Part shown: positions 1 to 52,597 of the stretch, piece by piece | How the letters are laid out: each line of letters opens with the position of its first letter | How positions within the stretch are numbered: position 1 is the first letter of the stretch | NCBI GenBank assembly: GCA_963799485.1 | Contig: CAWCXJ010000003.1 | Location: 1-52,597, forward strand | Reading direction: 5' to 3' | Source of the DNA: an uncultured Trueperaceae bacterium | Lineage (GTDB): Bacteria > Deinococcota > Deinococci > Deinococcales > Trueperaceae | DNA length: 52,597 nt | Program-made: the position numbers and the translations under genes | The notes under the pieces: generated by a model | Told to the model about the DNA's origin: nothing | The model's database searches: none | What the model saw: only the letters and a program-made list of their open reading frames with translations

Positions 1-196
1 TTCGGCGGCGCGGTACGCAGCACGGGCGAAAGGACAGAGCGCCGCCCGGCCTGTGAGTTTGCAAACGACCCGCGGAACGTCTCAACTTCGGTACGTGTAC
101 CCCGTGTATTGACCCAGTACGTCACGAGCCGGTAGCTTCCAAGTTCGGGCGTAACGCGGTGGCGCAAACTCGACGTCGGTGCTGAGTTGCAACGTC

Positions 197-643
197 TCAC
201 CCGGACAGACGACCGGCGGGATACTTTTGTACCCGTGAATGGTGTAACCGCCGAACGGCAACACCAGACCCGCGAACAGAATGTAAAGCCCCAGTAAGGC
301 GGCAGAGGCTGCCCATCAGCAGAATATAGGCATAGGTGCGCTTTCTCATCAGCCTCCCCACAGTTTCTTCAGACGACCAGCCCCGCGCCGCCGGCGACGA
401 GGGCCGTGAGAAAGATGCCCATGTATTTATTGATGGTGCCCTGGTATGCGGTGACGGTCGCGGCGACCTCTTCAAGTTTTTGTTCAGCTTGCTGAGCTGC
501 CCCTGTAAGCTCTTACGGAACTCTTCACGGTCACGGCGGTTGCCGAGCGTCACGGTGTCGAGATGGCTCAGCTTAGTGCAAGCTCTCAGCTGCGTTTTAA
601 GCTGAGAGAGTTCGTTTAGTGCGTCTTCGGGCACGTCACTCAT
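197..643 (-). CDS. Small coiled-coil protein, probably frameshifted; possible holin/lysis accessory
   Basis: An alternate frame ends in a hydrophobic tail (YMGIFLTALVAGGAGLVV); lysis-region position. Confidence 0.35.
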   Translation of the reverse strand: MSDVPEDALNELSQLKTQLRACTKLSHLDTVTLGNRRDREEFRKSLQGQLSKLNKNLKRSPRPSPHTRAPSINTWASFSRPSSPAARGWSSEETVGRLMRKRTYAYILLMGSLCRLTGALHSVRGSGVAVRRLHHSRVQKYPAGRLSG

Positions 644-650
644 CCGACTT

Positions 651-1052
651 TCAGGGATGACATCGACAACACCCCGTAGGCGCTTTGCGCCGTACCGTAC
701 TCAGTTCGGCGCTTTCGGAACGGTCGGTGATCCCTACCATCGTCAAACCGACCCAGCCGCTCGAGGCGTTTTCGGATGCTATTCGTAGACATGTGCCATA
801 ATCCGGTCCCTCGGGAGAACTCAGTCGCCAGAATCCCGCCGCGCTGCGCTCAGCCCCCACTAGTGCGGTGCTGACGACGCTATCGGCTCGTAAGCGCACA
901 TCGGCGTAGGCAATAGGCGCGGGCGCGGTCACAATTACGTCACCGGACAATGAGACAAACATCTCGGTTTCGCCCTGCACGAGCGTTGCGGTCGGGGCGC
1001 ATGCGGCTAAAAGTAGGGCTAAGGCGAATAACGGGCTGAATGGTCTACGCAT
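651..1052 (-). CDS. Lipoprotein (possible spanin-like lysis accessory)
   Basis: Signal peptide with lipobox LLLAAC; C-terminus may be frameshifted. Confidence 0.55.
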   Translation of the reverse strand: MRRPFSPLFALALLLAACAPTATLVQGETEMFVSLSGDVIVTAPAPIAYADVRLRADSVVSTALVGAERSAAGFWRLSSPEGPDYGTCLRIASENASSGWVGLTMVGITDRSESAELSTVRRKAPTGCCRCHP

Positions 1053-1362
1053 GGTCTACCTCTGGAAGCTCAACGGTCTGATTTGCTAGGTAATGGGTGC
1101 AGTCGCCCAAAAATTGGATTTGACCGTCACGAACGAAGCTGTGACAAATAAAACATGTGCCGTCCTTATAATTAACCCGAAGCAGCACCGAGGGGCTAAG
1201 TGTTGGCTTTTCGTAATCGCCGTTGAACTCCCAACCCTCCGTCTGATTCGCCGTCCGCACTGAAACACCATGAGGCTCATCGCACCCCGGGCACCAAAAG
1301 CTAAGCCCAGCGAGAGGCCCAGCGATGCTGGAAACCTGCCGGGCTTTGACCTTAGCCGTCAT
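1045..1362 (-). CDS. DUF6527-like phage protein
   Basis: Motifs FWCPGC..H, WEFNG...PTLSPSVL, CHSFVRDGQIQFLGDCTH. Confidence 0.75.
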   Translation of the reverse strand: MTAKVKARQVSSIAGPLAGLSFWCPGCDEPHGVSVRTANQTEGWEFNGDYEKPTLSPSVLLRVNYKDGTCFICHSFVRDGQIQFLGDCTHYLANQTVELPEVDHA

Positions 1363-2116
1363 TTCGTCGCCGCCGTTGTGACTACAGGGTTGGTCACTTT
1401 TTCGGTCTGCTTTTTCTCCCAGGCATCGCCAGCCGCTGCCAGCTCTTGTTCGGTAAGCGCTCGGCGTGCGTCGATCAGGTTTTTAACGTATTCATACCCG
1501 TGTTTGTCGTAAATCTCTTTCACCGCCCCAGCCGCAAGGTTGAACGGCGGCGGCAGCATCTTACCGGCGTAAATTAAATTTTTAAGCGCTGTATCTGCAA
1601 TGGCAATACCTGCTTTGCGTTCTGGCTTGCGTAGCCCGGTCTCCTGATAGCGGTTTTTTTCGTGCGCGCCGACGGCGATGCCGAGCGCCCCCAGCGTGGA
1701 CAGGGCCGCGAGTAGCGCGCCTTCAATACCATTTACCCCGGTCGTCTCGGCAAGCCCGAAGTAGCCGCCTACACCTGCCGTGAGCGCCGAGATGAGCCCG
1801 GCGACGAGTTGCGTTTTACGCCCCTTCAGCCAGCTCGAGCTCAACTTTAACCCGTTCGTCCCGAAAAAAGTGACCAGCCCGCCGAGCAGCCCGAACAGCG
1901 TGGTTATGAATGCAGGCGACGAGAACACCGTGCCGACACTCGCCCCGTCCTGCAACTGTCCCGTGCGTGCTGGCGTATGAGCGCCTCGATGCCGGCTTCA
2001 AACGCCGCTGTCGGCACGACCATCGCGTTTTCCGCTACCGGAACTTGTGCGAACGCAACCGAACCAAAAAGAAAGCCCGCGAGCGCGAGCATGACGGCAA
2101 ACCTGATTTTAAGCAT
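1359..2116 (-). CDS. Holin-like membrane protein, split by frameshifts
   Basis: Signal-peptide ORF (2116 start, AGGAGG-like RBS) overlaps ORF 1359-1955 with about three hydrophobic segments. Confidence 0.5.
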
Positions 2117-2124
2117 GATTCCTC

Positions 2125-2445
2125 CTAGATTTTGTCGGCGATAATTTTCAACGTGCCATAGGCCAGCGTCACGACCTCACCGTTCGGGCCGGTCCCTCGC
2201 GCTTCATAGGTGTAGCTGCCCTTTAGAGCTGCGGTGTCGGCAGGGTCAAAGTCGACGCTAAAGCTGTTTTCGGCAACCGTAAGGCCGTTGCTGTTGGTTT
2301 TCTCGAGTACGCGCTCCCGGCCCTTAAACAGCACGAACAAAACGGTGTAACCCGTGAGGGCTACACCTGAGACGTTAAAGACGATCCGCTTGGAGTCGCC
2401 AGAAAAGAATTCACCATTGTTCGGCGGCAAGTCGGCTTTCGACAT
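2125..2445 (-). CDS. BppU-N-like virion/baseplate protein
   Basis: GDSKRIVFNV...DTAALKGSYTYEA...TLAYGTLKI pattern; ATG at 2445 overlaps the upstream TAA. Confidence 0.55.
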   Translation of the reverse strand: MSKADLPPNNGEFFSGDSKRIVFNVSGVALTGYTVLFVLFKGRERVLEKTNSNGLTVAENSFSVDFDPADTAALKGSYTYEARGTGPNGEVVTLAYGTLKIIADKI

Positions 2446-2854
2446 TACGCGTTGGGAGGCATGGTGATAGAAAAGCCGGTGATGGAAAAGTGCCCCTCTG
2501 AACGAAGTTAATGTTATCGATCTCAAGATCGCCGCCGCCGCCGGTCGCCGTCACCGAGCCCTGCAAAACTTCGCCCGCGTCGTTCGTCAGGCGAAAAAAC
2601 GCCACCGTACCGCTCGCATCGATACTCAAATCCTCCCAGGTGCCGACCTTGCCGACGCTCCCGCCGCTGGCAGTGCCGAACCCCGGTGCGGGCAGGGTGA
2701 CGCCCGCCAAAAGCGGTTGCCCCGAAAGCGCGGTGTTTGCAGTAGCAGGTTCAGCGCCGCCGTAAAGGTTGATGGTGTCGACGCCGACATCGAACAGGTC
2801 GGCGAAAGCTTGGACGAGAGTGTTTTGCAGCAGGGTGTTTAATTTAAGTGCCAT
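2445..2854 (-). CDS. Conserved phage structural protein (1-nt frameshift near 3' end)
   Basis: LYGGAEPATAN...GTVAFFRL...QGSV..GGGDL pattern; adding one T to a T-run near 2487 restores the ending ITGFSITMPPNA*. Confidence 0.6.
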
Positions 2855-2884
2855 TGTGTGACCTCCAGGGTCAGGTGAAAAGGG

Positions 2885-5800
2885 TTAGACGTTGACTGTC
2901 AAGGTCAGGTCAACGCTGACGGTGACGGTATAAACAGGTTGGACGGCTACCGACATGCTGATGCGGGGGTAGCCCTCACGGTTGAACGCGGGAGGCGTGA
3001 CGGTTGCCGACGCCGCCCCGACCAGCGCAGGCAGCTGTGCGCTAAGCGACCCCGTGGCCTCCGGAACAGTCGCCGCGCCGGTAGCGCCGCCTGTGAGCGC
3101 GGGCAGCGTCCCGTCTAGCTGTCCGGCATAGCCTGCCGTGCCGACGGTTGCGGTGCTGCTACCTGTGAAAGGTGGTAATGAACCGGAGGCTGTCCCGGTG
3201 ATGACCGGGGGTGCGCTTGCCGCTGTACCTAAAGTCGACAGCGCCGGGAGTGTAGCAGAAGCCTCACCGCTGAACGTGGGCGCGGTCGTACTTGCCGATC
3301 CGCTGCCCTGAAGCGCAGGAAGCGTCAGCGACCCGTAAGCGCCGCTCTCAGGTGGGGACGCGCGCGCGTCGGCGGTGCCGGACAACGCCGGAAGGTCGCC
3401 GCCGCCCGAACCGGTAAAGTGCGGCGCGGTTATGCTCGCCCCGCCGCTCCCGGCAAGCGACGGCAATGTGCCCGAGCCCACGCCCCCAAATTCAGGCGGC
3501 GCATTTGTTGCCGTACTCGAGCTGACCAGCCCCGGCATGACGCCGCCGCCGGTTGCACTGTACTGCGGCACGTCACTCTGTCCGGCCCCGCTCCCGGTCA
3601 AAGCGGGCAAACTTGCAGCCCCGGCTCCGCTGAACTCCGGCACTGCCGCAACTGCGCTACTTTGCCCGGTCAGACCCGGCAGGGTTGCATTTGCCGCCCC
3701 GCTGTAAGCCGGTACGTTGCTAGCCCCCTGCGCCAAGCCTTGCAACGCCGGTAGGTTCGCGTTTGCTGCGCCGCTGAACTGCGGAGCCGTCCCGGTTGCG
3801 GTTCCCGTTCCCAACAGCGCAGGCAAAGCGGCCGACCCCGACGGCGGTGTAACTTGGTTTGGTCGCCGCCCCTGTGCCCCCGCCGGTAAAAGCAGGAAGG
3901 AATCCGCTGAGATTGCCCGTGACCGGCGGTGTACTTCCCACCTCGGCAATTCTGATGAGTTTGACCGAATCGGTCGCGTCGAAACTCAGCGTGTCGGTTG
4001 TGACGGCCGCCCCAGGTGCGGTCTGCGTCCAGTCGTCAAAAACGCTGAGGGTCTTTTCCGCAGCCAGCTTCGAGCGTCACGTTCTGCGGTGCGACAGGTT
4101 CAGCCGCTTTCGTATCGGGGTGCATCCGGCGTTTTTCAATCCAGACGGCGAGGTAGCGCGAGCCGTCGCGTTTTTCAAACAGCGTACTTTGAACGTCGGC
4201 AGTTGCCCCGCTCAACCGGTAGCCGAGCGTGCCGGGGCTGTAGCTCGCGCCCGCGTCGCCCAGCACCGCCAGAAAGTTCTTCAGGTAGGTGTACACAAGC
4301 TTCGGGTTGAGGTTGATGTCAAGAATACCGAAGGTCTGCTGCTGCTCGCTCGTACCGCGTGCGTGGTCGAGCAAGTCGTAAATGACCAGCACGTTGCGGA
4401 AGCCCGGCGTTCCACCACACCAAAAACTGTCGCAAGGTGTAGTCGGCGTAAAGGCCTGCATCGTAGGCCAGTTCAAACGACGAATACCCGCCCTCGGTCG
4501 CCGCGTAGGGGCCACCGGGTTTGGTCAGGTCTTGCATTTGGTCGATGTGGTAACCCCTGACCGAGCCGTAAGCGTCGTTGTACGAGAGGTCACCCGCGAA
4601 CGTCGTAAAGCCGGGGTTCCGGGCCGCACCGTAAGGGTGCGAGTTGCCCGAGTCTACCCACTGTGACTGGTCGCCGTAGTCCTGGAAAAAGGTCGTCTCA
4701 CCGCTCCCGGCGAACGCAGGGCCGAGATGTTTGATGTGCGCAAAAGCGGGTCGCTGCGAAGGTCGTATTCGGTGTCCCGGACAAGCTCTTGCAAGTAGGT
4801 CACGTATTCAGCGTGTTTTGCGCCCCCGACCGCGACGTTCGCCACGCTGAAATAACCGTCGGCCTGACTTGCCCGACGCTTTTCTGCCGGGAACAAGTTG
4901 GGTTCGTTGGGCTGCTCGACGAACACCACGTTCTCCGGCCCCAGCTCGTTCAAGAAGTCAGGGAGTTTGTAGGGCAGCGCTTGTGTGCCCTGATGATACG
5001 GGTCGCTCCCCGGTGTGCCGTCGGGGTTGTACTGGTTCGGCACGAGCCCCGAACGCGGGTTGATGCTCACGCCCAGCTTGATGCCTGCCGCCGCCATCTC
5101 TTTGGCCTTAGCGATGCTGTCGGCAGAGTTCCACACCGCCCGGTAGAGCTTGATGTTGGAGTCAACGAGGCGCTGCTTGACCGTAGGCCAGTTGTTGATG
5201 TACTCGGCCCACTCGGTATGCCCTGCAATACCCACAGCCTCGGTAAACGCTTTGGCGCTCCCGGCCTGAACCTCAGGCAGCACAACCGGTAGCGGCGTGT
5301 CGGACGGCGCTTCGCCCAGCGTGATACCTTTCGCCGCAACCTCGGACACTACCGCGTTGTACGCCTCGGTAAACTCGGCGTCCGTAAGGTCGTGGTCATA
5401 AAAACGCCGCGCAGCCACAATGCCCTTGAAGGGTAACGACCCGTTGACGTGCCGGAACAGGTAGGCGTCCTCGACGTTGAAGGTGAACCCGCTCGTGGTG
5501 GCAAAGTCGGCAAACGTGGTGTTGACCTGCTGCCGGATGCGTGCGCCGTCCTTACGCACCGCGAAGTACGAACCACTGATTCGCCGCATAAGTCGGGCCG
5601 GTCGGCGTGCGAAAACTACCGTCCGAGCGCTTTTGGTCGTACCGGGTCGTACCGTCGGCCTGCAACTTCACGGTGCTGTTGTCGGCGCAGGTAAACAGAA
5701 TCGCGTCTTGAAGCGCGTCGGCAGCGATTACGTAGATGTCACAGAACGCGTTGACCTGGTACGGGGCGCGGTCGCCTACTACGAACGCGTCGGCGGGGTT

Positions 5801-5968
5801 GCGTAACCCCTGCGTCGTCCAGGTCGGGTCACGGGTGTAGTCGGTGGTGCTCGTACCGAGCCGCATGTCCCAGCCGTTCCCGCTGAGGTCAAGCAAGGTC
5901 TGGTCTTGGTCGGCTGGCCTGTTGAAGTCGTAAAGAACGGTAGGCAGGACGGGTACGGGTGTCGTCAT
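2885..5968 (-). CDS. ~1,030-aa adsorption/spike protein: LamG-like domain, GH-A clan glycoside hydrolase, Gly/Ala/Thr repeats; broken by several frameshifts
   Basis: ORFs 5552-5968, 4654-5589, 4319-4537, 4036-4515, 3720-3941 and 2885-3949 join by frame changes; NEPN acid/base and ATEGGY nucleophile motifs. Confidence 0.65.
2990..3920 (-). repeat. About 12 degenerate ~26-aa coding repeats (LPALxG core)
   Basis: Recurrent LPAL/LPGL/LPSL-x-G units in the translation. Confidence 0.8.
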
Positions 5969-6309
5969 ACTTGGACGTTGGGGGGTGTCCCGGTCAAGGT
6001 TGAAGCGGCGACGGGGGGTTGCACGCGGGCATGACGGGTCGTGGTGACGCTCGGCGCTGTAGCTGAGGAAGATAGCGCGGCAACGGGGATAGCAAAAGCC
6101 TTGTTCGCTGTTACCGCTGTGCCCGGTGCGTCTTTGCCCGCCGTCGCCACACCCCACGACGCGCCGGGGCAGAGTTCTGTCACCGTTCCAGGGAGATTAA
6201 GCTGAAACACCCGTCCGTAAAAATCCGCTGCGTCAAAACCTGCGACCGTCAGCGCGATATTGCCTAGACCCATTCCTTCAGGACTCTTAATCGTGACTGA
6301 AAGTGACAC
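5965..6309 (-). CDS. Hypothetical virion-associated protein
   Basis: Abuts both neighbours. Confidence 0.5.
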   Translation of the reverse strand: MSLSVTIKSPEGMGLGNIALTVAGFDAADFYGRVFQLNLPGTVTELCPGASWGVATAGKDAPGTAVTANKAFAIPVAALSSSATAPSVTTTRHARVQPPVAASTLTGTPPNVQV

Positions 6310-6801
6310 CTAGAGACTCGCCCGGAACGCGTCTATATTCCAACCCACAGGGTCAATTTTTCGAGGCGCGCTAATCTCTCGATGTGTCAATACCCGCTGT
6401 GCCGGGATTTCATAGCGTATCATCAGCCCTTGCACAAGCCAACGCGTTACCTCGAGCTGCTTTTCGCCGTAGACCTCATCATTTTTGTTGTGCGACTCGA
6501 GCCCTATCCCGATGCTGTAGGCGTTCAGGCCGTTCCAGAACGTCTCGCCCTCTGCCCACTCACTTTTACCGGCGTGCCACGCTACCGCGCTGTCTGGGAC
6601 GAGTTGAAAAACACGCCCATCTTTTGACACGTAGTAGGAGTAACTCACACCCACACCGGGCCGCTGCAAATACGCGACTTCATTGTCAGCGGTCGCGCCT
6701 TCGGGTAGGCCGGAGCCGTGCAGGATTATCAGTTGCGGTGGCGACTTTCGTTTTTCGCCGTAGTTTGAAGTGTGCGTGAGGGCGTAGCTGATTAACTCCA
6801 C
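6310..6801 (-). CDS. Endolysin, N-acetylmuramoyl-L-alanine amidase (Amidase_2)
   Basis: IILHGS, AWHAG, SIGIGLE, THREIS..RKIDP zinc-amidase motifs; probable GTG start at 6801. Confidence 0.9.
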   Translation of the reverse strand: MELISYALTHTSNYGEKRKSPPQLIILHGSGLPEGATADNEVAYLQRPGVGVSYSYYVSKDGRVFQLVPDSAVAWHAGKSEWAEGETFWNGLNAYSIGIGLESHNKNDEVYGEKQLEVTRWLVQGLMIRYEIPAQRVLTHREISAPRKIDPVGWNIDAFRASL

Positions 6802-8606
6802 GTCACCAATCCCTGTGTACGCGCTTCGCGGAGCGCCATGCCAACACACCAACCGATGTCATCGCCCCGGCTCGTGATATTTTCCGGCGTGCCCCATTCG
6901 CGCTGTGAAAACTTTACGTGTTCGCCCGTGGCAAACATTAGCGAGGGGCCGACCACATCGCCCCAGGTCTTTTTGTTTGCCTCAAAATACCTTTCGCCAT
7001 CGCTACCTTTTACGACAGGACGCGTGACGAGAACGCGGGTGTAACCCCCGTGCCGCGCCTTGAAGCGGAACTTATGAACCTGCCCCTCGGCATCTTTGCC
7101 ATCTACAAACCGTTCGGCGATGGGGCAGTGGGTGTTCCAGCCAAGCGTATCGTTCCAGTTTTCTTCGTCAATGCAGCGGTACTGAAGGGGTTGCGGTTGC
7201 ACCCCGGCGTACTGCGTGTTTGCCAACTTGCGCTGAAAATCGTCAGTGGCAAACATCCCCAGGCCATAAACGCCGACCTCCATTAAAAGGGTTTGTAACA
7301 GCTTGACATATACTAGAGGCTGGTATCCGTCCTCTTTCGATGCGCCCGGCGTCATGCCCAAAACGTTGTACGCCCAGGTATAGGATTTTAGCGTTTGACC
7401 GTTTACGTCCTGTTCGACGTCGGCAATCTCATTCTCGAGCATGATGGTCATACGCGCTACCCGGTCATCGCACTGCTTTACCCGGTCGGCTGCTTTGGCG
7501 GGCAGGATGCCTTTGATTTTGTCGCCCATCTCTTTGTGAAGCTTAGCTACTACCCGCTCGTAAATGGCGGGGTGCGCCTCGGCAATTCGGCCCTGCTGCC
7601 ACATATATTTCATGATGCACACGAACGGGTGAATCACCCGGTCGGTGTAGCCCATCAGGTCGCCTCTACCCAGCAGCGCTTGAAGCAGCTCGAGCCGCAA
7701 GACAACCTCGAGGCTGTCCTCGGCTATCGTCGCAAAGTCTTTAGCCCCCGAACGCAACATCTCGAAGAACCTGTAGGCCATCCCGCCGACCGTGCCCGTC
7801 AACAGGTTCAGTTCCTTGTCGTTGCGAATGGTAGCGAGACCGTTTGCCGTACTGTTGAGCGCCTCCATACCCTTCCAGTTTGAGCGCGGTCGCCACAGGC
7901 TGATAGTGACGCCCCAGATGGTCGCGGTATCCCAAATCAGGTTTTTACGCAGCTGAATGAACAGCCGCTTCGATTCAGTGATGTGCCAGTCTGTACCAAA
8001 AACCCGCCCTATCAGCTCCAACATGAACAGGTACGCGCCCACACTCCGGCCTACCTGCTGCATCGTCGCGGCGGTGACGGCGTTGTTGACCGCACCCAGG
8101 TTGCCCGCGTGCAACGTCTTCACGTCGGGCCACGCCTCTTTCGCGTTCGCGGCGACCATTTTCCCGACAGCCGTCAGCAGCAGAAGCAGCGCGCCGGAAA
8201 ACGCGGTGAGGCTGAACTTTTCGTCCGGCACGAGCGACGACCCCACCAGAGCCGGGACGGGCGGCTTCTCGGCCTCGGCTTTCAGCTCGAGTCCCCGCTC
8301 CCAGTAGGCCGTTTCGCGCTCGATGATGGCGACTTTTTCAGCCACGGTGTTGCGAAAACTCGCCAGCGCCTGTGTCTCGGCGTCTTTCGCCTGCGCCAGA
8401 GCGGCCTCGGCCTGTACCACGGTCGCGTAGGCAGCCTTGAGCGCGTCGAAGGCGACCTGTTCACTCACCGCTTCCGTACCGCCCTGTTCGGGCCACGGCA
8501 CACCGGCAGCCAGCGCCTTTTTACGAGCGGCCTGTTGCGGCGCGTTGGCAGCGTCGATCCGGGCTTTTCCGCCCGTCCATTCCTGATTTAGTTCGGCTTC
8601 GGTCAT
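6792..8606 (-). CDS. 604-aa protein, coiled-coil N-terminus plus predicted all-helical domain
   Basis: AGGAG RBS before ATG 8606; weak similarity to the C-terminal half of 14128-16959. Confidence 0.7.
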   Translation of the reverse strand: MTEAELNQEWTGGKARIDAANAPQQAARKKALAAGVPWPEQGGTEAVSEQVAFDALKAAYATVVQAEAALAQAKDAETQALASFRNTVAEKVAIIERETAYWERGLELKAEAEKPPVPALVGSSLVPDEKFSLTAFSGALLLLLTAVGKMVAANAKEAWPDVKTLHAGNLGAVNNAVTAATMQQVGRSVGAYLFMLELIGRVFGTDWHITESKRLFIQLRKNLIWDTATIWGVTISLWRPRSNWKGMEALNSTANGLATIRNDKELNLLTGTVGGMAYRFFEMLRSGAKDFATIAEDSLEVVLRLELLQALLGRGDLMGYTDRVIHPFVCIMKYMWQQGRIAEAHPAIYERVVAKLHKEMGDKIKGILPAKAADRVKQCDDRVARMTIMLENEIADVEQDVNGQTLKSYTWAYNVLGMTPGASKEDGYQPLVYVKLLQTLLMEVGVYGLGMFATDDFQRKLANTQYAGVQPQPLQYRCIDEENWNDTLGWNTHCPIAERFVDGKDAEGQVHKFRFKARHGGYTRVLVTRPVVKGSDGERYFEANKKTWGDVVGPSLMFATGEHVKFSQREWGTPENITSRGDDIGWCVGMALREARTQGLVTWS

Positions 8607-8615
8607 GTTACTCCT

Positions 8616-8640
8616 AAAAAAAATCCGCCCGGAGGCGGCG
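8616..8640 (-). terminator. Intrinsic terminator-like hairpin abutting RBS
   Basis: CCGCC-TCCG-GGCGG-A-T8 then AGGAG. Confidence 0.65.
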
Positions 8641-8658
8641 AGAGTCTTGAAAAAGGGC

Positions 8659-8697
8659 TTGACAACTCGTGATGATTCCTGTATACTCAATTCATCA
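8659..8697 (+). promoter_or_regulatory. Consensus sigma70 promoter with overlapping inverted repeat (operator candidate)
   Basis: TTGACA 8659-8664, 17 nt, TATACT 8682-8687; TGATGA 8670-8675 / TCATCA 8692-8697. Confidence 0.85.
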
Positions 8698-8740
8698 AAG
8701 GGCAGAGGCCGAAGGGCAGCCCGAACAGAGGGGGAATGAA

Positions 8741-9019
8741 ATGACTCAGCAGTACGAAACCTACAAAAACGAGGTTCGCAAAGAATTCCTCAAAATGGGC
8801 GAGCAGTACAGGACGGCCCATAAAGAACTCGAGGCGAGAAAGTGGGAACTCGTCGCCGAAGTCAACGCGAGAGAAGGTCGCACCGGTACCAGCAATGAAA
8901 CGCTGGCCAAGGTCATGGAAAGGCTTGAACCAGGCCAGCGCAAACTCGAGGCGCTGGAGCGGCGGATCGCCGCCTTTGAAAACAAGCACTACCACGAACT
9001 CGAGGTGCTCTCATGGTAG
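8741..9019 (+). CDS. Small helical protein, anti-defence candidate
   Basis: GAGGGG RBS; first gene after the strong promoter. Confidence 0.7.
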   Translation: MTQQYETYKNEVRKEFLKMGEQYRTAHKELEARKWELVAEVNAREGRTGTSNETLAKVMERLEPGQRKLEALERRIAAFENKHYHELEVLSW

Positions 9020-9294
9020 GGCTTACCACGAACGAAAATATAGAAGGAGAGTTCGAGCCGATTTCCCCTGAGCGGGTTTTCGAGGTTCTAGAATCCGGGA
9101 GTTACAGTAGCTTCACCTTTACTGAAAGCTGGGGGCACTACCGCATGACGCTCTCGCTGCTTGAAAACGAAAAGTTTTGCTTTTCAGGCCACCACAATTT
9201 TATTTGCGAGCGCCTCCATGCGCTCGAGTTTTTGAAAAAAGAAGGTATTGATTCGAGTATTTCTCACCTGTTCGACTGCTCCGACTATCCCTAG
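9013..9294 (+). CDS. Small acidic protein, anti-defence candidate
   Basis: GAGGTG RBS, overlaps previous gene, Glu/Ser/Phe-rich, lower GC. Confidence 0.65.
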   Translation: MVGLTTNENIEGEFEPISPERVFEVLESGSYSSFTFTESWGHYRMTLSLLENEKFCFSGHHNFICERLHALEFLKKEGIDSSISHLFDCSDYP

Positions 9295-9364
9295 TGCGCC
9301 CGCATCCGCCACAGCTAGACACCCTCAGCCCTGCCCCGGCTTTATAGGGGCAGAAAGAGAAACC

Positions 9365-9649
9365 ATGAAAGAAATCGTTGTTACTCGTCATCCCGCTTTA
9401 GTCGAGTTACTCCGCGAGCGCGGAGTAGTGCAGGGCACGCCCGAAGTCATCAGCCACGCGACACCGGAGGCCGTATCCGGCGCAAGGGTCATCGGGGTTT
9501 TGCCGCTGCACCTGGCGGCACTGGCAGCCGAAGTCGTTAGCGTCAGCGTGAACGTACCCGCTGAACTGCGCGGGTCTGAACTTAGCCTCGAGCAGCTCCG
9601 GGAGTACGCCGGAGAACCCGAGACTTACCGGGTGGAGCGGATTGATTGA
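9365..9649 (+). CDS. csx16: Csx16 (Cas_VVA1548)-like protein, putative cyclic-oligoadenylate ring nuclease
   Basis: Family motifs VTRHP, VIGVLPLHLAA, VPAELRGSELSLEQL; 94 aa. Confidence 0.8.
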   Translation: MKEIVVTRHPALVELLRERGVVQGTPEVISHATPEAVSGARVIGVLPLHLAALAAEVVSVSVNVPAELRGSELSLEQLREYAGEPETYRVERID

Positions 9650-9884
9650 GACTCGATGCTCGTAGTGGCAGCTACGGGCGACCGGACGGGTATGATGCGC
9701 CCCCGGCCTGAAAACACCGCTCACGAAACGGCGACCGCGAAAGCCAGTAGCCGAGCAGCACTGCACGGTGAGCGCGTACCAGTACCGCATCTGGGTAGTA
9801 GAAGGGGACAGCCGGCCTGTAGCGGCCCCCTCACCGAGAAACCATCTACAGGAATTGCTGAGACTGCCATTAGCGACCTTGTAC

Positions 9885-9917
9885 CCCGCACGTCCTCAGC
9901 GCGTGCGGGTTTTTTTG
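9885..9917 (+). terminator. Intrinsic terminator-like hairpin inside the accessory operon
   Basis: CCCGCACG-N9-CGTGCGGG-T7 then GGAGAG RBS. Confidence 0.7.
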
Positions 9918-9924
9918 GAGAGAA

Positions 9925-10293
9925 ATGAAAGAAAAACAGTTCAGACGCATTACCGGGTTCAGGATGCGGCGTGCGAACGTCGTCGGCTACCTGGTCAGGC
10001 CGACCTCTCTTCACAAGCTCTGGAAACTTTTGTGTTCCTACGACTATGCGCCCAGTAGCGCGGCCTCGAGGGTAGAGCGCAGACAGCTCGAGGATGAGCT
10101 GTACGAGTTCGGGCGCTGGAAAAAACGCGCCTATAGCGAGATAGAGGCGCACTCAGGGCGGAGCATCTGGAGCTTCACGCTAGCAGACTTTGCCGCTGCC
10201 GACATCTCGATAGAACGGCGGGCAGGAGATCTCGCGGCACGTATCCTCGACTACGCCCGCCGCGCAGACGTGCGCTCGACGAACCATGCCTAG
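9925..10293 (+). CDS. Hypothetical protein
   Basis: GGAGAG RBS; overlaps next gene. Confidence 0.6.
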   Translation: MKEKQFRRITGFRMRRANVVGYLVRPTSLHKLWKLLCSYDYAPSSAASRVERRQLEDELYEFGRWKKRAYSEIEAHSGRSIWSFTLADFAAADISIERRAGDLAARILDYARRADVRSTNHA

Positions 10294-10528
10294 CGGCGGC
10301 GCACGGCCCGGAACGGGCGGGGAACGTGTTGGAGCGGGGCGCAAACCGAAAGGCAAGCGCCCCCTTGTTCTGTTTCAAGTGAAAACGGATGAGCGTGTCA
10401 AGGCGGCATTCGAGTTGGCCTACAAAGAAGCCAACGACGAGCTTACCAAAGGCGAGTTTCTGGAACTCGTTTTGAGAAACTCGCCTGTTCTAAAAAAGGC
10501 TTTTATTACACTCTCCGAGCCTTATTAA
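10286..10528 (+). CDS. Small DNA-binding regulator (GGxRxGAGR plus ribbon-helix-helix-like), Aca-like position
   Basis: GGARPGTGGERVGAGRKPK then a beta-strand and two helices; last gene of operon. Confidence 0.65.
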   Translation: MPSGGARPGTGGERVGAGRKPKGKRPLVLFQVKTDERVKAAFELAYKEANDELTKGEFLELVLRNSPVLKKAFITLSEPY

Positions 10529-11162
10529 TAGATTCCTCTAACGACAACTTACGGCTTCTATAAAAATGCGCGAAACTTTTGTAGTGCAATCCAAGTTTCG
10601 CGCACAGCTCCGGCATCGCGTACGATTCTGATTCAAATTCAATACGGACACTACAGCGGCGGTTATTTTGTTGCTGAGCAATTGTCGCCCATCTGACGTT
10701 ACCCGGTTCATAATTTCCGTTGTTGTCAATTCGGTCAAGCGAATGTTTGGAACTAGGTCGTTTTCCTACATCAGCGAAAAAAGCCTCAAATGAATTGGCC
10801 CACCTTTCACAAACTTTAATACCCCTATCTGCATATCTTTCGCTAAAGCGGTAATAAGGGGTACACCGTTGCTTCATTGCTATCCAAGCATTGTGTTCCG
10901 GCGTTCGGTTCAAACCATGAGAAGTAGCCCTTTCTTTTCTTAACCGCTGGTTTTCGCAACCACAACTTATTGTGTGACCACAAGTAAAATTGTTACTGTC
11001 CAACTCGACTAAATTTCCACAAGCACAGATGCAAAGCCACCACATGCAGCGGCTGGCATGATTCGTCCGTTTGCCAAGTAGCGTTAAAACAGTAAGTTTG
11101 CCGAAAGTTTTGCCGGTCAAGTCTTTGACTTTACCTAAACTTTTAGGTGGGGTATATTCCAT
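10506..11162 (-). CDS. HNH-type homing endonuclease 1
   Basis: DLTGKTFGKLTV, WLCICACG, SCGC, RYADRGIKVCERW, SLDRIDNNGNYEPGNVRWAT; AT-rich; GGGAGG RBS. Confidence 0.9.
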   Translation of the reverse strand: MEYTPPKSLGKVKDLTGKTFGKLTVLTLLGKRTNHASRCMWWLCICACGNLVELDSNNFTCGHTISCGCENQRLRKERATSHGLNRTPEHNAWIAMKQRCTPYYRFSERYADRGIKVCERWANSFEAFFADVGKRPSSKHSLDRIDNNGNYEPGNVRWATIAQQQNNRRCSVRIEFESESYAMPELCAKLGLHYKSFAHFYRSRKLSLEESINKARRV

Positions 11163-11230
11163 TTGCAGACCTCCCAGTCTGTCGCGCCACGGCAGTGATT
11201 GCGTCACTGAGTCCGTGGCTTAATTATAAC
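11130..11230. promoter_or_regulatory. Convergent promoters around two hairpins (HNH1 leader)
   Basis: Minus TATAAT 11223-11228; plus TTTACC-17-TATATT; hairpins 11166-11181 and 11186-11219. Confidence 0.55.
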
Positions 11231-11332
11231 ATTTTTAGCTTGGGACGACTGGCATAGCGAGACCGGCGGCACACAGGGAGAGTTTCTGGCGCTGGTTCTC
11301 TCCGAGTCCGAGCGCGTCAAGGGTTGGGGCGT

Positions 11333-11551
11333 CTAGGGCGCGAGAACGACCGGGAACGGGTAGCGCGCAAACACCGTCGGCCATAGCCGCTGGGCCTCGG
11401 CTATCCCCGACTCAGCCGGAAACGCCCCCAAAAATACGAACGTCGAGTGGGAGCCCAGCCTTCTGTCCATACTCCTGTCGTGCCACGCCGCCACAGTCCA
11501 GCCCTCTATGACCTGTACCCGCGCCCTCCCCTCCACCTCGGCGTCGGGCAA
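11333..11551 (-). CDS. Small phage protein or fragment
   Basis: GWTVAAWHDRSMDRR.GSHSTF; no clear RBS; in frame with 11597-11722 past its stop. Confidence 0.45.
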   Translation of the reverse strand: MPDAEVEGRARVQVIEGWTVAAWHDRSMDRRLGSHSTFVFLGAFPAESGIAEAQRLWPTVFARYPFPVVLAP

Positions 11552-11596
11552 AAAGCCGCCGTGAAGCGGGCGCGGCGATTTGTCGGGACGGGGCGG

Positions 11597-11722
11597 TTAA
11601 ATTCTCAGCAGTCCTCGTGGCCTCACGGCGATACGCACGACCGGCGCGGCCTGGGGCAGCGTTACGGCGACGGTATCGGTGTTGGCGTCCTCCCAGAGTT
11701 TGTTCAGTTCTGTGTCTGTCAT
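11597..11722 (-). pseudogene. 41-aa orphan N-terminus homologous to the start of 6792-8606
   Basis: MTDTELNKLW... vs MTEAELNQEW...; 10/26 identical, ungapped; GGAGG RBS. Confidence 0.6.
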
Positions 11723-11782
11723 AGTGCCTCCAAAAAAACATCCCGCGCGAGCGGGCTAGAGGGCGTCTGTTTTCAGGGGGTG

Positions 11783-12130
11783 TCAATCAACCCCCGGCGC
11801 AATGCCTTTACCTGTCAGGTAGCTGTACGCGCCTTCAAAGCCCCCCGGCGTGTCGTTTGTCGGGTTCGTCAGAAAGCCGTGCCCGGTCATGAGGATGTCG
11901 AGTAATGCGTTGTAGGCTTTAAGCTCGCCGACAAGTTCACTGGTCGGGTCTAAAAACTGCTGACGCCACGACAGGGTTTTGACTTTTACGAGGTACGCTT
12001 CCGTCCGCGCAATCGTCTCTTTTTGCAGCGCGTCTACAAGCACGCGGGTGTTCACACTCTTAAATGCGGGGTTGATCGGCACAACGCCTCCTAAAATGTC
12101 CGTAATGAGCTGTGGGCTGAGTTTGGTCAT
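11783..12130 (-). CDS. Hypothetical tail-region protein
   Basis: GAGG RBS; co-oriented with tail genes. Confidence 0.6.
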   Translation of the reverse strand: MTKLSPQLITDILGGVVPINPAFKSVNTRVLVDALQKETIARTEAYLVKVKTLSWRQQFLDPTSELVGELKAYNALLDILMTGHGFLTNPTNDTPGGFEGAYSYLTGKGIAPGVD

Positions 12131-12137
12131 AGCGTCC

Positions 12138-12779
12138 TCATGCGGGCACATCGAAGGTGACCGTCAACGTAACCGTTTTAGTCGGGTCGCCCTGATACGA
12201 GAGCGTCCGGTGGTTGTTGTTGTCGCCCGCGTAGCCGTTGTTATCGGGAGGCAGCCAAAAGAGACACAGGTTGCTAATCGCCGCCGAGCCGAGCGCCCGC
12301 ACCTCTTGCGCCTGTGCGGTTACGTCCACATCATACTGACTGCCAAGCGTCCAGCTTCCCGGCGGCGTCCAGGTGTACAGCGCCGTCTTGACCCGCCCAC
12401 CGCCGACATTCGGCATGGTCAACTCCGACTTACTGCTAATCCGCGTGGGGTTTAACGCCCGTTCAAACGCCCAGCGTGACGGGTGCGGCGACGATGCCCC
12501 GCCGTCCGGGTAGATATGCGCCACAGCCGACACGATGGTGGCGTTACCCGGCAGGCTCCGCCCGTTTTCAGCTGTGAGGTAGATAAAGCTGCGGTAATTA
12601 AAGCGTGTGCTGCTGATTTGCCGCACGTAGAGATAGTTCGTTATCGCCAGACCGCCCGGACTGTCCGCGCCGTCGTAGGCATACTGCGTATCGAGCCGGT
12701 CGCCGGGGGCGAATTGCAAAGTGTCGCGCACCGTGCCGCCCGAGAGCGCCACCGCCGACGCTTTGATAGGGCGCGGCAT
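12138..12779 (-). CDS. Minor tail protein (DNRLRE/CBM-like beta fold)
   Basis: YRSFI...LPGNATIVSA...YDVDVTAQAQE pattern; TAATG coupling. Confidence 0.55.
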   Translation of the reverse strand: MPRPIKASAVALSGGTVRDTLQFAPGDRLDTQYAYDGADSPGGLAITNYLYVRQISSTRFNYRSFIYLTAENGRSLPGNATIVSAVAHIYPDGGASSPHPSRWAFERALNPTRISSKSELTMPNVGGGRVKTALYTWTPPGSWTLGSQYDVDVTAQAQEVRALGSAAISNLCLFWLPPDNNGYAGDNNNHRTLSYQGDPTKTVTLTVTFDVPA

Positions 12780-13645
12780 TAGCTGATGCGCTGCAAGGTC
12801 GCGCCGCCCCACGCACCAGCCGCTAGACCCGACACGGTTGCGCGTAAAATGCTGTTCGCTGCCATCGTCAGCGGGAACGACGCCGTGACCCACGACGCCC
12901 CGGCAGGGAGCGCGGCATACTGCCAGACGACATTAGAACCGGTCACACCGCCGTAGTAACTCGGCGCGGCGTACACCCCGGCAACGCCTGTAGGGTAGCG
13001 GTAGGCGCGGTTAGCGTCGAAGTCAAAGACCATCTCGCCGTAATTGGTAACGCCCTTCGCTTCCCACACGGCGACAGTGCCGCTCTGTCCTTGCGCAACC
13101 CCTGTCACGGTACAAAGCCACCACACCGCGTTGATCCCTGGGTTGAAGTTGAAGAAAATATCACCCTGTACACCTGAAACGGTCGGCTTGGCGGTCGCGT
13201 ACCCGCGAAACGTCCGGGGGGCCGGGAAAAACCCGAAGTTCTTGGTTGTGCCGTCGGCGTAGGTAAAAATGAGGTTCCCTACATTGTCGAGCGACACCGC
13301 GCTCAGTCCTGCCGTGTTAAGGCCGCTAACGGTGCTCGTCAGGGCGTTGAGGTCGTCACGCAACCCAGTCTGGTTCGCCTCGAGGCCCGAAAGCGACGCG
13401 TCGAAGTTGTCTACTTGCTCACGCGTCGCGTCGAACTGCCCGCGCAATACCCCGAGTTCGGCGGGATTCACAGTGTTGACCATCAAGGCAAAGTTTGCGT
13501 CAACATAGGCGAGGGCTTCATTTTGTGTACCGGGAGGAATTTTCGAGCCGCCCGAAAAAGGAATCTGCGGGATAAGCGTCACGGTTCCGGCGACGATGCG
13601 AATGATTACATCGTCGATCTGCGCCCTCAGCGCGAGACTAGGCAT
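12779..13645 (-). CDS. Tail fibre/minor tail protein
   Basis: Coiled coil, then LIFTYADGT and GDIFFN..WWLCTVTG fibre-like motifs. Confidence 0.65.
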   Translation of the reverse strand: MPSLALRAQIDDVIIRIVAGTVTLIPQIPFSGGSKIPPGTQNEALAYVDANFALMVNTVNPAELGVLRGQFDATREQVDNFDASLSGLEANQTGLRDDLNALTSTVSGLNTAGLSAVSLDNVGNLIFTYADGTTKNFGFFPAPRTFRGYATAKPTVSGVQGDIFFNFNPGINAVWWLCTVTGVAQGQSGTVAVWEAKGVTNYGEMVFDFDANRAYRYPTGVAGVYAAPSYYGGVTGSNVVWQYAALPAGASWVTASFPLTMAANSILRATVSGLAAGAWGGATLQRIS

Positions 13646-14120
13646 CGTCGATCACCACTTCAACCTCGTTTTCACGCGTCAAGCTGACCTCCATTAAAAA
13701 GGCAAAGTCGGCCCCGCTACCGGGCCGGTCGGTATCGTTTTGGTCGGTCAAGAGCAGCGTCCCGTAAAGTTTTTGACTCGGCAGCTCGAGGTCGCCGTTT
13801 GTAAAGGTCTCGGCAATGGGCTCGAGCGCCAACGACTCTTTTGCTGCGCTCAGGTTCCAGGTGATCGTTTCCTCGCCAAAAAAAGACAAGGTGATATACG
13901 CCGGGGTCGGCCCGTCGGCGGCAAAAACCCCGATATGCCGCTCGCTGGTAAGTTCGCCAATAACCGGGCCGTTGAGGTACTCCCGGATTTGCATCCGAGC
14001 GTTGTCGGAAGGCAGCCAGCCCACCGCCAGCGGACTGCCTGTGTCGGCGTCTTCGGCGGTCAAGACAATCACCTCATCGCGCCCTTGCTTTAAGGGCAGG
14101 TAGTTTGCCAGTTGTGACAT
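13638..14120 (-). CDS. Baseplate/tail adaptor (LtfC/BppU-like)
   Basis: LKQG...ARMQIRE pattern; GGAGG RBS. Confidence 0.55.
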   Translation of the reverse strand: MSQLANYLPLKQGRDEVIVLTAEDADTGSPLAVGWLPSDNARMQIREYLNGPVIGELTSERHIGVFAADGPTPAYITLSFFGEETITWNLSAAKESLALEPIAETFTNGDLELPSQKLYGTLLLTDQNDTDRPGSGADFAFLMEVSLTRENEVEVVIDDA

Positions 14121-14127
14121 AAGCCTC

Positions 14128-16959
14128 CTAGATATTCTTCGGGTCGACGCCGAAACGCCGCGAGGTAATAAAGTCGATCACCTGCCGCTTGCACCAGTTA
14201 TCATCATTTTTCGTAACGGTCTGCCCGCGCAGGGGCGTGTAGTTCAGATAGATTTTGGCGATTTCGTAATAGCGCTTCAGGTTTTCCTTGTCCGGCGTCG
14301 GGTCGAACGCCACGAGTTCAAAGCCCTGCGTCTCACGAAAACGGTTTTGCAGCGAAGCAAGTGAGTCCGCCTGGTCTACCGGCGTCACCGCCGCTTGCGT
14401 CGTCACGTACTCGTAAAACTTGGTGCTCGGTTGGGTGAGCTTGAGGCCAGCGGGCCACGGTGAGCTGTAGGGGATGTCGGAACCGTCCGTAAACTTGTTG
14501 CCCGGCCCGGCAATGCGGGTTGAGAGCCTGGTGTTGCTGATCCAGCCGACTTGAGAGAAGTTGTTGGCGAGCGCCTCGGCCAGGCGTCTCATACCCGGTG
14601 CACCTAAAAGCGTCATGACGTTGATACAGTGATACAGGTCAGCCGAGTAGCGCGCAAACCAGCCGCCGTTGGTATAGGCCGCCGTCTGTGACTTACTACG
14701 CCACGACATCTGCGGTTTGGCGAGGTGATGTCCGAACATCGCCGTTTCCTTACCGTTGGGTGTAGGGGCGTAATTGATTGAAAGTTCAATCCACGAAAGC
14801 CGTTTACGGTAAGAGTTTTCCCAAAACACCGCGCGCGGGCTTGCCGGGCCTTCACGTAGCCGCGCCCACTCCCAGCCCATAAAGTCCAGGTAAAGGTGCT
14901 GAATGAAGTCATGGGCGATGTCCTCCTTCCAGTCGATCATCCCGTCCCGGAAGCGGCCCAAGCCCTTGAAGTCGGGTTCGACCGAGTTATTCGCCCGGTA
15001 GCGGTAAAACGCCAGGTATTTGTAAAACCAGTCGTAACCCCAGTCGCACAGCGAGGCAACCGACTCTTTACCCGCACCACGGTTGTAATTCCGGTTCTGG
15101 TCTAAGACCATCAGGAGCGCCACATACCCCGACAGGCGCGGCGTCAGGTCGTGCGGGTTACAGTCGGCTCCCGAGGCGGTCTTGCCCTCCTGGGTCGCGG
15201 CGGTCGTCTTGCGGACAAACAGCGGTTTCGGCATCGTCAGCCACGAGGTCTGAAAGGTCGTGCCGTCGTCGTTTTCGACCGTGACGAGTTTGTCGTAGTA
15301 CGCCTCCTGCTCGAGCGCCAGCAAGTACCGTCCTTTACCTTCGGGGTAATACTTGGACGGCGGCGGCGTGCCCTGCCCGAGCGCACGCATGGCGTTGATA
15401 TTGAGTTCAATGCGATCTGCCATGATGCCGATAAGTTCGGGCGCTTTCGTCTGGGTGTAGAGCGCCAGCAAAAAGTTCATGACAGCGGTATTAGGTCGCC
15501 CCGCCGTGTTTGCGTTCGCGTCGTTCCAGTAGGGGTTCGACGCGCCGTGAACGTAGACCTTGCCGGTGTCCAGAAAGCCCAGCGCCCCGTCGATGGCCCG
15601 CCGGTACAGGTCGCTTTGCCCGTTGACGAGCGCCGATTCCCGAAAGTTCGGGTCATAGCTGTAGCTGTTGACGGTGACGCTACCCGTGACCGTGACCGTC
15701 GCCTGCGCCGTGACCGTCCCGTTGCTGTTCGTCGCCTTGAGGATGTACGTCGTGTCGCTGTAGGGCGTCCGTTTGACGCTGCCCGATGTGACCGGCGAGA
15801 GGGCTACCCCGTCGCCGTCGGTGAGGCTCGTAGCCCCCGCCACGTTCCACGCGAGGGTGATTTCACCCCCCGCTGTGACGTTCGCAGGTAGGGCCGTAAA
15901 GCTGTTGATGACGGGCGTCCCGGCGCTCCCGGCAGGGCTGAGCGTGATGACACTTTCAAAAGTGTTCCCGCCGACTGCCTGCGCCCGGATGATGGCGGTA
16001 CTCGTGGCGCTGATGCTGCCCGGTGGGGTGTAGATGACGTTTAGGCCGTCCAGCGTCAACGTACCCGGCCCGGTGAGCGTCCAGACCGGGTTGGCTTCGC
16101 TGTTCTCGAGCGTCGCTCTGAACGTAGTCGCCGCGTCGCCCGCCCGGATAAACGCCGTTGCGGGTTGCACGGTAATCGTCGGGTGACGGTACGTGCCGAC
16201 CAAGATGCTTGCCGCGTCCTGCGCTTCGCTGGTGAGCAAGGTACGGGCAACGAGGGCAAACCCGACACTGCGGGCCTCTAAAAACTTCTCAGCGCCCCTC
16301 GGCGTCCGGTTGCCCGCTGTGCCCTGCAAGCCCCGGTACGCGCCGCCCAAGGCCATACAGAGCTTGCCTGTCCAGCTGTAGGTGTTCAGCGTCACGGTGA
16401 CGGCGGTGAGGCTGCCCAGGTGCATCAGGGTGAGCTGTTTGCTGTCCGGGCTGACTTTGAGCCAGAAACTATGCACGCCGCCTAAGCCGAGCCCTGCCGG
16501 GAGTTTCGCCGTCACCCCGCCCGACACACCTTTGTCGAACGCATTTAGGACAAGTGAGCGCTGCCCTACCGGGTCGGCGGAGAGGGTGAGCTTGGCGTAG
16601 GCGTCCAGGTCGTCCTCAGCGCCGACGCTAAAGAGCGCGAGCGAACTGTCCCCTGTACCCGGCCCCGCGTCGATAAGCGTGAACACCACGTCGAACGCTT
16701 TGGAGGCGTCCGTACCCGTCAGGTAGGGTGTGCGGATAAGGGTGCCGCCGAACGTGGTCAGCGTCCCGTCGGCGCTGGTCGTACCGGTGCCGAAGTTCAA
16801 AAGTTGCCCACTCGTATAGGGCTGGTCGTTTTGGTTAGGTGTTGGTAAATCGGCGCGGTAGACTGCAACCGTGCCTATCGGCAACTCAAGAGAAGGCCCC
16901 GTCAACCGGGACGGGGCGACATACTGCGCGAAATACGCGGCTTGACTGTCTAAAGACAT
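14128..16959 (-). CDS. Large tail protein: beta-sandwich/Ig-like domains plus C-terminal helical domain
   Basis: PVINSFTA...TLAWNV..TTYILKATN Ig-like repeat; GGAGG RBS. Confidence 0.7.
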   Translation of the reverse strand: MSLDSQAAYFAQYVAPSRLTGPSLELPIGTVAVYRADLPTPNQNDQPYTSGQLLNFGTGTTSADGTLTTFGGTLIRTPYLTGTDASKAFDVVFTLIDAGPGTGDSSLALFSVGAEDDLDAYAKLTLSADPVGQRSLVLNAFDKGVSGGVTAKLPAGLGLGGVHSFWLKVSPDSKQLTLMHLGSLTAVTVTLNTYSWTGKLCMALGGAYRGLQGTAGNRTPRGAEKFLEARSVGFALVARTLLTSEAQDAASILVGTYRHPTITVQPATAFIRAGDAATTFRATLENSEANPVWTLTGPGTLTLDGLNVIYTPPGSISATSTAIIRAQAVGGNTFESVITLSPAGSAGTPVINSFTALPANVTAGGEITLAWNVAGATSLTDGDGVALSPVTSGSVKRTPYSDTTYILKATNSNGTVTAQATVTVTGSVTVNSYSYDPNFRESALVNGQSDLYRRAIDGALGFLDTGKVYVHGASNPYWNDANANTAGRPNTAVMNFLLALYTQTKAPELIGIMADRIELNINAMRALGQGTPPPSKYYPEGKGRYLLALEQEAYYDKLVTVENDDGTTFQTSWLTMPKPLFVRKTTAATQEGKTASGADCNPHDLTPRLSGYVALLMVLDQNRNYNRGAGKESVASLCDWGYDWFYKYLAFYRYRANNSVEPDFKGLGRFRDGMIDWKEDIAHDFIQHLYLDFMGWEWARLREGPASPRAVFWENSYRKRLSWIELSINYAPTPNGKETAMFGHHLAKPQMSWRSKSQTAAYTNGGWFARYSADLYHCINVMTLLGAPGMRRLAEALANNFSQVGWISNTRLSTRIAGPGNKFTDGSDIPYSSPWPAGLKLTQPSTKFYEYVTTQAAVTPVDQADSLASLQNRFRETQGFELVAFDPTPDKENLKRYYEIAKIYLNYTPLRGQTVTKNDDNWCKRQVIDFITSRRFGVDPKNI

Positions 16960-16969
16960 AAACCTCCCC

Positions 16970-18958
16970 TCATGTCACGATTCCCGTCTGCACGCTCCCC
17001 ACGAGCGCCGTCCCTGCCGAAAGCCCCTGCACGGTGCCGTCTGCGAGTTTGGTGCCGAACAGGTTTAAGCGTCCCGACCCCGACAGGCCGGGGTTTCTAA
17101 ACACCGCTGTCTGGTCTAGCGTCGGATTTTCTAGCGTAAAGTTGCCGTCGGCGTCGCACTTGACCGAGAGGTGCATGACGCCCGCCTGGATACTCAGCGA
17201 GGCGTCGGTAGCGCTCACCGTTTGTGAGGTCGTCCCCTTACTGACACGTAAGCGCAGACCGGACGTTGCCACGTAAATCTGCCAGAAGTCCCACTTATTG
17301 CTCTGGCTCGAGCCTGAAAAAAGGATACTCAGCAAGGGCAGTTTATCCACGTCCCAGAACGCCCACGACACGGTGTAGTCACTCGCCATATTGAAGGCGT
17401 TGTCTACCGTGACGATAGAGGGGCCGTAGGGTGCGATGTTCGAGCCGTCGCCGACAACAGCGTCCCAACCGTTTGAGAAGCGGGCAAGGCCGTTTAAGAC
17501 TAAATCGCCCGCAGCGCCCGCGCTCCCGGTGTTGGCTTTCATGGTGTTTAGAGACTTGTTTACCGGGTCGTACAGCCGCCATTCGTGCGTGGTGTTCGGC
17601 GGCAAAGCGGGCAGTTCACTAAATGTGCGGAGGTCTAAGACGGTGGTGCTGCGGAGCCCTGAAACGGTTGTGGCGGTCAGCGTGACGCTGTGGTCGCCGA
17701 GCGTCAGCCCTTCTTCAGCGAGGAGCGTCAGTTTGAATATGTCGGTGGTGAAGTCCGAATCGACGACCTCGACGAGACTCGAGGCGCGTAGGGAGATATT
17801 GTCCGGCGTCGCGGTGAGCTTGATTGCTTCAGTCAGCCCGCCCGTGCGAAGGACGGTCACGAGGATTTCTTTAGGCGTGTCGATGACGATTTGGGCGCTT
17901 GCGGGTTTGAGTAGCTCGAGGCCGGGTTTGACCGGCGTCGGGGTAAAACTGCCGATGGCGGAGAGGTGCCGGTACCACGCGCCTAGTCCGTCGTTGAGTT
18001 CAGGCCACGTCAGCACCCGCTGTGTCAGAAAGGGTACACCGGACGCACCCAGACGCGGCGCACCGGGCATGAACGCGCCCTCTATCCCGCCGACGCCGCT
18101 GATATAGCCGAGACTCAGGTCGCGTTCGCTAAACGCCGGAATGTTGCCGACCGCGACCGTCCCGTGTTCCACAAGCCCGTCGGCGGCGTAGCTGTAAAAC
18201 CGCGCTTGCCGGTTCTCCTGCCACGTGAGCGCAAACAGCCGCAACACCTGCGTTGTCCCGAGTAGTGAGGTCTGCTGCCCAAACGCGTGCGCGTAGAACG
18301 TCCCGAGGCTGTAGAAAATCCCGGCAGAGGCCGCGTTCGCCTGTCCCTGCGCGCTAATCGTCGCGCCTACCGAGGCGACGCTGTAGAGCGCCGGTTCGTT
18401 GCAAAACACGCCGACGCAAAGCGAGCCTTCGGGCATCCGGGCCGGGGTCAGGAACGCGTGCAGGGCGCTACTGTCAACCGTGTTGACAATCGGTGCGGCG
18501 GCGCTCGACTTGAGCGCATACGGCACTTTGCCCGTCACCCGGTCGAGTAGGGGGTGCTGCCAGCGCGGGCCGGTCGGGTAGACGGTCGCCTCTAAAGTGT
18601 TCCGGGTCGCGCTTTGCACCGCGCCGCGTGTCACCGGCAGCATCAGCCCGTCGGGTCGCCACACTTCAGCGGCGTAGAGCAGAGCGTCCTCTATCCCCTC
18701 AACCCGGCGTTTGACGCTACGCCCTACCCGGTCGTCTATCACAAGGTTGAAATCTTTGCTCGCGGGTTCCGGGTCGCTAAACGCCGACGCCGGAAGCCAT
18801 GTACCGGGGCCAAAGCCGACCATCGAAGTCTCGAGGCTCCCCACTGTGTACTCGGGTTCGTCCATCGCCACGTTGTAGACCGTGCCGCCGACGGTGACAA
18901 TGGCGTGGTCTTCAATATCGGGTGGGCGGTAGACGCGGAGTTTGCTGAGGTCAATCAT
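16970..18958 (-). CDS. Tail tip protein with lectin/LamG-like modules
   Basis: Second gene after the tape measure; beta-rich modules. Confidence 0.6.
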   Translation of the reverse strand: MIDLSKLRVYRPPDIEDHAIVTVGGTVYNVAMDEPEYTVGSLETSMVGFGPGTWLPASAFSDPEPASKDFNLVIDDRVGRSVKRRVEGIEDALLYAAEVWRPDGLMLPVTRGAVQSATRNTLEATVYPTGPRWQHPLLDRVTGKVPYALKSSAAAPIVNTVDSSALHAFLTPARMPEGSLCVGVFCNEPALYSVASVGATISAQGQANAASAGIFYSLGTFYAHAFGQQTSLLGTTQVLRLFALTWQENRQARFYSYAADGLVEHGTVAVGNIPAFSERDLSLGYISGVGGIEGAFMPGAPRLGASGVPFLTQRVLTWPELNDGLGAWYRHLSAIGSFTPTPVKPGLELLKPASAQIVIDTPKEILVTVLRTGGLTEAIKLTATPDNISLRASSLVEVVDSDFTTDIFKLTLLAEEGLTLGDHSVTLTATTVSGLRSTTVLDLRTFSELPALPPNTTHEWRLYDPVNKSLNTMKANTGSAGAAGDLVLNGLARFSNGWDAVVGDGSNIAPYGPSIVTVDNAFNMASDYTVSWAFWDVDKLPLLSILFSGSSQSNKWDFWQIYVATSGLRLRVSKGTTSQTVSATDASLSIQAGVMHLSVKCDADGNFTLENPTLDQTAVFRNPGLSGSGRLNLFGTKLADGTVQGLSAGTALVGSVQTGIVT

Positions 18959-20595
18959 AAACGACCAATCGTGGTGCGTATTTCGCTTTGCCGCGTCGTG
19001 GTGTCGATGGCCAAACGGATACGGTCAGCTAGGGCCGCGTCACCCTCACGGCTAGGTGAGCCGAGGTCTACCACCGTACTAATGCCATTCGTGCGGTCAA
19101 ACGCATAGCGGTATTCAGCGGCGTCGGTCATGCCAGTCTCGAGTTTGACTTTAGGCAGCGGCGGGGCGTAGTAGCCGACCCGATTACGGTCTTGGGCGCG
19201 GCGCAAAATGAGCTGCACGGGTTCTTGTGCAGGGGTGCGGAATTCGGCGATAGCGGCAGCGTCTAGGAGAGAGGTATTAAGGGTCAAAATCTTAAAGTCT
19301 TTGATAATGAAATTTGTCGGTGCATCGGTGGAGTTGACAAAGAATCTTACTAAATTCATGGTATAAGTACGCCCATTAGCCGCTAAAAATGGCTTCACAG
19401 GAGGAAATTTTAGCTCTATTGGAGTAAAACTGCCCTCAGTGTAATTTGGTTGGAAAACCGCTTTTTCATCCCCAGTGTAACGTTCCTGGCCCTGATCATC
19501 TAAAAAACCGAACCTGGCAGCTATGAAAGGTCGTGCCATCCCATAACTGAGACGATAATTAAAACTTAGTCCGCAAATATTTTTAGATGAGGCCAAAGGA
19601 AAAATCTGGAATCCCGCAGAATTTTGGTTTTGGGTATAAGATCCGTTTGAAACGGTAAATCCTCCGTAAATATCTACTCTGTCAATCGCTTCAGGGACAA
19701 GCAAAGAGACTCCAACATATGTGCGCGCTATTACTTTGCTGAACAGGTTGTGCGCTCCCTTATCAGGAATCGAAAGGTACGTCAGTGTTGACCATTGCAG
19801 GTTTTGGGTCAACGAATAATCAGTTTGGCCTGACTCAATTCGTAACCCGTCACTCGGCTCATTCCCGATAACCCACAGCACCGCCGTCACCGTATCGTCT
19901 GCTTTAATCGGCAGGTCGGTATAGTCCTCGGGGTAATACGGCACGTCAAGTGTGCCCGTCAGCTCTTTGAAAAAGACAAAGCCGCGCCCGTCAACGCCGT
20001 AGCTAATCGTGCGGCCCGCGTCAGCGACGCTTTGCCCTAACAGGTTCAGCGCTTCGCCTAACTGGATACCGGGCTGTTCAAAGCCGCCCTCGAGCGTGGT
20101 CGCCGTCTGAGGGAAGTCGATTTCATTAAAGTTCAGCGCCGGGTGACGCAAGCGCCTTACAAGGTCTTGCGCGATTAAGGCCGGGTCTTGTGCGGGATAG
20201 CTTACGGCGTCGGTCACAGTACCGTCTAGTAGGTATTCGGCGTCAGCTACATAATCCCGGACGCCGCCCGGTAGCTTTTTCGCTGCCCAGCCCTGCGTAA
20301 TCGCGCCGTAAAACACATCTTTCCAGCCGTCGCCGTCGTTTAGCCGAAACACGATGATTTCACCGCCGGTACACGCCACGAGATGAGGGAACCCGGTAAA
20401 AGTGAGCGTCTTGACCGCGCCACCGGGCGCAACCGCACACGCTACCTCACGGTCGAGGCCGTTGTACTTGTACGCCGAAAACTGGTTGAGGACTTGCGTC
20501 CCGTTCTGCGAGAGGATTACCAGGTGAAAGTCCTGTATGTCCTGTGAGGGCGGCTGTGGCAACACCGCCCGGTTGAGTGCAGCAAGTTGGGTCAT
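18955..20595 (-). CDS. Baseplate hub/tail tip protein
   Basis: Follows the tape measure (ATGA overlap); YGVDGRGFVFF hub-like motif. Confidence 0.65.
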   Translation of the reverse strand: MTQLAALNRAVLPQPPSQDIQDFHLVILSQNGTQVLNQFSAYKYNGLDREVACAVAPGGAVKTLTFTGFPHLVACTGGEIIVFRLNDGDGWKDVFYGAITQGWAAKKLPGGVRDYVADAEYLLDGTVTDAVSYPAQDPALIAQDLVRRLRHPALNFNEIDFPQTATTLEGGFEQPGIQLGEALNLLGQSVADAGRTISYGVDGRGFVFFKELTGTLDVPYYPEDYTDLPIKADDTVTAVLWVIGNEPSDGLRIESGQTDYSLTQNLQWSTLTYLSIPDKGAHNLFSKVIARTYVGVSLLVPEAIDRVDIYGGFTVSNGSYTQNQNSAGFQIFPLASSKNICGLSFNYRLSYGMARPFIAARFGFLDDQGQERYTGDEKAVFQPNYTEGSFTPIELKFPPVKPFLAANGRTYTMNLVRFFVNSTDAPTNFIIKDFKILTLNTSLLDAAAIAEFRTPAQEPVQLILRRAQDRNRVGYYAPPLPKVKLETGMTDAAEYRYAFDRTNGISTVVDLGSPSREGDAALADRIRLAIDTTTRQSEIRTTIGRL

Positions 20596-23500
20596 ATTTT
20601 AGTTAGTTTCTGAGGATTGCGAGACTCATAACTATTTGTCCCCTTTAGTAGTTTGTCGGCAGCGGCGTCTATCTTGTTTGCGGCCCGCCAGTTCACATCG
20701 GCAGCACGGGCGATAAGTTCAGCGCCGTGCCCGAAGGTGTCGAAGTAAGCTCCCATCTTGGTAAACCAGTCCGGGGTAGCGGAGCCGAGACTACGCGCCT
20801 TGAGCTTGATGCTCTGCCCTAAGTTTTCAAAGGTCGGTTCGTTTGCGGGTGTGCTAAAGCCGAGCCGGTCAGCCGCCCCGCGTAAGGGCGCAAGGATTTG
20901 CTCGAGCTTGCCGAAGATGCCGGGTAGTTTGTCGGCGATCTGCTGCACGCCTTGTGCCGCGCCGTTTACGTCGCCTTTGGTGATATCTGCCGTGAGGTCG
21001 GTTAAGAGTGGCCCCAGCGACTGCGCTAAGACCTGTTTGCTGAGCTGGTCGAAAAGCCCGTCAAAGGTCGTGTCGAAAAGTCCCTCGAGGGTCTGCTGAA
21101 AGTCGAGCGCCTCACCCGACTTGATCGCCGTCTTGAGCCCTTGGGAGATACCGCCCGAAACACTCTGCTCGAGGGCGAGTCCGGTCGTTTTGGCAAAGTC
21201 TAAAATCTCTTGCTGATATTCTGTCAGCCCTTGCTTGAGCTTGACTTTTGAGCCCAAGAGCTGCCCGAGTATCCCGGTGAGGTTGCCGTCACTCCGCCCG
21301 ATAATGGCGTACCCGGTCAGGGCGCGGCCTGAAATGATATCGAAGGTGTCGCGTTCAAACTCGAGTAACGCTTTTTTGTTTGCGGCGTAAGCTTCTTTTT
21401 CCTCTTTCGGCGCTTTGGATTTGCGCTCACCGTACTTTTTGATGAAAGCGCGTTGTTTGCGGTCGGCCTCGGTGAGCGCCTTTAAGGTGCGCTCAGTGTC
21501 GGTCTGTACGCCCTGCTCAAAGCTGTTTGAGAGGGCACTAAAGGCTTTTTGCTGCGTTTTGATAGCGCTGTTGATGCTACCGACGACGCCCGTCTTGTAG
21601 CCCTCTACGCCACGCTGGACGCTCTTTAAGAGGCCACCCAAAGGGCCAACGGAGCGGACGTTCCCGCTCCGGTACGAAGTGTCGGGTTCAACCTGGGCAA
21701 ACGACGTGCCGTACCCGAAGGGCCGCGCTTCGATGTCTTGCATCAGGCCGTAAGTGTCGAAGTTGCCGAACTCCGAAGACATGCCGCCTAGCGCACGTTC
21801 GTCTATGGTGGCGTTTAGGGGTGCAAAGAATCCCGCCGCACCGGGTCTGCTACCGCCTCCCCCGCCGCTACCTGAATTTTTGAAACTGGGCAGGCCGCTG
21901 CCAAGTTTGCCGACGGTCGAGGCCGCGACAAGCTTGTTCATCGCGGTACGAATATCGTTAGTGACGCTACCAATTTTATAGACGGTCTGACCGCCCTGGG
22001 TGATAAGCATGGTGTCTTGCTTGTTGAAAAACGACGCGAGGGCGTTGGATAAATCGGTGCCGCTACGGTCCAACGTAGCAATAAGGCCGTCAGGTTTACC
22101 GTGAACGCCGTTTCTTTGCTCCTGCACTAAAAGCTCGTAAGTCTGCCGAATAACGGAGCGCAGCACTCCTTGCTGCGCTTCAAGCTGTGTTTTTTGCGCT
22201 TCAAACACGCCTTTTTGGGCGTTAGTAAGCGCAATGGCTTGAGCTTCCAAATCGCCCACTAACGAACCGCTATCCCCTGATGACGCGCCTCTAATGAGGT
22301 CAAAGGCAGCTCGTATTTTGTCAGCGGTCGTTTGTGCGCCGCTTTGGGCCGCGTCACCGGGCGCAACGATTGCCGCACCTACGGCGGGCGTGACAGCCTT
22401 CTCGCTTGCTATAGCCTGAGTCGTCAGTGCACCCGACCCCTCTTGCAGGGCCGACGCTTCGCTGTTGTAAAGGTCGAGAATCGACCTGCGAATCTGCGCT
22501 GTTTTTTCCGGGCCAAACAGATCTATAAGCTGCTGGTTTAACCCTGCAATAACCTGACGCGGGGCATCCCCGGCAGTTATAGCAGTTGTAGCGAGCTGCT
22601 GATTGCCCGCTTGCAACGCGACGGCCTGCTCGCTGTAAAGGTTGAGGATAGCCGCGCGGATTTCTGCGGACTTTTCCGGCCCGAAGAAATCAATAAGCTG
22701 CTGATTTAGAGCGTCAACACCCTCGCGGGTCGCTGTCGCCCCGTTAGCCGCTGCTGTGCCTAGCGTCTGGTCGGACGCTTCGAGTTCAGCAAGCAACGTC
22801 GTGGTACTGAGGCCCAGAGCTTCAGCGGCCTGAGCAGCGCCTTCAGGTAGCACGCCGAAGACTTGGTAGTAAGCAAACAAAGCATCTTTGATACCAGCTA
22901 GCTGCTCACCCGTAAGGGAGCCTAGAATCTCATCGTTGCCCGAAAGGATGCCCTCGTAAAGCTCTTGCTGACTAATCCCCATTGCCTTAGCAATGTCGCC
23001 CGTATCTTCAAGGATTTTTGCGATTTCGTAGCCCAGCGCCTGCCTGTAGTTACCCAGCTCGGTTGAGAGCCCCGTTTTTTCGTCAATCAAAAACTGACGG
23101 CTGCGCTGAAGCGCCTCACGCTGATTCTGGGTCAGTTCGGGGTTGAGTAACGCGTTGTCAATTTGCGCGAGTTCGCCGTTGATTTCGTTATTACGCTTGG
23201 CAATGTCAGCCACAGCATCTTCGTAGTCTTGGTAGGCATCTAACAGCTCAACTTTAAGCTGGGCAAAGGCAACAGCACCTTGCCCCTTTTTGCCTTTGTA
23301 TTCGTCGGAGTCCTTAGCGTAATCAATCTTGGCGTCTAGCAGGGTGTCTTGCGATTTGGCAAAACTCTTTTCGTTGGCCTCGTTGATGTCGTTAAGAAAG
23401 CCGAAGGTCTCGCCCAGCCTCCGGTTGACCTCTTCAATACCTTCGATATAATCGTCAAAGGCTTCTTCGTTAAAGGTTTCTTTACCCTGATAGTCAATTT

Positions 23501-26492
23501 CAACAAACTTGTCGGCGATTTCGGTGCCGTAGCGCTGCACGGCGTCGGCATACTGTTTCGTCTCTTTGCCGTAATACGAAAACTGGTTGACCGCCGCGCC
23601 GATTGATTTAGTGACAAAGCCGACGAAATCAAGCCGGATAAGCGAGCCGAAGGCGTCGGCGCTGTCTGACAAGAACGTAACGGTAGACTCGCTTGCGCCG
23701 GTTGCTGAATCGCTGTAGTCGCTGAGCCCGCCGGAGAGCGCGTCAAAACCGGCAAGTAGCAGTTCGTTGGCGGTTGCCGCCGAATCTACCTGCTGTTCGT
23801 ATTTAAGCCATTCACCACGCGCCTCTTGTACGGCGTCGCTTTGCGGGTCAAGCCCCTGGTCGATAAGCTCTTGGAGTGCGCTTCTAGCGACGTCCGCACG
23901 CACTTCAGCTTGGGAAAGGCCGGTATTGAATAGCTCGTTTTCAGTTTCGGCCTTGCGGTAGGCGTCAGGGAGGTCTTGCTCAAGTATGGCGGCGTAGTCG
24001 AGAATGGGGCGGACGTCCGGTATCGGTAACTCTATTTCGTCCGGCACTTCAGCAAAGCCTTTGACCACAACGTCTACGGCGTCGGCAACTTCAGCAAAAC
24101 CTTCTACAGTTATATCTACCGGCTCGGCAACATCGGCAAACGCTTTGGCGGTTAGGTCTACACTGTCTGCTACTTTCGCAAACGGCTTGACCATAACGTC
24201 TACGCTGTCTGCCACCTGAGCAAAGGGCTTAACGGCGGCGTCTACCGAATCGGCCACGATTGCGTAAGCGCCGCCTAATAATTCAACGCCGTCTACGGCA
24301 TTTTCGGCGGCTTCTCCTGCTTCGGCGGCAGCGTTACCGGCTGAATTTAGCCCATCACCTGCGTCATTACCACTACCCGAAACACCATCCAGCGCGTCTC
24401 CAGTTTGTGTAATTACAGGAGTTGTTTTACCTAAATTGCTTTTTAGCGTGTCAAGGCGAGTGTTTAAGGCGTCGGTAGATTCTTGCACCGCCGCCATGCC
24501 ACCGCCTGCCACACTCAAATAAGCATCGTTATATTCGGTAAAAATGTCCTTGAGGTTGTCTAAGTTAAAAGGGTCGGCAGCCGCGGATTCTTCAGACAAC
24601 CGCCGCGCCTCTTCAAAGTTACCCCTAAGCAACTCTTGAAAAGACTGAAACCCGAGTCGAATAGACTCACCTGCGCCTAAAAAGTTTTCTTTGAACGCTT
24701 TTAATGAGGCGTCCAGGCCCGCGAACACCCCTGCAAGTTGACGCCCAAACCCGCCCGCTTCAATCGCAAATGTACCGATCTGCCGGACAAGCTCAATCGT
24801 CGTACCTGCTAGTGTAAGCGCCTGTTCGTTCGTCCCGGTGAATGCGTTTTGCTCGAGTAGTACGTCGAAAAGTTCTACCGCCGCTTCTTTAGCGCTGACA
24901 AAAGAGGGCGTCAGAAATGTGCCGATGCCGATACGCAAGTCGTAGATTCTGCGGTTTACGTCGTTGACCGTCCCGGCGTTAGAGTCAAGCAGGGTCGAGA
25001 GTGAAGCAACTTCTTGCCCCGTAGCTCCGAGGATAATGTTAAGCGCGGCTTGGGCCTTAGCAGATTTGACCGCGCTCTCGCCTAAACCTTCAGCGCCTTT
25101 ACCCGCTTCGCCCATCGCCGCGCCGATATTTTCAGCGATACCGATTGAGTTCAGCAGTTGCGAGTTTTCGGTGATGATCGCGCCCGAAACCGCGTTGACA
25201 CCTGCCGCCGCCGACTTACCGAAAGCTAAGGCCGACGCGCCGCCTGCGACTAGCACTTTTTCAATCTGTTCAGCCGTCAGCCCGTAACGCGTGAGCTGAA
25301 TCGCCGCGTCTGTTACCTGGTCGGTTGAAAGCCCTAGCGTATCGGCGACACGTGAAAATGCTGCATTTGCAGTATCGGTGTCTTGCCCGGTCTGCGCTAG
25401 GGTCTGCTGAAGGATAAGCGTAGAGACTCGAGCGTTATCCGCTTCAGCGACAAACCCGTTTAAGACCTTGCCGAGCCCAAGAAAGCCCGCCGCGCCCAGT
25501 AGCGGAAGGAAAGACGCCGCCATACCCTTAGCGGCGACACCCAGCCCAGCAAGACGGGCGTCTGCTGCTGTCGCCGCCTTACCGAGTGCGCCGATTCCCG
25601 GAACTGCCCGAAAGCTTGCGCCACCTGCTGCGGTAATACCAAATGCGCTGGCTTCACCTGCTGCTGCTGTACCACCCAAGCTAAGGTTCAAAGCGTTCGT
25701 GCTACCGATTAACACCTGCTGGCTTAACCCGAGCTTTGAAGTATTGCCTATCGCGGTAGCAATACCGCGTTGCGCCGTCCCGATTGAACGGGTGAGCGTG
25801 CCGTACTCTTTAGACGAGCGTGAAAACTCGCCTCGAGCGAGGCGCATCTGCTGCTCAATCTCTCGGGTATCAGCGATGAAGTCTTCGCGGCCTTTGTCGC
25901 CCGACTCATAAGCCACCCGGAGATTTGAAACCGCGTCACGGTAACGCCTTACGTCGTCGGCGTTCATCGCCGCTTGTGCCCGCTTCTGGGCTGTCTCGAG
26001 CTTGATAAGCTGATCGCCTGCGGTGTCTAGGGCTTTGGCGTATTCGCCGTACTCTTTAGAAGAGGTGTCAAGATTTTTAAGTGAGCTGCCGAGTTCGGTT
26101 GTAATCGCACGTAAACGCGTAACGGTTTCATCTTGGGTTTTCAACCCTGCTTTTTGCTCGGCGAACAGCCCTTTGATTTCCGCAGAGTAGGCTCGAGCTG
26201 CCTTTTGACCGTCGGTTAGAGGTTTGTTACCCGAGGCCGCGCCCTTGCCTACCGCGTCGAGACCGGCAGCTAGATTTTTCGCATCGGTGGCGAGTTGCTT
26301 TTGAACGACGCTCAGCTCTTTAAGCGCAGCAGTCTCGTCTTTGAGTGACTTGAGGTAAGCCGGTGCGCCCTTTGGGTTTAGCCGATCCTCAGCGGCCTTA
26401 CGGACGGCCTCGAGCTGTTTGGTCAGGTCGGAAATAGTTTTTTCATCAATTTGGACATCAAAGAAAAGTGCGCCGACTGAATCGCTCGCCAT
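20592..26492 (-). CDS. Tail tape measure protein
   Basis: ~1,970 aa, Ala/Gly-rich helical, starts MASDSVGALFFDV; follows the chaperone pair. Confidence 0.92.
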   Translation of the reverse strand: MASDSVGALFFDVQIDEKTISDLTKQLEAVRKAAEDRLNPKGAPAYLKSLKDETAALKELSVVQKQLATDAKNLAAGLDAVGKGAASGNKPLTDGQKAARAYSAEIKGLFAEQKAGLKTQDETVTRLRAITTELGSSLKNLDTSSKEYGEYAKALDTAGDQLIKLETAQKRAQAAMNADDVRRYRDAVSNLRVAYESGDKGREDFIADTREIEQQMRLARGEFSRSSKEYGTLTRSIGTAQRGIATAIGNTSKLGLSQQVLIGSTNALNLSLGGTAAAGEASAFGITAAGGASFRAVPGIGALGKAATAADARLAGLGVAAKGMAASFLPLLGAAGFLGLGKVLNGFVAEADNARVSTLILQQTLAQTGQDTDTANAAFSRVADTLGLSTDQVTDAAIQLTRYGLTAEQIEKVLVAGGASALAFGKSAAAGVNAVSGAIITENSQLLNSIGIAENIGAAMGEAGKGAEGLGESAVKSAKAQAALNIILGATGQEVASLSTLLDSNAGTVNDVNRRIYDLRIGIGTFLTPSFVSAKEAAVELFDVLLEQNAFTGTNEQALTLAGTTIELVRQIGTFAIEAGGFGRQLAGVFAGLDASLKAFKENFLGAGESIRLGFQSFQELLRGNFEEARRLSEESAAADPFNLDNLKDIFTEYNDAYLSVAGGGMAAVQESTDALNTRLDTLKSNLGKTTPVITQTGDALDGVSGSGNDAGDGLNSAGNAAAEAGEAAENAVDGVELLGGAYAIVADSVDAAVKPFAQVADSVDVMVKPFAKVADSVDLTAKAFADVAEPVDITVEGFAEVADAVDVVVKGFAEVPDEIELPIPDVRPILDYAAILEQDLPDAYRKAETENELFNTGLSQAEVRADVARSALQELIDQGLDPQSDAVQEARGEWLKYEQQVDSAATANELLLAGFDALSGGLSDYSDSATGASESTVTFLSDSADAFGSLIRLDFVGFVTKSIGAAVNQFSYYGKETKQYADAVQRYGTEIADKFVEIDYQGKETFNEEAFDDYIEGIEEVNRRLGETFGFLNDINEANEKSFAKSQDTLLDAKIDYAKDSDEYKGKKGQGAVAFAQLKVELLDAYQDYEDAVADIAKRNNEINGELAQIDNALLNPELTQNQREALQRSRQFLIDEKTGLSTELGNYRQALGYEIAKILEDTGDIAKAMGISQQELYEGILSGNDEILGSLTGEQLAGIKDALFAYYQVFGVLPEGAAQAAEALGLSTTTLLAELEASDQTLGTAAANGATATREGVDALNQQLIDFFGPEKSAEIRAAILNLYSEQAVALQAGNQQLATTAITAGDAPRQVIAGLNQQLIDLFGPEKTAQIRRSILDLYNSEASALQEGSGALTTQAIASEKAVTPAVGAAIVAPGDAAQSGAQTTADKIRAAFDLIRGASSGDSGSLVGDLEAQAIALTNAQKGVFEAQKTQLEAQQGVLRSVIRQTYELLVQEQRNGVHGKPDGLIATLDRSGTDLSNALASFFNKQDTMLITQGGQTVYKIGSVTNDIRTAMNKLVAASTVGKLGSGLPSFKNSGSGGGGGSRPGAAGFFAPLNATIDERALGGMSSEFGNFDTYGLMQDIEARPFGYGTSFAQVEPDTSYRSGNVRSVGPLGGLLKSVQRGVEGYKTGVVGSINSAIKTQQKAFSALSNSFEQGVQTDTERTLKALTEADRKQRAFIKKYGERKSKAPKEEKEAYAANKKALLEFERDTFDIISGRALTGYAIIGRSDGNLTGILGQLLGSKVKLKQGLTEYQQEILDFAKTTGLALEQSVSGGISQGLKTAIKSGEALDFQQTLEGLFDTTFDGLFDQLSKQVLAQSLGPLLTDLTADITKGDVNGAAQGVQQIADKLPGIFGKLEQILAPLRGAADRLGFSTPANEPTFENLGQSIKLKARSLGSATPDWFTKMGAYFDTFGHGAELIARAADVNWRAANKIDAAADKLLKGTNSYESRNPQKLTKI

Positions 26493-26557
26493 AAAGCACC
26501 GCCTCTCGTGTGGCAAAAAAAGAACCACCCGTAAAGGCGGTGTGCTAGATTTCTGTT

Positions 26558-26935
26558 ATGAGAAAATTGGTTGTTCTACTGTTTGCTGTTTGCTCTGTTG
26601 CTTTTGCCGCGGACTTTGACGCCGCCGAAGAATCGGGCAGCGTCCTCAACGGTGCGCTTCGCGGGGCACTTAACCCTGCGTTTAGCTACGCTGAATATAT
26701 CGCCGGGTATGGTATTCACTTTGCTTCGGGTTCACTAAGCTTCGCTGAGGGGACGGGTGAAGAAGCTATCGGTAAAATTACCAACCTTCTACCCGCTTTA
26801 GCATCTACAGCGCAAGGGTTAAATGAAGGTGAATGGGTCAGCGCCAGTTATGACGCTGACGTTCATGTACTCGTGAGGGTCAAGCCGAATCAACCTGACT
26901 CGCTTGAGGTATGGGTTGACGGAGTGAGGCGGTAA
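26558..26935 (+). CDS. Exported protein, moron on the opposite strand
   Basis: Signal peptide ending AFA; TGcTAGATT -10 six nt before ATG, no RBS (leaderless). Confidence 0.75.
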   Translation: MRKLVVLLFAVCSVAFAADFDAAEESGSVLNGALRGALNPAFSYAEYIAGYGIHFASGSLSFAEGTGEEAIGKITNLLPALASTAQGLNEGEWVSASYDADVHVLVRVKPNQPDSLEVWVDGVRR

Positions 26936-26987
26936 GCTGATCGGGAAAATTAACCCTCGGCAAACCATGAACAGCTCGAGCGCAAGG

Positions 26988-27560
26988 CTAACCCTTAAGC
27001 GTCTTGTGAAGCCTCGACCTAAGCGCCCGGTAAGCACGCCAGTATTCAACGCTCTCTGCTACCGCACCCGACTCACCCAAGCGGATAATGTCGGCGGCAA
27101 GCGTTTTGCTTAAGCCCTCGACCGGATAGACTTCGCCCTGTTCTTGAGGCCAGCCTCGAGCCCTTACAAACGCGCCTTGCTCATGCGCGGGCATCAGTCT
27201 AAAGTGCGTGGTGCTGGTAATGCGCTCGAGTATCTTGCGGCCTCTCGCGCCGTATTTCTTCTCGTCGTCGGTTTCGCCTTCAGCTTCGGCTTTGGCGAGG
27301 CTCACAGGCGAGAGTTTGGCGAGTTGGGCGTCTAGTACTGGTCTTGAGGCGTGGTAGATTTTTAATTTCTCCGCTTCCCAGCCCAGGATAATGTCTTCTA
27401 TGTAGGCGTTCGGAAAGTCCTCACTCTTGATACCGAGCGCGGCGGCCTTGACCTTAAGCTCGAGCACCGTGTCATACGGATGTTCGGTTAGTTCTTCAGA
27501 GCGTTCGGGAGCGCCTCGTAAGTCCGGGGCTCCTCGGAATGGTTGAATAGGGCTTTTCCC
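26988..27560 (-). CDS. Tail assembly chaperone, frameshift extension (gpT-like)
   Basis: The -1 frame is open from GGGAAAA (27554-27560) to the stop at 26988. Confidence 0.8.
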   Translation of the reverse strand, partial: GKSPIQPFRGAPDLRGAPERSEELTEHPYDTVLELKVKAAALGIKSEDFPNAYIEDIILGWEAEKLKIYHASRPVLDAQLAKLSPVSLAKAEAEGETDDEKKYGARGRKILERITSTTHFRLMPAHEQGAFVRARGWPQEQGEVYPVEGLSKTLAADIIRLGESGAVAESVEYWRAYRALRSRLHKTLKG

Positions 27561-28153
27561 ATTTTAATAACTTCCATTACGTTCGCCGTGTCCTGCGCGT
27601 TTGCCCGTTCCTGCCACGCGGTAAACTTTTCTTTGGTCAACCCGCGTGAGACCGCCAGGCCGTGCGCGTACTCGAGATAAAAGTTACGGTACGCGTGGTT
27701 AAAGTCGTTTAAGTCTTTTTGGTTTTTAGATATCGCTTGCAATATTTTGTTTGGGTCGGGCTTTAAGGCGTCGAGCTTGTCTTGCGCTTCGCCCAGCTTT
27801 TCCTCGAGGCGCTCGACGAACAGGTCATCGTCGTCGTCCCAACTCATCGGGTCTTGCCTAAGTCCGTCTAGTTTATTTTCACGCGCAACCGTGAGCGCGG
27901 CAACTTTTTGCACCTGCGCCCGGTACGCGGGAGAGGTGTTCTCTCGATTGTCGCGGTTGTTTTTGTCCTGCACGGCCTCGAGCTTGACCCGTAAGCCGAT
28001 CAGGTCTTTATCGGCTTCGTAGTCCTCGAGCATGGCGTATTCCTCAACCGTCAAGCGTGAGGACAACACCACGCCGCACACCATGAACTCAGGCGCTTTT
28101 AGCAGACTCGAGGCTTTTAAGCTCTCTTCTATTTTATTTGCCATTGTGTTCAC
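27488..28153 (-). CDS. Tail assembly chaperone (gpG-like)
   Basis: Between major tail and tape measure; slippery heptamer near its end. Confidence 0.8.
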   Translation of the reverse strand: MNTMANKIEESLKASSLLKAPEFMVCGVVLSSRLTVEEYAMLEDYEADKDLIGLRVKLEAVQDKNNRDNRENTSPAYRAQVQKVAALTVARENKLDGLRQDPMSWDDDDDLFVERLEEKLGEAQDKLDALKPDPNKILQAISKNQKDLNDFNHAYRNFYLEYAHGLAVSRGLTKEKFTAWQERANAQDTANVMEVIKMGKALFNHSEEPRTYEALPNALKN

Positions 28154-28391
28154 CCCTTAGTAGAACAAGCGCACTCGGTAAGCGGTATTCAACTTCGCTA
28201 TCCTCATGCACGAAATAGAGGCCAGCAGGAAGCGCTTGGGGCATCCGTACCGGCGTGTCATTATCAAAAAAAATCGCGCCCAGGGGTATAGGCGCGTCGG
28301 TTGCGTAACCGTGGGCGAGAATTAAATCCCCTTCGCATTCCACAGCAAGCAAATGGAGGGGACTAGCCCCTCCGGTAAGTGTCAGAATCAA
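28134..28391 (-). CDS. Hypothetical protein
   Basis: Packed between tail genes; TTG start. Confidence 0.45.
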   Translation of the reverse strand: MILTLTGGASPLHLLAVECEGDLILAHGYATDAPIPLGAIFFDNDTPVRMPQALPAGLYFVHEDSEVEYRLPSALVLLRGEHNGK

Positions 28392-28394
28392 GGA

Positions 28395-28904
28395 TTACGG
28401 TGTCGTGGGCGTCAGGTCTACCCAGTCGAAATCCGAAAAGGCAAACTCGACATCCCAGCCGTAAGCGTCGGCGTCAGGGTCGCCTTCGGGGTTCATGTTC
28501 TCGACCGTGCTAGCCCCGGCGATACCCGCGTAGTCAGGGAACGAACGAAGGAACGCGAGCGGGTCGCCCTGGTTCGGCGCACTCTTGCGCGTTACCAGGC
28601 GGTCAAACAGCAGCGTGTGCTTGGCTTGGCCTAAAAACACGTTGAAGCGCGCCGTCTGGTTATCTGCGGTGATGGTGCGGTCGCCACGGATACGCCGACC
28701 GGAAAGTGTGCGGAGGTCAGCGGCGTCAACCGAGGCCGAGAACGGCAGCGCGCCGACGATGAGGTCGGCGAAGTTGTCGGCGTCTACAAACGACGCGGTG
28801 CCGGTCGCAAACTCTTTGAGATAAAAGCCGTGTTCGTCGGGCTGAATAGTTAAAACTGAACCCGCTGCGGGCTCGGTAACGGAAACGCCGGTTAATTCGG
28901 GCAT
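28395..28904 (-). CDS. Major tail tube protein
   Basis: Position, size, acidic beta-rich sequence; AAGGAG RBS. Confidence 0.7.
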   Translation of the reverse strand: MPELTGVSVTEPAAGSVLTIQPDEHGFYLKEFATGTASFVDADNFADLIVGALPFSASVDAADLRTLSGRRIRGDRTITADNQTARFNVFLGQAKHTLLFDRLVTRKSAPNQGDPLAFLRSFPDYAGIAGASTVENMNPEGDPDADAYGWDVEFAFSDFDWVDLTPTTP

Positions 28905-28906
28905 GG

Positions 28907-29161
28907 TTACTCCTTAAAGTTTTGAGAAGGTAGGGTGACGCGCTTTGCGACCTTGACAAGCCGCCCGTCGAAATCAAGGGTTTCTTGCAGGGTAAAAGTC
29001 GCAGTTGTAAAGCCGCCCTTAAATTGCAGCTCGAGTGCAAATATCAGGTCGGCGAGATCGACGCCGTTCAAAAAGCACGCCCGGTCGTAAAGCTCGAGCT
29101 TGACCGGTTCGGCTAGGTTGGCGACGTAAGCGGCGGGGTGCCGGGGTAAGCGGACTTTCAT
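28907..29161 (-). CDS. Hypothetical protein
   Basis: ATGA coupling with upstream ORF. Confidence 0.6.
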   Translation of the reverse strand: MKVRLPRHPAAYVANLAEPVKLELYDRACFLNGVDLADLIFALELQFKGGFTTATFTLQETLDFDGRLVKVAKRVTLPSQNFKE

Positions 29162-29316
29162 CCCGACTTGGCGGGGGCTTCTTTCTTACCGGCTTCTTTA
29201 GCTAAGCCCGCTTTGAGGAGGTCTTTGGCGCGGTCGTCGGAGACCTGTAACTTTTCTCCGGCCCGGTAGGTTCTGCCGTTATACACGGTCTGCTTGCCTG
29301 TAAATTCAACTTGCAT
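29158..29316 (-). CDS. 52-aa small virion-region protein (not in the ORF track)
   Basis: AAGGAG RBS; MQVEFTGKQTVYNGRTYRAGEKLQVSDDRAKDLLKAGLAK. Confidence 0.7.
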   Translation of the reverse strand: MQVEFTGKQTVYNGRTYRAGEKLQVSDDRAKDLLKAGLAKEAGKKEAPAKSG

Positions 29317-29318
29317 GG

Positions 29319-29756
29319 TTACTCCTTAAGCGACATGCGCCATACTGCCCGAAAACGAACTGTTGCCGTGAGCGTGGTGTTGTCTTGAAAGCTAGCGCCC
29401 GGTTGAGTGCCTGAGAGGTACTTGAGCGGGCGCACAAGGGGAAGCCGGGGCGCTGCCTCGGTGACGTATAGCGGCGCACGCAGGACTTGGTTACGCAGGG
29501 CCGTGAGCGTGCGTTTATGTGGCCTTGTGCCGTCTGCAGCGCGGTGCTCGAGCACAACGTCAAGCGTGCCTTCAATATCGGTAACGCCTGACAGCGTTGA
29601 GCCTCGTGCATTTTCTGGCAGCCCCAAGACCACTGCATAAGGCAAGCTCCCTACGGTGTCGCTAGGGGTAAGATCATTTTCAAAAACTTTGAGGGGTGAG
29701 CTGTCGGGGTCTAGCGGATTCTCGCGCAAACTTCTTAGGAATGAAACTAGGTCGAT
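29319..29756 (-). CDS. Tail terminator/completion protein (start uncertain)
   Basis: LPYAVV motif; position before major tail. Confidence 0.6.
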   Translation of the reverse strand: MDLVSFLRSLRENPLDPDSSPLKVFENDLTPSDTVGSLPYAVVLGLPENARGSTLSGVTDIEGTLDVVLEHRAADGTRPHKRTLTALRNQVLRAPLYVTEAAPRLPLVRPLKYLSGTQPGASFQDNTTLTATVRFRAVWRMSLKE

Positions 29757-29759
29757 GCC

Positions 29760-30152
29760 TCACCCCTTTCTCGCCGCAGTAAGCATGTCGGTACGGGTTT
29801 TGTTATCTGCCGCTGTTCTAGCGAGTGGTGCGCGACCACCTACACGCCCATATTCGGCATTGTTCAACCGGTCTTGAGGCAAACCAAAGAACCCGGCCTG
29901 TTTGCGTAAAGGGTCGGGTGTGTCCCTCACCCCTACGGCGTCACGCAACGAGCCGGACTGCTCTTGCTGAAACTCACCGGGCGCAGAACTTTGGCGGGGC
30001 AACGACGGGTACTGGACGCCGCTACGTGAGCCTGCCGCTAGGTTGTCTGAAAGTTGGTCGGCATACGCTTTAGCAGCCCGCTCAACCGGGCCAGTGAGCT
30101 GCTTGGCGATAATGGCGGCGGCGTTGGGGTAGAGAGAGCCTTTAGCTTTCAA
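29760..30152 (-). CDS. HK97 gp10-like tail completion protein
   Basis: SAPGEF....SGSLRDAV, AEYG, RAPL motifs. Confidence 0.7.
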   Translation of the reverse strand: MKAKGSLYPNAAAIIAKQLTGPVERAAKAYADQLSDNLAAGSRSGVQYPSLPRQSSAPGEFQQEQSGSLRDAVGVRDTPDPLRKQAGFFGLPQDRLNNAEYGRVGGRAPLARTAADNKTRTDMLTAARKG

Positions 30153-30537
30153 ACGTCCCCCAATACTTCACCCCGATAGCCTCTACAACGTCGTGTAAGC
30201 GTTCATTCGGTACGGCTTGGATTGTCACCGTGCCGGACTTACCCATAAACGACAATGAGCAGCGTGAACCGCCTGTAACACGGCTGTCGCCCTCCATAGG
30301 GTCAGCGCATAGTAATTCAAGGTTTAGCTTGGTGCGGTCTAACCCTAAGCGTTCGGCTTCATTACCTGAAAGCTTTTTGACGTGCGCGCGAACGACGAAA
30401 CTCGAGCCGTCTAGTAGTGTCGGCTCGTTGTATTCGTCGTAAATCACGCGCCCGTTATCGTCTTTGGCATACTCGGGTGCTGTCTCAAGGGTTAAAGCGT
30501 AGTGAGGCTTAACGGTAAAAAAAGGGCCCTGACTCAC
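30142..30537 (-). CDS. Head-tail joining (stopper) protein
   Basis: Position and size. Confidence 0.55.
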   Translation of the reverse strand: MSQGPFFTVKPHYALTLETAPEYAKDDNGRVIYDEYNEPTLLDGSSFVVRAHVKKLSGNEAERLGLDRTKLNLELLCADPMEGDSRVTGGSRCSLSFMGKSGTVTIQAVPNERLHDVVEAIGVKYWGTFES

Positions 30538-30590
30538 ATGGCACGCTCCCTTCTACGAGGTGAATAGTTGAGATGAGAACCACCTCCGCT

Positions 30591-30947
30591 CTAAAACGTC
30601 AGCGTGCTTTCAAGTACCGGCTCGGGTGCGCCTAGCTGGGCGTGCTCGGGGTCTGTCAGGTCAAGGCGCGCCACCTGCGCGGCGTGTTCCTCAGCCAGAC
30701 CCTCGAGGGCTTCGCTTAAGTCTCTAAACGTTGCGCCCTCGCCGCTATTTAGCCAGCGCGGGTTACTTTTGAGCGTCCGATACGCAACCAGGTAGGGCAG
30801 GAAGTACCACACGCCGTCAACGCCGAGTACTTGCGTCTCGTTGAGACGGCGCTCGAGCTGGGCATTGGTGAGTGCTGTGACGAATTCACGCACGGCTTCA
30901 GCCGCTACGTCAGAGTCAGTGTAATCAGGATAATCGGGCGGTAGCAT
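30591..30947 (-). CDS. Head-tail adaptor
   Basis: Position after capsid genes; helical. Confidence 0.55.
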   Translation of the reverse strand: MLPPDYPDYTDSDVAAEAVREFVTALTNAQLERRLNETQVLGVDGVWYFLPYLVAYRTLKSNPRWLNSGEGATFRDLSEALEGLAEEHAAQVARLDLTDPEHAQLGAPEPVLESTLTF

Positions 30948-30950
30948 AGG

Positions 30951-31190
30951 TTAGCCCCCTAACCGCTCCTTTAACTCAGCAACCGTGCCTTCGGTATCAA
31001 GCCCGCGCTGTTCTGCGAGTGCGATGAGTTCAGGCTTTTTAAGGTCGTCCAGGTTAAGCGCTTCAGCCGTTGCCAAAGGGTGGCGGGCGTTGACCCAACG
31101 GTTTGCCACGTCGTCGGGTACCTCGAGGGTTTCGCCCTTAGCCCTGCCTTGGCCGCCGTAACGGGTGGCTCTAAGCAGCGTGGCCTTCAT
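30951..31190 (-). CDS. Small capsid-linked protein with SAP/HeH-like motif
   Basis: LKKPELIALAEQRGLDTEGTVAELKERL. Confidence 0.7.
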   Translation of the reverse strand: MKATLLRATRYGGQGRAKGETLEVPDDVANRWVNARHPLATAEALNLDDLKKPELIALAEQRGLDTEGTVAELKERLGG

Positions 31191-32149
31191 TAGGGTGTAA
31201 CGGCAGGCTCGAGAACACCGAAAGGAAAGCGCGTGGCGTTAGCGCTGTTCTGATAGTTGAGCGAATCCGGCACCGTCCAGGCAACCCGCATGACAGCGCG
31301 TAACGCGACCATATCGTTTTGCATAAGGTTATGCAGAATGGTGCCGTCGGGGGCTTGCACCACGCCTTCGGTAAAGACCTTGATGGTCAGGTCTTGCCTC
31401 ATGGCGTAGATGAGTTTTGTCCAGTCGCCTGCGATTAAGAGCGCGGTGCTAGGGTCAACCGCCCCGGTACGCGGGAAGTAGATCGGCTGCCCGTCGAGTA
31501 CGTATTGCCCGGCTTGCTGCATGTTCTGCATGAAGATGGGGTGCCCATCGGAGCCGCGCAAGCCGCGCAGACGTGCGCGGGCCTGAAGTGCGCCGATATA
31601 GCCGTTGACCATGTAACCGTCTTCCTCAACCGTCGCCACAAGGCCGTCCGTGCTGAGGAGGTCATCATAAAGGTCAGCGCCCGTGCCCGATGCGACCGTA
31701 TTGCCCTTCGCAATCGCTTGCGGGACAATGCCAACAGGCCACGCGTTAGGCTTGTTCGTGCTGTACAGTACCGCCTGGTCGAACGCCTTACCGAACGCGG
31801 TGACGAGCATGGGCGTGATCTGCCCGAAGATGTCATATGACGCATCGGCGATGACGTTTTCCGGCACCGGCACGATGACCGCGAGTTCTTCGGCGTTGAG
31901 GTAGGTATTCGCCCATTCTGCGTTGGTCGTCTGTTTGCGCCCAGTATCAGAAGGGTCAGCCCCGGCGTTGAGGAAGTACGCCTGCGGAAGCGCCGAAAGT
32001 ACGGGAATCCGGGTCTGGGCGGTGCTCATATCGGGGGCGCGGGTAGCCAGCGACATGACGGCGCTTCCCTCCGCGACCTGTTGCACGATGTTTGCTGCGA
32101 CATCCTGGGGGATGAGCGCTTCAGCGTTAGCTCTGCTTACAAATGCCAT
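31190..32149 (-). CDS. Major capsid protein (HK97 fold)
   Basis: ALIPQDV, EELAVIVPV, FGKAFDQAVL, GDW, NLMQNDMVALRAVMR. Confidence 0.95.
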   Translation of the reverse strand: MAFVSRANAEALIPQDVAANIVQQVAEGSAVMSLATRAPDMSTAQTRIPVLSALPQAYFLNAGADPSDTGRKQTTNAEWANTYLNAEELAVIVPVPENVIADASYDIFGQITPMLVTAFGKAFDQAVLYSTNKPNAWPVGIVPQAIAKGNTVASGTGADLYDDLLSTDGLVATVEEDGYMVNGYIGALQARARLRGLRGSDGHPIFMQNMQQAGQYVLDGQPIYFPRTGAVDPSTALLIAGDWTKLIYAMRQDLTIKVFTEGVVQAPDGTILHNLMQNDMVALRAVMRVAWTVPDSLNYQNSANATRFPFGVLEPAVTP

Positions 32150-32160
32150 TGTTGTCTCCT

Positions 32161-32739
32161 TTAGTAGCCCATCGCCCGGCGTATCACGGCGTTAGCGTCT
32201 TCCGCTCCGCCGCTCGCGAGCGTGCGCCCGTTGACGCCGCGCTGGGGCGTCTGAGTTGAGGGTTTTTGTTCGGGGTAATCGGCAAAGAACGCCTCGAGGT
32301 CGGCGGTACCGTCCTCAGCCACGTAATCACCGATGAGCTTGATCGACGCTTTGGCGTTGACGACCTTACCTGCAAGCTGACGCTCGAGGCTGTAGGTGCG
32401 CCGCTCCTGGGCAAGTTCGGCTTCAAGCTCCTGAATACGCGCCGCTGCCTTTTGTTCTTTGACCTGCGCTTTTTCAAGCGCGCTCATCTTGGCTTGTTTC
32501 TCGGCTTCGGCTTTTTCGGTTTCCCATTCGCCCCGGAGCTTGGCGCGTTCACGCTCAAGGCGGCGTGCTAGCAACTTGTCTACCTGTTCCTGAGTAAGCA
32601 CTTTTTGAGGCTCATTGCCGCTAGTCTCTTGCGTGTCTTCCGTCGTTTCCGCCTCCGGCTGCGTGGTTGGCTGAGTTTCCGCCTCAGCGGGCGTGGTGTT
32701 TTCGTCTGCCATAAAAGAGCGCAGGAAGTTTAGTGACAT
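32161..32739 (-). CDS. Capsid scaffolding protein
   Basis: TQEQVDKLLARRLERER coiled coil; precedes capsid gene. Confidence 0.85.
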   Translation of the reverse strand: MSLNFLRSFMADENTTPAEAETQPTTQPEAETTEDTQETSGNEPQKVLTQEQVDKLLARRLERERAKLRGEWETEKAEAEKQAKMSALEKAQVKEQKAAARIQELEAELAQERRTYSLERQLAGKVVNAKASIKLIGDYVAEDGTADLEAFFADYPEQKPSTQTPQRGVNGRTLASGGAEDANAVIRRAMGY

Positions 32740-32764
32740 TCCAGGAAGTCAACGAGAAAGCAAT

Positions 32765-32787
32765 AAAAAAGCCCGCACGAGGCGGGC
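32765..32787 (-). terminator. Intrinsic terminator-like hairpin
   Basis: GCCCGC-CTCGT-GCGGGC-T6. Confidence 0.7.
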
Positions 32788-32804
32788 GGCTTATCTAATG
32801 GGCG

Positions 32805-34097
32805 TTACATGGTCGGCACCTGGGGGATGAGACTCCCTTGTTTGTCTTCTAACCCTAAAGCTTGGATAAACGCCTCGACTCGCGTGTCGGCTATTTCGTC
32901 GAAAAACTGCGAGATAACCCGGATACCCGACGCTCTATCAAGCAAGCCGTCTTTAACCAGATCGCGGACTTGCGTAATTACCTGGTCTTTAACGCGGTTG
33001 CGGTTGACGGATATTGAAACGTTAGGCGACGCGCCACGAATCCCGGCAGCTTCAAAATAATCGGCGGTCAGTTCGGTTAAAAGCTCACCTATAGCAGTTG
33101 CCATCACGTCGCAACTGCTCATATAGTCTTGCGCCGCCTCCATTAAAGCTTCACCGCTCGGGGTCTGCCCGCCTAAGTACCCGCCCGGTAGGTTGAGGAG
33201 TTGACGGAGGCGCTCGAGCTTGCGGTCGTGATGCGCGTGAATCTGCGATAGGTCACCGGGGGTGATGTATTTTGCGTCGCCTGATTCGCTCGCTAGGATG
33301 ACCCGCGTTGCGCCGCGCCGCTCATAGCCCTTGACCTCGCCTTTGATTAAAAGCTGAGCAAACGCCGTCGCTTCTTCGACCCGGTCGGCCCGTAGCTGGC
33401 TCGCCCATTCGCTTTTAAGCACCGGCAGCGCCGTCATAAACTCACCGACGGGTAGCCCGTCAGCGTCTTCATGCAGGATGCGGTAGCGCGGCATCCTGAG
33501 CCCGCTCAGCGGCTCCGGAACGCGGCCTATCTCGGTCGGTTTTCGCAGGTCGGACCATTCGTAGACAAGTTTTGTCTCAAGGTCGTAAATCCGCACCAGC
33601 CAGTGCTCACGTCCGAGTGAGAGCTTAACTAAAATAGCCTGATAGATGCCCCACTCATAATCCATGTCTTCGGGGTCGCGTAAAGGCTCGAGGTAGCCCC
33701 CTAAACGCTGGATGCGGGGCGCGTCGCTCCCCTCGGGCGTGTAGACGTGCCCCGCGATCATGCCCGCGACGCGGCCCTGTAGATGGAACCGCTGCGCCAG
33801 TTGCGGGAGCCGTAAGAGCCGCATAGCCTCATCGAGCTTTACGCCGCCTGCGCCCCAGTTGATGTCGCCTAGTGTGCCGTTTTTAAGCACGGTTAAAGCG
33901 CGGGGGCCGAGGGACGTGACCATGCGGGCAAGACGCTCGAGGGCGGCGCGTTCCTCCAGGCTTGCCGAAGTCGGGAGCAGGCTTGTCGGGATAAACGAAA
34001 GCTTGCCCGTTGCCCATTCATACGCTTCAGCTGTTGACATGGCGCGGTTTTCAATATCTTCTAAAGCCGCTTTGACGCGGCTGTCGTTAAGATTCAA
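32805..34097 (-). CDS. Portal protein
   Basis: 430 aa after terminase; PSGEAL motif of SPP1-like portals. Confidence 0.85.
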   Translation of the reverse strand: MNLNDSRVKAALEDIENRAMSTAEAYEWATGKLSFIPTSLLPTSASLEERAALERLARMVTSLGPRALTVLKNGTLGDINWGAGGVKLDEAMRLLRLPQLAQRFHLQGRVAGMIAGHVYTPEGSDAPRIQRLGGYLEPLRDPEDMDYEWGIYQAILVKLSLGREHWLVRIYDLETKLVYEWSDLRKPTEIGRVPEPLSGLRMPRYRILHEDADGLPVGEFMTALPVLKSEWASQLRADRVEEATAFAQLLIKGEVKGYERRGATRVILASESGDAKYITPGDLSQIHAHHDRKLERLRQLLNLPGGYLGGQTPSGEALMEAAQDYMSSCDVMATAIGELLTELTADYFEAAGIRGASPNVSISVNRNRVKDQVITQVRDLVKDGLLDRASGIRVISQFFDEIADTRVEAFIQALGLEDKQGSLIPQVPTM

Positions 34098-34108
34098 AGC
34101 GGCTCCTT

Positions 34109-35446
34109 TCAGTAAAACGCGGCGATGCGCTGAGCAAGGTCGGGGTCGGTAGAGGCCGGCACCGTCTGCCGCATCCGCTCGGCTAGGGCTAAGGCGACCA
34201 CACCGTCATCGTGCTCACCGGAGGGTGCACTGTACTTAACGCCGGTTGCACTGTAGACATATTCAAACGCCTCGAGTTCAAACTTTAGACGCGGGTCGCT
34301 GTAATGGATTGTCTGGCTTTGCAGAGCGCTTGCCAACCCTAGCATGAGCTGTTGCTTGCTGGAACTGCTGAATTTGAATCCGACAAGTTTGTCATGCGAC
34401 TCTTGCAACTCTTCGACGATGGGGTCGCCGACGCCGCTCGAGTCGATAAGCGTATGTACGCCCTTAGTTAGCTCGAGTATCTTGCGCTTCGTCTCACCCC
34501 ACGGCCCCTGCCAGCGTTCGCTAAAACACTCGTTACCGTTGGCGTCTAGGCCGATAACCCAAGTCCAGTCAATACTCTTAGCTAAGTCGCACCCGTACAC
34601 ACTTACCGGGTTACTACTCTGTACTGGCCTGTAACACGCTTCAATTGCGCCCAGTCCAAACGGATTCGCCCCATCGTCGGCAGCCTCGGCTTCGTACAGC
34701 TCCTTAAAAACATGCTCGGGTAGGTCACGCCGCGCCTGTTCAACGATATGCGCGTCGATCACGCCGCCTTCGATGGCGTCGGCAGCCGTCAGCCGGTGAT
34801 AGCTCCAACCCGGTTCCCCCGCTTCGGCTTTACGCGCCAGCTTATAGGCGAAATTGCGCCGTCCCTTGACGTTGCCGATCAGTTTGGCGCGTCCCTGCGT
34901 GGCTGTCAACGTCGAGTAGCACGCCGTCCATGCCTGCTCCTTCCAACGGCTGATCTCGTCGGTGACGAGCGTGTACACGTCCTCACCGTAGAGGCTGTCG
35001 GGGTTGTCGGCAGACTTGAACCACCAGCGCGCGCCGTACACGTCGATGTATTTACGGGTGTCGTTTTTAGCGAAGGGGACGGCATTGCCGATCTTCTCGA
35101 GCTTGCCGGACGCGTCTACAAAGCCGCGCAGGTAGTCTTGTGCGCGGCGGTAGGCAATGTCGGCCTGGTCGCTGATAGGCGCGACCCACCAGTGGTTGCC
35201 TCTGCCGCTGCTGTATATCTCCTGGAGCTGCCAGTGCAAGTGACTTAACGTTTTCCCAGCTTTCGTCGTTGCCTCGGTAATGGTGAAGCGGGCAGGGTCG
35301 CTGACGATAGCGGCTTGCTTGGGGTAGAGACTTAGGACGGGGGGGGCGTCAGTTGAGGCTTCGCGCCGCGCCGCTATCCTGTCCCGAAGCGTCGGTAAGC
35401 GTGTCGTAGATACGCCCGAGGAGGGCCGGGTCATGTCCAAACTCAC
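34109..35446 (-). CDS. terL: Terminase large subunit (start uncertain)
   Basis: Walker A TKAGKT, Walker B LVTDE, nuclease GCDLA and HDD. Confidence 0.93.
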   Translation of the reverse strand: MSLDMTRPSSGVSTTRLPTLRDRIAARREASTDAPPVLSLYPKQAAIVSDPARFTITEATTKAGKTLSHLHWQLQEIYSSGRGNHWWVAPISDQADIAYRRAQDYLRGFVDASGKLEKIGNAVPFAKNDTRKYIDVYGARWWFKSADNPDSLYGEDVYTLVTDEISRWKEQAWTACYSTLTATQGRAKLIGNVKGRRNFAYKLARKAEAGEPGWSYHRLTAADAIEGGVIDAHIVEQARRDLPEHVFKELYEAEAADDGANPFGLGAIEACYRPVQSSNPVSVYGCDLAKSIDWTWVIGLDANGNECFSERWQGPWGETKRKILELTKGVHTLIDSSGVGDPIVEELQESHDKLVGFKFSSSSKQQLMLGLASALQSQTIHYSDPRLKFELEAFEYVYSATGVKYSAPSGEHDDGVVALALAERMRQTVPASTDPDLAQRIAAFY

Positions 35447-35855
35447 GCTCGAGCCTCCCTAGTGCAGCGTCGTATTCATTATTTAGCTGCTCATACACCA
35501 CCACCTGCGGCGCGTCGGTACCGAGCAGTTCTCGCATGTCTTTTAAGACCTTACGCACGTCCTCGTAACGTTTCTCAACCCAGCCAAGCCGGATAAGCTC
35601 TTGATAGTCGGCCAGGATTTCCGCTTTATGTTCACTGGTGTCTTTTAGCGCTTCGCGGTGGGCCTCGGCGCGAAGCGTTTGGATGTCCCTTTGAATTGTG
35701 GCAACGTCCCAGGGTTTCTCTGTCTTAGGGTTGAGCCGGTTAGCTTTCTCGAGCGCCCGGACGATCTGCCGGACGGTGTAGCGGCGGCGGCGCAAGGCGG
35801 CAACCTCACGGCGGCGGTCTTCGATGATGTCTAGCCAACTGCTGTTGAGTGCCAT
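35349..35855 (-). CDS. terS: Terminase small subunit
   Basis: N-terminal HTH (YTVRQI..ATIQRDI), LLGTDAP; directly before terL. Confidence 0.8.
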   Translation of the reverse strand: MALNSSWLDIIEDRRREVAALRRRRYTVRQIVRALEKANRLNPKTEKPWDVATIQRDIQTLRAEAHREALKDTSEHKAEILADYQELIRLGWVEKRYEDVRKVLKDMRELLGTDAPQVVVYEQLNNEYDAALGRLEREFGHDPALLGRIYDTLTDASGQDSGAARSLN

Positions 35856-35864
35856 GATGTTGCG

Positions 35865-36923
35865 TCACCTCGCTTTCAGTAGGTCTTGTTTGATTTGAAG
35901 TGCAATTGCTCGCATCATCAGAGGTGGAACGCTGTTACCGATACGTTCCCATTGTTGAGCGTATTTTCCGACTAGCTGATAAGAGTCGGGTAATGAGCCG
36001 ACTCGCTTTAGTTCACGTATTGTCAAACGTCTCAGTTCATAGGGGTGACAGCATGAGCAACTTGCACCACTACCGTCTTGTTTCAAGACCGTCCCGGACG
36101 GTCTTGAAAAGTCCAAACGCTTCAAGCCAAAGTGAGAACCGCCGGTAACTTTTGAACCCTGCTCCCAAGGCTTGAGCTGTGCAAGCAGCTGACTTGACCT
36201 TAAGCCGTCTTTGTAGCGACTGTCTTTCAGCTCGTCTTCAGTATTGACCACGCCCTCAAGTGCTTGTCTGAGAGTTATCGGCTTTAGCGTTTGCGCTCTT
36301 GGATAGCTCGGCTTTGTTTTCAAATCTTCACGTACACCGATAAAAATCATTCGCTCTCTTGATTGTGGTACGCTGAAATACATAGCGTTCAGAAGTCTTG
36401 CTGAAACGTTGTAACCGCTCGCTTTTAGCTCTTTTAATATCTCAACAAAAACGAGCTTCATTTTACCCTTGACCATACCGGACACGTTTTCCATCACGAA
36501 CACTTTGGGTTGCAAGCCGCGCAAGAGCCTGACGTACTCTCTAAAAAGCTGATTACGCGGGTCGTCTAAAAGTCTTCGTCCAGCGGTTGAAAAGCCCTGA
36601 CAGGGCGGTGAGCCGTCAAGCACATCTAACCGACCGCGCGCTAAGCCTGTGCGCTCAAGTGTTTCTTCTACGCTCAGTTTGGCAATGTCACCGTGATAGA
36701 TAGCAAGCTCGGGATAGTTGAGTCTTAACGTCTGTACCGCGTTATCATCCCATTCAACCGCTAGCAGCTCATGAAAGCCTGCCATCTTGTAGCCGGTCGT
36801 GCTGCCGCCGCCTCCGGCAAAAGTGCTGATAACTGTCGGCGCGTCCGGTTCTCTAGGCGCTATGGCGTCTTCCCACACCGCACTAAGCAGCTCAGGATAG
36901 CTAAGCCGGGTACTTATGACCAC
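35865..36923 (-). CDS. DNA cytosine-C5 methyltransferase
   Basis: FAGGGG, GSPPCQGFS, ENV, QSRER, IGNSVPP. Confidence 0.95.
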   Translation of the reverse strand: MVISTRLSYPELLSAVWEDAIAPREPDAPTVISTFAGGGGSTTGYKMAGFHELLAVEWDDNAVQTLRLNYPELAIYHGDIAKLSVEETLERTGLARGRLDVLDGSPPCQGFSTAGRRLLDDPRNQLFREYVRLLRGLQPKVFVMENVSGMVKGKMKLVFVEILKELKASGYNVSARLLNAMYFSVPQSRERMIFIGVREDLKTKPSYPRAQTLKPITLRQALEGVVNTEDELKDSRYKDGLRSSQLLAQLKPWEQGSKVTGGSHFGLKRLDFSRPSGTVLKQDGSGASCSCCHPYELRRLTIRELKRVGSLPDSYQLVGKYAQQWERIGNSVPPLMMRAIALQIKQDLLKAR

Positions 36924-37395
36924 ACGACGGGCACTCGAGCATCTTCACGCTGTCCCCCACACTTTCATCAAATTCTCTAAACTCGGGCTCTTTTAGGTCG
37001 TTTAGCAATTCGTCCAGATCATCAGAGCTGAACCCCGTCCCCTCGAGACCCCCATCATCCACCAACTCTTTTAGCAGTTCAGCTAGCGCCGCGTCGTCAT
37101 TCGTCGCACTGTCTGAAGTTTTGTTGTCGGCTAAAAGAATACGCAAAGCAGCGTTATCGTCAACGTCAATAAACTTGACCGGCACTTCTTTTGCGCCGGA
37201 GTCTAGCGCAGCCTTCCAGCGGTGATTACCGACGATGATACGGCCTGTGCTCTTTTGCACAATGATGTCGCTATAGAATCCGTTGGCGTTGATACTCTCA
37301 TAAATGAGTCCAACGTCACCTTGGCGCACGTTGCGTTCATGCGGCCTAATGCTGTCTATGGCGACAGTCTGATACTCGCCTTTTATCGTTTGCAT
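36901..37395 (-). CDS. ParB/Srx N-terminal domain protein
   Basis: IIVGNHRWKAA, LADNK, terminal CPSCGH. Confidence 0.85.
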   Translation of the reverse strand: MQTIKGEYQTVAIDSIRPHERNVRQGDVGLIYESINANGFYSDIIVQKSTGRIIVGNHRWKAALDSGAKEVPVKFIDVDDNAALRILLADNKTSDSATNDDAALAELLKELVDDGGLEGTGFSSDDLDELLNDLKEPEFREFDESVGDSVKMLECPSCGHKYPA

Positions 37396-37414
37396 ATACC
37401 CCCATACCCTCGAG

Positions 37415-37600
37415 CCAAAGAAAAAGGCCCGCATCGGGCCGTTTAAGTAATTTTGAGACAGAACTTTTGTTAAAGATTAGCACAAAAGAAATCAGCCACC
37501 TAAAAAGCGAGCGGGTGCGGTACGTTTAGCAAAAGATGCCCCGTAGGGCACCATTTGACAGAATTCTCTAGGCAAAATCTAGCATAATTTTAGCAACACA
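37415..37600 (-). promoter_or_regulatory. Late-control region: extended -10 promoters each followed by a terminator
   Basis: TGcTAAAAT, TGcTAGATT, TGcTAATCT; hairpins 37537-37550 and 37426-37440 with T-runs. Confidence 0.55.
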
Positions 37601-37601
37601 G

Positions 37602-38198
37602 TCAAGTTTGCGCCGCACTAACCGCTTCTTTGATCTTCTCTTCCGCGCTCTTTCTCGCCTCTTCGATTTCACGAGCGGCTGTACTCGAGACCCGCACCAC
37701 CTCGGCACGCCCCAGTAACCGTAAACTCAGCTCTGCCGTGCGCTCGTCCACTTCGGGATTACGGGCCATGTAGTAACCGCCGCCTCTGGTTTCGCTATGA
37801 ACCTTGAAATGCCACACCGCCCGCGTCGCCCTATGCAACACCAGGTCATCCCAAACGGCAGCCTCTTCCCGGCTCAGCTCATAGTGAAAGCTCTCGTAAT
37901 GGTCGCGGGGCATAAAGATGGCGTGCGGTGGGCAACCCAGGCGCGGTTCGGAAAGCGACAGCGTTTTAAGAAACTCGGCGTCGGGGGGGGTCTGCTCGAG
38001 GCCAGCGTGACCACCAAGCGTGCGAAAGCCGAGCCAGCCCATACCGGATGTTCTCATCGGCCAGCCGGAGCGCTCGCAGCGGCGCAAGGCTAGAAATAAA
38101 TCATTCGCCAAATGCCTCTGGCAGTTCACTGAGTTCTCTACTCGCTTACGTTTCAGTTGCTTCAAAACATCGTCCCATCGACACGGTAGACTATTCAC
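37602..38198 (-). CDS. Putative late-gene regulator (Q-like position)
   Basis: Last early gene before the late-control region; function by position only. Confidence 0.45.
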   Translation of the reverse strand: MNSLPCRWDDVLKQLKRKRVENSVNCQRHLANDLFLALRRCERSGWPMRTSGMGWLGFRTLGGHAGLEQTPPDAEFLKTLSLSEPRLGCPPHAIFMPRDHYESFHYELSREEAAVWDDLVLHRATRAVWHFKVHSETRGGGYYMARNPEVDERTAELSLRLLGRAEVVRVSSTAAREIEEARKSAEEKIKEAVSAAQT

Positions 38199-38237
38199 GC
38201 ACGGTAGAGCCCTCAGTTGGCGCTGAGGGCTGTTTTT

Positions 38238-38375
38238 TTAGAGTTGACTTCGCATTTCAGGAAAACGCCTTATCCAGCCCGCAAACTGTTCGGGGTAGGC
38301 TGTACGCCACTCCGACCAGGCACCGTGCCGGTAAATCGCTTCACTTGCGCGCCCCGCACCAAAGGTGAAATCACT
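38238..38375 (-). pseudogene. C-terminal fragment resembling type IV-B CysH-like protein
   Basis: G..SEWRTAYPEQFAGWIRRFPEMRSQL*; no start of its own. Confidence 0.4.
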
Positions 38376-38679
38376 GCGGGCGTCCGGGCTCGGCGACGAT
38401 TTTAGGCCAACGCAGCGTGTCGCCGACAGCCAGCACATTACGGTGGGTGCGCTTGGGGTCGCTGTAGAGCCACGCGCACGCTCCGCAGCAGTGCGTGCCG
38501 AAGCGGAAAAAGTCGGCGTGCTGGGCAAACGTCGGATTGTTGATAACGGCGGTTTGCACGCCTTCTGTTAGGGGCGCGGCGCAAGTCGAACAAACCCCCG
38601 TAACAGGCTCGAGCACCCATTTCCCTTCAGGGCGTCCGGCGGCGTACCATAGGTGTTGTGGGGCGCTAAGGTACTGCAT
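38371..38679 (-). pseudogene. csf1: Truncated Csf1 (type IV Cas8-like) N-terminus
   Basis: GVCSTCA...PTFAQHADFF...CCGACAW zinc pattern; GGAGG RBS; stops at 102 aa. Confidence 0.6.
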
Positions 38680-39040
38680 AGACCTCCTTCAAAACTTCTG
38701 CCGCGTCCTCATGCCCGCGCATGGTCAGCACCCGGCAAACATCGAACAAAAGCGCCTTACGCGCCCGGTCTCCCAGCGGTACGTTTTGCAGGGCGGTAAG
38801 TTCTTTCTCAAGCCTGAGCTTTTCTTTCACGGCACTTTTAGCTATCTCTCGGAGCGAATCCCGCCGTTCTAAGGCGTACTCAGTACACCGTTTCGGGTCG
38901 TTGTAAAACTCGCTGCCTCCGGGCGTCAAGCTTTCAAGCATATTTTTCAGCCGGACATTTTCAGCCTCAAGCGCCTGAATCCGGGCCTCGGCGGTTTCGG
39001 TTGCGGGGCTCACGACTCGGCCTTTTGCTCTTGTAACCAA
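38666..39040 (-). CDS. Hypothetical coiled-coil phage protein
   Basis: SLTPGGSEFYNDPKRC motif. Confidence 0.65.
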   Translation of the reverse strand: MVTRAKGRVVSPATETAEARIQALEAENVRLKNMLESLTPGGSEFYNDPKRCTEYALERRDSLREIAKSAVKEKLRLEKELTALQNVPLGDRARKALLFDVCRVLTMRGHEDAAEVLKEVYAVP

Positions 39041-39273
39041 AAAAGCTGATAATGGCGGTGAAACTTTGAGCAGAGCGTGTAGCGCTCTAAAAGCTTATTA
39101 CCCCAGCCGACGACCTTTTGAGCGTAATTCAAATGCCGTAGATAGCGCCTAGCGGTAGACGGGGCAACTCCTGCGAGCTTGGCTATTTCTGGGGCGCTCA
39201 GCGGCTTGCCCTGCTGTGCTATAAGCACCTTTTTTATCTTGCTTTGCTCAGCGGTCACGTCGGAACCTCCCAA
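39010..39273 (-). CDS. Winged-HTH protein
   Basis: LSAPEIAKLAGVAPSTARRYLRHL. Confidence 0.75.
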   Translation of the reverse strand: MGGSDVTAEQSKIKKVLIAQQGKPLSAPEIAKLAGVAPSTARRYLRHLNYAQKVVGWGNKLLERYTLCSKFHRHYQLFWLQEQKAES

Positions 39274-39722
39274 AGTTCAATGTAGAAATGGTCTCGAGTA
39301 CTCGTCTTGAGACGCGGGCGGCACGTCCAGTCTCTTAGGTGCGCGGGTTTGTCGTCGGGTACAAGCACGCCTTTTACAAGGTCGCCGCAGAAGTTTAGAA
39401 CGTTATCCGAATCGAGCCAGCTACGGCGGTTTGAGTAGTTGACCGTCACCGTCATGTCGTAGCAGCCGGGTAGGGGTGGGCCGGGGTGAAGGGCGCGTAA
39501 CTGTGCTTGGGCGTCTCTCAGGGCATCACGGGCGGCTTTCGACATAAACGAACGCCCGTTACCTAGTGCGCGGCTGTTTTTGGTGCTGACTGGACGCCCT
39601 TCAATACGGTAGGCAAGGGCTTTTAACATTCCCTTGCCTACCTGCTTGGTAGGTTTGTCGCTGAACAAATCGGGGTTCCTTCTCCGCACAGCTTCCGAGG
39701 CGTGGGTGAGGTCTTTAGGCAT
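39255..39722 (-). CDS. rusA: RusA-like Holliday junction resolvase
   Basis: PVSTKN...DSDN...GDL..G...DDK acidic motifs. Confidence 0.7.
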   Translation of the reverse strand: MPKDLTHASEAVRRRNPDLFSDKPTKQVGKGMLKALAYRIEGRPVSTKNSRALGNGRSFMSKAARDALRDAQAQLRALHPGPPLPGCYDMTVTVNYSNRRSWLDSDNVLNFCGDLVKGVLVPDDKPAHLRDWTCRPRLKTSTRDHFYIELWEVPT

Positions 39723-40020
39723 GGTCGGCCTCCTCTACCTCGAGCTCTTCAGCCCATCCCTTGCCCTTCTCAGCGGGTGGCGTATATTTTGCGAACCCCG
39801 GTTCGCCCTCGTCCGCTATCCGCATCGCCATAGCCGCAACCTGCACTGCCTCTCGGTACACGTCGGCTGACGACACGCCCTCTCCGTATTCCTCCTCAAG
39901 TAGCGCGTTAGCTAGTTCACCTACCTCCTCCATCAGCGCAGCTAAAAGGTGTTTGTTGCCCGGAAACTTTGCACGGGCGCGGTTTACTTCAGTCAGTACG
40001 TCAGCTAAAAAACGGTTCAT
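39715..40020 (-). CDS. MazG-like nucleotide pyrophosphohydrolase
   Basis: LMEEVGELANA...EAVQVAAMA. Confidence 0.75.
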   Translation of the reverse strand: MNRFLADVLTEVNRARAKFPGNKHLLAALMEEVGELANALLEEEYGEGVSSADVYREAVQVAAMAMRIADEGEPGFAKYTPPAEKGKGWAEELEVEEADHA

Positions 40021-40505
40021 TGTTGCTCCTCAGCGGGTAAGGTGTCTACCTCAAACTCCGGTTTCAGCCTTCGGTACATCTCTCTCACCGGGTCGATGGT
40101 GTTAAACCCCATCAGCTCACGCGCTCGGCTCATGGTGATAACTTCACCGTGATACAGCTCTAGGATGCTCCGGCGTAGAAAGTCGCGCTCTTTTTTCCAC
40201 GCGCTTGCCTCACGGTAAAGCTGTGCTTTTTGCTGCTCGCTTTCATCCCAAACGTGCAACAGTAGCCCCACCATCTCGATAAGCTCTCCGGGAGTAGCGT
40301 CTGTTTTTTCGTCAAACGCCGCCGCTTGCATCCGGTTCAGGTCATCGCGTCTCAGCTCGACCCGGTAGACGCTAACGAGCGCCATATCTCGCGGTGCGTG
40401 CATGAGCGCGAGTTCGTGAGCGGCTTTGTCGTGGTCGGCGTAAACAACCTGAGTAAAGCCCCTACCTGTCGTGGTGTCGGCTAGGTAGTCGGCACGGTAT
40501 TTCAT
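40017..40505 (-). CDS. Hypothetical protein
   Basis: ATGA-coupled early gene. Confidence 0.6.
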   Translation of the reverse strand: MKYRADYLADTTTGRGFTQVVYADHDKAAHELALMHAPRDMALVSVYRVELRRDDLNRMQAAAFDEKTDATPGELIEMVGLLLHVWDESEQQKAQLYREASAWKKERDFLRRSILELYHGEVITMSRARELMGFNTIDPVREMYRRLKPEFEVDTLPAEEQQ

Positions 40506-40768
40506 CGAAGTATCAAAACGGGTGAAGTGTCGGCGAGTATCTCTAGCTCTTGCCACGCCCTATCCAGTTCGCTGCTTACGGCTAACGCCCACTTGCGAGT
40601 AACGTTTTCGTCTGGAAAACAGAGTGTCGAAAGCTCTACGCTGATAGCGCGGTGCTTCAAGACTTCGATAGCCTCTTGCAACGCCTTCTTTCGTGTGCTG
40701 CCCAGCTCAGCCCTCAGCGCGGCGTTTTCTTCACGGAGGCGTTCAAGGTCGGTTTCGGGGTAAAACAT
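40502..40768 (-). CDS. Hypothetical protein
   Basis: GGAGG RBS; coupled to next gene. Confidence 0.6.
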   Translation of the reverse strand: MFYPETDLERLREENAALRAELGSTRKKALQEAIEVLKHRAISVELSTLCFPDENVTRKWALAVSSELDRAWQELEILADTSPVLILR

Positions 40769-40971
40769 CGTTTCCTCCTAGTAAAATCTCTCGGCACTTC
40801 CGGCGTACCACTTCGTTTTCGCTGATGGCGTCGTCCAGCCGGGACGCGTCCAGGCCGATAGCGTTATCTCTGGAGCACCGCAAACTCTCGGCACGCTGCG
40901 AAGCGGCCTCGAGTAAAACGCAGACAATCGGCCTGCAAGTAGGGTCGGAAAGTACATCGAGAAAATCGGGG

Positions 40972-41709
40972 TCAAGCATTTTTAGACCGGGGATTTTTTT
41001 TCTCCTTGCACCGCTCCCTCATGTACTCGTCCGCGTCCTTCCGGGTAAGGTGGCGGACAAACTGGTGGCTTTCGGTGTCGAGATAGATACGGGTTTCGCG
41101 GTCTCTGCGTTTCAGCCACTCCATGAGCGCTTGCCGGGTCTTGCCCGTGTTTCTCGCCGTCTCGGCTAGCGGCACCCAGCCGGGTAGCGGCAGCCGATCC
41201 AGCAGCGTTTCCCGGACGTAACGGGCGTCGTCGGGGCTCAGGTAGAGGTTTTTGCGGAAACGGACGACGGTCACCTTCCCTTCTCGCTCGAGCCTGCTCA
41301 GGTGCTCACGCCCGCGAAGGGGCAGATCGCTCAAAACGCGCTTGACGCTCACGTACCCTTCAGGCTTTCTCGTGGCGCGGCCCTCGCTGTAGAGCGCGGC
41401 GATGTCGGCGCGAAGGTAGCCTGTGGTGCCGACCTCGAGGCGATAAGGACGCCTCCAGAGCTTGCGGCGAAGGAAAAACGCTCTGATTACCGAACGGCTG
41501 ACGTTAAAGGAGGCGGCGATTTCGGGGACCGACACGAAACCCTCCAGGTCGGGTTTGTTTTGTTCGGCGGCCAGCCTCCTGCGCTCCCTGACTCTCGCGT
41601 TGCGCCCTTTGCGCCGACAGGTGCCGGAGTGGTAGCGCTGCCGGGGGCGGACTCTGGGGTCGGGATGGGGCTCGAGGGGTCGCTCGCAGACGGCGCAAAG
41701 TTGGTTCAA
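40972..41709 (-). CDS. Zn-finger plus multiple-HTH DNA-binding protein
   Basis: CAVC..H..C; SVPEIAASFNVSRS; LAETARNTGKTRQAL. Confidence 0.65.
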   Translation of the reverse strand: MNQLCAVCERPLEPHPDPRVRPRQRYHSGTCRRKGRNARVRERRRLAAEQNKPDLEGFVSVPEIAASFNVSRSVIRAFFLRRKLWRRPYRLEVGTTGYLRADIAALYSEGRATRKPEGYVSVKRVLSDLPLRGREHLSRLEREGKVTVVRFRKNLYLSPDDARYVRETLLDRLPLPGWVPLAETARNTGKTRQALMEWLKRRDRETRIYLDTESHQFVRHLTRKDADEYMRERCKEKKNPRSKNA

Positions 41710-41932
41710 GAAACTCTCCTCAGTTCGGTCAGCAGCACCCTGACTTCAGCGCCGCCTACCTCGAGCACGGCGTAGTAGGGCTCAAGTGCCCGTACCCGTC
41801 CGGTCTGGCCTTGAAACTCACCCGAGAGCACCAGAGCGAGGGTGCCGGGGGCAAAGAGGGGCGGGCAGCCCTGCGCGTAACACGACGGGTAAGACCTGGG
41901 GCGTGGCGTATGGGGAGCCAAGACGCGGCGTT

Positions 41933-42439
41933 TCATCGGCGGTAAAACGTCCCTTCTAACGTACAATCCTCGAGAATCCTTAAAGCTTTTTTTCCGAAAC
42001 CCGCCATAAGGCTGGGCTCAAAACCGCCGACCGCGCCACCTTTACGTGGCCTTTCGCTTTCGCCATCCGGCAGCACGTACTTAACCCGGCCCCGAATTAA
42101 AAACAGCGCATCGGGCGGGTAATCGTGCAAAAAAGCGCCGTCAGTATTTCCGCGAACAAGTGCGATACCGGAACCGTGCGCGTGAAGCTTGGCTATCCAT
42201 TTCGTCTTTTCGCCGCGTGTCCAGGGAGGGTTGACCCAGACGAGGCCGTGCCAAGGCAGCTCAAGGCCGTTTTCGCCGCGCTGCAACGAGTAAGTCCGAC
42301 CCACGAAGGGCGTCATAGGATAAACACAATCCGGGGCGCAGGGGTCAAGGTCAAAGTGCGCGTTTAGACCCAAACCGATAGAGAGCGGGGTATAGCGAGA
42401 AACTTCTTTAGAGTGACCAGGCATTATTTGCTTGTTCAT
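41933..42439 (-). CDS. Phage DNA N6-adenine methyltransferase (Dam-like)
   Basis: RYTP, FDLDPCA, NGLELPWHGLVWVNPPW, GRVKY; ATG overlaps the HNH2 stop. Confidence 0.88.
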   Translation of the reverse strand: MNKQIMPGHSKEVSRYTPLSIGLGLNAHFDLDPCAPDCVYPMTPFVGRTYSLQRGENGLELPWHGLVWVNPPWTRGEKTKWIAKLHAHGSGIALVRGNTDGAFLHDYPPDALFLIRGRVKYVLPDGESERPRKGGAVGGFEPSLMAGFGKKALRILEDCTLEGTFYRR

Positions 42440-43095
42440 CGCCGCCGACTCCGGGTAAATGGTGCGGTAAGTGCTCGCTCTGCATCCCAACCGCGACGTA
42501 AACGCTGACCAACTGAGTTGGGCCGCAACCTTAGACGCCGCTCCCAAGCGTCAACCGTGAGTGTTAGCCCTTGAAAAGTGATGAAACGGTTCCGACGCGT
42601 GTTGCACGCCTGTTCTTGCCGAGTTGCCCAGCGACAGTTTTCAGGTGAATAGGGGCCGTCGTTGTTATCGCGTTCAAGCGTGTGCCCTTCCGGGCGCTCT
42701 CCCATATCGGCTAAAAAGTTTTCAAAACTGTGGAGCCAGCGGTCACAAATCTTAATACCTCGAGCCCCATAATCGGCATAACTTTTACTGTTTTGGTTTA
42801 AGCAACGCTTTTTCATACCGCTATACACTTCATATGTACGTGAAGCAGATAGACCGTGGGTCGTATTAGCGCCGGAGACAACCTCACCCCGCAAACAGCC
42901 ACAAGACTTAGTGTGACCGCTACGCAATTTTGTCCCCTGAACCAATTTTGTTACACCGCAGTCGCACTCACAAAGCCAGTACAACGTTCTTCTGGCATTA
43001 GCAAATGGTTCTAGCGCTGTTAATCTTCCGAATTTTTGACCACGGATGTTTACGGAATAGCTTTTAAGCTCAACGACATGAGTATAATCCGACAT
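42436..43095 (-). CDS. HNH-type homing endonuclease 2 (paralogue of HNH1)
   Basis: GQKFGRLT, WLCECDCG, SCGC, YGARGIKICDRW, TLERDNNDGPYSPENCRWAT; AAGGAGG RBS. Confidence 0.9.
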   Translation of the reverse strand: MSDYTHVVELKSYSVNIRGQKFGRLTALEPFANARRTLYWLCECDCGVTKLVQGTKLRSGHTKSCGCLRGEVVSGANTTHGLSASRTYEVYSGMKKRCLNQNSKSYADYGARGIKICDRWLHSFENFLADMGERPEGHTLERDNNDGPYSPENCRWATRQEQACNTRRNRFITFQGLTLTVDAWERRLRLRPNSVGQRLRRGWDAERALTAPFTRSRRR

Positions 43096-43165
43096 GTGAC
43101 CTCCTTGTAGGTCGCCGCGCCGGGAGTGTTGCAAGCACGTCCCGGCTGACTCGTCTATCATAGCA
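43083..43165. promoter_or_regulatory. Convergent promoters around two hairpins (HNH2 leader)
   Basis: Minus TGcTATGAT 43157-43165; plus TATAAT 43083-43088; hairpins 43098-43113 and 43119-43146. Confidence 0.55.
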
Positions 43166-43185
43166 CGTCCAGCACGCAAAAACTC

Positions 43186-43236
43186 TGTATACCGCTCAAT
43201 CTGCCGGGAATGCGCGGGCATCGTTTGAGCACTCAT
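43186..43236 (-). pseudogene. Orphan 17-codon N-terminus of the methyltransferase
   Basis: MSAQTMPAHSRQIERYT vs MNKQIMPGHSKEVSRYT, 9/17 identical. Confidence 0.75.
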
Positions 43237-43604
43237 CTAAACAATTCCACTTCTTCGGTCGTCCGGTATTTCACCCCGAAAGTCTGCTCATAAGCGGTTC
43301 GCTGAGCGTCTAGGGCGCGGTTGATATCTTCAACTCGAGCCGACTGGTACTCAATAATTTTTCTTGCGGTGTATTCGTCGCGAGCCGCGCAGTAAACTTT
43401 GCGCGAAGGGTCAAAGCCGATAATCCAAACCCGACCATCCGACATAGGCCGGGTAGCGGCGAGCGTCCGGCAAGCGTTTACCGCGTCGCGGGCCGTCCGG
43501 TCGTCGCATTTGAGTTTGGCGGCCAGGTTGAGGCGGGTCAAACCGTCCGGGTGCGTGGTCAACAGCCGGTAGACTTCGCGGGCCAGCTCGAGGTTGGCTG
43601 CCAT
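43233..43604 (-). CDS. Winged-HTH protein
   Basis: LTRLNLAAKLKCDDRTARDAV. Confidence 0.65.
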   Translation of the reverse strand: MAANLELAREVYRLLTTHPDGLTRLNLAAKLKCDDRTARDAVNACRTLAATRPMSDGRVWIIGFDPSRKVYCAARDEYTARKIIEYQSARVEDINRALDAQRTAYEQTFGVKYRTTEEVELFR

Positions 43605-44860
43605 TAAAAACTCCTTGCCGCACTTTCATAAGATGCATAACGACCGCGCCAATGAATCGGCACCGATCCGGTCGCGCCTACTTTGTTCTTGAGCACGTGC
43701 CAGACGGCTGTTTGCTCTTCGTTCGTGCTAATCGTCGTGTCCCGGTCAAGAGCCATCACGATGTCAGCGTCCTGCTCAATTTGACCCGATCCGCGCAGCA
43801 TGGATAAGCTCGGAGCTTTGCCGCGTTCAAAACCTCGGTTGAACTGGGCAAGCGCCAAAATCGGAATACGAAGGGTGAAAGCGAGCGTCTTGAGCGCTTT
43901 TGACGCAGCCGTTACGCTTTCGTATTCGTCGCTGTGGCCGGTGTCTAAAATTTGCAGATAATCAATCACAACCAGGCTCGGAGTATTCGTTTTGATTAGA
44001 GTAATCAGGCTTTCCAACCGAACCGGCGTGTCAACCAGAGTCACACGGTCACGCCAAACTTTCTCGCGCACATCACGGATACCTTGCGCCACTTCGTCAA
44101 ACGGCATACGCTGCACCGCTTTGGTGTCAAGGCGCTTGTGACGGGCGATTTCCAGCTCGAGAATTTGGTTCTCGCTTTGGTCTGGGCTGTACCACAACAC
44201 CCGGTCGCCACGAGCTGCAACGTTCCGAATGATCCCACGAGCTAGCGCAGACTTACCTACGGAGGGACGTGCAGCCAAAATGTTGAGCCCAGGCTTTGCA
44301 ATCCCTCCGGTGAGATGGTCAAAATCGCCGTAGCCTGTTGCGTAGCGTGATCCCGGCCCGATAAGTCGCGCCAAGTCTTCATCACTGCGCTCGTCAAAAC
44401 TGGAAACGGCGCTGTCTAAAATTGTCAGCACCGCGTCAAGTTCAAGCCGCGCTTCGTTTTGGTCGTCGCCTTTGGCTATCGCCGACTGGTACTTAAGTGC
44501 AGCTTTTCCTTTTTCGCGCACCACGTATAATTCCTTAACCTGCTGGGCGTAAAGATAGGCATAAGCACTCGTCGGGTGATAGTCGCCGCCGAAGATGTGT
44601 GTAAGTGGGTTGAGAACGTCCAGAGCTATCGTAAAGTCACCCCGCACTCGGAACGCTGCCACAACGGTAGCAAAGTCGAACGCGCCGTGCTGAGCGTACT
44701 GACGCTGTATCTCATCCCAAACGTGCCGGTTGCGCTCACCGTAAAAAACCTCGGTTGGCATCGCGGCCCACGGTTCACCTAAGCAGTCCGGATGACAGAA
44801 GCAGCACGCCAAAAGCGTCAGCTCGAGGTCTTGATCGTGCCGGTGGATTAGTTCGGACAT
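43604..44860 (-). CDS. dnaB: Replicative DNA helicase
   Basis: AARPSVGKS, VVIDYLQ, LAQFNR, LRGSGQIEQDAD, KNK.G.TG. Confidence 0.95.
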   Translation of the reverse strand: MSELIHRHDQDLELTLLACCFCHPDCLGEPWAAMPTEVFYGERNRHVWDEIQRQYAQHGAFDFATVVAAFRVRGDFTIALDVLNPLTHIFGGDYHPTSAYAYLYAQQVKELYVVREKGKAALKYQSAIAKGDDQNEARLELDAVLTILDSAVSSFDERSDEDLARLIGPGSRYATGYGDFDHLTGGIAKPGLNILAARPSVGKSALARGIIRNVAARGDRVLWYSPDQSENQILELEIARHKRLDTKAVQRMPFDEVAQGIRDVREKVWRDRVTLVDTPVRLESLITLIKTNTPSLVVIDYLQILDTGHSDEYESVTAASKALKTLAFTLRIPILALAQFNRGFERGKAPSLSMLRGSGQIEQDADIVMALDRDTTISTNEEQTAVWHVLKNKVGATGSVPIHWRGRYASYESAARSF

Positions 44861-45831
44861 GATTCATACCCCAACGGCGTGCTGTCTGGAACCTGGACAA
44901 CCTCGTGAGGCCACACGAGCGCCCCGGACTCATTTAGCACCATCTGCCCGTCTTCGTAATAAAAGCGGATTGTGTTTACGCCCCAATTCGGATGCGAAAC
45001 ACGCGAACCTGCCGGGGGACGCTCACTCTCAGGTATCACGACCGGCGTCCGCTCGGCTTCCTCTTGCTCCCAAGGCTTAAGCGGATACAGGGCTTTCCAG
45101 CCTGGAACGATGGCGTTGTCGAACATCCGGTTCAAAACCGGCGCGGAATAATTCCGGTTCACACGGATAAAATTTTTAAGAGCGAGTGCGGTCATCGGGT
45201 CTTTTTTCTGCAACCGCATGGCGCAAAAGTCTACAAACCGCTCACGGTCAAAGTTCTCGGGCAGCTCAACCGTCTCCGGGTCGAAGTCGTGAGTTTGGCC
45301 TTTTTGCTTTTTGGATTTGGGGGGGGTAGGGGGGGGTTCTTTATCTTTAACTTCTTCTTTACTCTTTAACTTAGACTTAACCTTAAACTTAGGCGGGACC
45401 TCTTCCGGAGTTACTCCGGAGTAACTCCGCGCTTCATCTTTTTTTGTTTCAGGTTGCGTCTCTGACGGCGCTTCTTTAGGGTCGGCCTCTTCGGGCGGTG
45501 GTATTTCGCTCGGTTGCTCACGGTCTTTTCGTAAGCCAACCTGATGCTCGGCAAATTTAGGGAAAACCACATACCGCCGACCTTTGACGGAGTAACTCCG
45601 GAGTAACTCCGCGCGTTCTAAATCGGCTAGACCTACCTCAATCTGTTCATGGCTAAAGTCAAGGTATGTAAAGATTTTTCCTGCCAAGTATCGACTGTCT
45701 GCTTTGAGCCTCCCCTCAACATCGGCGTGGGGCAGCATCATCAAAAACATCAAACGCGCCTCGTGCGTCTCGAGGTCGGCAAACTGTTCGCTCTCGCTGA
45801 TTTTAGCGCTGATAAAACGACCTCTAGCCAT
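44848..45831 (-). CDS. Phage replication initiator
   Basis: MARGRFI..ARLMFL....ADVEGR N-terminal wHTH; precedes dnaB; internal repeats. Confidence 0.85.
   Translation of the reverse strand: MARGRFISAKISESEQFADLETHEARLMFLMMLPHADVEGRLKADSRYLAGKIFTYLDFSHEQIEVGLADLERAELLRSYSVKGRRYVVFPKFAEHQVGLRKDREQPSEIPPPEEADPKEAPSETQPETKKDEARSYSGVTPEEVPPKFKVKSKLKSKEEVKDKEPPPTPPKSKKQKGQTHDFDPETVELPENFDRERFVDFCAMRLQKKDPMTALALKNFIRVNRNYSAPVLNRMFDNAIVPGWKALYPLKPWEQEEAERTPVVIPESERPPAGSRVSHPNWGVNTIRFYYEDGQMVLNESGALVWPHEVVQVPDSTPLGYESCPN
45340..45610. repeat. Putative replication origin: four GGAGTWACTCC palindromes plus AT-rich tract
   Basis: Copies at 45407, 45418, 45589, 45600; AT-rich TTAA-repeat tract ~45340-45391. 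Confidence 0.75.
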
Positions 45832-45968
45832 GACGCTTCACATGCTCCGGCTCTAAAAGCCCTTTTTCGACATCTAAACATTCGCCTAGCAACTGTGCAG
45901 CTAAAACCTCTGCTGCCAGATGCGCCTCGAGTGCGGTCATAAAGACCCCCTGAAGCACACACCATCTA

Positions 45969-46089
45969 TTGAGTTTTGGGCACGTGGGGTTATACTCTTA
46001 TTACTGCGTGCCCTAGATCGGTGCGCTGCACCCGTCGGACTTCTGCCAAGAAAACACCGACGGGTGCTTTGCTTAATAGAAGCATACCA
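45969..46089. promoter_or_regulatory. Convergent promoters around hairpins upstream of the initiator (antisense RNA candidate)
   Basis: Plus TTGAGT-16-TATACT; minus TGgTATGCT 46081-46089; perfect 11-bp stem 46028-46038/46057-46067. Confidence 0.55.
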
Positions 46090-46249
46090 CGTTCTAACTT
46101 GTGTCTGCAACGCCGTTTCTGCTATCCTTAAGGCGAATCTGAAGGCTGGCACGTCCGGTGTAGTAGGATTCACCCGGCTCTGAACTGCCAGTGTAAAAAC
46201 AGTTCGGAGCCCCTTATTTTTTACTGTCATCTCAACCTCTCGAGCTGCG

Positions 46250-46278
46250 AAAAGCCCTCACCACATCCGGTGAGGGCT
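46250..46278 (-). terminator. Intrinsic terminator after the annealing-protein gene
   Basis: AGCCCTCACC-N6-GGTGAGGGCT-TTT. Confidence 0.75.
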
Positions 46279-46286
46279 GAACTGGT

Positions 46287-47178
46287 TTAGGCTGCGGTCT
46301 GCTCTAGCTGAGCGTCGTACTCGAGACCGGCTTGATAATCGGTGTAGTCTTGAAACGCTTTTTCAAGTTTGGTTCGCTCCGTTCTAAAATCACCATTTGA
46401 CCCTGAACCGAGCGCGTCGAGCGCCCGTTGTGCCTGGTCTTTGGTAAGCTGTTTTGCACTTTCAAGCCCACCCACATCAGCCAGCCATGCCAAAAACGCG
46501 CGGCCTTGCTCTTTACCCTGCTCACTTACCCCGAACCCCGCCTCTTTGATGGCGATACCGAGCGCTGTGAGCTGTTTCGGCGTGACGGTTTTGGGGCCGC
46601 TTGGCTGCTTAGGTGGCGAGGCCGTCTCAGGCAAACTCAGCACGTTCCCTTCGGCGTCTACCGACGCGCCCAATTCTTCGGGCAAATACCCGACCACGCC
46701 TAGCGCATCTGGCGCAAACCAGCGTTGACCGTTACTCATAGCGCGCGCGTAGAGCATGTTGCGCGGGTAATTTTTCCAGGTCGGATTGTTTAAGAGATTC
46801 GCACGTTTGGCATCGTCGATACTAAAGTCGCTTTGCCCGACCTCTTGCCACTCACTGCCCCAGCGTTCGTAAAAGGCAATTTTGCACAGTTCATCGGTAT
46901 GCTCTGAGCACCCGAAAGTTATAGCGGCCCGAACGTTTGACGGCAATCGCCATAAGGTTTGCGCTAAAAGTCGGCTTACCTTGGATGATGTGAACCCCGG
47001 TCATGCTCTGGAATCCACCAAATCCGCTCTCAACACCTGCAAGGATTCGTATAGCGCACTGTGCGGCGTCTTTTGAGTCTTTGAAAAATCCCGAAGCGGC
47101 AAATAACTCCGCCATCCGCTCAAGGTCATCCATGCTGCGAATCGCCGGGGCGTTCGCTATTTGTGTAAGTTCAGTCAT
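46287..47178 (-). CDS. RecT/Red-beta-like single-strand annealing protein (one extra base near 46905)
   Basis: HIIQGKP, W..YPRNMLYARA..R.FAPDAL; removing one A from CTCAGAG joins the two ORFs. Confidence 0.8.
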
Positions 47179-47319
47179 AGGTATCTCCACAATCTGGGCA
47201 AATCCCAAGCCCCACCGTTTTAAGTCCCTTGCACGTCTTGCACCTACTTCTGCGCTCAACCCAGAGCAGCCCCACAACCAGCCCCAGAGCGCTCAGTGAA
47301 CCGACCACAGGCCACCAGG

Positions 47320-47535
47320 TCACGACGGATACTCTGTTCCGAACAATTCGACGAGCGTTTCTTCTAGCGCCTCAGCCGCATCGCCAAAGGCGTACACCAC
47401 AAGCTCGAGGGTGCTGCCGTCGGGCCGACTGTGCCTCATGACGCTGTAATTTCCATCTCCCGCCAAAGTGTCTTGCCGTAACTCCGAAATGGTTCGGCGG
47501 TCGCCGTCGGGATGAATGTAAGCAGGTTTATTCAT
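47320..47535 (-). CDS. Hypothetical protein
   Basis: AGGAG RBS. Confidence 0.55.
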   Translation of the reverse strand: MNKPAYIHPDGDRRTISELRQDTLAGDGNYSVMRHSRPDGSTLELVVYAFGDAAEALEETLVELFGTEYPS

Positions 47536-47632
47536 CGTTCACTCCTACGCCGTCCGTAACGCTCCAAAAGCAGCGCCCCGGCGATAAGCAGTGCTGCCTT
47601 GATAAGCAGCCACAGTTCAGGGCCGAAGTCGA

Positions 47633-48109
47633 TCATGAAACGTGTTTCCATGTCTCTCTCCTGAGAACCGCTCCGATGGTATGTAGAGCAACCCCATAAT
47701 CCTCGGCTAGCTGTTTTTGTGTCTTGGCAGGGTAGGCTTTGCGGATTTCACGGACTTTCACTTCTGTTAAACGAGCGTTGCGTGCGTTTTCCCCACGGAG
47801 TGGGGTAACTTTGAAAGTACGAGTACGATTCGTGAGCGTGGTATGGGGGCCGCGCCGAAGTGGTTCTAAGTGTTCCGGATTAACACAACGTTTGATTCCG
47901 CACTTATGGTGCAAATCAAGATCACCAAAAGACCCGTGCAAAAACTCGTAAGCCAATCGGTGTGCAAATCGAGCTTTACCATAAAATCCAAATCGACCGT
48001 AACCTTTTTTGTTGGTTCCAGCTTTCCACAACCAACAGGGACTTTTTAATTCAGGATGAATAGGCCCGTTTTTGTTAACGTAAGACCAGAGTCGCTCTTC
48101 TGCCGTCAT
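47633..48109 (-). CDS. HNH endonuclease 3 (HNH_3-like, C-terminal HTH)
   Basis: CWLWK..GYG..AHRLAYE..HHKC....CVNPEHL. Confidence 0.9.
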   Translation of the reverse strand: MTAEERLWSYVNKNGPIHPELKSPCWLWKAGTNKKGYGRFGFYGKARFAHRLAYEFLHGSFGDLDLHHKCGIKRCVNPEHLEPLRRGPHTTLTNRTRTFKVTPLRGENARNARLTEVKVREIRKAYPAKTQKQLAEDYGVALHTIGAVLRRETWKHVS

Positions 48110-48480
48110 CTTTTGAGGTCTCCGACGACCAAAACGCGCTTGCCGATGTCGCCTAAATCAGAATCGTCGAGTTGCACAGTCAGAACCCTGCGTCCGCCCA
48201 AACCGTAATGCCACAGCGCAATCGTCCCCCGAAGAGCCTCGATGCCGCCGATATGGGCTTCGCTCTCTACGCTCGCCAAAATGCCCTGCACATACTCCTG
48301 CGGCCCCGCTGCGGCCCTCTGAGCGTCCACACGGGCCTTATCCATCGCCCATAAGGTGTCTGCCGTTTTCCGTAGCTCTTGCGCTGCTCTCAGGTCTGCC
48401 GGGTCGGTGCTTTGGGCTAGTTTTGCGGCAAGGGTATGCAAGGTTCCTGAGCTGTACCTTATCTGTGACTCAGCGCACAT
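48106..48480 (-). CDS. Hypothetical protein
   Basis: AAGGAG RBS; coupled to HNH3. Confidence 0.55.
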   Translation of the reverse strand: MCAESQIRYSSGTLHTLAAKLAQSTDPADLRAAQELRKTADTLWAMDKARVDAQRAAAGPQEYVQGILASVESEAHIGGIEALRGTIALWHYGLGGRRVLTVQLDDSDLGDIGKRVLVVGDLKR

Positions 48481-48728
48481 CAGCGCACTCCTTTGGCGTT
48501 GCAAACGACCGTCCACCCGGCTTTTTTGGCTCGCCGCGTGTAACCGTCGACTAATAGCGCACGCCCCATCGGTGCCCAAAGTTCGTCAACGCTTTTTAAT
48601 ACGGCGCGCACTTTGCGCCTGATAAGCAACTCTTCGGCCTCATCTGGACGAAGGAACTGTACGGTCAAGCCGGGGGGTTGGAGGGGTAGCTCGAGACCTG
48701 GCTTTTCGGCTATGAGTGCCTTTGTCAT
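48480..48728 (-). CDS. Hypothetical protein
   Basis: ATGA-coupled. Confidence 0.55.
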   Translation of the reverse strand: MTKALIAEKPGLELPLQPPGLTVQFLRPDEAEELLIRRKVRAVLKSVDELWAPMGRALLVDGYTRRAKKAGWTVVCNAKGVR

Positions 48729-49483
48729 GCCGTCACCGCCATAGATTCGAGTACCGCCTCACATACAGCCTTACTGAGGGGCGGAGGCACCGCATTGCCG
48801 AGTAGCCGCTGAGCTGTTCGGGTCGGAAATGGCGGCACAGGTAGGCACTGAAGTTCAGCCCGTTCCTCGAGTGACCGGCCCGGCCTGATGACCTCACGGG
48901 TTTTTATGTCAAGCATGTAATGACCTACGTTTTCGGTTGCGAGTACGGCATACGTCCCGGCGAGCGGCGTACCCCTAGACAAGCCGACTAACCCCGCGCC
49001 CAAAACGATGATGCAACGTTGCCGAAACTGCCTTACGCCGTGTTCGTTGCTACGCGGTGTCAACACCTGCATAGTCAGCCCCAGACGGTGACAGGCGGCG
49101 TTCAGCTCGGCTATTTCGGCCTTACCCTCTTTGCTGTGCAGCAGCCCCATGACATTCTCGATTACCGTCACGGCGGCGTACCGGCACTGCTCGGCAAGGT
49201 AGGCCAAGCTGTAATACTCGGGGTGCGCTTTGCCTCGTTTCGGCGTGCGATTTGCCAAGCTGTAGGGCTTACAACTTGGACTAGCCCAGACGAACAGCCC
49301 GCGCAACTCTTCGGCGTCGACCGTCCGCACGTCCCGAAGCTCGCACGGTATATCGGGCTCGAGCCATCTATGCGCCTCAACCTCTTGCGGGCTGTAATCG
49401 TAGGCTTTCACGACTTTCAGCCCCGCCTGTTTCATCCCCCTTGACGCCCCGCCAAACCCGCAGAAAAGCGCAGTCGCATTCAC
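48725..49483 (-). CDS. Compact DNA cytosine-C5 methyltransferase
   Basis: LFCGFGG, SPSCKPYS, ENV, QFRQR, GNAVPP. Confidence 0.88.
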   Translation of the reverse strand: MNATALFCGFGGASRGMKQAGLKVVKAYDYSPQEVEAHRWLEPDIPCELRDVRTVDAEELRGLFVWASPSCKPYSLANRTPKRGKAHPEYYSLAYLAEQCRYAAVTVIENVMGLLHSKEGKAEIAELNAACHRLGLTMQVLTPRSNEHGVRQFRQRCIIVLGAGLVGLSRGTPLAGTYAVLATENVGHYMLDIKTREVIRPGRSLEERAELQCLPVPPFPTRTAQRLLGNAVPPPLSKAVCEAVLESMAVTA

Positions 49484-49586
49484 AACCGCACCCCCAACAC
49501 CGCAAACGCCAGCACCGAGAGCACCGCAACCTCTGAGAGCCCGTGTCCGAGTGCTGCGCCGAACAGAAGGGCAAAGGCGAGGCGTT

Positions 49587-49772
49587 TCACTTACCACTTC
49601 CGTTGAACACCGCGCCTAAAACGAAGACGATGATTGCTAGAGCCCACACAGGTGCGTGAATGTTGAACGCCGCAGCAAGAGCTAGCGACAAAAGCCAGCC
49701 CAAACCGAATGACACTAGAACCGACAATCCTAAAACACCGATGACGATGAGCGTCCAGATGTACCACTTCAT
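49587..49772 (-). CDS. Small membrane protein
   Basis: Two hydrophobic stretches; ATGA-coupled. Confidence 0.6.
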   Translation of the reverse strand: MKWYIWTLIVIGVLGLSVLVSFGLGWLLSLALAAAFNIHAPVWALAIIVFVLGAVFNGSGK

Positions 49773-50122
49773 GCCGCCCTACTCTCTTCAAGCGCCCGCA
49801 ACTCCATAAGCAACTCACCCCGGTCAACACTCCAAACGACGCGCTCTACAGCAAACTCCCCACCGTGGTCTGTCACGACCTCCCGCGTTGCCCGTAGCGA
49901 CCCCTTAGACACGCGCTCGTGGGCGTTGGTAATGTCTCTCAGGTGCCGCTCGCTTTTGTAACCGGACGCGTCCAGCGTCTCGAGCCAGTGGCCCGAATCG
50001 CACGACAAAATCCCCAACAACTCGCCCGTTTGCCGGTGCCGGTAGATGAAGCCTGGGATTTCCCGGACAAGCCGCTGTGCAGCCCCTAGCGTCTGCGGCT
50101 GGATTTGCTGTAACATGCTCAT
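49769..50122 (-). CDS. Hypothetical early protein
   Basis: AAGGAAGG RBS. Confidence 0.6.
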   Translation of the reverse strand: MSMLQQIQPQTLGAAQRLVREIPGFIYRHRQTGELLGILSCDSGHWLETLDASGYKSERHLRDITNAHERVSKGSLRATREVVTDHGGEFAVERVVWSVDRGELLMELRALEESRAA

Positions 50123-50592
50123 ATCTGTTCCTTCCTTATCCCGCAGGCGAGCGGGTAAGATTTCCGGGCTTCGGCCCGGTTTTTCAATTTCCTAAAATCA
50201 GGTCACGACGCCTTCAAAACCGACTTCAGCCGCCGCCGCACGAGGCTCCGAAAGTCGAGGTCTGTGCTCGAGTTGTGCAGGTTGCGCAGGGCTTGGGCGT
50301 ATTCACCGGTCGAAAACACGCCCCGCTGGTACAGCGCGCCGAGGTTGGCGAGTGCGGTGCGGGTCAAGCCGCCCTCTTTTCCGCACGCGCTCTCAGCGCC
50401 CGCTCGACTTTCGGCGGCTCTACCCTCTGCCGCGCAATAAACGCCTCGAGCCCTTTACGCAACCGTCTGGCGGCTGCGGGGTGTTTGGTGTAGTCGAGTT
50501 TCATGTCGTCCTTCGGTTTCTCAACGCCGCCCGCCGACGTTTCAAGGTGGCGCGTACCCCGTGGCTCGATTTGAGATAAGGGGTGAGTCGGG

Positions 50593-50790
50593 TCATGCGG
50601 CGACTTTCTTTTGGGTCTCGAGTTCTGATGTTCCCTGAAGGCTGACGTTGCCCGACACGTACAGCCGCACAAGTGCCTCAATTGCAGTCGTCATTGTTTC
50701 TTTGTCCTGGGCTGCTTTTACGCGCAACGCGTGTTTTAATTCGCTTTGCACCTGAACTTGTAGCCATTCGCGGTCTTGCATTTGTCTCAT
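50593..50790 (-). CDS. Cro-position regulator, ribbon-helix-helix-like
   Basis: WLQVQVQSELKHALRVKAAQDKETMTTAIEALV; GGAGG RBS; divergent from CI. Confidence 0.7.
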   Translation of the reverse strand: MRQMQDREWLQVQVQSELKHALRVKAAQDKETMTTAIEALVRLYVSGNVSLQGTSELETQKKVAA

Positions 50791-50804
50791 CGTGCCTCCA
50801 AGTT

Positions 50805-50941
50805 TACTATGAACAATCTTAGTAGATATAGATATACAGATGCGCCCTCCTTCCACAAGAGGTTAAATTCTTCATTCTCCTTTCATAAACTGGCGTTTCC
50901 CTTGACAGGGTTGCTTTATTCTACTATGAATGTTCTTAGAT
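50805..50941. promoter_or_regulatory. Immunity switch with two operator copies
   Basis: TACTATGAAcaaTCTTAG at 50805 and TACTATGAAtgtTCTTAG at 50922; near-palindromic. Confidence 0.7.
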
Positions 50942-51772
50942 ATGCAAGCACTACTAAGAACTGACGTAGACTTCGCCACATGGCAGGACTTTTTTGTGAT
51001 CGCTAATCAATATAGTTTGACGAGCGTTCTCAAAGAGAAGCGCCTTGATACCGGGGTGAAACAGGGGTGGATTGGCGAACCGTTTGGCATGGATCAAACG
51101 ACGGTCAGCCTTTACGAACGCGAAACGCACCGTATCAAAGCGCGCGGCGCAGAGTTCGCGGTGCAATTCATAAGCAGATACGGGTTTGCACTCGACGAAG
51201 CTCGAGGTTTAGCAAAACCACTTTTCGACGATTTAATAGAAGATTTGAAAAGTGTTCTGCCACCCAACGATTTGCCTGAACTCCCAGGCGTCGGTAAACT
51301 GGTTGAAATACCGATTTTACAAGCCCAAGGGGGAACTCAAGAAGACCATAACGCGGCTGGTCGGGGAGTTAGGGGGGGAAGGACGTTACAGCTTGCCGAG
51401 GTGTATTTAGACGGGCACAAACCGGAAAATTGCCGAGTGGTCGAAGTGTTTGGCTACAGTATGGCATGTGAAGATTTGCGTTTAAGTTTTCAACCCGGTC
51501 ATCGCTTCATCATTGACATAGTTGAAGAGCCGCAGGAGGGGGACATACTCGTAGCCGACCTGTTCAAGTACGGTGAGTGGCACCGCATATTCAAGATATT
51601 TGGGCGTGAGGGGCGCATCGTTTTACGGAGCTACAACGATCGTTACGAACCTATTGTGCTCGAGGAAGGAGATGAGCTTATAAAAGTTGGGGTTTATATA
51701 AACCGAATCACTGAAGATCGGGCTGAGATGCGGCGCTTAAACAGAGCGCGTATGAAGAAAGCTCGAGAGTAA
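50930..51772 (+). CDS. CI-like repressor (XRE HTH plus S24 peptidase)
   Basis: QTTVSLYER helix; GYSM serine; IFK lysine; LRSYN..YEPI. Confidence 0.9.
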   Translation: MFLDMQALLRTDVDFATWQDFFVIANQYSLTSVLKEKRLDTGVKQGWIGEPFGMDQTTVSLYERETHRIKARGAEFAVQFISRYGFALDEARGLAKPLFDDLIEDLKSVLPPNDLPELPGVGKLVEIPILQAQGGTQEDHNAAGRGVRGGRTLQLAEVYLDGHKPENCRVVEVFGYSMACEDLRLSFQPGHRFIIDIVEEPQEGDILVADLFKYGEWHRIFKIFGREGRIVLRSYNDRYEPIVLEEGDELIKVGVYINRITEDRAEMRRLNRARMKKARE

Positions 51773-51847
51773 AACCGTGAAAAATTTTTACTTCACAAAC
51801 TCGCAAAAAGTAAGAAATGCCTGATTACGCACACATAAGGAGATGCA

Positions 51848-52486
51848 ATGAAAACTGTCCGTTTACTTTCTCTGACTTTTGCTTCGAGCTTAGCTTTAAC
51901 CTTTGTAAGTCTCGTTTCAGCTCAAGAAGATGTATCAGCTGGGCTTTTAACTTGCTCAGCTATAGAAGGAACCGATGCGAGATTAGCGTGTTACGACAAG
52001 CTGGCAGACGACACTACTGCGCCGGTTTCATCGTCAACGGATAATTGGGATGTTTCGGTTGATACAAATCCGGTAGATGATTCCCAGACAGTTGTGCTGG
52101 TCAATGACGCCGATGAAGGCAGTTCAAGCTCTCGTTTCGGGCAGCCGGTTGGTTTAGTTTTACGTTGTAAAAGCGGTGAAATTGAAGCTTACATTGTTTG
52201 GAATGATTATCTCGGCTCGTCAGACGATGGGGCAGATGTTATTTCGCGGGTAGGTTCATCCCCGGCTTCTTCAGACAACTGGACCGTTAGTACAGATAGT
52301 CAAGCCACTTTTTATCCAGGCGGCGAACAAGACGCTGTGGATTTTATTAACAGTTTGGCGGCAAGTGATAATGGCAAGTATGTCGCACAAGTGACACCCT
52401 ATAGTGAAAGCCCAAAGACAGCCGTTTTCAATGTCGGCGGTCTCTCTGGTTTAACAGATCAGCTTTTTGGCGCTTGTCAAAATTAA
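51848..52486 (+). CDS. Exported protein, TagO/VasI (VC_A0118)-like
   Basis: Signal peptide; C.AI....RLACYD, W.......PVDD, LVLRC. Confidence 0.65.
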   Translation: MKTVRLLSLTFASSLALTFVSLVSAQEDVSAGLLTCSAIEGTDARLACYDKLADDTTAPVSSSTDNWDVSVDTNPVDDSQTVVLVNDADEGSSSSRFGQPVGLVLRCKSGEIEAYIVWNDYLGSSDDGADVISRVGSSPASSDNWTVSTDSQATFYPGGEQDAVDFINSLAASDNGKYVAQVTPYSESPKTAVFNVGGLSGLTDQLFGACQN

Positions 52487-52533
52487 CTTTATATTCAACC
52501 CTTCAACCTACTTAGTTTAGAAAAGGATACCTC

Positions 52534-52597
52534 ATGAAACCGATCCGCTTCCTCCCCGTAGCCCTCACCGTTCTATTCGCCGCCTGCGGTGGCACCG
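52534..52597 (+). CDS. Lipoprotein, truncated by window end
   Basis: AAGGA RBS; MKPIRFLPVALTVLFAACGG lipobox. Confidence 0.65.
   Translation, partial: MKPIRFLPVALTVLFAACGGT

Follow-up and report, generated by a model that had tools for sequence, protein, structure and literature searches.

The window, i.e., the whole 52.6-kb contig under study (C3), carries a phage genome in which an island lies between a 122-aa late gene and a 604-aa late gene (Table 1). The island holds a counter-oriented accessory operon that includes a Csx16 homologue and ends in a small 80-aa gene, in which the gene for an HNH-type endonuclease (HNH1) is lodged. On the far side of HNH1 follow a truncated gene of a family that we call X and an orphan start of the 604-aa gene family. 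A second endonuclease gene of the same family (HNH2) lies elsewhere in the contig.

Table 1. Positions of the features of the island and of the HNH2 cassette in the window
Feature	Position	Strand	Details
604-aa late gene, function unassigned	6792..8606	-	ORF; canonical family N-terminus
Leader A	8607..8646	-	hairpin 8641-8625, T8, AGGAG, 4 nt, ATG
Sigma-70-like promoter, facing the counter-oriented operon	8659..8687	+	TTGACA-17-TATACT, 11/12; consensus match only
Two small cargo genes	8741..9294	+	92 aa 8741-9019; 93 aa 9013-9294
Csx16 homologue	9365..9649	+	PF09652
Third hairpin/T7/GGAG/ATG junction	9885..9927	+	within operon, directly before 122-aa cargo gene
122-aa cargo gene	9925..10293	+
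Hybrid 80-aa gene, last small gene of operon	10286..10528	+	5' part (to ~10420) resident; 3' end (~10421-10528) recoded, from cassette
HNH1 cassette	~10421-11234		recoded target 3' end, HNH1 ORF and HNH1 leader; ~814 bp, GC ~0.43
HNH1 endonuclease ORF, 218 aa	10506..11162	-	phrog_374
HNH1 leader	11163..11231	-	TGtTATAAT 11231-11223, hairpin 11219-11187, GGGAGG 11175-11170; motifs by eye
Orphaned native 3' end of small gene, LAWDDWHSETGGTQGEFLALVLSESERVKGWGV*	11235..11336	+	tblastn, P0158 alignment
5'-truncated gene of widespread uncharacterised family X	11333..11593	-	homologue search
Orphan start of 604-aa gene family	11597..11722; homologous part ~11645-11722	-	ORF, N-terminus comparison
Leader B	11723..11762	-	hairpin 11755-11742, T7, GGAGG, 4 nt, ATG
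122-aa late gene	11783..12151	-	C2 homology stops at its stop codon (island boundary)
HNH2 cassette, ~816 bp	42372..43186	-	after codon 17 of methylase-like gene

A sister element (contig C2 of the same assembly) has an island at the same site and with the same boundary. Homology between the two contigs stops at 11793 and restarts at 8204, and only 80 nt in between match C2, at 77%; identity in the flanks is a uniform 82-83% with no recent tract. The C2 island contains a different counter-oriented operon with only the small gene in common, the 5' part of which has diverged too far for blastn, and it has neither an HNH gene nor an orphan start. In C2, the sole DNA-level relative compared, we did not see a plain empty site in which the late gene is followed directly by the start.

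The Csx16 gene is the only copy in the genome. Its product matches PF09652 over positions 2-90 of 91 (E 3.3e-19; 69.3 bits against a cut-off of 25) and falls below the cut-off of the stricter NCBIfam model TIGR02620 (31.5 against 46.35); it has 287 homologues, and every one among the matches listed carries PF09652. Csx16 proteins are described as cA4-specific ring nucleases, and the gene was reported in 2 of 28,114 phage genomes (bioRxiv 10.1101/2024.09.24.614671). We found homologues in at least 80 uncultivated viral contigs; phage-borne Csx16 is therefore not rare. A profile search detected the type III marker Cmr2/Cas10 in the host (144.6 bits against a cut-off of 79.4), and the pairing of a small Csx16-family protein in a phage with a type III system in its host is also that of the Csx16/AcrIII-1 viral ring nucleases, except that cA4 cleavage was demonstrated in the work cited above whereas here the assignment is a family match. 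The most likely role of the product is to break down cA4, the signal of the type III CRISPR system in the host, and Csx16 is a plausible anti-type-III-CRISPR gene on the PF09652 match and the host Cmr2/Cas10, in agreement with the original prediction of an anti-defence operon. The 92-aa, 93-aa and 122-aa cargo genes had no family match in profile searches. The layout of the operon resembles that of acr-aca loci in that variable upstream genes are followed by a small gene (80 or 94 aa), the only one common to the C3 and C2 islands; as a DNA-binding candidate the 80-aa gene has no Pfam match, an AF2 model with a pLDDT of 58 and a weak Atlas lead to RHH (rank 23, score 0.91). The operon has a normal GC content and lies outside the HNH1 cassette. 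The island DNA had no match among 50,697 phage records, and neither this HNH family nor any other island gene occurs within 4 kb of Csx16 at any of 80 viral loci.

Several lines of evidence identify HNH1 as a discrete insert within the small gene. First, GC content falls from 0.7 to 0.4 inside the 80-aa gene and is 0.35-0.5 only from ~10420 to ~11240, with values of 0.6-0.75 on either side. Second, the two native parts of the gene are separated by HNH1, and an uninterrupted 76-aa allele in another phage (P0158) unites them: residues 1-45 of the 80-aa protein are identical to P0158 at 39 of 45 positions, and the orphaned 3' end downstream of HNH1 is identical to its C-terminus at 29 of 31. With the 94-aa gene of C2, the hybrid 80-aa gene shares 42% identity and the orphaned 3' end 75% (residues 62-93, E 3e-10, tblastn). 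Third, the gene is split directly after ..AAFELA, from where the ORF continues from its resident 5' part into a low-GC 3' end that retains the T.GEFL.LVL motif and aligns to relatives over the GEFL block only. The HNH1 ORF is convergent with the 80-aa gene and overlaps it by 23 nt. HNH1 belongs to phrog_374 (E 5.9e-60; phrog_3377, E 7.5e-40) and has 549 relatives in viral contigs; it matched no Pfam HNH family and, by sequence, no PDB chain at E≤1, and the catalytic motif was recognised by eye only. Filled and empty forms thus exist at one defined site, P0158 being the empty one. We conclude from this anatomy that HNH1 is a free-standing HNH-type homing endonuclease cassette of ~0.8 kb, with presumed cleavage by its product. 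Because it is a separate insert in one small gene, HNH1 does not appear to carry the island as cargo.

HNH2 is a paralogue of HNH1 (36-40% identical), and the two have leaders alike by eye (TGnTATAAT or TGnTATGAT, hairpin, GGAGG), as originally predicted; this design differs from the T-run design of the two gene starts discussed below. At HNH2, the old start of the methylase-like gene is joined in frame to the HNH2 ORF, and a new start, at 42439, and the stop codon of HNH2 share the sequence ATGA. Old start and leader are identical to C2 at 71 of 79 positions and the new start at 34 of 79, the first ~200 nt of the methylase-like gene are foreign, and C2 has the empty site (14491-14510). By these comparisons HNH2 is a cassette that replaces a gene start. 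The same design is present at three of five inspected viral loci of this HNH family (L026, L005 and L074), the five having been drawn from a scan of 73 loci. Altogether, these data support the idea that both HNH1 and HNH2 are cassettes of homing type, each bringing a substitute for the gene part it displaces. A point against this reading is that C2, within the same assembly, has uninvaded alleles of both targets; the reason may be that the nucleases are silent or inactive there, that the C2 alleles do not serve as substrates, or that the two contigs derive from separate cells.

The original prediction that two versions of one gene start flank HNH1 and the Csx16 operon holds. The 604-aa gene, which starts MTEAELNQEWTGGKARIDAANAPQQA, has four outside homologues (30-38% identity) whose N-termini align with its own, while its homology to C2 begins only at residue ~105. 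The orphan ORF starts MTDTELNKLWEDANTDTVAVTLPQAA; it is identical to the full-length start at 10 of 26 residues without gaps and nearer to the outside family member P0004 (13 of 26). We scored every ATG-anchored 26-mer from the six frames of the genome (33,106 in all) by its match to the N-termini of the outside homologues P0004, P0005 and P0006; the orphan ranked second with 128, after the true start (159), and the next best 26-mer reached 60; the similarity is thus significant. At the DNA level, the two 26-codon starts share 42 of 78 nt (18/26, 15/26 and 9/26 by codon position), and blastn between them detected no similarity. This pattern indicates long-diverged coding alleles, not a recent duplication. 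Both starts are preceded, in the same order and as predicted, by a G+C hairpin, a run of T7-8, GGAG and a 4-nt spacer. In C3, the T-run/GGAG/start pattern is limited to three sites (9925+, 11722- and 8606-); it is absent from C2 and has 18 positions across the other 3.5 Mb; terminator-like sites as a class are not enriched between 6000 and 13000 (10 found against 8.6 +/- 2.9 in shuffles).

The orphan ORF ends after 41 codons and is followed directly by the fragment of X, a gene of an unrelated family. All that remains of X is its C-terminal ~80 residues: its 568 homologues (E≤1e-3) match in their C-terminal parts only, and the N-terminal YFGC..GH block of the family is missing. The fragment lies between the orphan start and HNH1, and its stop overlaps that of the orphaned small-gene 3' end (CTAG). 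Orphan start and X share a frame, interrupted by a single TAA (11597-11599); this has a 1-in-3 chance, and a once-expressed fusion could be an alternative. On the N-terminal comparison, we take the orphan ORF to be a true relic of a start of the 604-aa family.

Considering the observed anatomy, the filled and empty alleles, the break in composition and the homology of the orphan start, we think it likely that the interval is a mosaic in which three nested layers differ in age. In one layer, a counter-oriented accessory operon with its own promoter would occupy a hot spot between the 122-aa late gene and the 604-aa gene. In another, the orphan leader and start together with truncated X would be the scar of an older nonhomologous, out-of-register join between two diverged relatives, one with the order late gene, terminator, start and the other with X, island, terminator, start, 604-aa gene, which would have left one dead and one live copy of leader and start. 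In the third and later layer, a free-standing HNH cassette of ~0.8 kb from a low-GC donor would have homed into the last small gene of the island, bringing along a differently spelled copy of the target's 3' end; the gene would thereby have stayed whole as a new allele without an intact target site, with the native 3' end displaced downstream as an orphan. We infer the order of events from composition alone: the HNH1 cassette probably arrived later than the island because its composition is sharply different. We read the 3-kb duplication as a scar left earlier, when diverged phages probably recombined out of register. Mosaic phage evolution by illegitimate, out-of-register recombination and the "moron" units of Hendrix and colleagues provide precedents, and the island resembles a moron as an autonomous promoter-to-terminator unit between late genes, with a junction at a gene boundary and the scar of a misaligned join. 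The scar here is different in that a complete terminator/SD/start leader is kept and fused to a truncated foreign gene.

The original prediction drew the events together as one: a single ~3-kb cassette bounded by the two starts and driven by HNH1, which would target the 604-aa start and, with the Csx16 operon as built-in cargo, spread anti-CRISPR genes. This would account for the homology of the two starts and leaders and for the position of HNH1 between them on the same strand as the 604-aa gene, and HNH2 shows that the family is able to replace a gene start. However, the interval contains a separate target for HNH1, the split small gene, which has a duplicated pair of gene ends of its own and is known from an uninterrupted allele; foreign composition is confined to the ~0.8 kb around HNH1; truncated X intervenes between the orphan start and HNH1; the C2 island, with different cargo and without HNH or orphan start, argues against an HNH-linked block; and Csx16 is not associated with this HNH at the 80 viral loci. 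We therefore regard a single 3-kb cassette as very unlikely. The proposed repair of the target gene survives in part: HNH1 and HNH2 both supply a replacement for the displaced part, but the target of HNH1 is the 80-aa gene and not the 604-aa start. Still harder to credit is the view that the orphan start resembles the family by chance, or serves as a functional small gene, and is not a relic. Its identity to the phage's own full-length copy is only 10/26, with no blastn match between the copies; against this stand its rank and score in the genome-wide comparison, its closeness to P0004, the leader architecture common to both starts and an ORF that soon stops and runs into a truncated foreign gene.

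The island might also have moved as a whole by the action of one nuclease. If HNH1 cleaved the conserved small gene in a rival, the break would be repaired from the nearest usable homology. In a cross between C3 and a C2-like phage, this homology is provided by the 122-aa gene and the main part of the 604-aa gene, and all 3.6 kb in between (HNH1, Csx16 operon and gene start) would be co-converted, with the orphan start as the scar of one imprecise transfer. We consider this improbable: although the gap in C2-C3 homology, the ~200-nt co-conversion tract at HNH2 and the cargo and gene fragments described beside homing endonuclease genes by Barth et al. (10.1101/2023.03.23.533998) are compatible with it, the cassette is sharply unlike the island in composition, the small gene keeps an unconverted resident 5' part by comparison with P0158, the C2 flanks lack a recent tract, this HNH is absent within 4 kb of Csx16 at all 80 viral loci, and truncated X is left unexplained. 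We give the same low credence to its extension, in which otherwise variable anti-defence islands of phages have a single conserved gene and a homing endonuclease has become specialised for it. The cargo flanking this gene would have no homologue in rivals, and each cut would therefore be repaired from distant homology, dragging the whole island with Csx16 and the late-gene leader and start into the rival and leaving the orphan start as a fossil. If true, a single selfish nuclease would be a vehicle for anti-CRISPR genes.

The nested mosaic combines features of known systems. Intronless homing by free-standing phage endonucleases (T4 SegF, SegG and MobE) involves co-conversion of flanks, and the likeness here is a nuclease gene beside or inside its target, a bearing allele that has diverged at the target, and flanks that are co-inherited. 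To our knowledge, a duplicated orphan fragment with a supplied replacement end is not part of the classical T4 cases. It is described for the mORFs that make gene hybrids in fungal mitochondria (Allomyces macrogynus atp6; Glomus atp6, atp9, cox2 and nad3), where an endonuclease ORF at the 3' end of a gene comes with a foreign copy of the C-terminal coding part, and the native part is kept downstream and is nearer to the relatives' allele than the inserted copy (PMC3630166). HNH1 in the 80-aa gene has, as judged from the alignments, exactly this anatomy: the insert is continuous with the gene, and the native end is retained and closer to relatives. As the mORFs are described there, HNH1 differs in being of HNH type, in a phage, convergent with its target rather than in frame, and in having a small accessory gene as its target instead of a core respiratory one; HNH2 is the mirror case at a 5' end. 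In the HEG-islands described by Barth, Dunham and Seed (10.1101/2023.03.23.533998), at least two nuclease genes bracket cargo, and the DNA is highly conserved between distant phages. The C3 island shares with these the nuclease gene at an exchange boundary, the small fragments of cargo genes nearby and the notion of neighbours riding along; it differs from them, as they are described there, by one nuclease, no conserved block and accessory rather than essential cargo. HNH1 is the only nuclease gene of its family in 8.5-11.8 kb, with the next paralogue at 42.4-43.2 kb, and neither the phage records nor C2, which shares the small gene only, has a conserved version of the island DNA.

Altogether, one phage genome provides two internally controlled cases in which a selfish nuclease cassette restores the gene into which it has inserted, HNH1 at a 3' end and HNH2 at a 5' end with stop/start coupling, with filled and empty alleles for both. 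This design is known in fungal mitochondria and has been little described for phages. A duplicated gene start beside a nuclease gene need not be the nuclease's work, and nested events have to be separated ahead of any claim of cargo. Facing a type III-B system in the host, the Csx16 of the phage is a candidate anti-CRISPR that can be tested.

Here, we identify HNH1, one of two paralogous genes for putative HNH-type homing endonucleases in the phage contig C3, as part of an endonuclease cassette that rebuilds its target and lies within a probable mosaic scar of an ordinary kind. C3 is a complete 52.6-kb contig of a 3.66-Mb assembly, and its long genes lie on the minus strand. A second contig of this assembly, C2, carries a related element in the opposite orientation, with a patchy DNA identity of 75-97%. 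The two elements are 83% identical over C3 6829-8204 and 82% identical over C3 11793-19289. Because this homology flanks the interval 8204-11793 and only 80 nt (11250-11329) match inside it, C2 is its natural comparator. Rfam gave no match at positions 8400-12000.

Coordinates and properties of the features discussed, in C3 unless stated otherwise
Feature	Position	Strand	Remarks
Amidase endolysin gene	6310-6852	minus	
604-aa gene	6792-8606	minus	function unknown
TTGACA-17-TATACT site	8659-8687		predicted promoter, ahead of plus-strand island ORFs
Island ORFs (92, 93, 94, 122 and 80 aa)		plus	counter-oriented to minus-strand genes
Csx16 (the 94-aa island ORF)		plus	PF09652, 69.3 bits (cut-off 25)
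HNH1	10506-11162	minus	phrog_374, E 5.9e-60
72-aa ORF	11333-11551	minus	
Orphan-start ORF, 41 aa	11597-11722	minus	
Late gene, 122 aa	11783-12151	minus	
Methylase-like gene invaded by HNH2	41933-42439		C2 counterpart 14442-14951
HNH2 cassette	42372-43186		~816-bp insertion relative to C2

Several observations point to the small 80-aa gene of the accessory island, and not to the start of the 604-aa gene, as the target of HNH1. In C3, the small gene is broken after ..RVKAAFELA and continued by a different, low-GC ending, KEANDELTKGEFLELVLRNSPVLKKAFITLSEPY, which shares 23 nt with the 3' end of HNH1, a gene convergent with it; its native 3' ending is orphaned past HNH1. The 80-aa protein had a single outside match, P0158 (76 aa, encoded on another ~57-kb contig), with residues 1-45 matching the upstream portion of the small gene (39/45 identical) and the last 31 residues matching C3 11244-11336 (29/31 identical). 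Because its two halves match sequence on either side of HNH1, P0158 is the uninterrupted allele of the small gene. Likewise, the last gene of the C2 island encodes 94 aa, of which residues 1-86 are 42% identical to the C3 80-aa gene and residues 62-93 are 75% identical (E 3e-10) to plus-strand positions 11235-11330, beyond HNH1. From ~10420 to 11240, the GC content is 0.35-0.5 vs 0.6-0.75 on either side. The cassette of ~814 bp comprises HNH1, the 3' end that replaces the native one, and a leader read by eye as TGtTATAAT, a hairpin and GGGAGG. Alignment scans with the small gene gave only weak matches, resting on a GAGRKPK motif, and AF2 modelled its 80-aa product too poorly for use (pLDDT 58).

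HNH2, a paralogue of HNH1 as the original prediction had stated (36-40% identical), is a clean gene-start-replacing cassette. It is inserted after codon 17 of a methylase-like gene, named tentatively because its Pfam Dam match reaches an E of 0.16 only, and the empty site is present in C2. An in-frame fusion joins the HNH2 ORF to the former leader and start, which match C2 at 71/79 positions; the new start matches C2 at 34/79 and shares an ATGA with the HNH2 stop. Foreign sequence makes up the first ~200 nt of the methylase-like gene, and beyond it the gene is 87-100% identical to C2. For both nucleases, the assembly also contains a target allele that has not been invaded (C2 48571-48855 and 14442-14492). 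Lysogeny may keep the nucleases silent, they may be unable to use the C2 alleles as substrates, or the two contigs may stem from different cells; the contamination estimate of the assembly is 4.63%.

Diverged duplicates flanking members of this HNH family were also sought elsewhere. Eighty viral loci of HNH1 relatives were fetched, and the 73 with 600-bp flanks were scanned for flank duplications. The score of the HNH2 control (57) was equalled or exceeded by seven of the 73 loci vs 1.3% of 600 cross-locus pairs. The scan is insensitive: HNH1, included as a positive control, gave a p of only 0.088. Among five loci inspected, including four of these seven, an orphan fragment and an intact gene were found in three: L026, with an orphan start ahead of a 921-aa gene; L074, with an antisense orphan start; and L005, with a convergent, HNH1-like orphan 3' end. 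The other two had paralogous neighbors without orphan fragments, namely tandem HNH paralogues (L040/L041) and flanking full-length paralogues (L034/L035). The locus L013 had a low-complexity appearance in the scan. C2 has a further member of the family on its plus strand, at 6753-7283 (L085); this third paralogue has 41-44% identity to HNH1, and the scan detected no duplicates in its flanks (score 34).

The original prediction held that HNH1 carries the Csx16 operon as cargo. This idea is not supported: HNH1 has a cassette of its own with another target, and the Csx16 operon is not its cargo because the GC content of the operon (0.51-0.63) is in line with that of the phage elsewhere, no conversion has affected the resident 5' half of the small gene, C2 has a different, HNH-less operon at exactly the same boundary, and none of 80 viral Csx16 loci has an HNH1 relative or another island gene within 4 kb. 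The filled alleles of C3 do have empty counterparts, as P0158 and C2 illustrate. In C2, homology to C3 stops at the late-gene stop codon, and the operon has ORFs of 73, 112, 82 and 94 aa, with no HNH gene and no orphan start. This C2 island (C2 48571-49612; 8572-9613 of the excerpt L003) consists of four unrelated small ORFs, only the 94-aa gene being common with C3, and lies behind a TTGACA-17-TATTAT site recognized by eye. A preprint demonstrates that Csx16 is a cA4-specific ring nuclease and reports it from 2 of 28,114 phage genomes (bioRxiv 10.1101/2024.09.24.614671). We found homologues in at least 80 viral contigs; tblastn against the phage collection gave no match, and a sequence comparison with the PDB gave spurious designed-ankyrin hits only, with 0 passing stretches. 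The phage Csx16 is the only one in the assembly, in which a host contig, C13, encodes a type III-B Cmr2/Cas10 (2200-3618, L088; 144.6 bits, cut-off 79.4).

The two gene starts that bound the interval probably have a separate origin. The 604-aa protein has four outside homologues of 30-38% identity (P0003-P0006), three of which share its N-terminal beginning (MTQPELDKLWNDAKERINLVNLPQQS, MNQTELQAEWDKAKAQINTVNKTKQA and MQDSKLQALWDESRARIVPVNETKQV). The orphan start, MTDTELNKLWEDANTDTVAVTLPQAA, is identical to P0004 at 13/26 residues and, in agreement with the original prediction, to the phage's own 604-aa start at 10/26. When all 33,106 ATG-anchored 26-mers in the six frames of the genome were scored against the three outside N-termini only, the true start scored 159, the orphan 128 and the third best 60. 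These scores reject a chance resemblance and bear out the orphan as a true second version of the gene start. Because the two starts share 42/78 nt, with 18, 15 and 9 of 26 identities at codon positions 1, 2 and 3, they are old coding alleles that evolved apart and not a recent tandem duplication; blastn detected no similarity between them. Both are preceded by the leader of the original prediction, with a G+C hairpin, then T7-8 and GGAG, and 4 nt of spacer ahead of the start. This pattern occurs at three C3 sites, all within the interval (8606-, 11722- and 9925+), at none in C2 and at 18 positions across the remaining 3.5 Mb. We only infer a terminator function for the leader hairpins, because the region has no excess of terminator-like sites in general (10 vs 8.6 expected from shuffles). 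Between Csx16 and the next gene lies a 275-bp gap (9650-9924) that has neither a convincing ORF nor a match in Rfam, ending with the region's strongest hairpin/T7 site, which abuts GGAG and the ATG at 9925. The Csx16 operon looks assembled from two modules.

Empty sites of the 604-aa gene in DNA-level relatives were found neither in IMG/VR (protein query and two alignments) nor in the genome-contig collection, the JGI metagenomes or, by DNA or protein search, the phage collection; 127 genomes of the same family gave 0 matches. In C2 (49613-51608; L003 9614-11609), the gene is represented by two ORFs of 145 aa and 518-521 aa, the former coiled-coil-like and unrelated in sequence. Because C2 similarity only begins at residue ~105 of the C3 protein, the N-terminal domain is an exchange module.

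Between the orphan start and HNH1 lies a gene fragment (11333-11593, minus strand) that matches, over 11336-11593, the last ~80 residues of 568 proteins from a family without a name (family X, including P0007-P0156). Typical members have 105-190 aa and the motifs YFGC..GH ... GWT.LAFWDRSVD.R.GSHSTF ... FARY.F. No Pfam, PHROG or NCBIfam family matched family X, and no Atlas match exceeded 0.80. At least 27 viral contigs carry family X, and none of the 27 viral X loci has any island gene. The stop of the C3 fragment overlaps that of the orphaned small-gene end (CTAG), as in a native convergent pair. Because the fragment is 5'-truncated, lacking the conserved YFGC..GH block, and follows the orphan start in the same frame with one TAA between, the orphan start abuts the interior of an unrelated gene at a non-homologous junction. 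A precise homing cassette would not leave such a junction.

Altogether, we suggest a history in three layers. An accessory, probably anti-defence island would occupy a hot spot. An old out-of-register join of two diverged relatives would have left one dead and one live leader and start. HNH1 would later have homed into the one gene of the island that is conserved; the anatomy of this insertion is directly visible, and cleavage by HNH1 is presumed. In a cross with a C2-like phage, repair of an HNH1 cut could also carry the whole block across, the closest usable homology around the target being the 122-aa gene and the body of the 604-aa gene; we consider this route unlikely.

The anatomy of HNH1 is that reported for the mORF 'gene hybrids' of fungal mitochondria, in which the inserted endonuclease ORF brings along a foreign C-terminal part, and the gene's own C-terminal part, closer to relatives, is kept downstream (PMC3630166). 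Phage homing endonuclease genes have been described with gene fragments and cargo alongside, including 'HEG-islands' bracketed by two or more nucleases (Barth et al., 10.1101/2023.03.23.533998); by contrast, the C3 island has neither a bracket of at least two nucleases nor the DNA conservation described there. A non-exhaustive literature search by title and abstract returned no account of a target-rebuilding cassette design for phage HNH genes. Of the proposed interpretation, the endonuclease cassette that rebuilds its target is retained for both HNH1 and HNH2, and the 3-kb cargo module bounded by two starts is not; instead of an undescribed system, C3 has endonuclease cassettes of a known kind plus an ordinary mosaic scar. 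The region makes a tidy teaching case, and its naturally occurring filled and empty sites form a useful pair.

Follow-up and report, generated by a model that had tools for sequence, protein, structure and literature searches.

The window, by which we mean the whole stretch of 52,597 nucleotides analysed here, is phage DNA: genes for terminase, capsid, tape measure, endolysin and repressor are present, and the repressor, an S24 peptidase encoded at 50930-51772, marks the phage as temperate. The late genes lie on the minus strand and five small ORFs (ORF1 to ORF5) run counter to them on the plus strand, with tail genes (11783-12893 and beyond) on one side and a 604-aa gene and the endolysin (6310-8606) on the other. 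A second prophage in the same genome, on contig C2, carries a sister cassette (the window itself is from contig C3). The features of the region are the following.

8625-8641, minus strand: terminator-like hairpin followed by T8 (5 pairs, 4 of them G-C; tail ATTTTTTTTA)
8659-8687, plus strand: sigma-70-type promoter, TTGACA-17-TATACT, matching 11 of 12 consensus positions
8670-8675 and 8692-8697: inverted repeat TGATGA-N16-TCATCA bracketing the −10, a candidate operator
8700-8722, plus strand: two-tier 5'-UTR hairpin, also conserved in the C2 cassette
8741-9019, plus strand: ORF1, 92 aa, coiled-coil-like
9013-9294, plus strand: ORF2, 93 aa, G+C 0.48, orphan
9365-9649, plus strand: ORF3, 94 aa, Csx16 (Cas_VVA1548) family
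9650-9884, plus strand: untranslated stretch of about 236 nt after csx16, filled by an ORF of non-coding composition
9885-9916, plus strand: intrinsic terminator (stem 9885-9909, 9 bp with 7 G-C pairs, then T7)
9925-10293, plus strand: ORF4, 122 aa, orphan
10286-10528, plus strand: ORF5, 80 aa, chimeric
10421-11237: inserted block of 817 bp, G+C 0.37-0.50 against 0.63 up to 0.73 in the flanking bins
10506-11207, minus strand: HNH endonuclease gene, inside the inserted block
11238-11336, plus strand: displaced native 3' end of ORF5, 32 codons and a stop

The left boundary of the cassette is the terminator-like hairpin at 8625-8641, just upstream of the 604-aa late gene. The near-perfect sigma-70 promoter described in an earlier, sequence-only reading of this DNA was borne out, as 8659-8687 ranks first among the 4 promoter-like sites of 7500-12500 (shuffled sequences gave 1.6 ± 1.4) and agrees with the consensus at 11 of 12 positions; a scan of the plus strand from 8687 to 11130 detected no promoter-like site. 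The same reading had proposed the inverted repeat that straddles the −10 as the binding site of an autorepressor. The repeat is indeed there, but a perfect 6-bp inverted repeat with a spacer of 4-24 occurs in 14.2% of random 51-nt segments of the contig and in 12.0% of shuffles of the promoter segment, and the homologous promoter of the C2 cassette (TTGACA-17-TATTAT) contains no inverted repeat of 5 or 6 bp. With a chance frequency of 12-14% and no conservation in C2, the repeat at 8670-8697 is weak sequence evidence for an operator. The 5'-UTR of the C2 cassette is also homologous, and the hairpin at 8700-8722 forms 7 of 7 pairs in both prophages, 2 of the 4 outer pairs being changed on both sides.

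All five ORFs show codon-position G+C of the coding type (GC3 well above GC2). Where five or six small genes had been suggested, five remain on the plus strand: the possible sixth, a 90-aa ORF at 9656-9928, has GC1, GC2 and GC3 of 0.65, 0.64 and 0.54 as against about 0.6, 0.44 and 0.7 in real genes of the window, and for this reason is regarded as non-coding. The untranslated stretch gives no sign of a structured RNA, as its folding z-score is −0.69 on the plus strand and −0.27 on the minus strand; Rfam returned no match at E ≤ 1 over 8400-11300, and searches of 88 Csx16 loci and of the genome by blastn and tblastx found no relative of the stretch. The intrinsic terminator that follows (9885-9916) sits between csx16 and ORF4-ORF5, and as judged from this strong signal, which splits the one from the other, the cassette is not one clean operon. 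When the cassette DNA was compared with a phage collection the HNH gene alone was matched, weakly. In one wastewater dataset, labelled RNA-Seq although it may be DNA, two contigs of 151 nt are identical to 8882-9031 and 9116-9266 and the other matches are loose, which is no firm sign of transcription.

The earlier proposal of an anti-defence operon survives by way of ORF3, a gene that had not been singled out, although not in the form of one clean operon, given the terminator stem at 9885-9909. ORF3 matches Pfam PF09652 with 69.3 bits (cut-off 25; E 3.3e-19) over profile positions 2-90 of 91, and PADLOC Csx16 at 4e-18. Of 504 candidates, 287 are homologous at E ≤ 1e-3; PF09652 was found in all of the best 120 of these 287, and the closest among the matches listed are 63-68% identical to ORF3. 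In an alignment of 32 sequences ORF3 keeps 16 of 16 invariant columns (T7, R8, H9, L12, L16, E18, G39, V42, G44, L46, P47, L50, R69, G70, E72 and Y88) and 13 of 14 nearly invariant ones, the exception being V58, where at least 90% of the sequences have T. The best structural match of the ORF3 model is AFV3-109 (2j6c), a structure of the AcrIII-1 family, and Foldseek against the PDB gave nothing at E ≤ 1e-3. The Csx16 fold is reportedly a derived Rossmann/CARF-like one that resembles Crn2/AcrIII-1. By its sequence ORF3 is a member of the Csx16 family and is predicted to be a ring nuclease acting on cyclic tetra-adenylate (cA4), from which we infer both enzymatic activity and an effect on immunity; it is the sole gene of the cassette to which an anti-defence function, a predicted one, can be assigned. 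In the published work on this family (PMC12409355), Csx16 degraded cA4 in vitro but not cA3 or cA6, and the Csx16 tested remained strictly cA4-specific even at tenfold higher enzyme. The paper also presents cellular Csx16 as an off-switch for type III signalling, notes Csx16 in 2 of 28,114 phage genomes, and discusses the related protein Csx15, which showed no ring-nuclease activity, as a possible sponge.

A tblastn search of ORF3 against 50,697 GenBank phage records gave no match, and 104 stretches in IMG/VR encode a relative. No cas family other than Csx16 was present among 150 immediate neighbours in 77 viral loci. In seven further loci another cas family was likewise absent (0/7) and phage or integrase families were present in six, and the single plasmid match sits among SSB genes and small genes. 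The Csx16 clade to which ORF3 belongs is mobile. Only one HTH protein was seen among the 150 neighbours in the viral loci, so a recognisable regulator is rarely adjacent. Descriptions of Csx16 have so far dealt mainly with a cellular off-switch, and the recurrence of this clade on viral contigs, where the scanned neighbours include no other cas family, widens the picture of the family.

The host itself carries CRISPR genes. Contig C13 starts with cas6, cas8b, cas7, cas5, cas3, cas4, cmr1, cmr2, cmr3 and cmr4, a type I-B plus III-B locus that is cut by the contig end and partly unassembled. Its Cas10 lacks an HD domain and keeps the sequence YAGGDDV, which includes the GGDD cyclase motif. Because cmr5/6 and cas1 are missing from the assembly, and no CRISPR array was found in it by 18-mer and 12-mer scans and at the contig ends, an active type III system in this host is putative. 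Searches of the host assembly with four CARF/SAVED-effector families (PF09455, PF09651, PF09002 and PF18145) detected no cA4-responsive effector; two of these searches were run without a positive control. The phage copy is the only Csx16 in the genome, and none was found in the genomes of 100 relatives. Possession of type III-B genes with a cyclase-competent Cas10 makes this host fit an anti-type III reading of the cassette.

We consider it fairly probable (about 0.6) that the region serves anti-defence as an accessory cassette, of the moron type, in a temperate siphovirus-like phage; it lies between the modules for tail and lysis and runs counter to both, starting from a host-type promoter close to the consensus. 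The Cmr complex of the host (type III-B) would recognise phage RNA, its Cas10 would then make cA4, and a phage Csx16 dimer would cleave the cA4 to linear products before cA4-dependent effectors switch on. Transcription from the promoter at 8659-8687 would mostly stop at the 9885-9916 terminator, and some read-through, which we infer, would leave ORF4 and ORF5 weakly expressed; ORF5 probably acts as an Aca-like regulator whose feedback is on the promoter or the conserved 5'-UTR.

Csx16 might instead serve the lysogen, with the prophage enzyme holding down cA4 so that transcripts which leak from the prophage and match host spacers would not set off type III autoimmunity, a matter of tolerance and not of anti-CRISPR action at the time of infection. 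The S24-peptidase repressor of a temperate phage and a host-type constitutive promoter placed inside the late region, as in lysogenic-conversion morons, are both in keeping with such a role, as is the off-switch function of cellular Csx16 in PMC12409355; but enzyme and substrate are the same as those proposed for infection and the two roles are not exclusive. As a replacement for an infection-time role we think it unlikely. The idea that ORF3 binds or degrades another nucleotide signal, or acts as a mere cA4 sponge, and counters a defence other than type III (for example a CBASS-like one) draws on the four effector families that were searched in the host with no hit, on the departure from T58, and on Csx15, the relative that in PMC12409355 showed no ring-nuclease activity and is considered there as a possible sponge. 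This is very unlikely, however, in view of the strict cA4 specificity of the tested Csx16 at tenfold higher enzyme (same source), the 16 of 16 invariant residues kept by ORF3 and the GGDD motif of a host Cas10 that is, by this motif, cyclase-competent.

For the remaining cargo there is little to add to the anti-defence reading. Three genes (8741-9019, 9013-9294 and 9925-10293) had been put forward as candidate new inhibitors, a suggestion that found no support for any function: ORF1, ORF2 and ORF4 are orphans with no notable match in Pfam, PHROG or PADLOC and with Atlas scores of at most 0.80. ORF2 has no homologue in 5.8 billion protein clusters, and an AF2 model of ORF2 alone is poor (pLDDT 55.6). 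ORF4 matches no toxin family in Pfam or PADLOC; its stop overlaps the start of ORF5 by 8 nt, suggesting that the translation of the two is coupled.

ORF5, the last gene of the cassette, begins at its N-terminus with GGARPGTGGERVGAGRKPKGKRP. Residues 1-45 are native and comprise a basic arm at the N-terminus together with a strand and helix 1, and the C-terminal 35 residues come from the HNH block, the end at 10528 being a substitute for the native 3' end at 11238-11336. The displaced native end agrees with the C-terminus of P0122, the third homologue beside ORF5 and its C2 counterpart, in 30 of 32 residues, and the HNH insertion has preserved an open, homologous ORF5 C-terminus. When modelled as a homodimer ORF5 scored 0.48, the best of 3 controls scoring 0.00. 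Of 30 proteins whose solved structure is a pair of one chain, 20 attain the mark of 0.48, as does 1 of 23 that were solved as single chains. At least 94% of contacts agree between the dimer runs (pLDDT at least 67), and in the model residues 28-34 of the two copies are paired antiparallel as an N-terminal ribbon. From this modelling we predict that ORF5 is an RHH-like homodimer. The sequence-only reading had called the last gene product a small RHH-like DNA binder; in Pfam ORF5 gives no RHH family match. Among PDB sequences it has no match either (the best is a truncated haemoglobin, E 0.2). Relatives of ORF5 number only two in the searches made, and an alignment search of IMG/VR and the genome contigs produced none. 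Matches in IMG/VR that might have passed for relatives were rejected, having in common with ORF5 only the N-terminal GGARPGxGR arm; those in the loci L010 and L013 are small-terminase-like and lie beside HNH or large-terminase genes. Because terminase-like proteins carry it, the arm is taken as a generic DNA-binding motif and not as an Aca signature.

The sister cassette on C2 consists of three small genes unrelated to the cargo in the window and, last, an uninterrupted ORF5 homologue. The gene before this homologue encodes 82 aa and is unrelated to ORF4, and no terminator was found in the C2 cassette, including the position before the ORF5 homologue. ORF5 or its homologue closes a counter-oriented, same-strand cassette in 2 of 2 related prophages, both from one genome, and the C3 and C2 cassettes have promoter and last gene in common and differ in their cargo (n = 2, one genome). 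The expectation that homologues of the last gene would be linked to variable small genes is matched in these two prophages. Beside other Csx16 genes a relative of ORF5 was found in 0 of 88 loci. In view of the dimer model, of its place as last gene behind a homologous promoter and 5'-UTR in both prophages and of the published Aca14 case, ORF5 is plausibly a new Aca-like regulator that would bind DNA; the chance-level, unconserved repeat, the terminator before ORF4, the lack of an RHH match in Pfam and the 0 of 88 loci speak against it.

It is highly improbable, we think, that ORF4 and ORF5 are a separate module (for instance a toxin and its RHH antitoxin, or some other pair that includes a regulator) with a weak promoter of its own behind the terminator and an ORF5 unrelated to the csx16 promoter. 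RHH proteins are common antitoxins, there is a strong terminator before ORF4, and the 8-nt overlap is what a coupled pair might have; but in C2 the ORF5 homologue follows a different gene, of 82 aa, with no terminator between them, the plus strand has no promoter-like site from 8687 to 11130, and ORF4 matches no toxin family. That the cassette is a set of neutral, hitch-hiking genes without present function can hardly be upheld, for although 3 of its 5 genes are orphans, its G+C is a mosaic (ORF2 0.48, HNH block 0.37-0.50) and a homing endonuclease has struck the last gene, its ORFs are all intact and of coding-type codon-position composition, a second phage has a conserved counterpart of its promoter (consensus at 11 of 12 positions), its Csx16 keeps every invariant residue and the endonuclease insertion has left an open, homologous ORF5 C-terminus.

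A bolder extension of the anti-defence reading, which we hold to be doubtful but worth stating, is that ORF5 and its two relatives form a new, sequence-orphan RHH-type Aca family. It would mark a hypervariable slot for anti-defence genes, placed between the modules for tail and lysis, and would act on the conserved promoter and on the hairpin of the 5'-UTR. Six orphans among the cargo (ORF1, ORF2, ORF4 and three on C2) would then inhibit host type I-B/III-B or other defences, and ORF5 would be conserved enough among related phages to serve as a homing site for the HNH endonuclease, which would bring a replacement C-terminus with it.

Viral ring nucleases are the main known viral route to disarming type III CRISPR signalling, and to our knowledge AcrIII-1 is the only one of them to have been studied in depth. 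A temperate phage with Csx16 in a lysogen with type III-B genes is a natural pair in which to try a phage Csx16 as an anti-CRISPR. The slot common to the two prophages, with its different cargo, is a compact place in which to seek new anti-defence genes and a possible regulator family.

The closest precedent for this arrangement is the csx20-aca14 operon of Pasteurella multocida (PMC13551039), in which the RHH protein Aca14 acts as repressor of csx20 by way of an inverted repeat lying over the −10. In both cases a mobile element carries a ring-nuclease gene that derives from CRISPR systems, and an inverted repeat overlaps the promoter −10; ORF5, a predicted RHH-type protein, may also correspond to Aca14 as a small regulator encoded in the same operon. 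The two differ in that the nuclease here is Csx16 and not Csx20, and in that ORF5 has 80 aa with a long basic N-terminal arm, whereas the purified Aca14 construct has 66 residues. In addition, the cassette in the window holds a terminator and three orphan genes, and its repeat is short, at chance level and not conserved. Close membership of ORF5 in the Aca14 family is unlikely, since no more than 2 relatives of ORF5 turned up in the searches. With the classical acr-aca loci (HTH proteins Aca1-Aca13) the cassette has in common a strong promoter followed by a number of small genes that vary, the last one being conserved and encoding a small DNA-binding protein (predicted here), as well as cargo that varies between related phages at one fixed slot. 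Unlike them it has a last gene product that is not HTH, cargo of which 0 genes match a known Acr, an internal terminator and a position in the late and not the early region. Compared with Csx16 as defined by PF09652 / TIGR02620, ORF3 is phage-encoded, lies away from cas genes and has V in place of the near-constant T58, but is full-length at 94 aa, has the predicted alternating strand-helix fold and keeps the invariant residues. With AcrIII-1 (DUF1874), finally, ORF3 would share its job, that of a small, virus-encoded dimeric enzyme predicted to destroy cA4.

The window comprises all 52,597 bp of contig C3, a temperate siphovirus-like phage within a 3.66-Mb genome, and nearly all of its genes lie on the − strand. 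The cassette runs counter to these, bounded by the last tail genes (11783-12893) and by a 604-aa gene plus the endolysin. A wastewater metagenome run (labelled RNA-Seq, possibly DNA) contains two 151-nt contigs identical to 8882-9031 (ORF1) and 9116-9266 (ORF2), and the phage, or one very closely related to it, therefore exists beyond the assembly. The features referred to are as follows (window coordinates except for the last).

43604-45831, − strand, replication genes
34109-35446, − strand, large terminase
31190-32149, − strand, major capsid
20592-26528, − strand, tape-measure-sized gene, 1978 aa
6310-6852, − strand, Amidase_2 endolysin
50930-51772, + strand, S24-peptidase repressor
8659-8687, + strand, cassette promoter TTGACA-17-TATACT, 11/12 consensus positions
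9885-9909, + strand, strong intrinsic terminator (nine pairs, seven G-C), then T7
8741-9019, 9013-9294, 9365-9649, 9925-10293 and 10286-10528, + strand, ORF1 to ORF5, all with coding-type codon-position composition
L018 (C2:40000-58000) 8572-9546, sister cassette on contig C2: three small orphan genes (73, 62 and 82 aa), then an ORF5 homologue

The sequence-only reading had proposed an anti-defence operon with ORF1, ORF2 and ORF4 as candidate inhibitors. For these three genes there is no evidence of any function; the proposal survives through ORF3 (9365-9649), which had been passed over and which is, on its sequence, a Csx16-family protein. The Pfam family Cas_VVA1548 matches the whole of ORF3 (69.3 bits, cut-off 25, E 3.3e-19), and the PADLOC models for Csx16 (4e-18) and for a CARF-HEPN-Csx16 fusion (1.7e-10) match as well. 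Among 5.8 billion protein clusters, 287 homologues reached E <= 1e-3; PF09652 is present in 120/120 of those listed, and the closest among the matches listed are 63-68% identical. In a 32-sequence alignment ORF3 retains each of the 16 invariant positions (T7-R8-H9, E18, R69-G70 and E72 among them) and 13 of 14 nearly invariant ones, with V58 where the family has T. The AlphaFold model is confident (pLDDT 94.7), and Foldseek of this model against the PDB returned nothing at E <= 1e-3. In a published study, purified Csx16 degrades cA4 completely and leaves cA3 and cA6 untouched (PMC12409355).

The Csx16 clade of ORF3 resides largely on mobile elements, because its viral, species-genome and plasmid contexts are all of that type. 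Relatives at 40-67% identity are encoded by 104 IMG/VR stretches. Two flanking ORFs per locus were scanned in 77 of 80 viral loci. Of these 150 ORFs, 13 have some Pfam family and one is an HTH protein; a second Csx16 aside, there is no cas family among them. An additional scan of 88 ORFs in six species-genome loci and one IMG/VR locus (the 2-kb locus L022 being excluded) found no other cas family in any of the seven and phage-type or integrase families in six. The single plasmid match, a gene labelled Csx16 on Deinococcus proteolyticus pDEIPR02, has no cas genes within 9 kb. It lies (L114, NC_015162.1 10115-28387) among many small hypothetical genes, two SSB genes and a RES-family gene, surroundings which we take to resemble an anti-defence-rich plasmid leading region. 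In one MAG and one viral contig (L019 4991-5980 and L070 3337-4302) a stand-alone Csx16 gene directly adjoins a gene whose 321-329-aa product ends in a Csx16 domain; the N-terminal 190 residues of this product have no Pfam match. Phage-borne Csx16 is itself already in print, as a count of 2 of 28,114 phage genomes, with 36 for AcrIII-1 (PMC12409355); the evidence for mainly mobile-element carriage of the clade is new. No study testing viral Csx16 as an anti-CRISPR was found in a literature judged mostly by titles.

The host cas locus (L007, C13:1-12703) is a hybrid of type I-B and type III-B that runs off the start of contig C13, where cas6, cas8b, cas7, cas5, cas3, cas4, cmr1, cmr2 (Cas10), cmr3 and cmr4 are encoded, the contig end cutting cmr4. 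An IS256-family transposase fragment adjoins cas6. The GGDD cyclase motif is present in the host Cas10 and an HD domain is absent, and therefore any immunity by the type III-B system should depend on nucleotide signalling. Moreover, cmr6, cas1 and a CRISPR array are absent from the whole host assembly, and four CARF-/SAVED-effector family searches, two of them without a positive control, found no host effector. In a complete same-genus genome the orthologous cmr1-6 operon stands alone amid housekeeping genes; effectors in that genome, too, are encoded elsewhere. As the GGDD Cas10 is present but the locus is incomplete and no effectors were found, an active host target for the phage Csx16 is plausible only. 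The phage copy is the sole Csx16 in the host genome, and a search of 100 related genomes revealed none. A temperate phage with Csx16 and a host with type III-B genes form a concrete pair that is new.

The sigma70-type promoter proposed for the cassette is indeed present. Of the "five or six" small genes proposed, five have coding composition; the sixth (9656-9928) was rejected as non-coding, its GC1,2,3 being 0.65, 0.64, 0.54 vs about 0.6, 0.44, 0.7 in real genes here, so that 9650-9924 is untranslated. The terminator closes this untranslated stretch and leaves ORF4 and ORF5 downstream, and no second + strand promoter-like site was found from the cassette promoter up to 11130. Within the 70 nt that separate ORF2 from csx16 lies a 7-bp G+C-rich hairpin at 9325-9352 (CTGCCCC, 9 nt, GGGGCAG; no T-run). 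The TGATGA/TCATCA inverted repeat has its 6-bp arms at 8670-8675 and 8692-8697 but is no commoner than expected by chance, a comparable repeat occurring in 14.2% of random 51-nt contig windows and in 12.0% of promoter-segment shuffles.

In a large protein database ORF5 has a single homologue, the 76-aa P0122, which is 68% identical and encoded on a 56.7-kb contig; one paralogue (about 48-50% identical) lies elsewhere in the genome, on C2. Judged from the alignment, a mobile endonuclease gene has split ORF5. The native ORF5 C-terminus is now encoded at 11238-11336 (30/32 residues identical to P0122), separated from residue 45 by an inserted block of 817 bp (10421-11237) with a G+C of 0.37-0.50 vs 0.63 up to 0.73 in flanking bins. 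The block holds an HNH endonuclease gene on the opposite strand (phrog_374, 1.9e-60). It also provides ORF5 with a new C-terminus, homologous to the displaced one though diverged from it, and the reading frame thus continues to 80 aa. Uninterrupted, the gene would encode 76 aa, as many as P0122 has. An HNH insertion bringing its own replacement C-terminus to this putative regulator gene is new. Further HNH genes lie at 42436-43236 and 47633-48109 and at C2:6714-7283; the first and last of these, the two compared, encode proteins 36-39% identical to the HNH inside ORF5, and both phages seem heavily colonised by homing-type endonucleases.

An ORF5 homodimer model passed its controls, scoring 0.48 (best of three controls 0.00). 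Of proteins solved as one-chain pairs 20 of 30 attained that mark, as did 1 of 23 solved as single chains; contact agreement between runs was at least 94% and pLDDT at least 67. In the model the two subunits pair antiparallel at residues 28-34, as the predicted ribbon of a ribbon-helix-helix (RHH) fold. ORF5 has no RHH family match in Pfam and no PDB sequence match. The GGARPGxGR stretch at its N-terminus is shared with small-terminase-like proteins and is thus a basic arm of a generic kind.

A related prophage on contig C2 has an equivalent slot, in which tail genes are followed by a counter-oriented cassette (promoter TTGACA-17-TATTAT, 11/12 consensus), an uninterrupted ORF5 homologue as last gene, a terminator-like hairpin, and then homologues of the 604-aa protein and an endolysin. 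The 604-aa protein (6792-8606) corresponds to two genes there, a 145-aa coiled-coil and a 521-aa protein (L018 9614-11609), and none of the three has a family match. The cargo genes of the two cassettes are unrelated, in line with the expectation that ORF5 homologues accompany variable small genes. Of the other Csx16 loci, 0/88 hold an ORF5 relative. ORF5 and its homologues may form a new orphan family of RHH regulators, located at a variable slot that the two prophages have in common. The promoters and 5'-UTRs share 74% column identity, and each UTR folds independently into the same two-tier hairpin (8700-8722; L018 9483-9505, − strand). All seven pairs are kept in both sequences (ungapped 23-nt alignment), while two of the four outer pairs are substituted at both positions, as no pair is in six slid controls; these compensatory changes, in two sequences compared, are no more than suggestive.

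We put the probability that the cassette is anti-type-III at about 60%. Host polymerase would read the near-consensus promoter both when the phage enters and during lysogeny. Csx16 dimers would then cleave cA4 from Cmr-Cas10 and so keep cA4-dependent effectors off. With the terminator in place, csx16 and the two preceding genes would be abundant and ORF4-ORF5 scarce, and ORF5 may regulate the cassette in return, through the promoter or the UTR hairpin. Autoregulation of the cassette by ORF5 is a tentative proposal, against which count the chance-level, unconserved repeat, the terminator before ORF4-ORF5 and the lack of ORF5 relatives beside other Csx16 genes.

The outcome proposed for the phage Csx16 is the same as that of AcrIII-1, and the hairpin recalls RNA motifs reported in acr-aca 5'-UTRs. 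An RHH Aca over a ring-nuclease operon is already in print: the csx20-aca14 operon is repressed by an RHH protein that acts at an inverted repeat overlapping the −10 (PMC13551039). This precedent, the closest published one to the cassette, makes a regulatory role for ORF5 credible.

Follow-up and report, generated by a model that had tools for sequence, protein, structure and literature searches.

Csx16 was predicted to be a ring nuclease, with partial similarity to DUF1874, by Makarova et al. (2020), as related in the available part of a review (PMC8284326). In the accessible text of Hoikkala et al. (2025, PMC12409355), purified Csx16 fully degraded cA4, and neither cA3 nor cA6, when assayed at 1 and 10 µM enzyme in a buffer containing EDTA, and it cleared a 100-fold excess of cA4. 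According to the same text, Csx16 is found in 68 type III loci, and among 28,114 isolate phage genomes of the Millard database AcrIII-1 was present in 36, Csx20 in 4 and Csx16 in 2. AcrIII-1 (Crn2, DUF1874) is a viral cA4 ring nuclease and anti-CRISPR (Athukoralage et al. 2020, cited in PMC12409355 and PMC13148439), and it is the only characterised ring-nuclease Acr named in the available portions of the two citing papers; the second of these, published in 2026 by the same laboratory as the first, states that viral ring nucleases act as anti-CRISPRs. Families directed against type III CRISPR accounted in 2024 for three of more than 80 Acr families (PMC11662646, available part). In the literature accessible to us, anti-CRISPR activity is demonstrated for AcrIII-1 but not for any Csx16, and we found there no report of a phage Csx16 tested as an anti-CRISPR.

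Here we analyse a csx16-like gene carried by a phage. The window, that is, the whole stretch of DNA under analysis, comprises 52,597 bp and corresponds to the entire contig C3 of a 3.66-Mb assembly of 15 contigs; its termini do not overlap. The encoded protein resembles Csx16 (PF09652) in matching the family model over its full length, in its similar size and in possessing the same class of conserved polar residues. Unlike the cas-linked Csx16, the C3 copy resides in a phage cargo cassette, and the cmr genes of the assembly are on a different contig, C13. In this respect it is comparable to the two published phage copies, which belong to the same family and are located in phage genomes outside CRISPR loci (PMC12409355, available part). 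AcrIII-1 belongs to a separate sequence family, and the structural score between it and the C3 protein is too low to prove common descent. Csx20 and Crn1, the CARF-type stand-alone ring nucleases, likewise represent separate sequence families and gave no HMM match to the C3 protein.

We consider it probable that the C3 protein is a dimeric, metal-independent cA4 ring nuclease with which the phage blunts type III CRISPR signalling. It is already known that Csx16 is a proven ring nuclease, that phages carry copies of it and that viral ring nucleases are an established anti-CRISPR strategy. What is new here is a clean cassette showing a natural presence/absence contrast in an assembly that also holds a type III-B system, together with evidence for near-exclusive carriage of the csx16-like clade by mobile elements.

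Family assignment

The gene under study is the following.

9365..9649, + strand: csx16-like gene, 94 aa; PF09652 match; predicted dimeric cA4 ring nuclease

The ORF is intact and runs from an ATG at 9365 to a TGA at 9647-9649. Since relatives start at the equivalent aligned position, ATG 9365 is the likely start codon; an alternative, longer frame begins with a TTG at 9248. The Pfam model PF09652 (Cas_VVA1548/Csx16) matched the 94-aa protein with an E-value of 3.3e-19 and 69.3 bits (gathering cut-off 25), the match covering residues 5-90 of the protein and positions 2-90 of the 91 in the profile. A whole-genome profile search with PF09652 gave 68.4 bits at the same position. The NCBIfam model TIGR02620, which is of the type hypoth_equivalog_domain and narrower than PF09652, scored 31.5 bits, below its cut-off of 46.35 (E 1.6e-07, profile positions 2-91 of 93). 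The C3 protein differs in this from the Csx16 proteins that match TIGR02620, and its activity is a prediction; in the JGI annotation, the TIGR02620 name has been given to several relatives that are 55-60% identical to it. No PHROG family was found for the protein. A word-indexed search of 5.8 billion proteins yielded 287 relatives at E ≤ 1e-3, with PF09652 in 120 of 120 among the matches listed, and a profile search against 1.84 billion cluster representatives returned 2,289 at E ≤ 1e-3 and 1,238 at E ≤ 1e-10. Judged by these sequence comparisons, the assignment to the Csx16 family is real and far beyond chance.

A sequence-only reading of the window had reported a 94-aa protein with the motifs TRHP, VIGVLPLHLAA and PAELRGSELS, and had described Csx16 as a type III accessory that degrades cyclic oligoadenylate (cOA) and DUF1874 as a different family. 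The ORF is as described, and the motifs occupy residues 7-10, 42-52 and 65-74, respectively; the published activity of Csx16 is cA4-specific (PMC12409355, available part); and a Pfam scan at E ≤ 1 retrieved PF09652 alone for this protein, in accordance with its separation from DUF1874. That reading had also proposed a comparison with both family models, of which Cas_VVA1548 supports the assignment (69.3 against 25 bits) and TIGR02620 does not (31.5 against 46.35 bits).

Sequence and profile searches of the PDB revealed no Csx16 structure. They retrieved designed ankyrin-repeat proteins only (E down to 5e-8), where a local GxxPLHLAA-like motif is summed over the repeats; because the AlphaFold2 model of the C3 protein is beta-alpha-beta and not ankyrin, these matches were rejected as a coincidence of motif. 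The ankyrin likeness is confined to residues 36-71, a GxxPLHLAA...V.V.L-like stretch, and represents a trap for annotation from sequence only.

Conserved residues and predicted structure

In an alignment of 32 relatives, 16 positions are invariant: T7, R8, H9, L12, L16, E18, G39, V42, G44, L46, P47, L50, R69, G70, E72 and Y88. A larger set of 141 distinct sequences, 38-68% identical to the C3 protein, was derived from 168 viral, genome and metagenome loci. R8, H9, G44 and P47 are kept in all 141, T7, L46, R69 and G70 in 140, E72 in 138 and Y88 in 134, the invariance of the TRH, GVLP and RGxE motifs being partly a matter of construction, because the loci were found using peptide patterns of these very motifs (the TRH pattern alone for the metagenome and genome sets). 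The C3 protein agrees with every position conserved at ≥ 90% among the 141 relatives. The available part of the review cited above (PMC8284326) gives His, Arg and acidic residues as those predicted for Csx16-type cleavage of cOA. Polar residues of this kind are present in the C3 protein, in T7-R8-H9, R69-G70-x-E72 and Y88, and the His, Arg and Glu among them are the candidate catalytic residues.

The AlphaFold2 model of the monomer, computed with the alignment of relatives, is confident (pLDDT 95.1, pTM 0.82) and displays five strands, at residues 3-6, 27-29, 41-44, 56-59 and 86-89, alternating with helices. Dimer modelling, which the sequence-only reading had put forward, predicts a homodimer with an ipSAE of 0.78 (3 runs) against 0.00 for the best of 3 controls; contact agreement was 100% and the partner pLDDT at least 89. 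In calibration, this mark was reached by 20 of 30 solved homomers and by 1 of 23 monomers. The interface is composed of residues 47-61 and the C-terminal strand 85-94. The protein is thereby predicted to be a dimer with a CARF-like Rossmann fold built on a 5-stranded sheet, in agreement with the published Csx16 models, which are 5-stranded Rossmann-like dimers (PMC12409355, available part). Foldseek searches of the model against the PDB and BFVD gave no match at E ≤ 0.001.

Proposed mode of action

Type III defence is the function most likely to be switched off by the csx16-like gene, because Csx16 enzymes have been shown to destroy the cA4 signal. According to the scheme that we favour, cA4, the second messenger made by Cas10 of type III complexes on sensing phage RNA, would be bound across the dimer face of the small homodimeric phage enzyme and cut to linear products with no involvement of metal. 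Removal of cA4 by the phage enzyme would keep the cA4-activated effectors silent, and since it is this removal that would silence them, the protein would be an enzymatic anti-type III CRISPR, functionally similar to AcrIII-1 but with the Csx16 fold. For the C3 copy, we infer the cleavage of cA4, the timing of expression and the effect on immunity. The idea of a stand-alone phage Csx16 as a candidate anti-type III CRISPR, advanced in the sequence-only reading, is partly supported, with the family, the phage location, the intact residues and the predicted dimer all speaking for it; from the sequence, such a role is credible. Should phage Csx16 work as predicted, it would join AcrIII-1 as the second enzymatic family able to disarm cA4 signalling, and a very widespread one.

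A different mode of action would be that of a cOA sponge or a very slow ring nuclease, which mainly sequesters cA4 as Csx15 does. Csx15, formerly predicted like Csx16 to be a ring nuclease, proved to be an effective sponge for cA4 but to work slowly as an enzyme (PMC13148439, available part), and the position of the C3 protein below the TIGR02620 cut-off means that it may differ from the assayed Csx16. The available text of the same paper also records that phage genomes were not seen to contain Csx15 and considers sponging a poor anti-CRISPR strategy when signals are amplified, and a 100-fold excess of cA4 was broken down in full by the assayed Csx16 (PMC12409355, available part). Given in addition that the candidate catalytic His, Arg and Glu are nearly invariant among the 141 relatives, we regard sequestration as unlikely and favour cleavage of cA4.

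The type III system of the host assembly

Positions 1-12,700 of contig C13 contain a combined type III-B and type I-B cas locus, which is cut by the contig end inside cmr4 and has the following order.

contig C13: cmr4 (partial), cmr3, cas10/cmr2, cmr1, cas4, cas3, cas5, cas7, cas8b, cas6

An IS256-type transposase fragment is situated just past cas6. Cas10 of this locus, a protein of 630 aa, keeps the GGDD cyclase motif, and cOA signalling in the host assembly is plausible on account of this intact motif. No other contig of the assembly was found to hold the missing part of cmr4. Neither Cmr6 nor Cas1 was detected in the assembly, and a k-mer scan revealed no CRISPR arrays in the assembly, retrieving one short tandem repeat on contig C2. 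In a complete genome of the same genus, cmr1-6 lie between housekeeping genes and are not accompanied by an adjacent effector; the Cas10 proteins of the two are 57% identical. On contig C6 (477981-478244), a 558-residue frame matched the Csm1 model only at its N-terminal positions 7-97, which belong to the HD region (E 2.5e-8), and may be an unrelated HD-domain protein.

The link between the phage and this host is based on their co-assembly, on similar composition (tetranucleotide r of 0.97 for contig C3, against 0.99-1.0 for chromosomal contigs) and on weak DNA matches of the phage in three genomes of the same family. Matches of 33-56 bp to six same-family genomes were considered as possible spacers and rejected, as no repeats flank them. 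The assembly offers a testable pair, a phage cassette that is missing from a sibling phage and a host type III-B Cas10 that is cyclase-competent.

With the models PF09455 and PF09002, a search of the assembly for cA4 effectors returned no match. PF09651, PF09659 and PF18145 gave none either, and these blanks say little because the control searches were silent too. It might be argued from the failure of the families tried to reveal a cA4 effector that the csx16-like protein degrades a different signal and counters another cyclic-nucleotide defence, such as CBASS, a Panoptes-type system or other CARF/SAVED systems. Some phages are known to encode enzymes that remove other cyclic nucleotides (PMC9117128, PMC12657218, available parts), and the relatives of the C3 protein occur in very diverse phages, including those with genomes of 190-260 kb. 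Against this reading, the assayed Csx16 remained cA4-specific even at 10 µM (PMC12409355, available part); the assembly holds a Cas10 competent for cyclase activity; and no CD-NTase (PF18144) was found in it by a search that was positive in 4 control genomes. In our view it is quite improbable that a signal other than cA4 is the target.

The csx16 cassette and its phage

Contig C3 is a tailed-phage genome of the temperate type, or a large part of one. PHROGs and Pfam searches identified an HK97-type capsid, a scaffold protein and the large terminase among the structural proteins, and a DnaB-type helicase, a replication initiator and RecT-like pieces among those of replication and recombination. 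The contig also encodes three DNA methyltransferases, three HNH endonucleases, an amidase and an S24 (LexA/CI-type) repressor-like protein; the 62 ORFs scanned included no integrase. A - strand ORF of 1,978 aa (20592-26528) and the three ORFs that follow it on the same strand (546-943 aa, 14128-20595) matched no PHROG or Pfam family and, by their position, presumably encode the tape measure and distal tail proteins. Two overlapping - strand ORFs, 46891-47277 and 46287-46946, match one and the same RecT-like PHROG at profile positions 300-375 and 413-549; in the region 46287-47277, either a frameshift appears to have divided a single recombinase gene or the sequence is in error.

Nearly all genes of the contig are on the - strand. 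The csx16-like gene belongs to a short group of + strand genes that runs antisense to the late genes; the features of this island and of its surroundings are listed below.

8659..8687, + strand: sigma-70-like promoter, TTGACA-17 nt-TATACT, 11 of 12 consensus positions (consensus match alone)
8741..9019, + strand: orfA, 92 aa, coiled-coil-like; ATG preceded by GGGGGA, downstream of the promoter
9013..9294, + strand: orfB, 93 aa; overlaps the end of orfA by 7 nt
9885..9916, + strand: strong intrinsic terminator, 9-bp stem with 7 G-C pairs followed by T7 (consensus match alone)
9925-10293 and 10286-10528, + strand: two small ORFs, no Pfam or PHROG families; adjacent cargo, membership of the csx16 unit not implied
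10506..11207, - strand: HNH endonuclease gene, phrog_374 (E 1.9e-60); convergent with the cassette and within the stretch absent from the sibling phage

The putative promoter is found within a gap of 135 nt that separates orfA from a divergent - strand ATG at 8606 with AGGAG upstream, and promoter-like sites in the region 8300-11300 number 4, compared with 1.1 +/- 1.1 in shuffled sequences. The csx16-like gene is the third and last ORF between promoter and terminator. Neither orfA nor orfB has a Pfam or PHROG family; searches of the Atlas gave sub-threshold matches only for orfA (best 0.79, to a cluster recorded as viral) and none for orfB. The 236 nt from the csx16-like stop codon to the terminator hairpin had no Rfam match in a scan of 8300-11300, and the stretch 9650-9925 folds no better than shuffled sequences (z -1.25). 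A linked aca-type HTH regulator is common with anti-CRISPRs but not obligatory; orfA, orfB and the two downstream ORFs had no Pfam or PHROG match, HTH families included. The earlier statement that the gene has no cas neighbours can be extended to all 52,597 bp: apart from the csx16-like gene, no cas family was identified on the contig (PHROGs for 62 ORFs, Pfam for 54 of these), the cas locus of the assembly being elsewhere, on contig C13. The same scans found no CARF or SAVED gene on contig C3.

Contig C2 of the same assembly contains a mosaic relative of the C3 phage. The two align collinearly, in reverse orientation, over C2 1880-58740 and C3 1-52597, in 24 pieces with 75-98% identity. Contig C2 measures 88 kb, of which ∼29 kb extend beyond the part aligned to the phage. 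The C3 segments 6829-8204 and 11793-19289 have counterparts in C2, whereas the intervening 8204-11793 has none, except for a piece of 80 bp. At the position of the cassette, C2 carries a different, 1.7-kb antisense set of small ORFs, for which we found no Pfam family and weak coiled-coil matches only; the sole cargo common to both phages is a homologue of ORF 10286-10528. The variable cargo region lies between the tail-fibre and lysis regions and is wholly different in C2 and C3.

The predicted promoter and terminator, together with the absence from the C2 sibling, mean that the csx16 unit is organised like a moron, with its cargo self-contained and located at a variable hot spot. As far as can be read from the two sequences, the cassette is a moron by both of the features that define one here, a promoter and terminator of its own, both predicted, and a presence/absence polymorphism between related phages. 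It would be a moron-like cargo with its own host-type promoter and terminator, and because the promoter is of the host type, host RNA polymerase could transcribe it early in infection, in the lysogen, or in both situations.

Distribution of relatives on mobile elements

In order to place the gene in a wider context, relatives were collected from several databases. All of these sets were seeded from the csx16-like protein of C3 and describe its clade, not the entirety of Csx16. In IMG/VR, a relative is encoded by 107 stretches, of which 80 loci were retained. Direct terminal repeats are present in at least 13 of the records with a relative and 18 are at least 90% complete according to CheckV; the sizes range from 31 to 261 kb. 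The Cas10 model TIGR02578, which is sensitive enough to pick up the Cmr2-type Cas10 of the host at E 1e-13, gave no match over the cut-off in 81 IMG/VR records, the one match of 17.8 bits being to a 125-residue frame with a stop. For 18 viral loci, the 144 ORFs lying no more than 3 kb from the gene were compared with PHROGs; the large terminase was identified in 5 loci, an integrase in 2 and primase or replication proteins in 5. A tblastn search of the C3 protein against 50,697 GenBank phage records returned no match at E ≤ 1e-3, and the C3 copy is consequently not a close relative of the gene of any deposited isolate phage. These numbers suggest that the isolate-phage counts (2 genomes) greatly understate the occurrence of the gene in uncultivated viruses, with at least 107 in IMG/VR and 2,289 cluster representatives for the family as a whole.

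Searches of representative genomes of 185,579 species, with a narrower pattern, yielded 7 loci. In the phylum of the host, the family was present in 7 of 364 genomes; the 127 remaining members of the family to which the host belongs all lack it. In no case among the six further positives of the phylum does the gene share a contig with Cas10. Around ten genome loci, 98 ORFs within 7 kb included no cas family beyond PF09652 (Pfam); the flanks instead encode a T4SS coupling protein, ParB, serine and tyrosine recombinases and HTH regulators, as well as a portal protein and the phage families GP88 and Pam3 gp33-like. Among unselected metagenome contigs there were 207 relatives. The 25 non-duplicate metagenome loci with a length of 5 kb or more contain 73 ORFs of at least 230 aa, none of which matched a cas family other than PF09652; a terminase was found in three of these loci and a portal protein in one.

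The search of plasmids gave a single match, a gene annotated as Csx16 in pDEIPR02 of Deinococcus proteolyticus, with no cas neighbours. In the region inspected (NC_015162.1, 11,900-34,500), this csx16 gene is stand-alone and forms part of a long one-directional run of small hypothetical genes, which also holds four SSB genes, a RES-domain gene, RNase HI and lytic transglycosylases; the plasmid is of the MPF_T type. The arrangement resembles the leading regions of conjugative plasmids, which are rich in anti-defence genes.

Taken together, the evidence is that the clade of the C3 protein is carried almost only by mobile elements. Alone of the 62 C3 proteins, the csx16-like protein recurs widely, in 87 of 88 loci, any other being found in at most 3 loci. 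Because the related loci share hardly any other C3 protein, the gene moves among unrelated elements. That it is a passenger with no part in counter-defence, whether a drifting captured cas accessory or a regulator of some cOA-responsive function of the phage, is very improbable, as its setting in variable cargo, where an HNH homing-type endonuclease gene is its neighbour and the operon partners (orfA and orfB) have no known function, is outweighed by an intact frame with every family-invariant residue, by a predicted promoter and terminator of its own, by the retention of the family in hundreds of unrelated mobile elements that have no other gene in common with the C3 phage, and by the lack of any CARF, SAVED or further cas gene in the 52.6-kb contig.

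The spread of the clade also invites a broader proposal, which we put forward tentatively and hold to be doubtful: that the stand-alone Csx16 clade of ∼94 aa is primarily a counter-defence family of mobile elements, and that the csx16 cassette is expressed in the lysogen against killing by type III-B. Considering that Csx16 proteins of ∼94 aa are spread over hundreds of unrelated phages (from 30-kb siphoviruses to genomes of more than 190 kb) and conjugative plasmids, the cas-linked copies could be the minority or even the derived state. For AcrIII-1/Crn2, such a status of the cas-linked copies has reportedly been argued in print. In a lysogen, the cassette would keep the type III-B system of the host from killing the cell on sensing prophage transcripts.

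The stand-alone form prevails in the clade, with the frame ending at most 12 codons past the match in 59 of 81 viral and 66 of 79 metagenomic loci; in a minority, 9 of 81 and 7 of 79, respectively, the C-terminus is extended by more than 40 codons. A search for longer relatives yielded 30 proteins of 166-263 aa, none of which contains Csx1 or another effector domain; two of them carry other domains, AAA_33 and pentapeptide. AAA_33 kinase-like domains near or fused to Csx16 were also noticed in metagenome contigs (L193:11523-12251, L198:4720-5445 and protein P0128). Tandem proteins of 261-300 aa with two Csx16 domains, possibly covalent pseudo-dimers, are encoded at L114 (G246:C3:72,306-73,088), L116 (G258:C1) and L118 (G270:C85) in plasmid-like or island contexts, one of them directly beside a T4SS coupling protein, and many Csx16 proteins of about 200 aa with two matching stretches are among the matches of the profile search. 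The longest form observed is a protein of 671 aa (L115:102-2114, - strand), in which Csx16 forms the N-terminal domain and is followed by ∼580 residues that match no Pfam family; the gene after it (L115:2130-2807, - strand) encodes an ankyrin-repeat protein, and ParB is encoded on the same contig.

What the first reader, a model, noticed from the sequence alone, without database searches (positions are those of the whole stretch)
38238..38679. Apparent deletion scar of a type IV-B Cas locus (csf1 5' end joined to cysH 3' end)
Seen: a CxxC...F...CGAC protein with a good RBS stops abruptly at EPGRPQ*, and another frame continues ...WRTAYPEQFAGWIRRFPEMRSQL*. Known: type IV-B loci (csf1, cas11, csf2, csf3, cysH-like) are array-less and sit on mobile elements. 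Inference: the first and last genes were joined by a multi-kb deletion near 38372, so relatives may carry an intact system just before the late regulator.
Basis: partly seen in the sequence, partly recalled or inferred. Interest (0 to 1): 0.7.

Follow-up and report, generated by a model that had tools for sequence, protein, structure and literature searches.

The report
Deleted type IV-B CRISPR cassette scar
A prophage carries only the two outer ends of a five-gene type IV-B CRISPR-like cassette, joined by a roughly 3-kb deletion, so it is a dead remnant of a known system rather than a new one.

Summary
On the minus strand, 38679-38374 encodes the first 102 residues of a Csf1 (small Cas8) homologue with its CxxC...CxxC zinc finger (PADLOC typeIV_Cas8 E 1.2e-10). 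33 of 51 homologues are full length, 221-318 aa. One base out of frame, 38381-38241 encodes the last 47 residues of a CysH-like PAPS-reductase protein. It is the only significant hit in the window (E 6e-7) and the best of two at E <= 0.001 in the genome (3.3e-5).

Relatives on viral contigs carry intact csf1-cas11-csf2-csf3-cysH cassettes of about 3.5 kb, so roughly 3 kb is missing. No cas11, csf2 or csf3 was found anywhere in the host genome.

A sister prophage on contig C2 of the same genome has a deeper scar: about 13 csf1 codons fused to about 19 cysH codons. Four of 51 database homologues are Csf1-N::CysH chimeras with other junctions.

Phage-borne type IV-B is already in print. This is a decayed member of a known kind. 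Reads across the junction could not be obtained. Earlier agents of this scan noted intact phage-borne IV-B modules on other DNA.

The parts
38683..38689 (-). Shine-Dalgarno-like AAGGAGG, 3 nt before the ATG of the csf1 remnant
   Evidence: Sequence read directly.
38374..38679 (-). First 102 codons of a Csf1 (type IV small Cas8) homologue, carrying the zinc-finger N-terminal domain with Cys30, Cys33, Cys65 and Cys68. The start overlaps the end of the upstream ORF (38666-39040) by 14 nt.
   Evidence: PADLOC PDLC01721 typeIV_Cas8 E 1.2e-10, residues 23-81 on profile positions 19-76 of 227. TIGR03114 E 0.006, far under its cut-off. My own Csf1 profile covers positions 2-96 of 235, E 1e-39. Homologues are mostly 221-318 aa.
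38371..38373 (-). TGA stop of the remnant. It stands where homologues have a nearly invariant Trp (RPxW) and is made of bases that the cysH frame reads as AGT GAT.
   Evidence: Alignment A1, W104 conserved in at least 90% of sequences. Codon table.
38373..38382 (-). Deletion junction zone. CGC CCG CAG reads R-P-Q in the csf1 frame, and GCC CGC AGT reads A-R-S in the cysH frame. Up to about 7 nt are ambiguous, which could be microhomology.
   Evidence: codons. (Csf1 'GRPxW'). (CysH '..ARSGFxFA..').
38241..38381 (-). Last 47 codons of a CysH-like (PAPS-reductase family) gene, one base out of frame with the csf1 remnant. Stop at 38240-38238.
   Evidence: Profile of 14 cassette CysH-like proteins: E 6.1e-7 in the window and 3.3e-5 in the whole genome, profile positions 226-253 of 256. 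BLASTP: 46.5% identity over 43 aa to residues 207-248 of 250 of L005_13959-14711, E 3e-11 against the loci ORFs.
38208..38231 (+). G+C-rich hairpin (10 pairs) directly after the cysH stop. The T-run follows it on the + strand only, so it looks like a terminator facing the operon. C2 has a different hairpin sequence at the same place.
   Evidence: scan. (C2 alignment). Function not tested.
37602..38198 (-). Downstream ORF (198 aa by the longest reading) with no family assignment. Mismatches to C2 fall mostly on third codon positions from about 37990 leftwards, so that frame is coding.
   Evidence: no hits. (alignment to C2).

Best explanation
The stretch 38238-38679 (minus strand) is the scar of an internal deletion in a phage-borne, array-less type IV-B CRISPR-Cas-like cassette.

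- Inferred ancestor: csf1-cas11-csf2-csf3-cysH, about 3.5 kb, read as part of the phage's early/middle operon.
- Deletion: an illegitimate recombination event, possibly at a few bases of microhomology within CGCCCGC, joined codon 102 of csf1 to the 47th codon from the end of the cysH-like gene, one base out of frame. That removed about 3 kb: the rear 55-60% of csf1, all of cas11, csf2 and csf3, and the front four fifths of cysH.
- Shown: both ends are homologous to the respective genes. Relatives hold the intact cassette. No other cassette gene is present in the genome. A sister prophage has a deeper scar in the same place.
- Inferred: the deletion mechanism, the size of the loss, and the absence of any remaining system function. 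At most, a 102-residue zinc-finger fragment of Csf1 may still be translated from its intact ribosome-binding site and start codon.
For: 1. Csf1 identity of the 5' piece.
- PADLOC typeIV_Cas8/Csf1 models hit at E 1.2e-10, 1.2e-6 and 7.4e-6.
- TIGR03114 hits the first ~70-95 positions in register in 13 of 17 homologues, best 1.7e-6.
- An AlphaFold model of the full-length homologue P0004 (pLDDT 91.5) matches chains of three type IV-A effector complexes over residues 4-231: Z 12.4, 10.6 and 7.7, with the next entry at 2.4. Foldseek gives E 4e-5.

2. Truncation. Of 51 other representatives, 33 cover the whole 235-position profile and are 221-318 aa. The nearest full-length ones are 63-65% identical, at 274 and 261 aa.

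3. CysH tail. It is the only significant hit of the cassette CysH profile in the window (6.1e-7) and the best of two at E <= 0.001 in the genome (3.3e-5). It sits at the extreme C-terminus of the profile. BLASTP gives 45-46% identity over 42-43 aa to the ends of two CysH-like proteins.

4. Intact relatives. In the loci, the gene next to csf1-like is followed by typeIV_Cas11, typeIV_Cas7 (down to 1e-34) and typeIV_Cas5 (down to 4.5e-34), then PF01507 PAPS_reduct above its cut-off. Complete csf1-to-cysH spans are 3460-4429 bp.

5. No cas11, csf2 or csf3 in the 99.99%-complete genome, with my profiles at E <= 10 or with TIGR03116.

6. Second scar on contig C2. 40 nt of the csf1 start (95% identical to the window) abut the last ~19 cysH codons with a 3-nt overlap, GCC. 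C2:1880-58740 is a mosaic relative of the whole window.

7. P0027, P0028, P0032 and P0033 are Csf1-N::CysH chimeras with four further junctions.
Against: - No ancestor or close relative of this phage with the intact cassette was found, so the exact breakpoints, the microhomology and the deleted length are inferred from relatives that are at most 65% identical.
- The tail homology rests on 28-47 residues.
- NCBIfam's curated Csf1 model scores far below its cut-off (16 bits against 140). The family is a divergent branch, not the TIGR03114 equivalog.
- The tool output does not say which subunit the matched PDB chains are. That they are Csf1/Cas8 rests on their length and on the PADLOC hits.
- Raw reads of this assembly were not available. 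The only public run found held a 151-nt contig outside the junction, so an assembly collapse is not formally excluded.
Confidence: 0.9

Rival explanations
1. The deletion is real, but the remnant is not dead. The 102-residue Csf1 zinc-finger fragment is kept and expressed as a stand-alone factor, for example a DNA-binding protein or a dominant-negative competitor of type IV complexes of co-infecting elements.
For: - The ORF is intact, with a start codon, GGAGG and translational overlap with the upstream gene.
- All four zinc-ligand cysteines are kept.
- In type IV-A, the Cas8 (Csf1) zinc-finger N-terminal domain contacts the PAM DNA (PMC11519345, passages read).
- Several other N-terminal-only forms exist, such as P0024 (102 aa) on a 40-kb viral contig.
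Against: - The sister prophage kept only about 13 codons of it, so the fragment is dispensable in a near relative.
- In the model of the full-length homologue, the cut at residue 102 falls inside the central sheet: strands 83-86 and 89-91 are kept, and 119-160 are lost.
- The short forms end at scattered positions with unrelated tails.
- The search was seeded with the N-terminus, so N-terminal remnants are found by construction.
Confidence: 0.08
2. The junction is an assembly artefact. The real genome has an intact cassette, and the assembler collapsed or mis-joined it.
For: Reads could not be checked. The window is a whole contig of a 15-contig draft with a related prophage on another contig, which is a situation prone to assembly trouble.
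Against: - No cas11, csf2 or csf3 sequence lies on any of the 15 contigs of a 99.99%-complete assembly. Unassembled cassette reads would normally give a contig.
- csf1 and cysH share no repeat that would make an assembler jump.
- An independent, different junction lies on C2.
- Chimeras of the same kind occur in four unrelated database proteins.
Confidence: 0.02

Closest known systems
Subtype IV-B CRISPR-Cas (csf1, cas11, csf2, csf3 plus a cysH-like gene), as described by Pinilla-Redondo et al. 2019/2020 (PMC7038947, passages read), reviewed in PMC8175902 (passages). The Mycobacterium sp. JS623 Csf complex is PMC7937560 (abstract only).
   Same: - The two remnants match the first and last genes of that architecture.
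- Relatives have all five genes in that order, with no CRISPR array in the DNA examined.
- The system sits on a mobile element. IV-B is reported on plasmids and 'sometimes prophages', with a 'nearly invariant' cysH association.
   Different: - Here only 102 codons of csf1 and 47 codons of cysH survive, so the effector genes are gone and it is not a working system.
- The family is divergent. The NCBIfam equivalog models TIGR03114/5/6 score far under their cut-offs even for the intact relatives.
Virus-borne type IV-B systems, e.g. the 'Fuxiviridae' of Bathyarchaeia (PMC10848311, passages read), which also cites type IV systems in prophages and lytic phages.
   Same: A type IV-B module carried by a tailed virus, with the CysH-like gene adjacent to the effector genes.
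   Different: Those are intact, and one has a mini-array. This one is a deletion remnant in a bacterial prophage.
Type IV-A Cas8/Csf1 (PDB 8rc3, 7xg1, 8rc2; PMC11519345, passages read)
   Same: The full-length homologue of the window's fragment has the same overall fold (Z 12.4, 10.6 and 7.7 over about 200 residues) and an N-terminal zinc-finger domain.
   Different: - Sequence identity is 9-16%.
- IV-A works with DinG, Cas6 and an array, none of which accompany this family.
- The subunit identity of the matched chains is not stated by the tool.

Membership tests
Subtype IV-B CRISPR-Cas locus (functional system) | Full-length csf1 (small Cas8-like large subunit, about 220-290 aa) | tested here: not met
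   Only residues 1-102 are present, covering profile positions 2-96 of 235. 33 of 51 homologues are full length.
Subtype IV-B CRISPR-Cas locus (functional system) | cas11-like small subunit gene | tested here: not met
   A profile of 5 Cas11-like proteins from the related cassettes gave no hit at E <= 10 in six frames of the whole genome.
Subtype IV-B CRISPR-Cas locus (functional system) | csf2 (Cas7) and csf3 (Cas5) genes | tested here: not met
   My own profiles gave no hit at E <= 10 in the genome. TIGR03116 gave no hit at E <= 0.01, but that search's control genomes also gave none, so it is weak on its own.
Subtype IV-B CRISPR-Cas locus (functional system) | Adjacent cysH-like (PAPS-reductase fold) gene | tested here: not met
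   Only the last 47 codons remain. The PP-loop and the PAPS_reduct domain core are absent.
Subtype IV-B CRISPR-Cas locus (functional system) | No CRISPR array, cas6, dinG or adaptation genes beside it | tested here: met
   A crude exact-20-mer spaced-repeat scan found no array in the window and one low-complexity hit on C2. Rfam gathering scan of the window found nothing. The flanking ORFs have no Cas family hits.
Csf1 / type IV Cas8 protein family (homology of the 102-aa fragment) | Significant match to curated Csf1 profiles, in register from the N-terminus | tested here: met
   PADLOC PDLC01721, PDLC01002 and PDLC01479 at E 1.2e-10 to 7.4e-6. The full-length homologue P0003 matches PDLC01721 over 9-228 on profile positions 5-212 of 227, E 8.8e-15.
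Csf1 / type IV Cas8 protein family (homology of the 102-aa fragment) | Score above NCBIfam TIGR03114 equivalog cut-off (140 bits) | tested here: not met
   The window fragment scores 16.3 bits. The best homologue scores 27.8 bits. This is a divergent branch.
Csf1 / type IV Cas8 protein family (homology of the 102-aa fragment) | Csf1 fold with an N-terminal zinc-finger domain | tested here: met
   Tested on the full-length homologue P0004, not on the fragment itself: Z 12.4, 10.6 and 7.7 to chains of type IV-A complexes. The four Cys are conserved in at least 90% of 29 sequences. The subunit name of the matched chains is not given by the tool.
Cas-associated CysH-like (PAPS reductase, PF01507) family (homology of the tail) | PAPS_reduct domain | tested here: not met
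   The tail has no Pfam hit, because the domain lies upstream of what survives. The intact relatives hit PF01507 above its cut-off.
Cas-associated CysH-like (PAPS reductase, PF01507) family (homology of the tail) | C-terminal extension typical of the cassette's CysH-like proteins (...G.W..WR..YPE.F..W..RFPE...) | tested here: met
   The motif wording is read from the alignment printed.

The most novel reading that the evidence does not exclude
Collapse of the cassette between csf1 and cysH is not neutral decay but a recurrent, selected outcome. Phage-borne type IV-B modules would then be costly, or targeted, once the phage is resident, and would be purged repeatedly while the two ends are spared. 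The 5' end may be spared because the Csf1 zinc-finger fragment or its translational coupling is still useful. The 3' end may be spared because it carries signals for the downstream genes. The two nested scars in one genome, plus four independent chimeras elsewhere, would then be snapshots of a common pathway and would bear on what IV-B costs or does.
Probability: 0.1. Interest if true: 0.5.

Novelty: new member of a known kind. Interest (0 to 1): 0.3.

Why it matters
By itself it matters little. It is a pseudogene remnant of a system that is already known and already reported on phages and prophages.

It does show that a temperate phage lineage once carried a type IV-B module and lost it. It gives six different csf1-to-cysH deletion junctions: two in one genome and four in database proteins. 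That suggests these enigmatic cassettes are often shed from mobile elements.

For annotation, it warns that small 'hypothetical' zinc-finger ORFs of this kind, and Csf1::CysH 'fusion proteins' in databases, are deletion products and not new architectures.

Tried and rejected
- **Library searches on the fragments.** Pfam, PHROGs and NCBIfam gave nothing significant apart from a weak TIGR03114 hit. PADLOC's models were the ones that resolved it.
- **Public phage genomes.** No DNA match for 36500-40600, and one marginal protein match at E 0.05.
- **Relatives' genomes.** In 40 genomes of the same genus, family or order, the 102-aa protein was found only in the window's own genome.
- **The search for related loci with alignment A1.** It failed because A1 had no conserved stretch. 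Smaller alignments worked. No locus was more than 51% identical, so no near relative with an intact cassette was obtained.
- **Profile against PDB sequences.** No Csf1 chain was found. Only the fold comparison found them.
- **Reads across the junction.** One public run held a tenth of the sampled words. When laid, it gave a single 151-nt contig at 38719-38869, outside the junction. This is no test of the assembly, and I draw no habitat from it.
- **Synteny.** BLASTP of 20 window genes around the scar against all ORFs of the related loci matched only the Csf1 piece. The cassettes sit in unrelated phage backbones and at different places: after tail genes, among head genes, beside RecET, near the terminase. 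'Just before the late regulator' is therefore not a general position.
- **Programmed frameshift.** A frameshift joining the two frames was considered and dropped. The stop is created by the junction itself, the sister copy and the database chimeras have other junctions, and no slippery site was looked for.
- **Rfam.** A gathering-threshold scan of the window found nothing.
- **Literature.** A search for csf1 + cysH + deletion + CRISPR returned one general review.

Full report
**What is there.** The window is the whole of contig C3 of a 15-contig, 3.66-Mb genome. It is a tailed-phage genome or prophage read almost entirely on the minus strand:
- large terminase, 34109-35446
- major head protein, 31190-32149
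- DnaB-like helicase, 43604-44860
- a repressor on the plus strand, 50930-51772

The finding lies between the early/replication genes and a ParB-like/methylase/terminase block. That block follows a RusA-like gene (39255-39722), an HTH protein and a coiled-coil ORF.

On the minus strand, an ORF of 102 codons runs from the ATG at 38679 to a TGA at 38373-38371. GGAGG lies 3 nt before the ATG, and the ORF overlaps the upstream ORF by 14 nt. One base out of frame, a second frame runs to a TAA at 38240-38238 and ends ...HGAWSEWRTAYPEQFAGWIRRFPEMRSQL.

**The 5' piece.** Pfam and PHROGs gave nothing. NCBIfam gave only a weak, in-register hit to TIGR03114 (Csf1), E 0.006 and 16 bits against a cut-off of 140.

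An exhaustive phmmer search of 1.84 billion representatives found 51 other proteins at E <= 1e-3, and the query always aligns to their first ~100 residues.
- 33 cover the whole 235-position family profile and are 221-318 aa long
- 2 lack the N-terminus
- 12 are shorter or carry unrelated tails
- 4 are chimeras (see below)

The nearest full-length proteins are 63-65% identical, at 274 and 261 aa.

PADLOC's models settled the identity:
- The window's 102 residues hit typeIV_Cas8 'Csf1_0_IV' at E 1.2e-10, and two further Csf1 models at 1.2e-6 and 7.4e-6.

An AlphaFold model of the full-length homologue P0004 (41-sequence alignment, pLDDT 91.5) matches chains of 240-263 residues in three type IV-A effector complexes over residues 4-231. 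VIA-align gives Z 12.4, 10.6 and 7.7, with the next entry at 2.4. Foldseek gives E 4e-5.

The tool does not name the subunit. The published description of these complexes says that Cas8 (Csf1) has a zinc-finger N-terminal domain, a central sheet and a C-terminal domain (PMC11519345, passages read). That fits the four conserved cysteines of this family.

The window's TGA stands exactly where the family has a nearly invariant Trp, in RPxW.

**The 3' piece and the relatives.** Seventeen viral contigs, one MAG contig and a few metagenome contigs encode relatives of the Csf1-like protein. In them, the gene is followed by four others:
- a ~150-aa protein, typeIV_Cas11, down to 5e-8
- a ~280-aa protein, typeIV_Cas7, down to 1e-34
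- a ~250-aa protein, typeIV_Cas5/Csf3, down to 4.5e-34, and TIGR03116 at 6e-21
- a ~250-aa PAPS-reductase-domain protein, PF01507 above its cut-off

With my own profiles, the loci sort as follows:
- 10 loci show the complete order csf1-cas11-csf2-csf3-cysH, of which 9 are distinct (L020 repeats L002). Eight span 3460-4429 bp. In L005 the cysH-like gene lies further downstream.
- Others show cas11-csf2-csf3-cysH-csf1.
- Some are cut by contig ends.

These are type IV-B-like cassettes on viral DNA.

A profile of 14 of their CysH-like proteins was searched with all filters off against every six-frame piece.
- Of the window's 1924 pieces, it hit only the finding's second frame (E 6.1e-7, next best 0.55), at profile positions 226-253 of 256, which is the extreme C-terminus.
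- Against the whole genome's 103,064 pieces, that frame was again the best hit, at 3.3e-5.
- BLASTP extends the homology to 43 residues at 46.5% identity, to residues 207-248 of 250 of one CysH-like protein.

So the tail is the last ~47 codons of the cassette's cysH-like gene (38381-38241).

**The junction.** The csf1 frame reads G-R-P-Q-stop at 38385-38371. The cysH frame reads D-A-R-S-D-F at 38384-38367. Csf1 homology runs to R-P(-Q), and CysH homology starts at A-R-S. The join therefore lies within 38373-38382. About 7 nt (CGCCCGC) can be read as either parent, which may be microhomology or chance.

The join is one base out of frame, and the stop codon is made of cysH bases. Subtracting the 442-bp remnant from typical cassettes of about 3.5 kb gives a loss of about 3 kb. 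This figure is inferred from distant relatives, not measured.

**Nothing else of the system survives.** My profiles for Cas11, Csf2 and Csf3 found nothing at E <= 10 in six frames of all 15 contigs of the 99.99%-complete genome. TIGR03116 found nothing either, though its control genomes also gave nothing. No CRISPR array was seen by a crude spaced-repeat scan.

**A second scar in the same genome.** The genome-wide CysH search also gave a weak hit on contig C2. When read, it is ...LSAPQHLWHAA-YPEQFAGWLQRFPEMRNLC*. That is about 13 csf1 codons (40 nt, 95% identical to the window's) abutting the last ~19 cysH codons in frame, with a 3-nt overlap, GCC.

C2:1880-58740 is a mosaic relative of the whole window, at 75-98% identity in blocks. 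The C2 scar lacks 337 nt that the window's scar still has. It is either a second, nested deletion or an independent deletion of an intact cassette, and I cannot tell which. Either way it argues against an assembly artefact and against selection for the 102-residue fragment.

Homology between the two prophages begins exactly at the csf1 start codon. Upstream they differ.

**The same thing elsewhere.** Four of the 51 representative homologues carry a Csf1 N-terminus and a CysH piece in one protein, each with a different junction:

| Protein | Csf1 part | CysH part |
|---|---|---|
| P0027 | residues 1-~86 | N-terminus |
| P0028 | residues 1-~165 | last ~29 residues |
| P0032 | to the RPW motif | last ~60 residues, starting at LRIYD |
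| P0033 | residues 1-~141 | C-terminal half |

The nearest viral-contig relative of P0032's N-terminus (80% identity) lies on the contig of L011, where csf1, cas11 and csf2 are whole and csf3 runs off the contig end. On another viral contig (L018), a 107-aa remnant is followed by unrelated DNA.

Part of this pattern is expected from how I searched. The query was the N-terminus, and deletions that run out of an accessory cassette into needed genes would not survive.

**Comparison with what is known.**
- Subtype IV-B is defined by csf1, cas11, csf2 and csf3, no array, and a nearly invariant cysH-like neighbour. It is reported mainly on plasmids and sometimes on prophages (PMC7038947, passages; PMC8175902, passages).
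- Virus-borne IV-B, and type IV in prophages and lytic phages, are in print (PMC10848311, passages).
- Earlier agents of this scan noted many intact phage-borne IV-B modules on other DNA.
- I found no description of csf1-to-cysH deletion scars with the searches.

As a system, the window fails every membership feature except the absence of an array. As homology, both pieces pass. So this is a degraded member of a known kind.

**Limits.**
- No reads of the source assembly could be laid.
- No near relative with an intact locus was found.
- I did not see the supplementary tables of the type IV surveys, which may list degraded loci.

**Verdict.** Interest is low to moderate. The recurrent collapse between csf1 and cysH is the only part that might repay a systematic survey.

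Noticed in passing
G000 contig C2, about 19100-19220 (+); whole C2:1880-58740 compared with window 1-52597: A second, mosaic sister prophage lies in the same genome, at 75-98% identity in blocks. It carries its own deeper csf1::cysH scar, a 39-codon ORF.
   Followed up: yes
window 37960-38160: A ~200-nt tract is 100% identical between the window and C2, inside a region that is otherwise about 75-88% identical. It suggests recent recombination between the two prophages, or a strongly constrained element at the 5' end of the downstream ORF.
   Followed up: partly
window 38208-38231: A terminator-like hairpin lies directly after the cysH stop, with its T-run on the opposite (+) strand. C2 has a different hairpin sequence at the same place. 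It may stop antisense transcription or act in both directions.
   Followed up: partly
L014:3701-8987: This is a cassette variant with no CysH-like gene found in the locus (L014 was not in the PADLOC search). Directly after csf1 comes a QueC homologue (TIGR00364 above its cut-off, PF06508 6.6e-54), then an unassigned 248-aa ORF. After csf3 comes a DNA polymerase III beta clamp gene.
   Followed up: partly
C-termini of full-length Csf1-like proteins P0003, P0004, P0005, P0007, P0009, P0012, P0034, P0053, P0054: Many end in short motifs such as ...QLQLL...GLGLL...LSLFDFD and ...HRLF. These resemble sliding-clamp-binding peptides (the consensus is recalled, not tested). Earlier notes of this scan raised the same lead. 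The window's copy has lost this end.
   Followed up: no
L015, L017, L023, L027-L029: An alternative gene order, cas11-csf2-csf3-cysH-csf1, occurs in several viral and metagenome contigs, with cysH overlapping the csf1 start.
   Followed up: partly
window 46287-47277 (-): Two overlapping ORFs, 46891-47277 and 46287-46946, hit successive parts of the same RecT-like PHROG (phrog_561, positions 300-375 and 413-549). This is possibly a frameshifted recT, another sign of a decaying prophage.
   Followed up: no
window 10506-11207 and 42436-43236 (-): Two paralogous HNH endonuclease genes (phrog_374) sit in one phage genome, together with three DNA methyltransferase-like genes: 35865-36923, 41933-42547 and 48725-49597.
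   Followed up: no

What the first reader, a model, noticed from the sequence alone, without database searches (positions are those of the whole stretch)
42389..43236. HNH cassette splits a methylase gene and supplies a recoded replacement N-terminus
Seen: upstream of HNH2 is MSAQTMPAHSRQIERYT (43236-43186), coupled to the previous gene. Downstream the methylase restarts as MNKQIMPGHSKEVSRYTP, coupled to the HNH stop. 9/17 residues are identical but most shared codons differ (CCC/CCT, CAT/CAC, TCC/TCT, CGG/CGC, ACA/ACC). Inference: a non-splicing mobile endonuclease that inserts at the conserved YTP motif and rebuilds the gene with a cleavage-resistant 5' end. The orphan start is also in frame with the HNH.
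Basis: partly seen in the sequence, partly recalled or inferred. Interest (0 to 1): 0.82.

Follow-up and report, generated by a model that had tools for sequence, protein, structure and literature searches.

The report
HNH cassette replaces a methylase's start
A mobile nuclease gene has landed 17 codons into a phage DNA-methylase gene and brought a foreign first 20 codons that keep the gene whole, a selfish "cut and rescue" layout known from yeast and fungal mitochondria but, as far as I could find, not described for phages.

Summary
On the minus strand, a 17-codon methylase start (43236-43186) is ATGA-coupled to the upstream gene. It runs in frame through 30 codons into a 219-aa HNH-type nuclease gene (43095-42436). 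The nuclease stop overlaps the start of a complete 168-aa Dam-like methylase (42439-41933).

The predicted empty allele exists. Sibling contig C2 of the same assembly has the upstream gene coupled directly to MSAQTMPAHSRQIERYTP... Database protein P0001 has that start followed by a body identical to the window's methylase. All 10 of 168 differences lie in residues 1-20.

The "recoded" start is therefore a natural foreign allele. It is closest to P0008-type starts and shares the nuclease's low GC3 (0.45). It arrived with the HNH gene, and both junctions fall within about four codons of the invariant YTP motif.

No intron RNA, intein or assembly artefact explains the layout. The same gene-end duplication flanks HNH relatives at four other viral loci.

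Best reading: one-sided homing of a free-standing endonuclease gene, leaving the resident stub as an orphan. Cleavage, and resistance of the new allele to it, are untested. I rate it a new variant of a known kind (yeast WHO elements, fungal mitochondrial mobile ORFs).

The parts
43233..43604 (-). Upstream gene (123 aa, no family match). Its stop overlaps the orphan start (ATGA).
   Evidence: A homologue of 125 aa stands directly before the intact methylase in C2. Nucleotide identity C3 versus C2 is 76.7%.
43186..43236 (-). Orphan 5' stub of the resident methylase: 17 codons, MSAQTMPAHSRQIERYT.
   Evidence: 17 of 17 residues and 47 of 51 nt match the C2 methylase start. 17 of 17 residues match P0001. 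Homology to C2 stops right after the Thr17 codon.
43096..43185 (-). 90-nt linker of unknown origin. It is open and in frame (30 codons) and carries the HNH ribosome-binding site AAGGAGG at 43106-43100.
   Evidence: It is unique in the genome. It has no stable RNA fold (z = -0.05) and no relatives among HNH homologues.
42436..43095 (-). HNH-type nuclease gene (219 aa from its own ATG; 266 aa if read from the orphan start).
   Evidence: phrog_374 'HNH endonuclease' at 1.3e-70. It is absent at this site in C2. GC3 is 0.457. The AF2 model has pLDDT 89.8, and its best fold match is PacI at Z 6.3.
42380..42439 (-). Foreign replacement 5' end of the methylase: codons 1-20, MNKQIMPGHSKEVSRYTPLS. Its ATG overlaps the HNH stop.
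   Evidence: All 10 differences from P0001 lie here. GC is 0.433 and GC3 is 0.45.
41933..42379 (-). Resident body of the Dam-like N6-adenine methylase: codons 21-168 plus the stop.
   Evidence: Identical to P0001 residues 21-168. phrog_111 at 3.6e-17. 12 of 19 aligned relatives hit PF05869. From codon 69 on it is nearly identical to C2.

Best explanation
This is the product of one-sided homing by a free-standing HNH-type homing endonuclease gene.

1. In a donor phage, the nuclease gene sat immediately upstream of a related methylase gene and was translationally coupled to it.
2. In a phage carrying the P0001-type methylase, a break arose at or next to the invariant YTP codons (codons 16-18).
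3. The downstream end was repaired from the donor's methylase, with the crossover by codon 21.

The result is: resident stub (17 codons), 90-nt donor linker, HNH gene, donor codons 1-20, resident methylase body. The methylase stays intact and is translated by coupling to the HNH stop. The stub keeps the old coupled start, so ribosomes can also read from it into the nuclease.

Because the cassette now lies between two resident homology arms, it could home into P0001-like alleles by ordinary break repair.

Shown: the anatomy, the empty alleles, the foreign origin of codons 1-20, and recurrence elsewhere. Inferred: that this nuclease makes the break, where it cuts, and that the new allele resists it.
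For: - Empty alleles exist. C2 has the upstream gene ATGA-coupled to MSAQTMPAHSRQIERYTP... with no HNH gene. P0001 is 158 of 168 identical to the window's methylase, and all 10 differences fall in residues 1-20. The chance of that clustering is about 5e-11.
- The HNH cluster P0061 has 1 member on 1 contig, so the P0001 contig does not carry this nuclease at 90% identity or more.
- The left junction (after codon 17) and the right junction (between residues 20 and 21) lie within about four codons of each other in gene coordinates. That fits a single break.
- Composition marks the HNH gene and the new codons 1-20 as foreign: GC3 0.457 and 0.45, against 0.588 for the orphan, 0.688 for codons 21-68 and 0.667 for the upstream gene.
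- All 4 nt differences between the orphan and C2 are synonymous, so the stub is young.
- The nuclease label rests on five PHROG 'HNH endonuclease' families, best 1.3e-70.
- All three paralogues in the assembly are present or absent at non-matching sites of C2 and C3.
- The layout recurs. Of 99 non-control viral loci with HNH relatives that could be scored, 2 have an orphan N-terminus upstream of the HNH gene: L015/L180 (z 10) and L221 (z 8.5). Of 88 scored for the mirror image, 2 clear cases (L220 z 11.1, L244 z 6.2) and 1 possible case (L191 z 4.8) have a duplicated C-terminus.
- L015 matches the window closely: 12 of 19 residues, 31 of 57 nt, longest identical run 5 nt, HNH stop overlapping the new start (GTGA), and a GC dip in the HNH gene and new start.
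- L114 shows the clean donor-type layout: upstream gene, ATGA, HNH, ATGA, target gene.
- One-sided homing with illegitimate repair at microhomology was shown experimentally in T4, as described in passages of the review PMC2988022.
Against: - No cleavage data exist.
- Only one filled allele is known. No close relative of this HNH gene (more than 55% identity) or donor genome was found.
- The nucleotide sequence of the P0001 locus could not be obtained, so the right junction is placed at protein level only.
- None of the 80 viral loci with HNH relatives carries this methylase family within 3 kb, so the family has no fixed link to methylases.
- Pfam finds no HNH domain in 0 of 35 family members. 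The position of the canonical first His is an invariant Arg. Foldseek found nothing at E <= 0.001. The PacI match (Z 6.3) is only middling.
- YTP is also the most conserved stretch of the 5' region, so it could attract crossovers without any nuclease.
Confidence: 0.68

Rival explanations
1. Ordinary mosaic recombination. A phage with an HNH-plus-methylase module recombined with a P0001-type phage by chance illegitimate or short-homology exchange at the conserved YTP codons. The nuclease was only a passenger and may be inactive or domesticated.
For: YTP is invariant and is also a breakpoint in an HNH-free comparison: C2 and P0001 are identical in residues 1-18, diverge in 19-68 and are alike again from 69. 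The family lacks a Pfam HNH match and the canonical His. These phages are strongly mosaic.
Against: The left junction has no homology partner, yet it sits within about four codons of the right junction. The same end-duplication architecture recurs next to HNH relatives in four other unrelated genes. The HNH paralogues behave as presence/absence insertions.
Confidence: 0.2
2. Self-splicing element: a group I or II intron, or an intein, carrying the HNH gene, so that the stub is exon 1 and is joined to the body after splicing.
For: Joining the stub to Pro18 of the downstream copy would in principle give a full methylase. The stub is in frame with the HNH gene.
Against: There were 0 Rfam matches at E <= 1 in 41500-44000. 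The linker fold has z = -0.05. Only 90 nt are non-HNH, and there is no spacer after the HNH gene. The HNH frame ends in a stop and the methylase restarts in another frame with its own ATG, which excludes an intein. A splicing element would not need a second full N-terminus.
Confidence: 0.03
3. Local tandem duplication of the gene's 5' end, followed by divergence of one copy and later insertion of the HNH gene between them.
For: Two homologous starts lie 800 nt apart in direct orientation.
Against: The functional copy differs at 10 of 20 residues, while the next 148 residues are identical to P0001. The new start carries donor-like low GC3 and resembles another natural lineage, P0008.
Confidence: 0.04
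4. Assembly chimera joining two strains within the metagenome-assembled contig.
For: The window is a whole contig of a 15-contig assembly with a sibling phage contig. Only short independent contigs were available to check it.
Against: A contig of run X1 (record 4, 43069-43289, 1 difference) bridges the left junction with more than 100 nt on each side. Reading frames and both ATGA couplings are intact. The same architecture is seen in unrelated IMG/VR contigs. X1 may be the source sample, so this is not independent. The right junction is spanned by only 22 nt on one side.
Confidence: 0.03

Closest known systems
WHO elements of Torulaspora and Lachancea yeasts (Coughlan et al., eLife 2020, PMC7282813; abstract and passages read)
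   Same: An endonuclease gene lies beside its target gene. Each integration replaces one end of the target with a version carried by the element, and the old end is pushed aside as a fragment. No intron or intein splicing is needed. The mobile unit is the nuclease gene plus the resistant gene end.
   Different: WHO proteins are intein-like LAGLIDADG/zinc-finger proteins in a eukaryotic nucleus. They replace the 3' end (about 400 bp) of FBA1, and cleavage and allele specificity were shown. Here it is an HNH-type gene in a phage, the 5' end (60 nt) is replaced, translation is coupled, and no cleavage data exist.
Mobile endonuclease ORFs (mORFs) with duplicated gene termini in fungal mitochondria: Allomyces atp6, and Glomus atp6/atp9/cox2/nad3 (Beaudet et al. 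2013, PMC3630166; passages read)
   Same: A foreign gene end is co-transferred with a free endonuclease ORF, giving a hybrid gene. The native end remains nearly identical to the ORF-less relative, and the inserted end is divergent. The ORF is sometimes in phase with the host gene.
   Different: These are LAGLIDADG or GIY-YIG enzymes in mitochondrial genomes, and the C-terminal end is replaced. The phage window shows the N-terminal mirror image. C-terminal versions were seen here at L220 and L244.
Intronless homing of free-standing T4-type endonucleases (SegF, SegG, MobE), and one-sided intron homing with illegitimate repair (review PMC2988022; passages read)
   Same: A free-standing nuclease gene next to its target gene, break repair with co-conversion of flanking sequence, and experimentally shown illegitimate joins when only one flank is homologous.
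   Different: In the passages read, no leftover duplicated gene end is described. The review has 0 occurrences of 'duplicat', 'remnant' or 'pseudogene'.
Aeromonas phage Aeh1 nrdA split by mobE (Friedrich et al. 2007; seen only as a citation in PMC10448857 and PMC2988022)
   Same: An HNH homing endonuclease gene inserted inside a phage gene without splicing, with the function kept.
   Different: There the host gene is cut into two working polypeptides. Here the gene is made whole again by a carried-in start, and the stub is surplus.

Membership tests
Free-standing homing endonuclease gene | Encodes a site-specific DNA endonuclease domain | tested here: inconclusive
   Five PHROG 'HNH endonuclease' families match, best 1.3e-70. 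No Pfam match for the protein or for any of 35 relatives. The best fold match is PacI, Z 6.3, rmsd 2.1, 74 residues.
Free-standing homing endonuclease gene | Presence/absence polymorphism at one site between otherwise homologous genomes | tested here: met
   C2 lacks it between the same two genes. P0001 is the uninterrupted protein.
Free-standing homing endonuclease gene | Flanking target sequence co-converted with the nuclease gene | tested here: met
   Codons 1-20 of the methylase changed together with the insertion, and they share its composition.
Free-standing homing endonuclease gene | Cuts the empty allele and spares its own allele | not testable with these tools
   Needs the protein and the DNA substrates.
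HNH (beta-beta-alpha-metal) nuclease superfamily | His-Asn-His/Asn motif on a beta-beta-alpha fold | tested here: inconclusive
   The model has strand 138-142, strand 154-158 and helix 159-163. N153 and N165 are invariant, but the usual first His position is an invariant Arg142. Foldseek found nothing at E <= 0.001.
End-replacement homing element (WHO / mitochondrial mORF type) | The target gene end is present twice: a foreign working copy fused to the gene, and a native orphan copy on the far side of the nuclease gene | tested here: met
   The orphan matches the empty alleles in 17 of 17 residues. The working copy differs at 10 of 20 residues (8 within the first 17 and 2 at positions 19-20).
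Group I / group II intron | Conserved catalytic RNA core flanking or enclosing the ORF | tested here: not met
   0 Rfam matches at E <= 1. Linker fold z = -0.05. There is no non-coding space after the HNH gene.
Intein | A continuous reading frame through both host-protein flanks | tested here: not met
   The HNH frame ends in TGA, and the methylase restarts in another frame.
Phage Dam-like N6-adenine methyltransferase (Pfam PF05869) | Match to the family profile and retention of its conserved columns (NPPW, FDLDP, YTP) | tested here: met
   phrog_111 at 3.6e-17. 12 of 19 aligned relatives hit PF05869, best 9.7e-11. The window's own protein is below Pfam's cut-off (12.1 versus 28.1 bits). It keeps all 23 invariant columns. 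tblastn finds 173 phage records, many annotated as DNA methyltransferase.

The most novel reading that the evidence does not exclude
Phage HNH genes of this family may form self-contained "cut and rescue" cassettes. The nuclease would cut a conserved motif near one end of a neighbouring gene, and the cassette would carry a divergent, resistant copy of that gene end. It could then invade even phages that share homology on one side only, leaving an orphan stub that marks the cut site. On this reading the window, L015, L221, L220 and L244 are instances of one general and so far undescribed route by which homing endonucleases enter phage coding regions without introns or inteins and create hybrid genes. 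It would be a natural counterpart of engineered home-and-rescue gene drives (that comparison is from memory).
Probability: 0.45. Interest if true: 0.72.

Novelty: new variant of a known kind. Interest (0 to 1): 0.56.

Why it matters
- It shows how a selfish nuclease gene can sit inside a phage coding region with no splicing machinery and no loss of the host gene, by bringing its own copy of the gene's start.
- The orphan stub gives a sequence-only readout of the probable cut site (YT|P). That is a directly testable prediction for an uncharacterised and very large nuclease family: more than 7,800 database proteins at E <= 1e-20 among the 7,999 candidates scored.
- The recurrence at both gene ends in unrelated phage genes suggests a general source of hybrid genes, short orphan ORFs and annotation errors in phage genomes.
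- It links phage biology to the WHO/HO story in yeast and to the mitochondrial mobile ORFs.

Tried and rejected
Searches for the DNA of the P0001 (empty-allele) contig or for other filled alleles all failed.
- An exact 29-nt pattern from the stub gave 0 hits in viral, metagenome and genome collections.
- The search for related loci with the C3 or C2 methylase found no relatives in IMG/VR.
- With alignment A2, it found only relatives of 42% identity or less in 23 genome loci and one 54% locus in metagenomes.
- The family-level search (128 genomes) and order-level search (363 genomes) found only G103, at 43-45% identity.
- Helicase-anchored loci were all 37% identical or less.
- The phage GenBank collection holds no close relative. 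The methylase matches at under 60% identity, and DNA matches cover only about 4% of the query.

Sequencing runs:
- No RNA holder was listed.
- Contigs of X1 and X2 are short pieces of the filled allele or its flanks.
- No joints were reported, so there is no read-level evidence for or against an empty allele in those samples.

Other dead ends:
- None of the 120 listed HNH relatives begins with the methylase N-terminal motif by my regular expression. The expression itself recognises only 17 of 60 methylases, and gene callers start at the internal ATG, so this says little.
- PDB sequence searches found nothing usable for the HNH protein or the methylase profile.
- No promoter-like sites were found, and no minus-strand terminator-like sites, in 41600-44000.
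- The linker has no copy elsewhere in the genome and no homology in longer HNH relatives.
- The search of earlier findings returned nothing.
- L073 (z 5.1) was inspected and judged unconvincing.

Literature: searches listed no paper describing a duplicated gene end beside a phage homing endonuclease gene. This rests on titles and abstract starts in the listings, plus passages of PMC10448857 and PMC2988022. Subscription journals are not covered.

Full report
**What is there**

The window is a whole 52.6-kb phage-like contig (C3) of a 15-contig assembly. On its minus strand, four features follow one another.
- A 123-aa gene (43604-43233) ends in an ATGA overlap with MSAQTMPAHSRQIERYT (43236-43186).
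- That start continues in frame through 30 codons (43185-43096) that contain AAGGAGG four bases before an ATG at 43095.
- From that ATG, a 219-aa gene runs to a TGA at 42438-42436.
- That TGA overlaps the ATG of a 168-aa gene (42439-41933) beginning MNKQIMPGHSKEVSRYTP.

The two starts share 9 of 17 residues and 28 of 51 nt, with no identical run longer than 5 nt. Five of the nine shared residues use different codons.

**What the genes are**

The 168-aa protein:
- It matches phrog_111 'DNA methyltransferase' at 3.6e-17.
- It falls below Pfam's cut-off for PF05869 Dam (12.1 bits).
- However, 12 of 19 aligned relatives hit PF05869, and tblastn finds 173 phage records, many annotated as adenine methyltransferase.
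- The family has a conserved N-terminus MPAHSxxxERYTP, with T17 and P18 invariant in 19 of 19 sequences. Both window copies are therefore true homologues of that motif.

The 219-aa protein:
- It matches five PHROG 'HNH endonuclease' families, best 1.3e-70.
- It belongs to a very large family: 7,815 of the 7,999 candidates scored have E <= 1e-20, and none is more than 55% identical.
- Pfam sees no HNH domain in it or in any of 35 relatives.
- The usual first His position is an invariant Arg.
- An AlphaFold model (pLDDT 89.8) gave no Foldseek match at E <= 0.001.
- A full-library structural search put the HNH restriction enzyme PacI first (Z 6.3, residues 81-169). That is only middling support.

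I therefore treat 'HNH-type nuclease' as likely but not proven.

**The empty allele exists**

The same assembly holds a syntenic sibling contig, C2, with 75-98% nucleotide identity in blocks. There the homologous upstream gene is ATGA-coupled directly to MSAQTMPAHSRQIERYTPRYIFEGL..., a 169-aa methylase with no nuclease gene.
- Nucleotide homology between C3 and C2 runs through the stub (47 of 51 nt, all four differences synonymous) and stops right after the Thr17 codon.
- It resumes only at about codon 69.

The large protein database holds P0001, from a 56.7-kb contig in the same 90% cluster as the window's methylase. It reads MSAQTMPAHSRQIERYTPAF and then continues identically to the window's methylase from residue 21 to 168.
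- It is 158 of 168 identical, and all ten differences fall in residues 1-20. The chance of that clustering is about 5e-11.
- The nuclease's own cluster has one member on one contig, so the P0001 contig lacks it.

P0001 is therefore the uninterrupted form of the window's gene. The tract that arrived with the nuclease is codons 1-20 only. C2 carries a third allele in codons 19-68.

**Origin of the 'recoded' start**

Base composition separates foreign from resident parts.

| Segment | GC3 |
|---|---|
| HNH gene | 0.457 |
| New codons 1-20 | 0.45 (GC 0.433) |
| Orphan stub | 0.588 |
| Methylase codons 21-68 | 0.688 |
| Upstream gene | 0.667 |

The new start closely resembles the natural start of another lineage. 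By eye, P0008 (MPAHSKNVSRYTPLS) matches it at 13 of 15 positions. The synonymous differences are therefore what a distant low-GC allele would bring, not a special recoding.

**Mechanism**

In gene coordinates, the left junction lies after codon 17 and the right junction between residues 20 and 21. They are about four codons apart and straddle the invariant YTP motif. The left junction has no homology partner. This is the footprint expected of a single break at YTP that was repaired in two different ways:
- homologously on the downstream side, from a donor in which the nuclease gene sat just upstream of its own methylase;
- illegitimately on the upstream side.

One-sided homing with illegitimate joins at microhomology has been shown in T4, as described in passages of the review PMC2988022.

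The product keeps the methylase whole, with all 23 invariant columns retained, and coupled to the HNH stop. The cassette now has resident homology on both sides, so it could home normally into P0001-type alleles.

The in-frame link of stub and nuclease is probably incidental. About 13% is expected by chance (one frame in three, times 0.39 of 30-codon windows being open). In the other two N-terminal cases the stub ends in a stop.

**Rivals**

- Intron: 0 Rfam hits, linker fold z = -0.05, and no non-coding room after the HNH gene.
- Intein: excluded by the stop codon and the frame change.
- In-place duplication: does not fit 10 changes in 20 residues next to 148 unchanged ones.
- Assembly chimera: a run-X1 contig bridges the left junction, although that run may be the source sample.
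- Plain mosaic recombination with the nuclease as passenger: this is the serious rival (about 0.2). YTP is the best-conserved 5' stretch, and it is also a breakpoint between C2 and P0001.

**Recurrence**

I scanned IMG/VR loci that hold HNH relatives (163 loci, 121 distinct) for a copy of the neighbouring gene's end on the far side of the nuclease gene. Scores were compared with 100 shuffles.

N-terminal type, 100 scorable loci including the window as control:
- window: z 12.3
- L015/L180: z 10
- L221: z 8.5
- next best: z 3.0

C-terminal type, 88 scorable loci:
- L220: z 11.1
- L244: z 6.2
- L191: z 4.8 (possible)
- L073: z 5.1 (unconvincing on inspection)

L015 mirrors the window closely.
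- A NinB-like gene is ATGA-coupled to the stub MTAFPKIAYTRSKALLVACREI.
- The stub is followed at once by AAGGAG and the HNH gene.
- The HNH stop overlaps (GTGA) the start of MNFPKHQYVRSKTLMAAYREIPCQ...
- The two starts share 12 of 19 residues and 31 of 57 nt, with a longest identical run of 5 nt.
- GC dips in the HNH gene and the new start.

L114 shows the clean donor-type layout for the same gene pair: upstream gene, ATGA, HNH, ATGA, target gene. Sixty-six relatives of the L015 target gene confirm that both copies fit the family's N-terminal motif.

**Comparison with known systems**

The closest analogues are:
- the yeast WHO elements, which replace the 3' end of FBA1 at each integration and leave FBA1 fragments behind (PMC7282813; abstract and passages);
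- the mitochondrial mobile ORFs, which bring a foreign C-terminus and leave the native one downstream (PMC3630166; passages).

T4 Seg/Mob intronless homing shares the co-conversion logic but not the leftover gene end. The T4 review has 0 occurrences of 'duplicat', 'remnant' or 'pseudogene'. Five literature searches listed no phage case. The library lacks most subscription journals.

**Verdict**

It is a new variant (phage, HNH-type, 5' end, translationally coupled) of a known kind of selfish element, with signs that it is general.

Noticed in passing
G000:C2 1880-58740 versus window 1-52597: The assembly holds two syntenic, mosaic phage-like contigs, with blocks of 75-98% nucleotide identity. 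All three copies of this HNH family sit at non-matching sites: window 42436-43095, window 10506-11207 and C2 6585-7367.
   Followed up: partly
L005:1501-2010 (C2 methylase) versus P0001: A third allele of the methylase 5' third. Residues 1-18 are identical to P0001, 19-68 are only weakly alike, and 69-168 are nearly identical. The YTP and NPPW motifs thus bound a replaceable segment even without a nuclease gene present, perhaps a scar of earlier homing.
   Followed up: partly
L015:2900-3932 (IMG/VR contig; same contig as L113 and L180): A second N-terminal case in a different gene pair. A NinB-like gene is followed by a 22-codon orphan start, the HNH gene (2977-3597), and the full gene with a divergent start overlapping the HNH stop.
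   Followed up: yes
L221:2388-3330; L220:2206-3161; L244:1981-3182; L191:485-1165: Further duplicated gene ends beside HNH relatives. L221 has an orphan N-terminus, MAIDPFQLKFEEAIEV**. L220 and L244 have a second copy of the upstream gene's C-terminus just after the HNH gene. L191 is a weaker possible case. No empty alleles were sought for these.
   Followed up: partly
L114:228-1569: A clean intergenic arrangement: NinB-like gene, ATGA, HNH (641-1240), ATGA, target gene, with no orphan. Its HNH is only 38% identical to that of L015, so different nucleases occupy the same site.
   Followed up: partly
window 47627-48244: A 618-bp segment replaces 147 bp of C2 (6225-6371). It holds a 158-aa ORF (48109-47633) with an HHKCG...C.NPEHL stretch that looks like another HNH-type nuclease; the motif is recognised from memory and was not searched.
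   Followed up: no
G000:C2 9335-10423: A 362-aa ORF whose C-terminal half reads like an HNH-plus-AP2-type homing endonuclease. The motifs are recognised from memory and were not searched.
   Followed up: no
alignment A3 (35 HNH relatives): This very large 'HNH endonuclease' family has no Pfam model hit (0 of 35). It carries an invariant Arg where HNH enzymes usually have the first His, plus an invariant CxC...SCGC cluster and an invariant His in THG. Its catalytic chemistry seems uncharacterised.
   Followed up: partly
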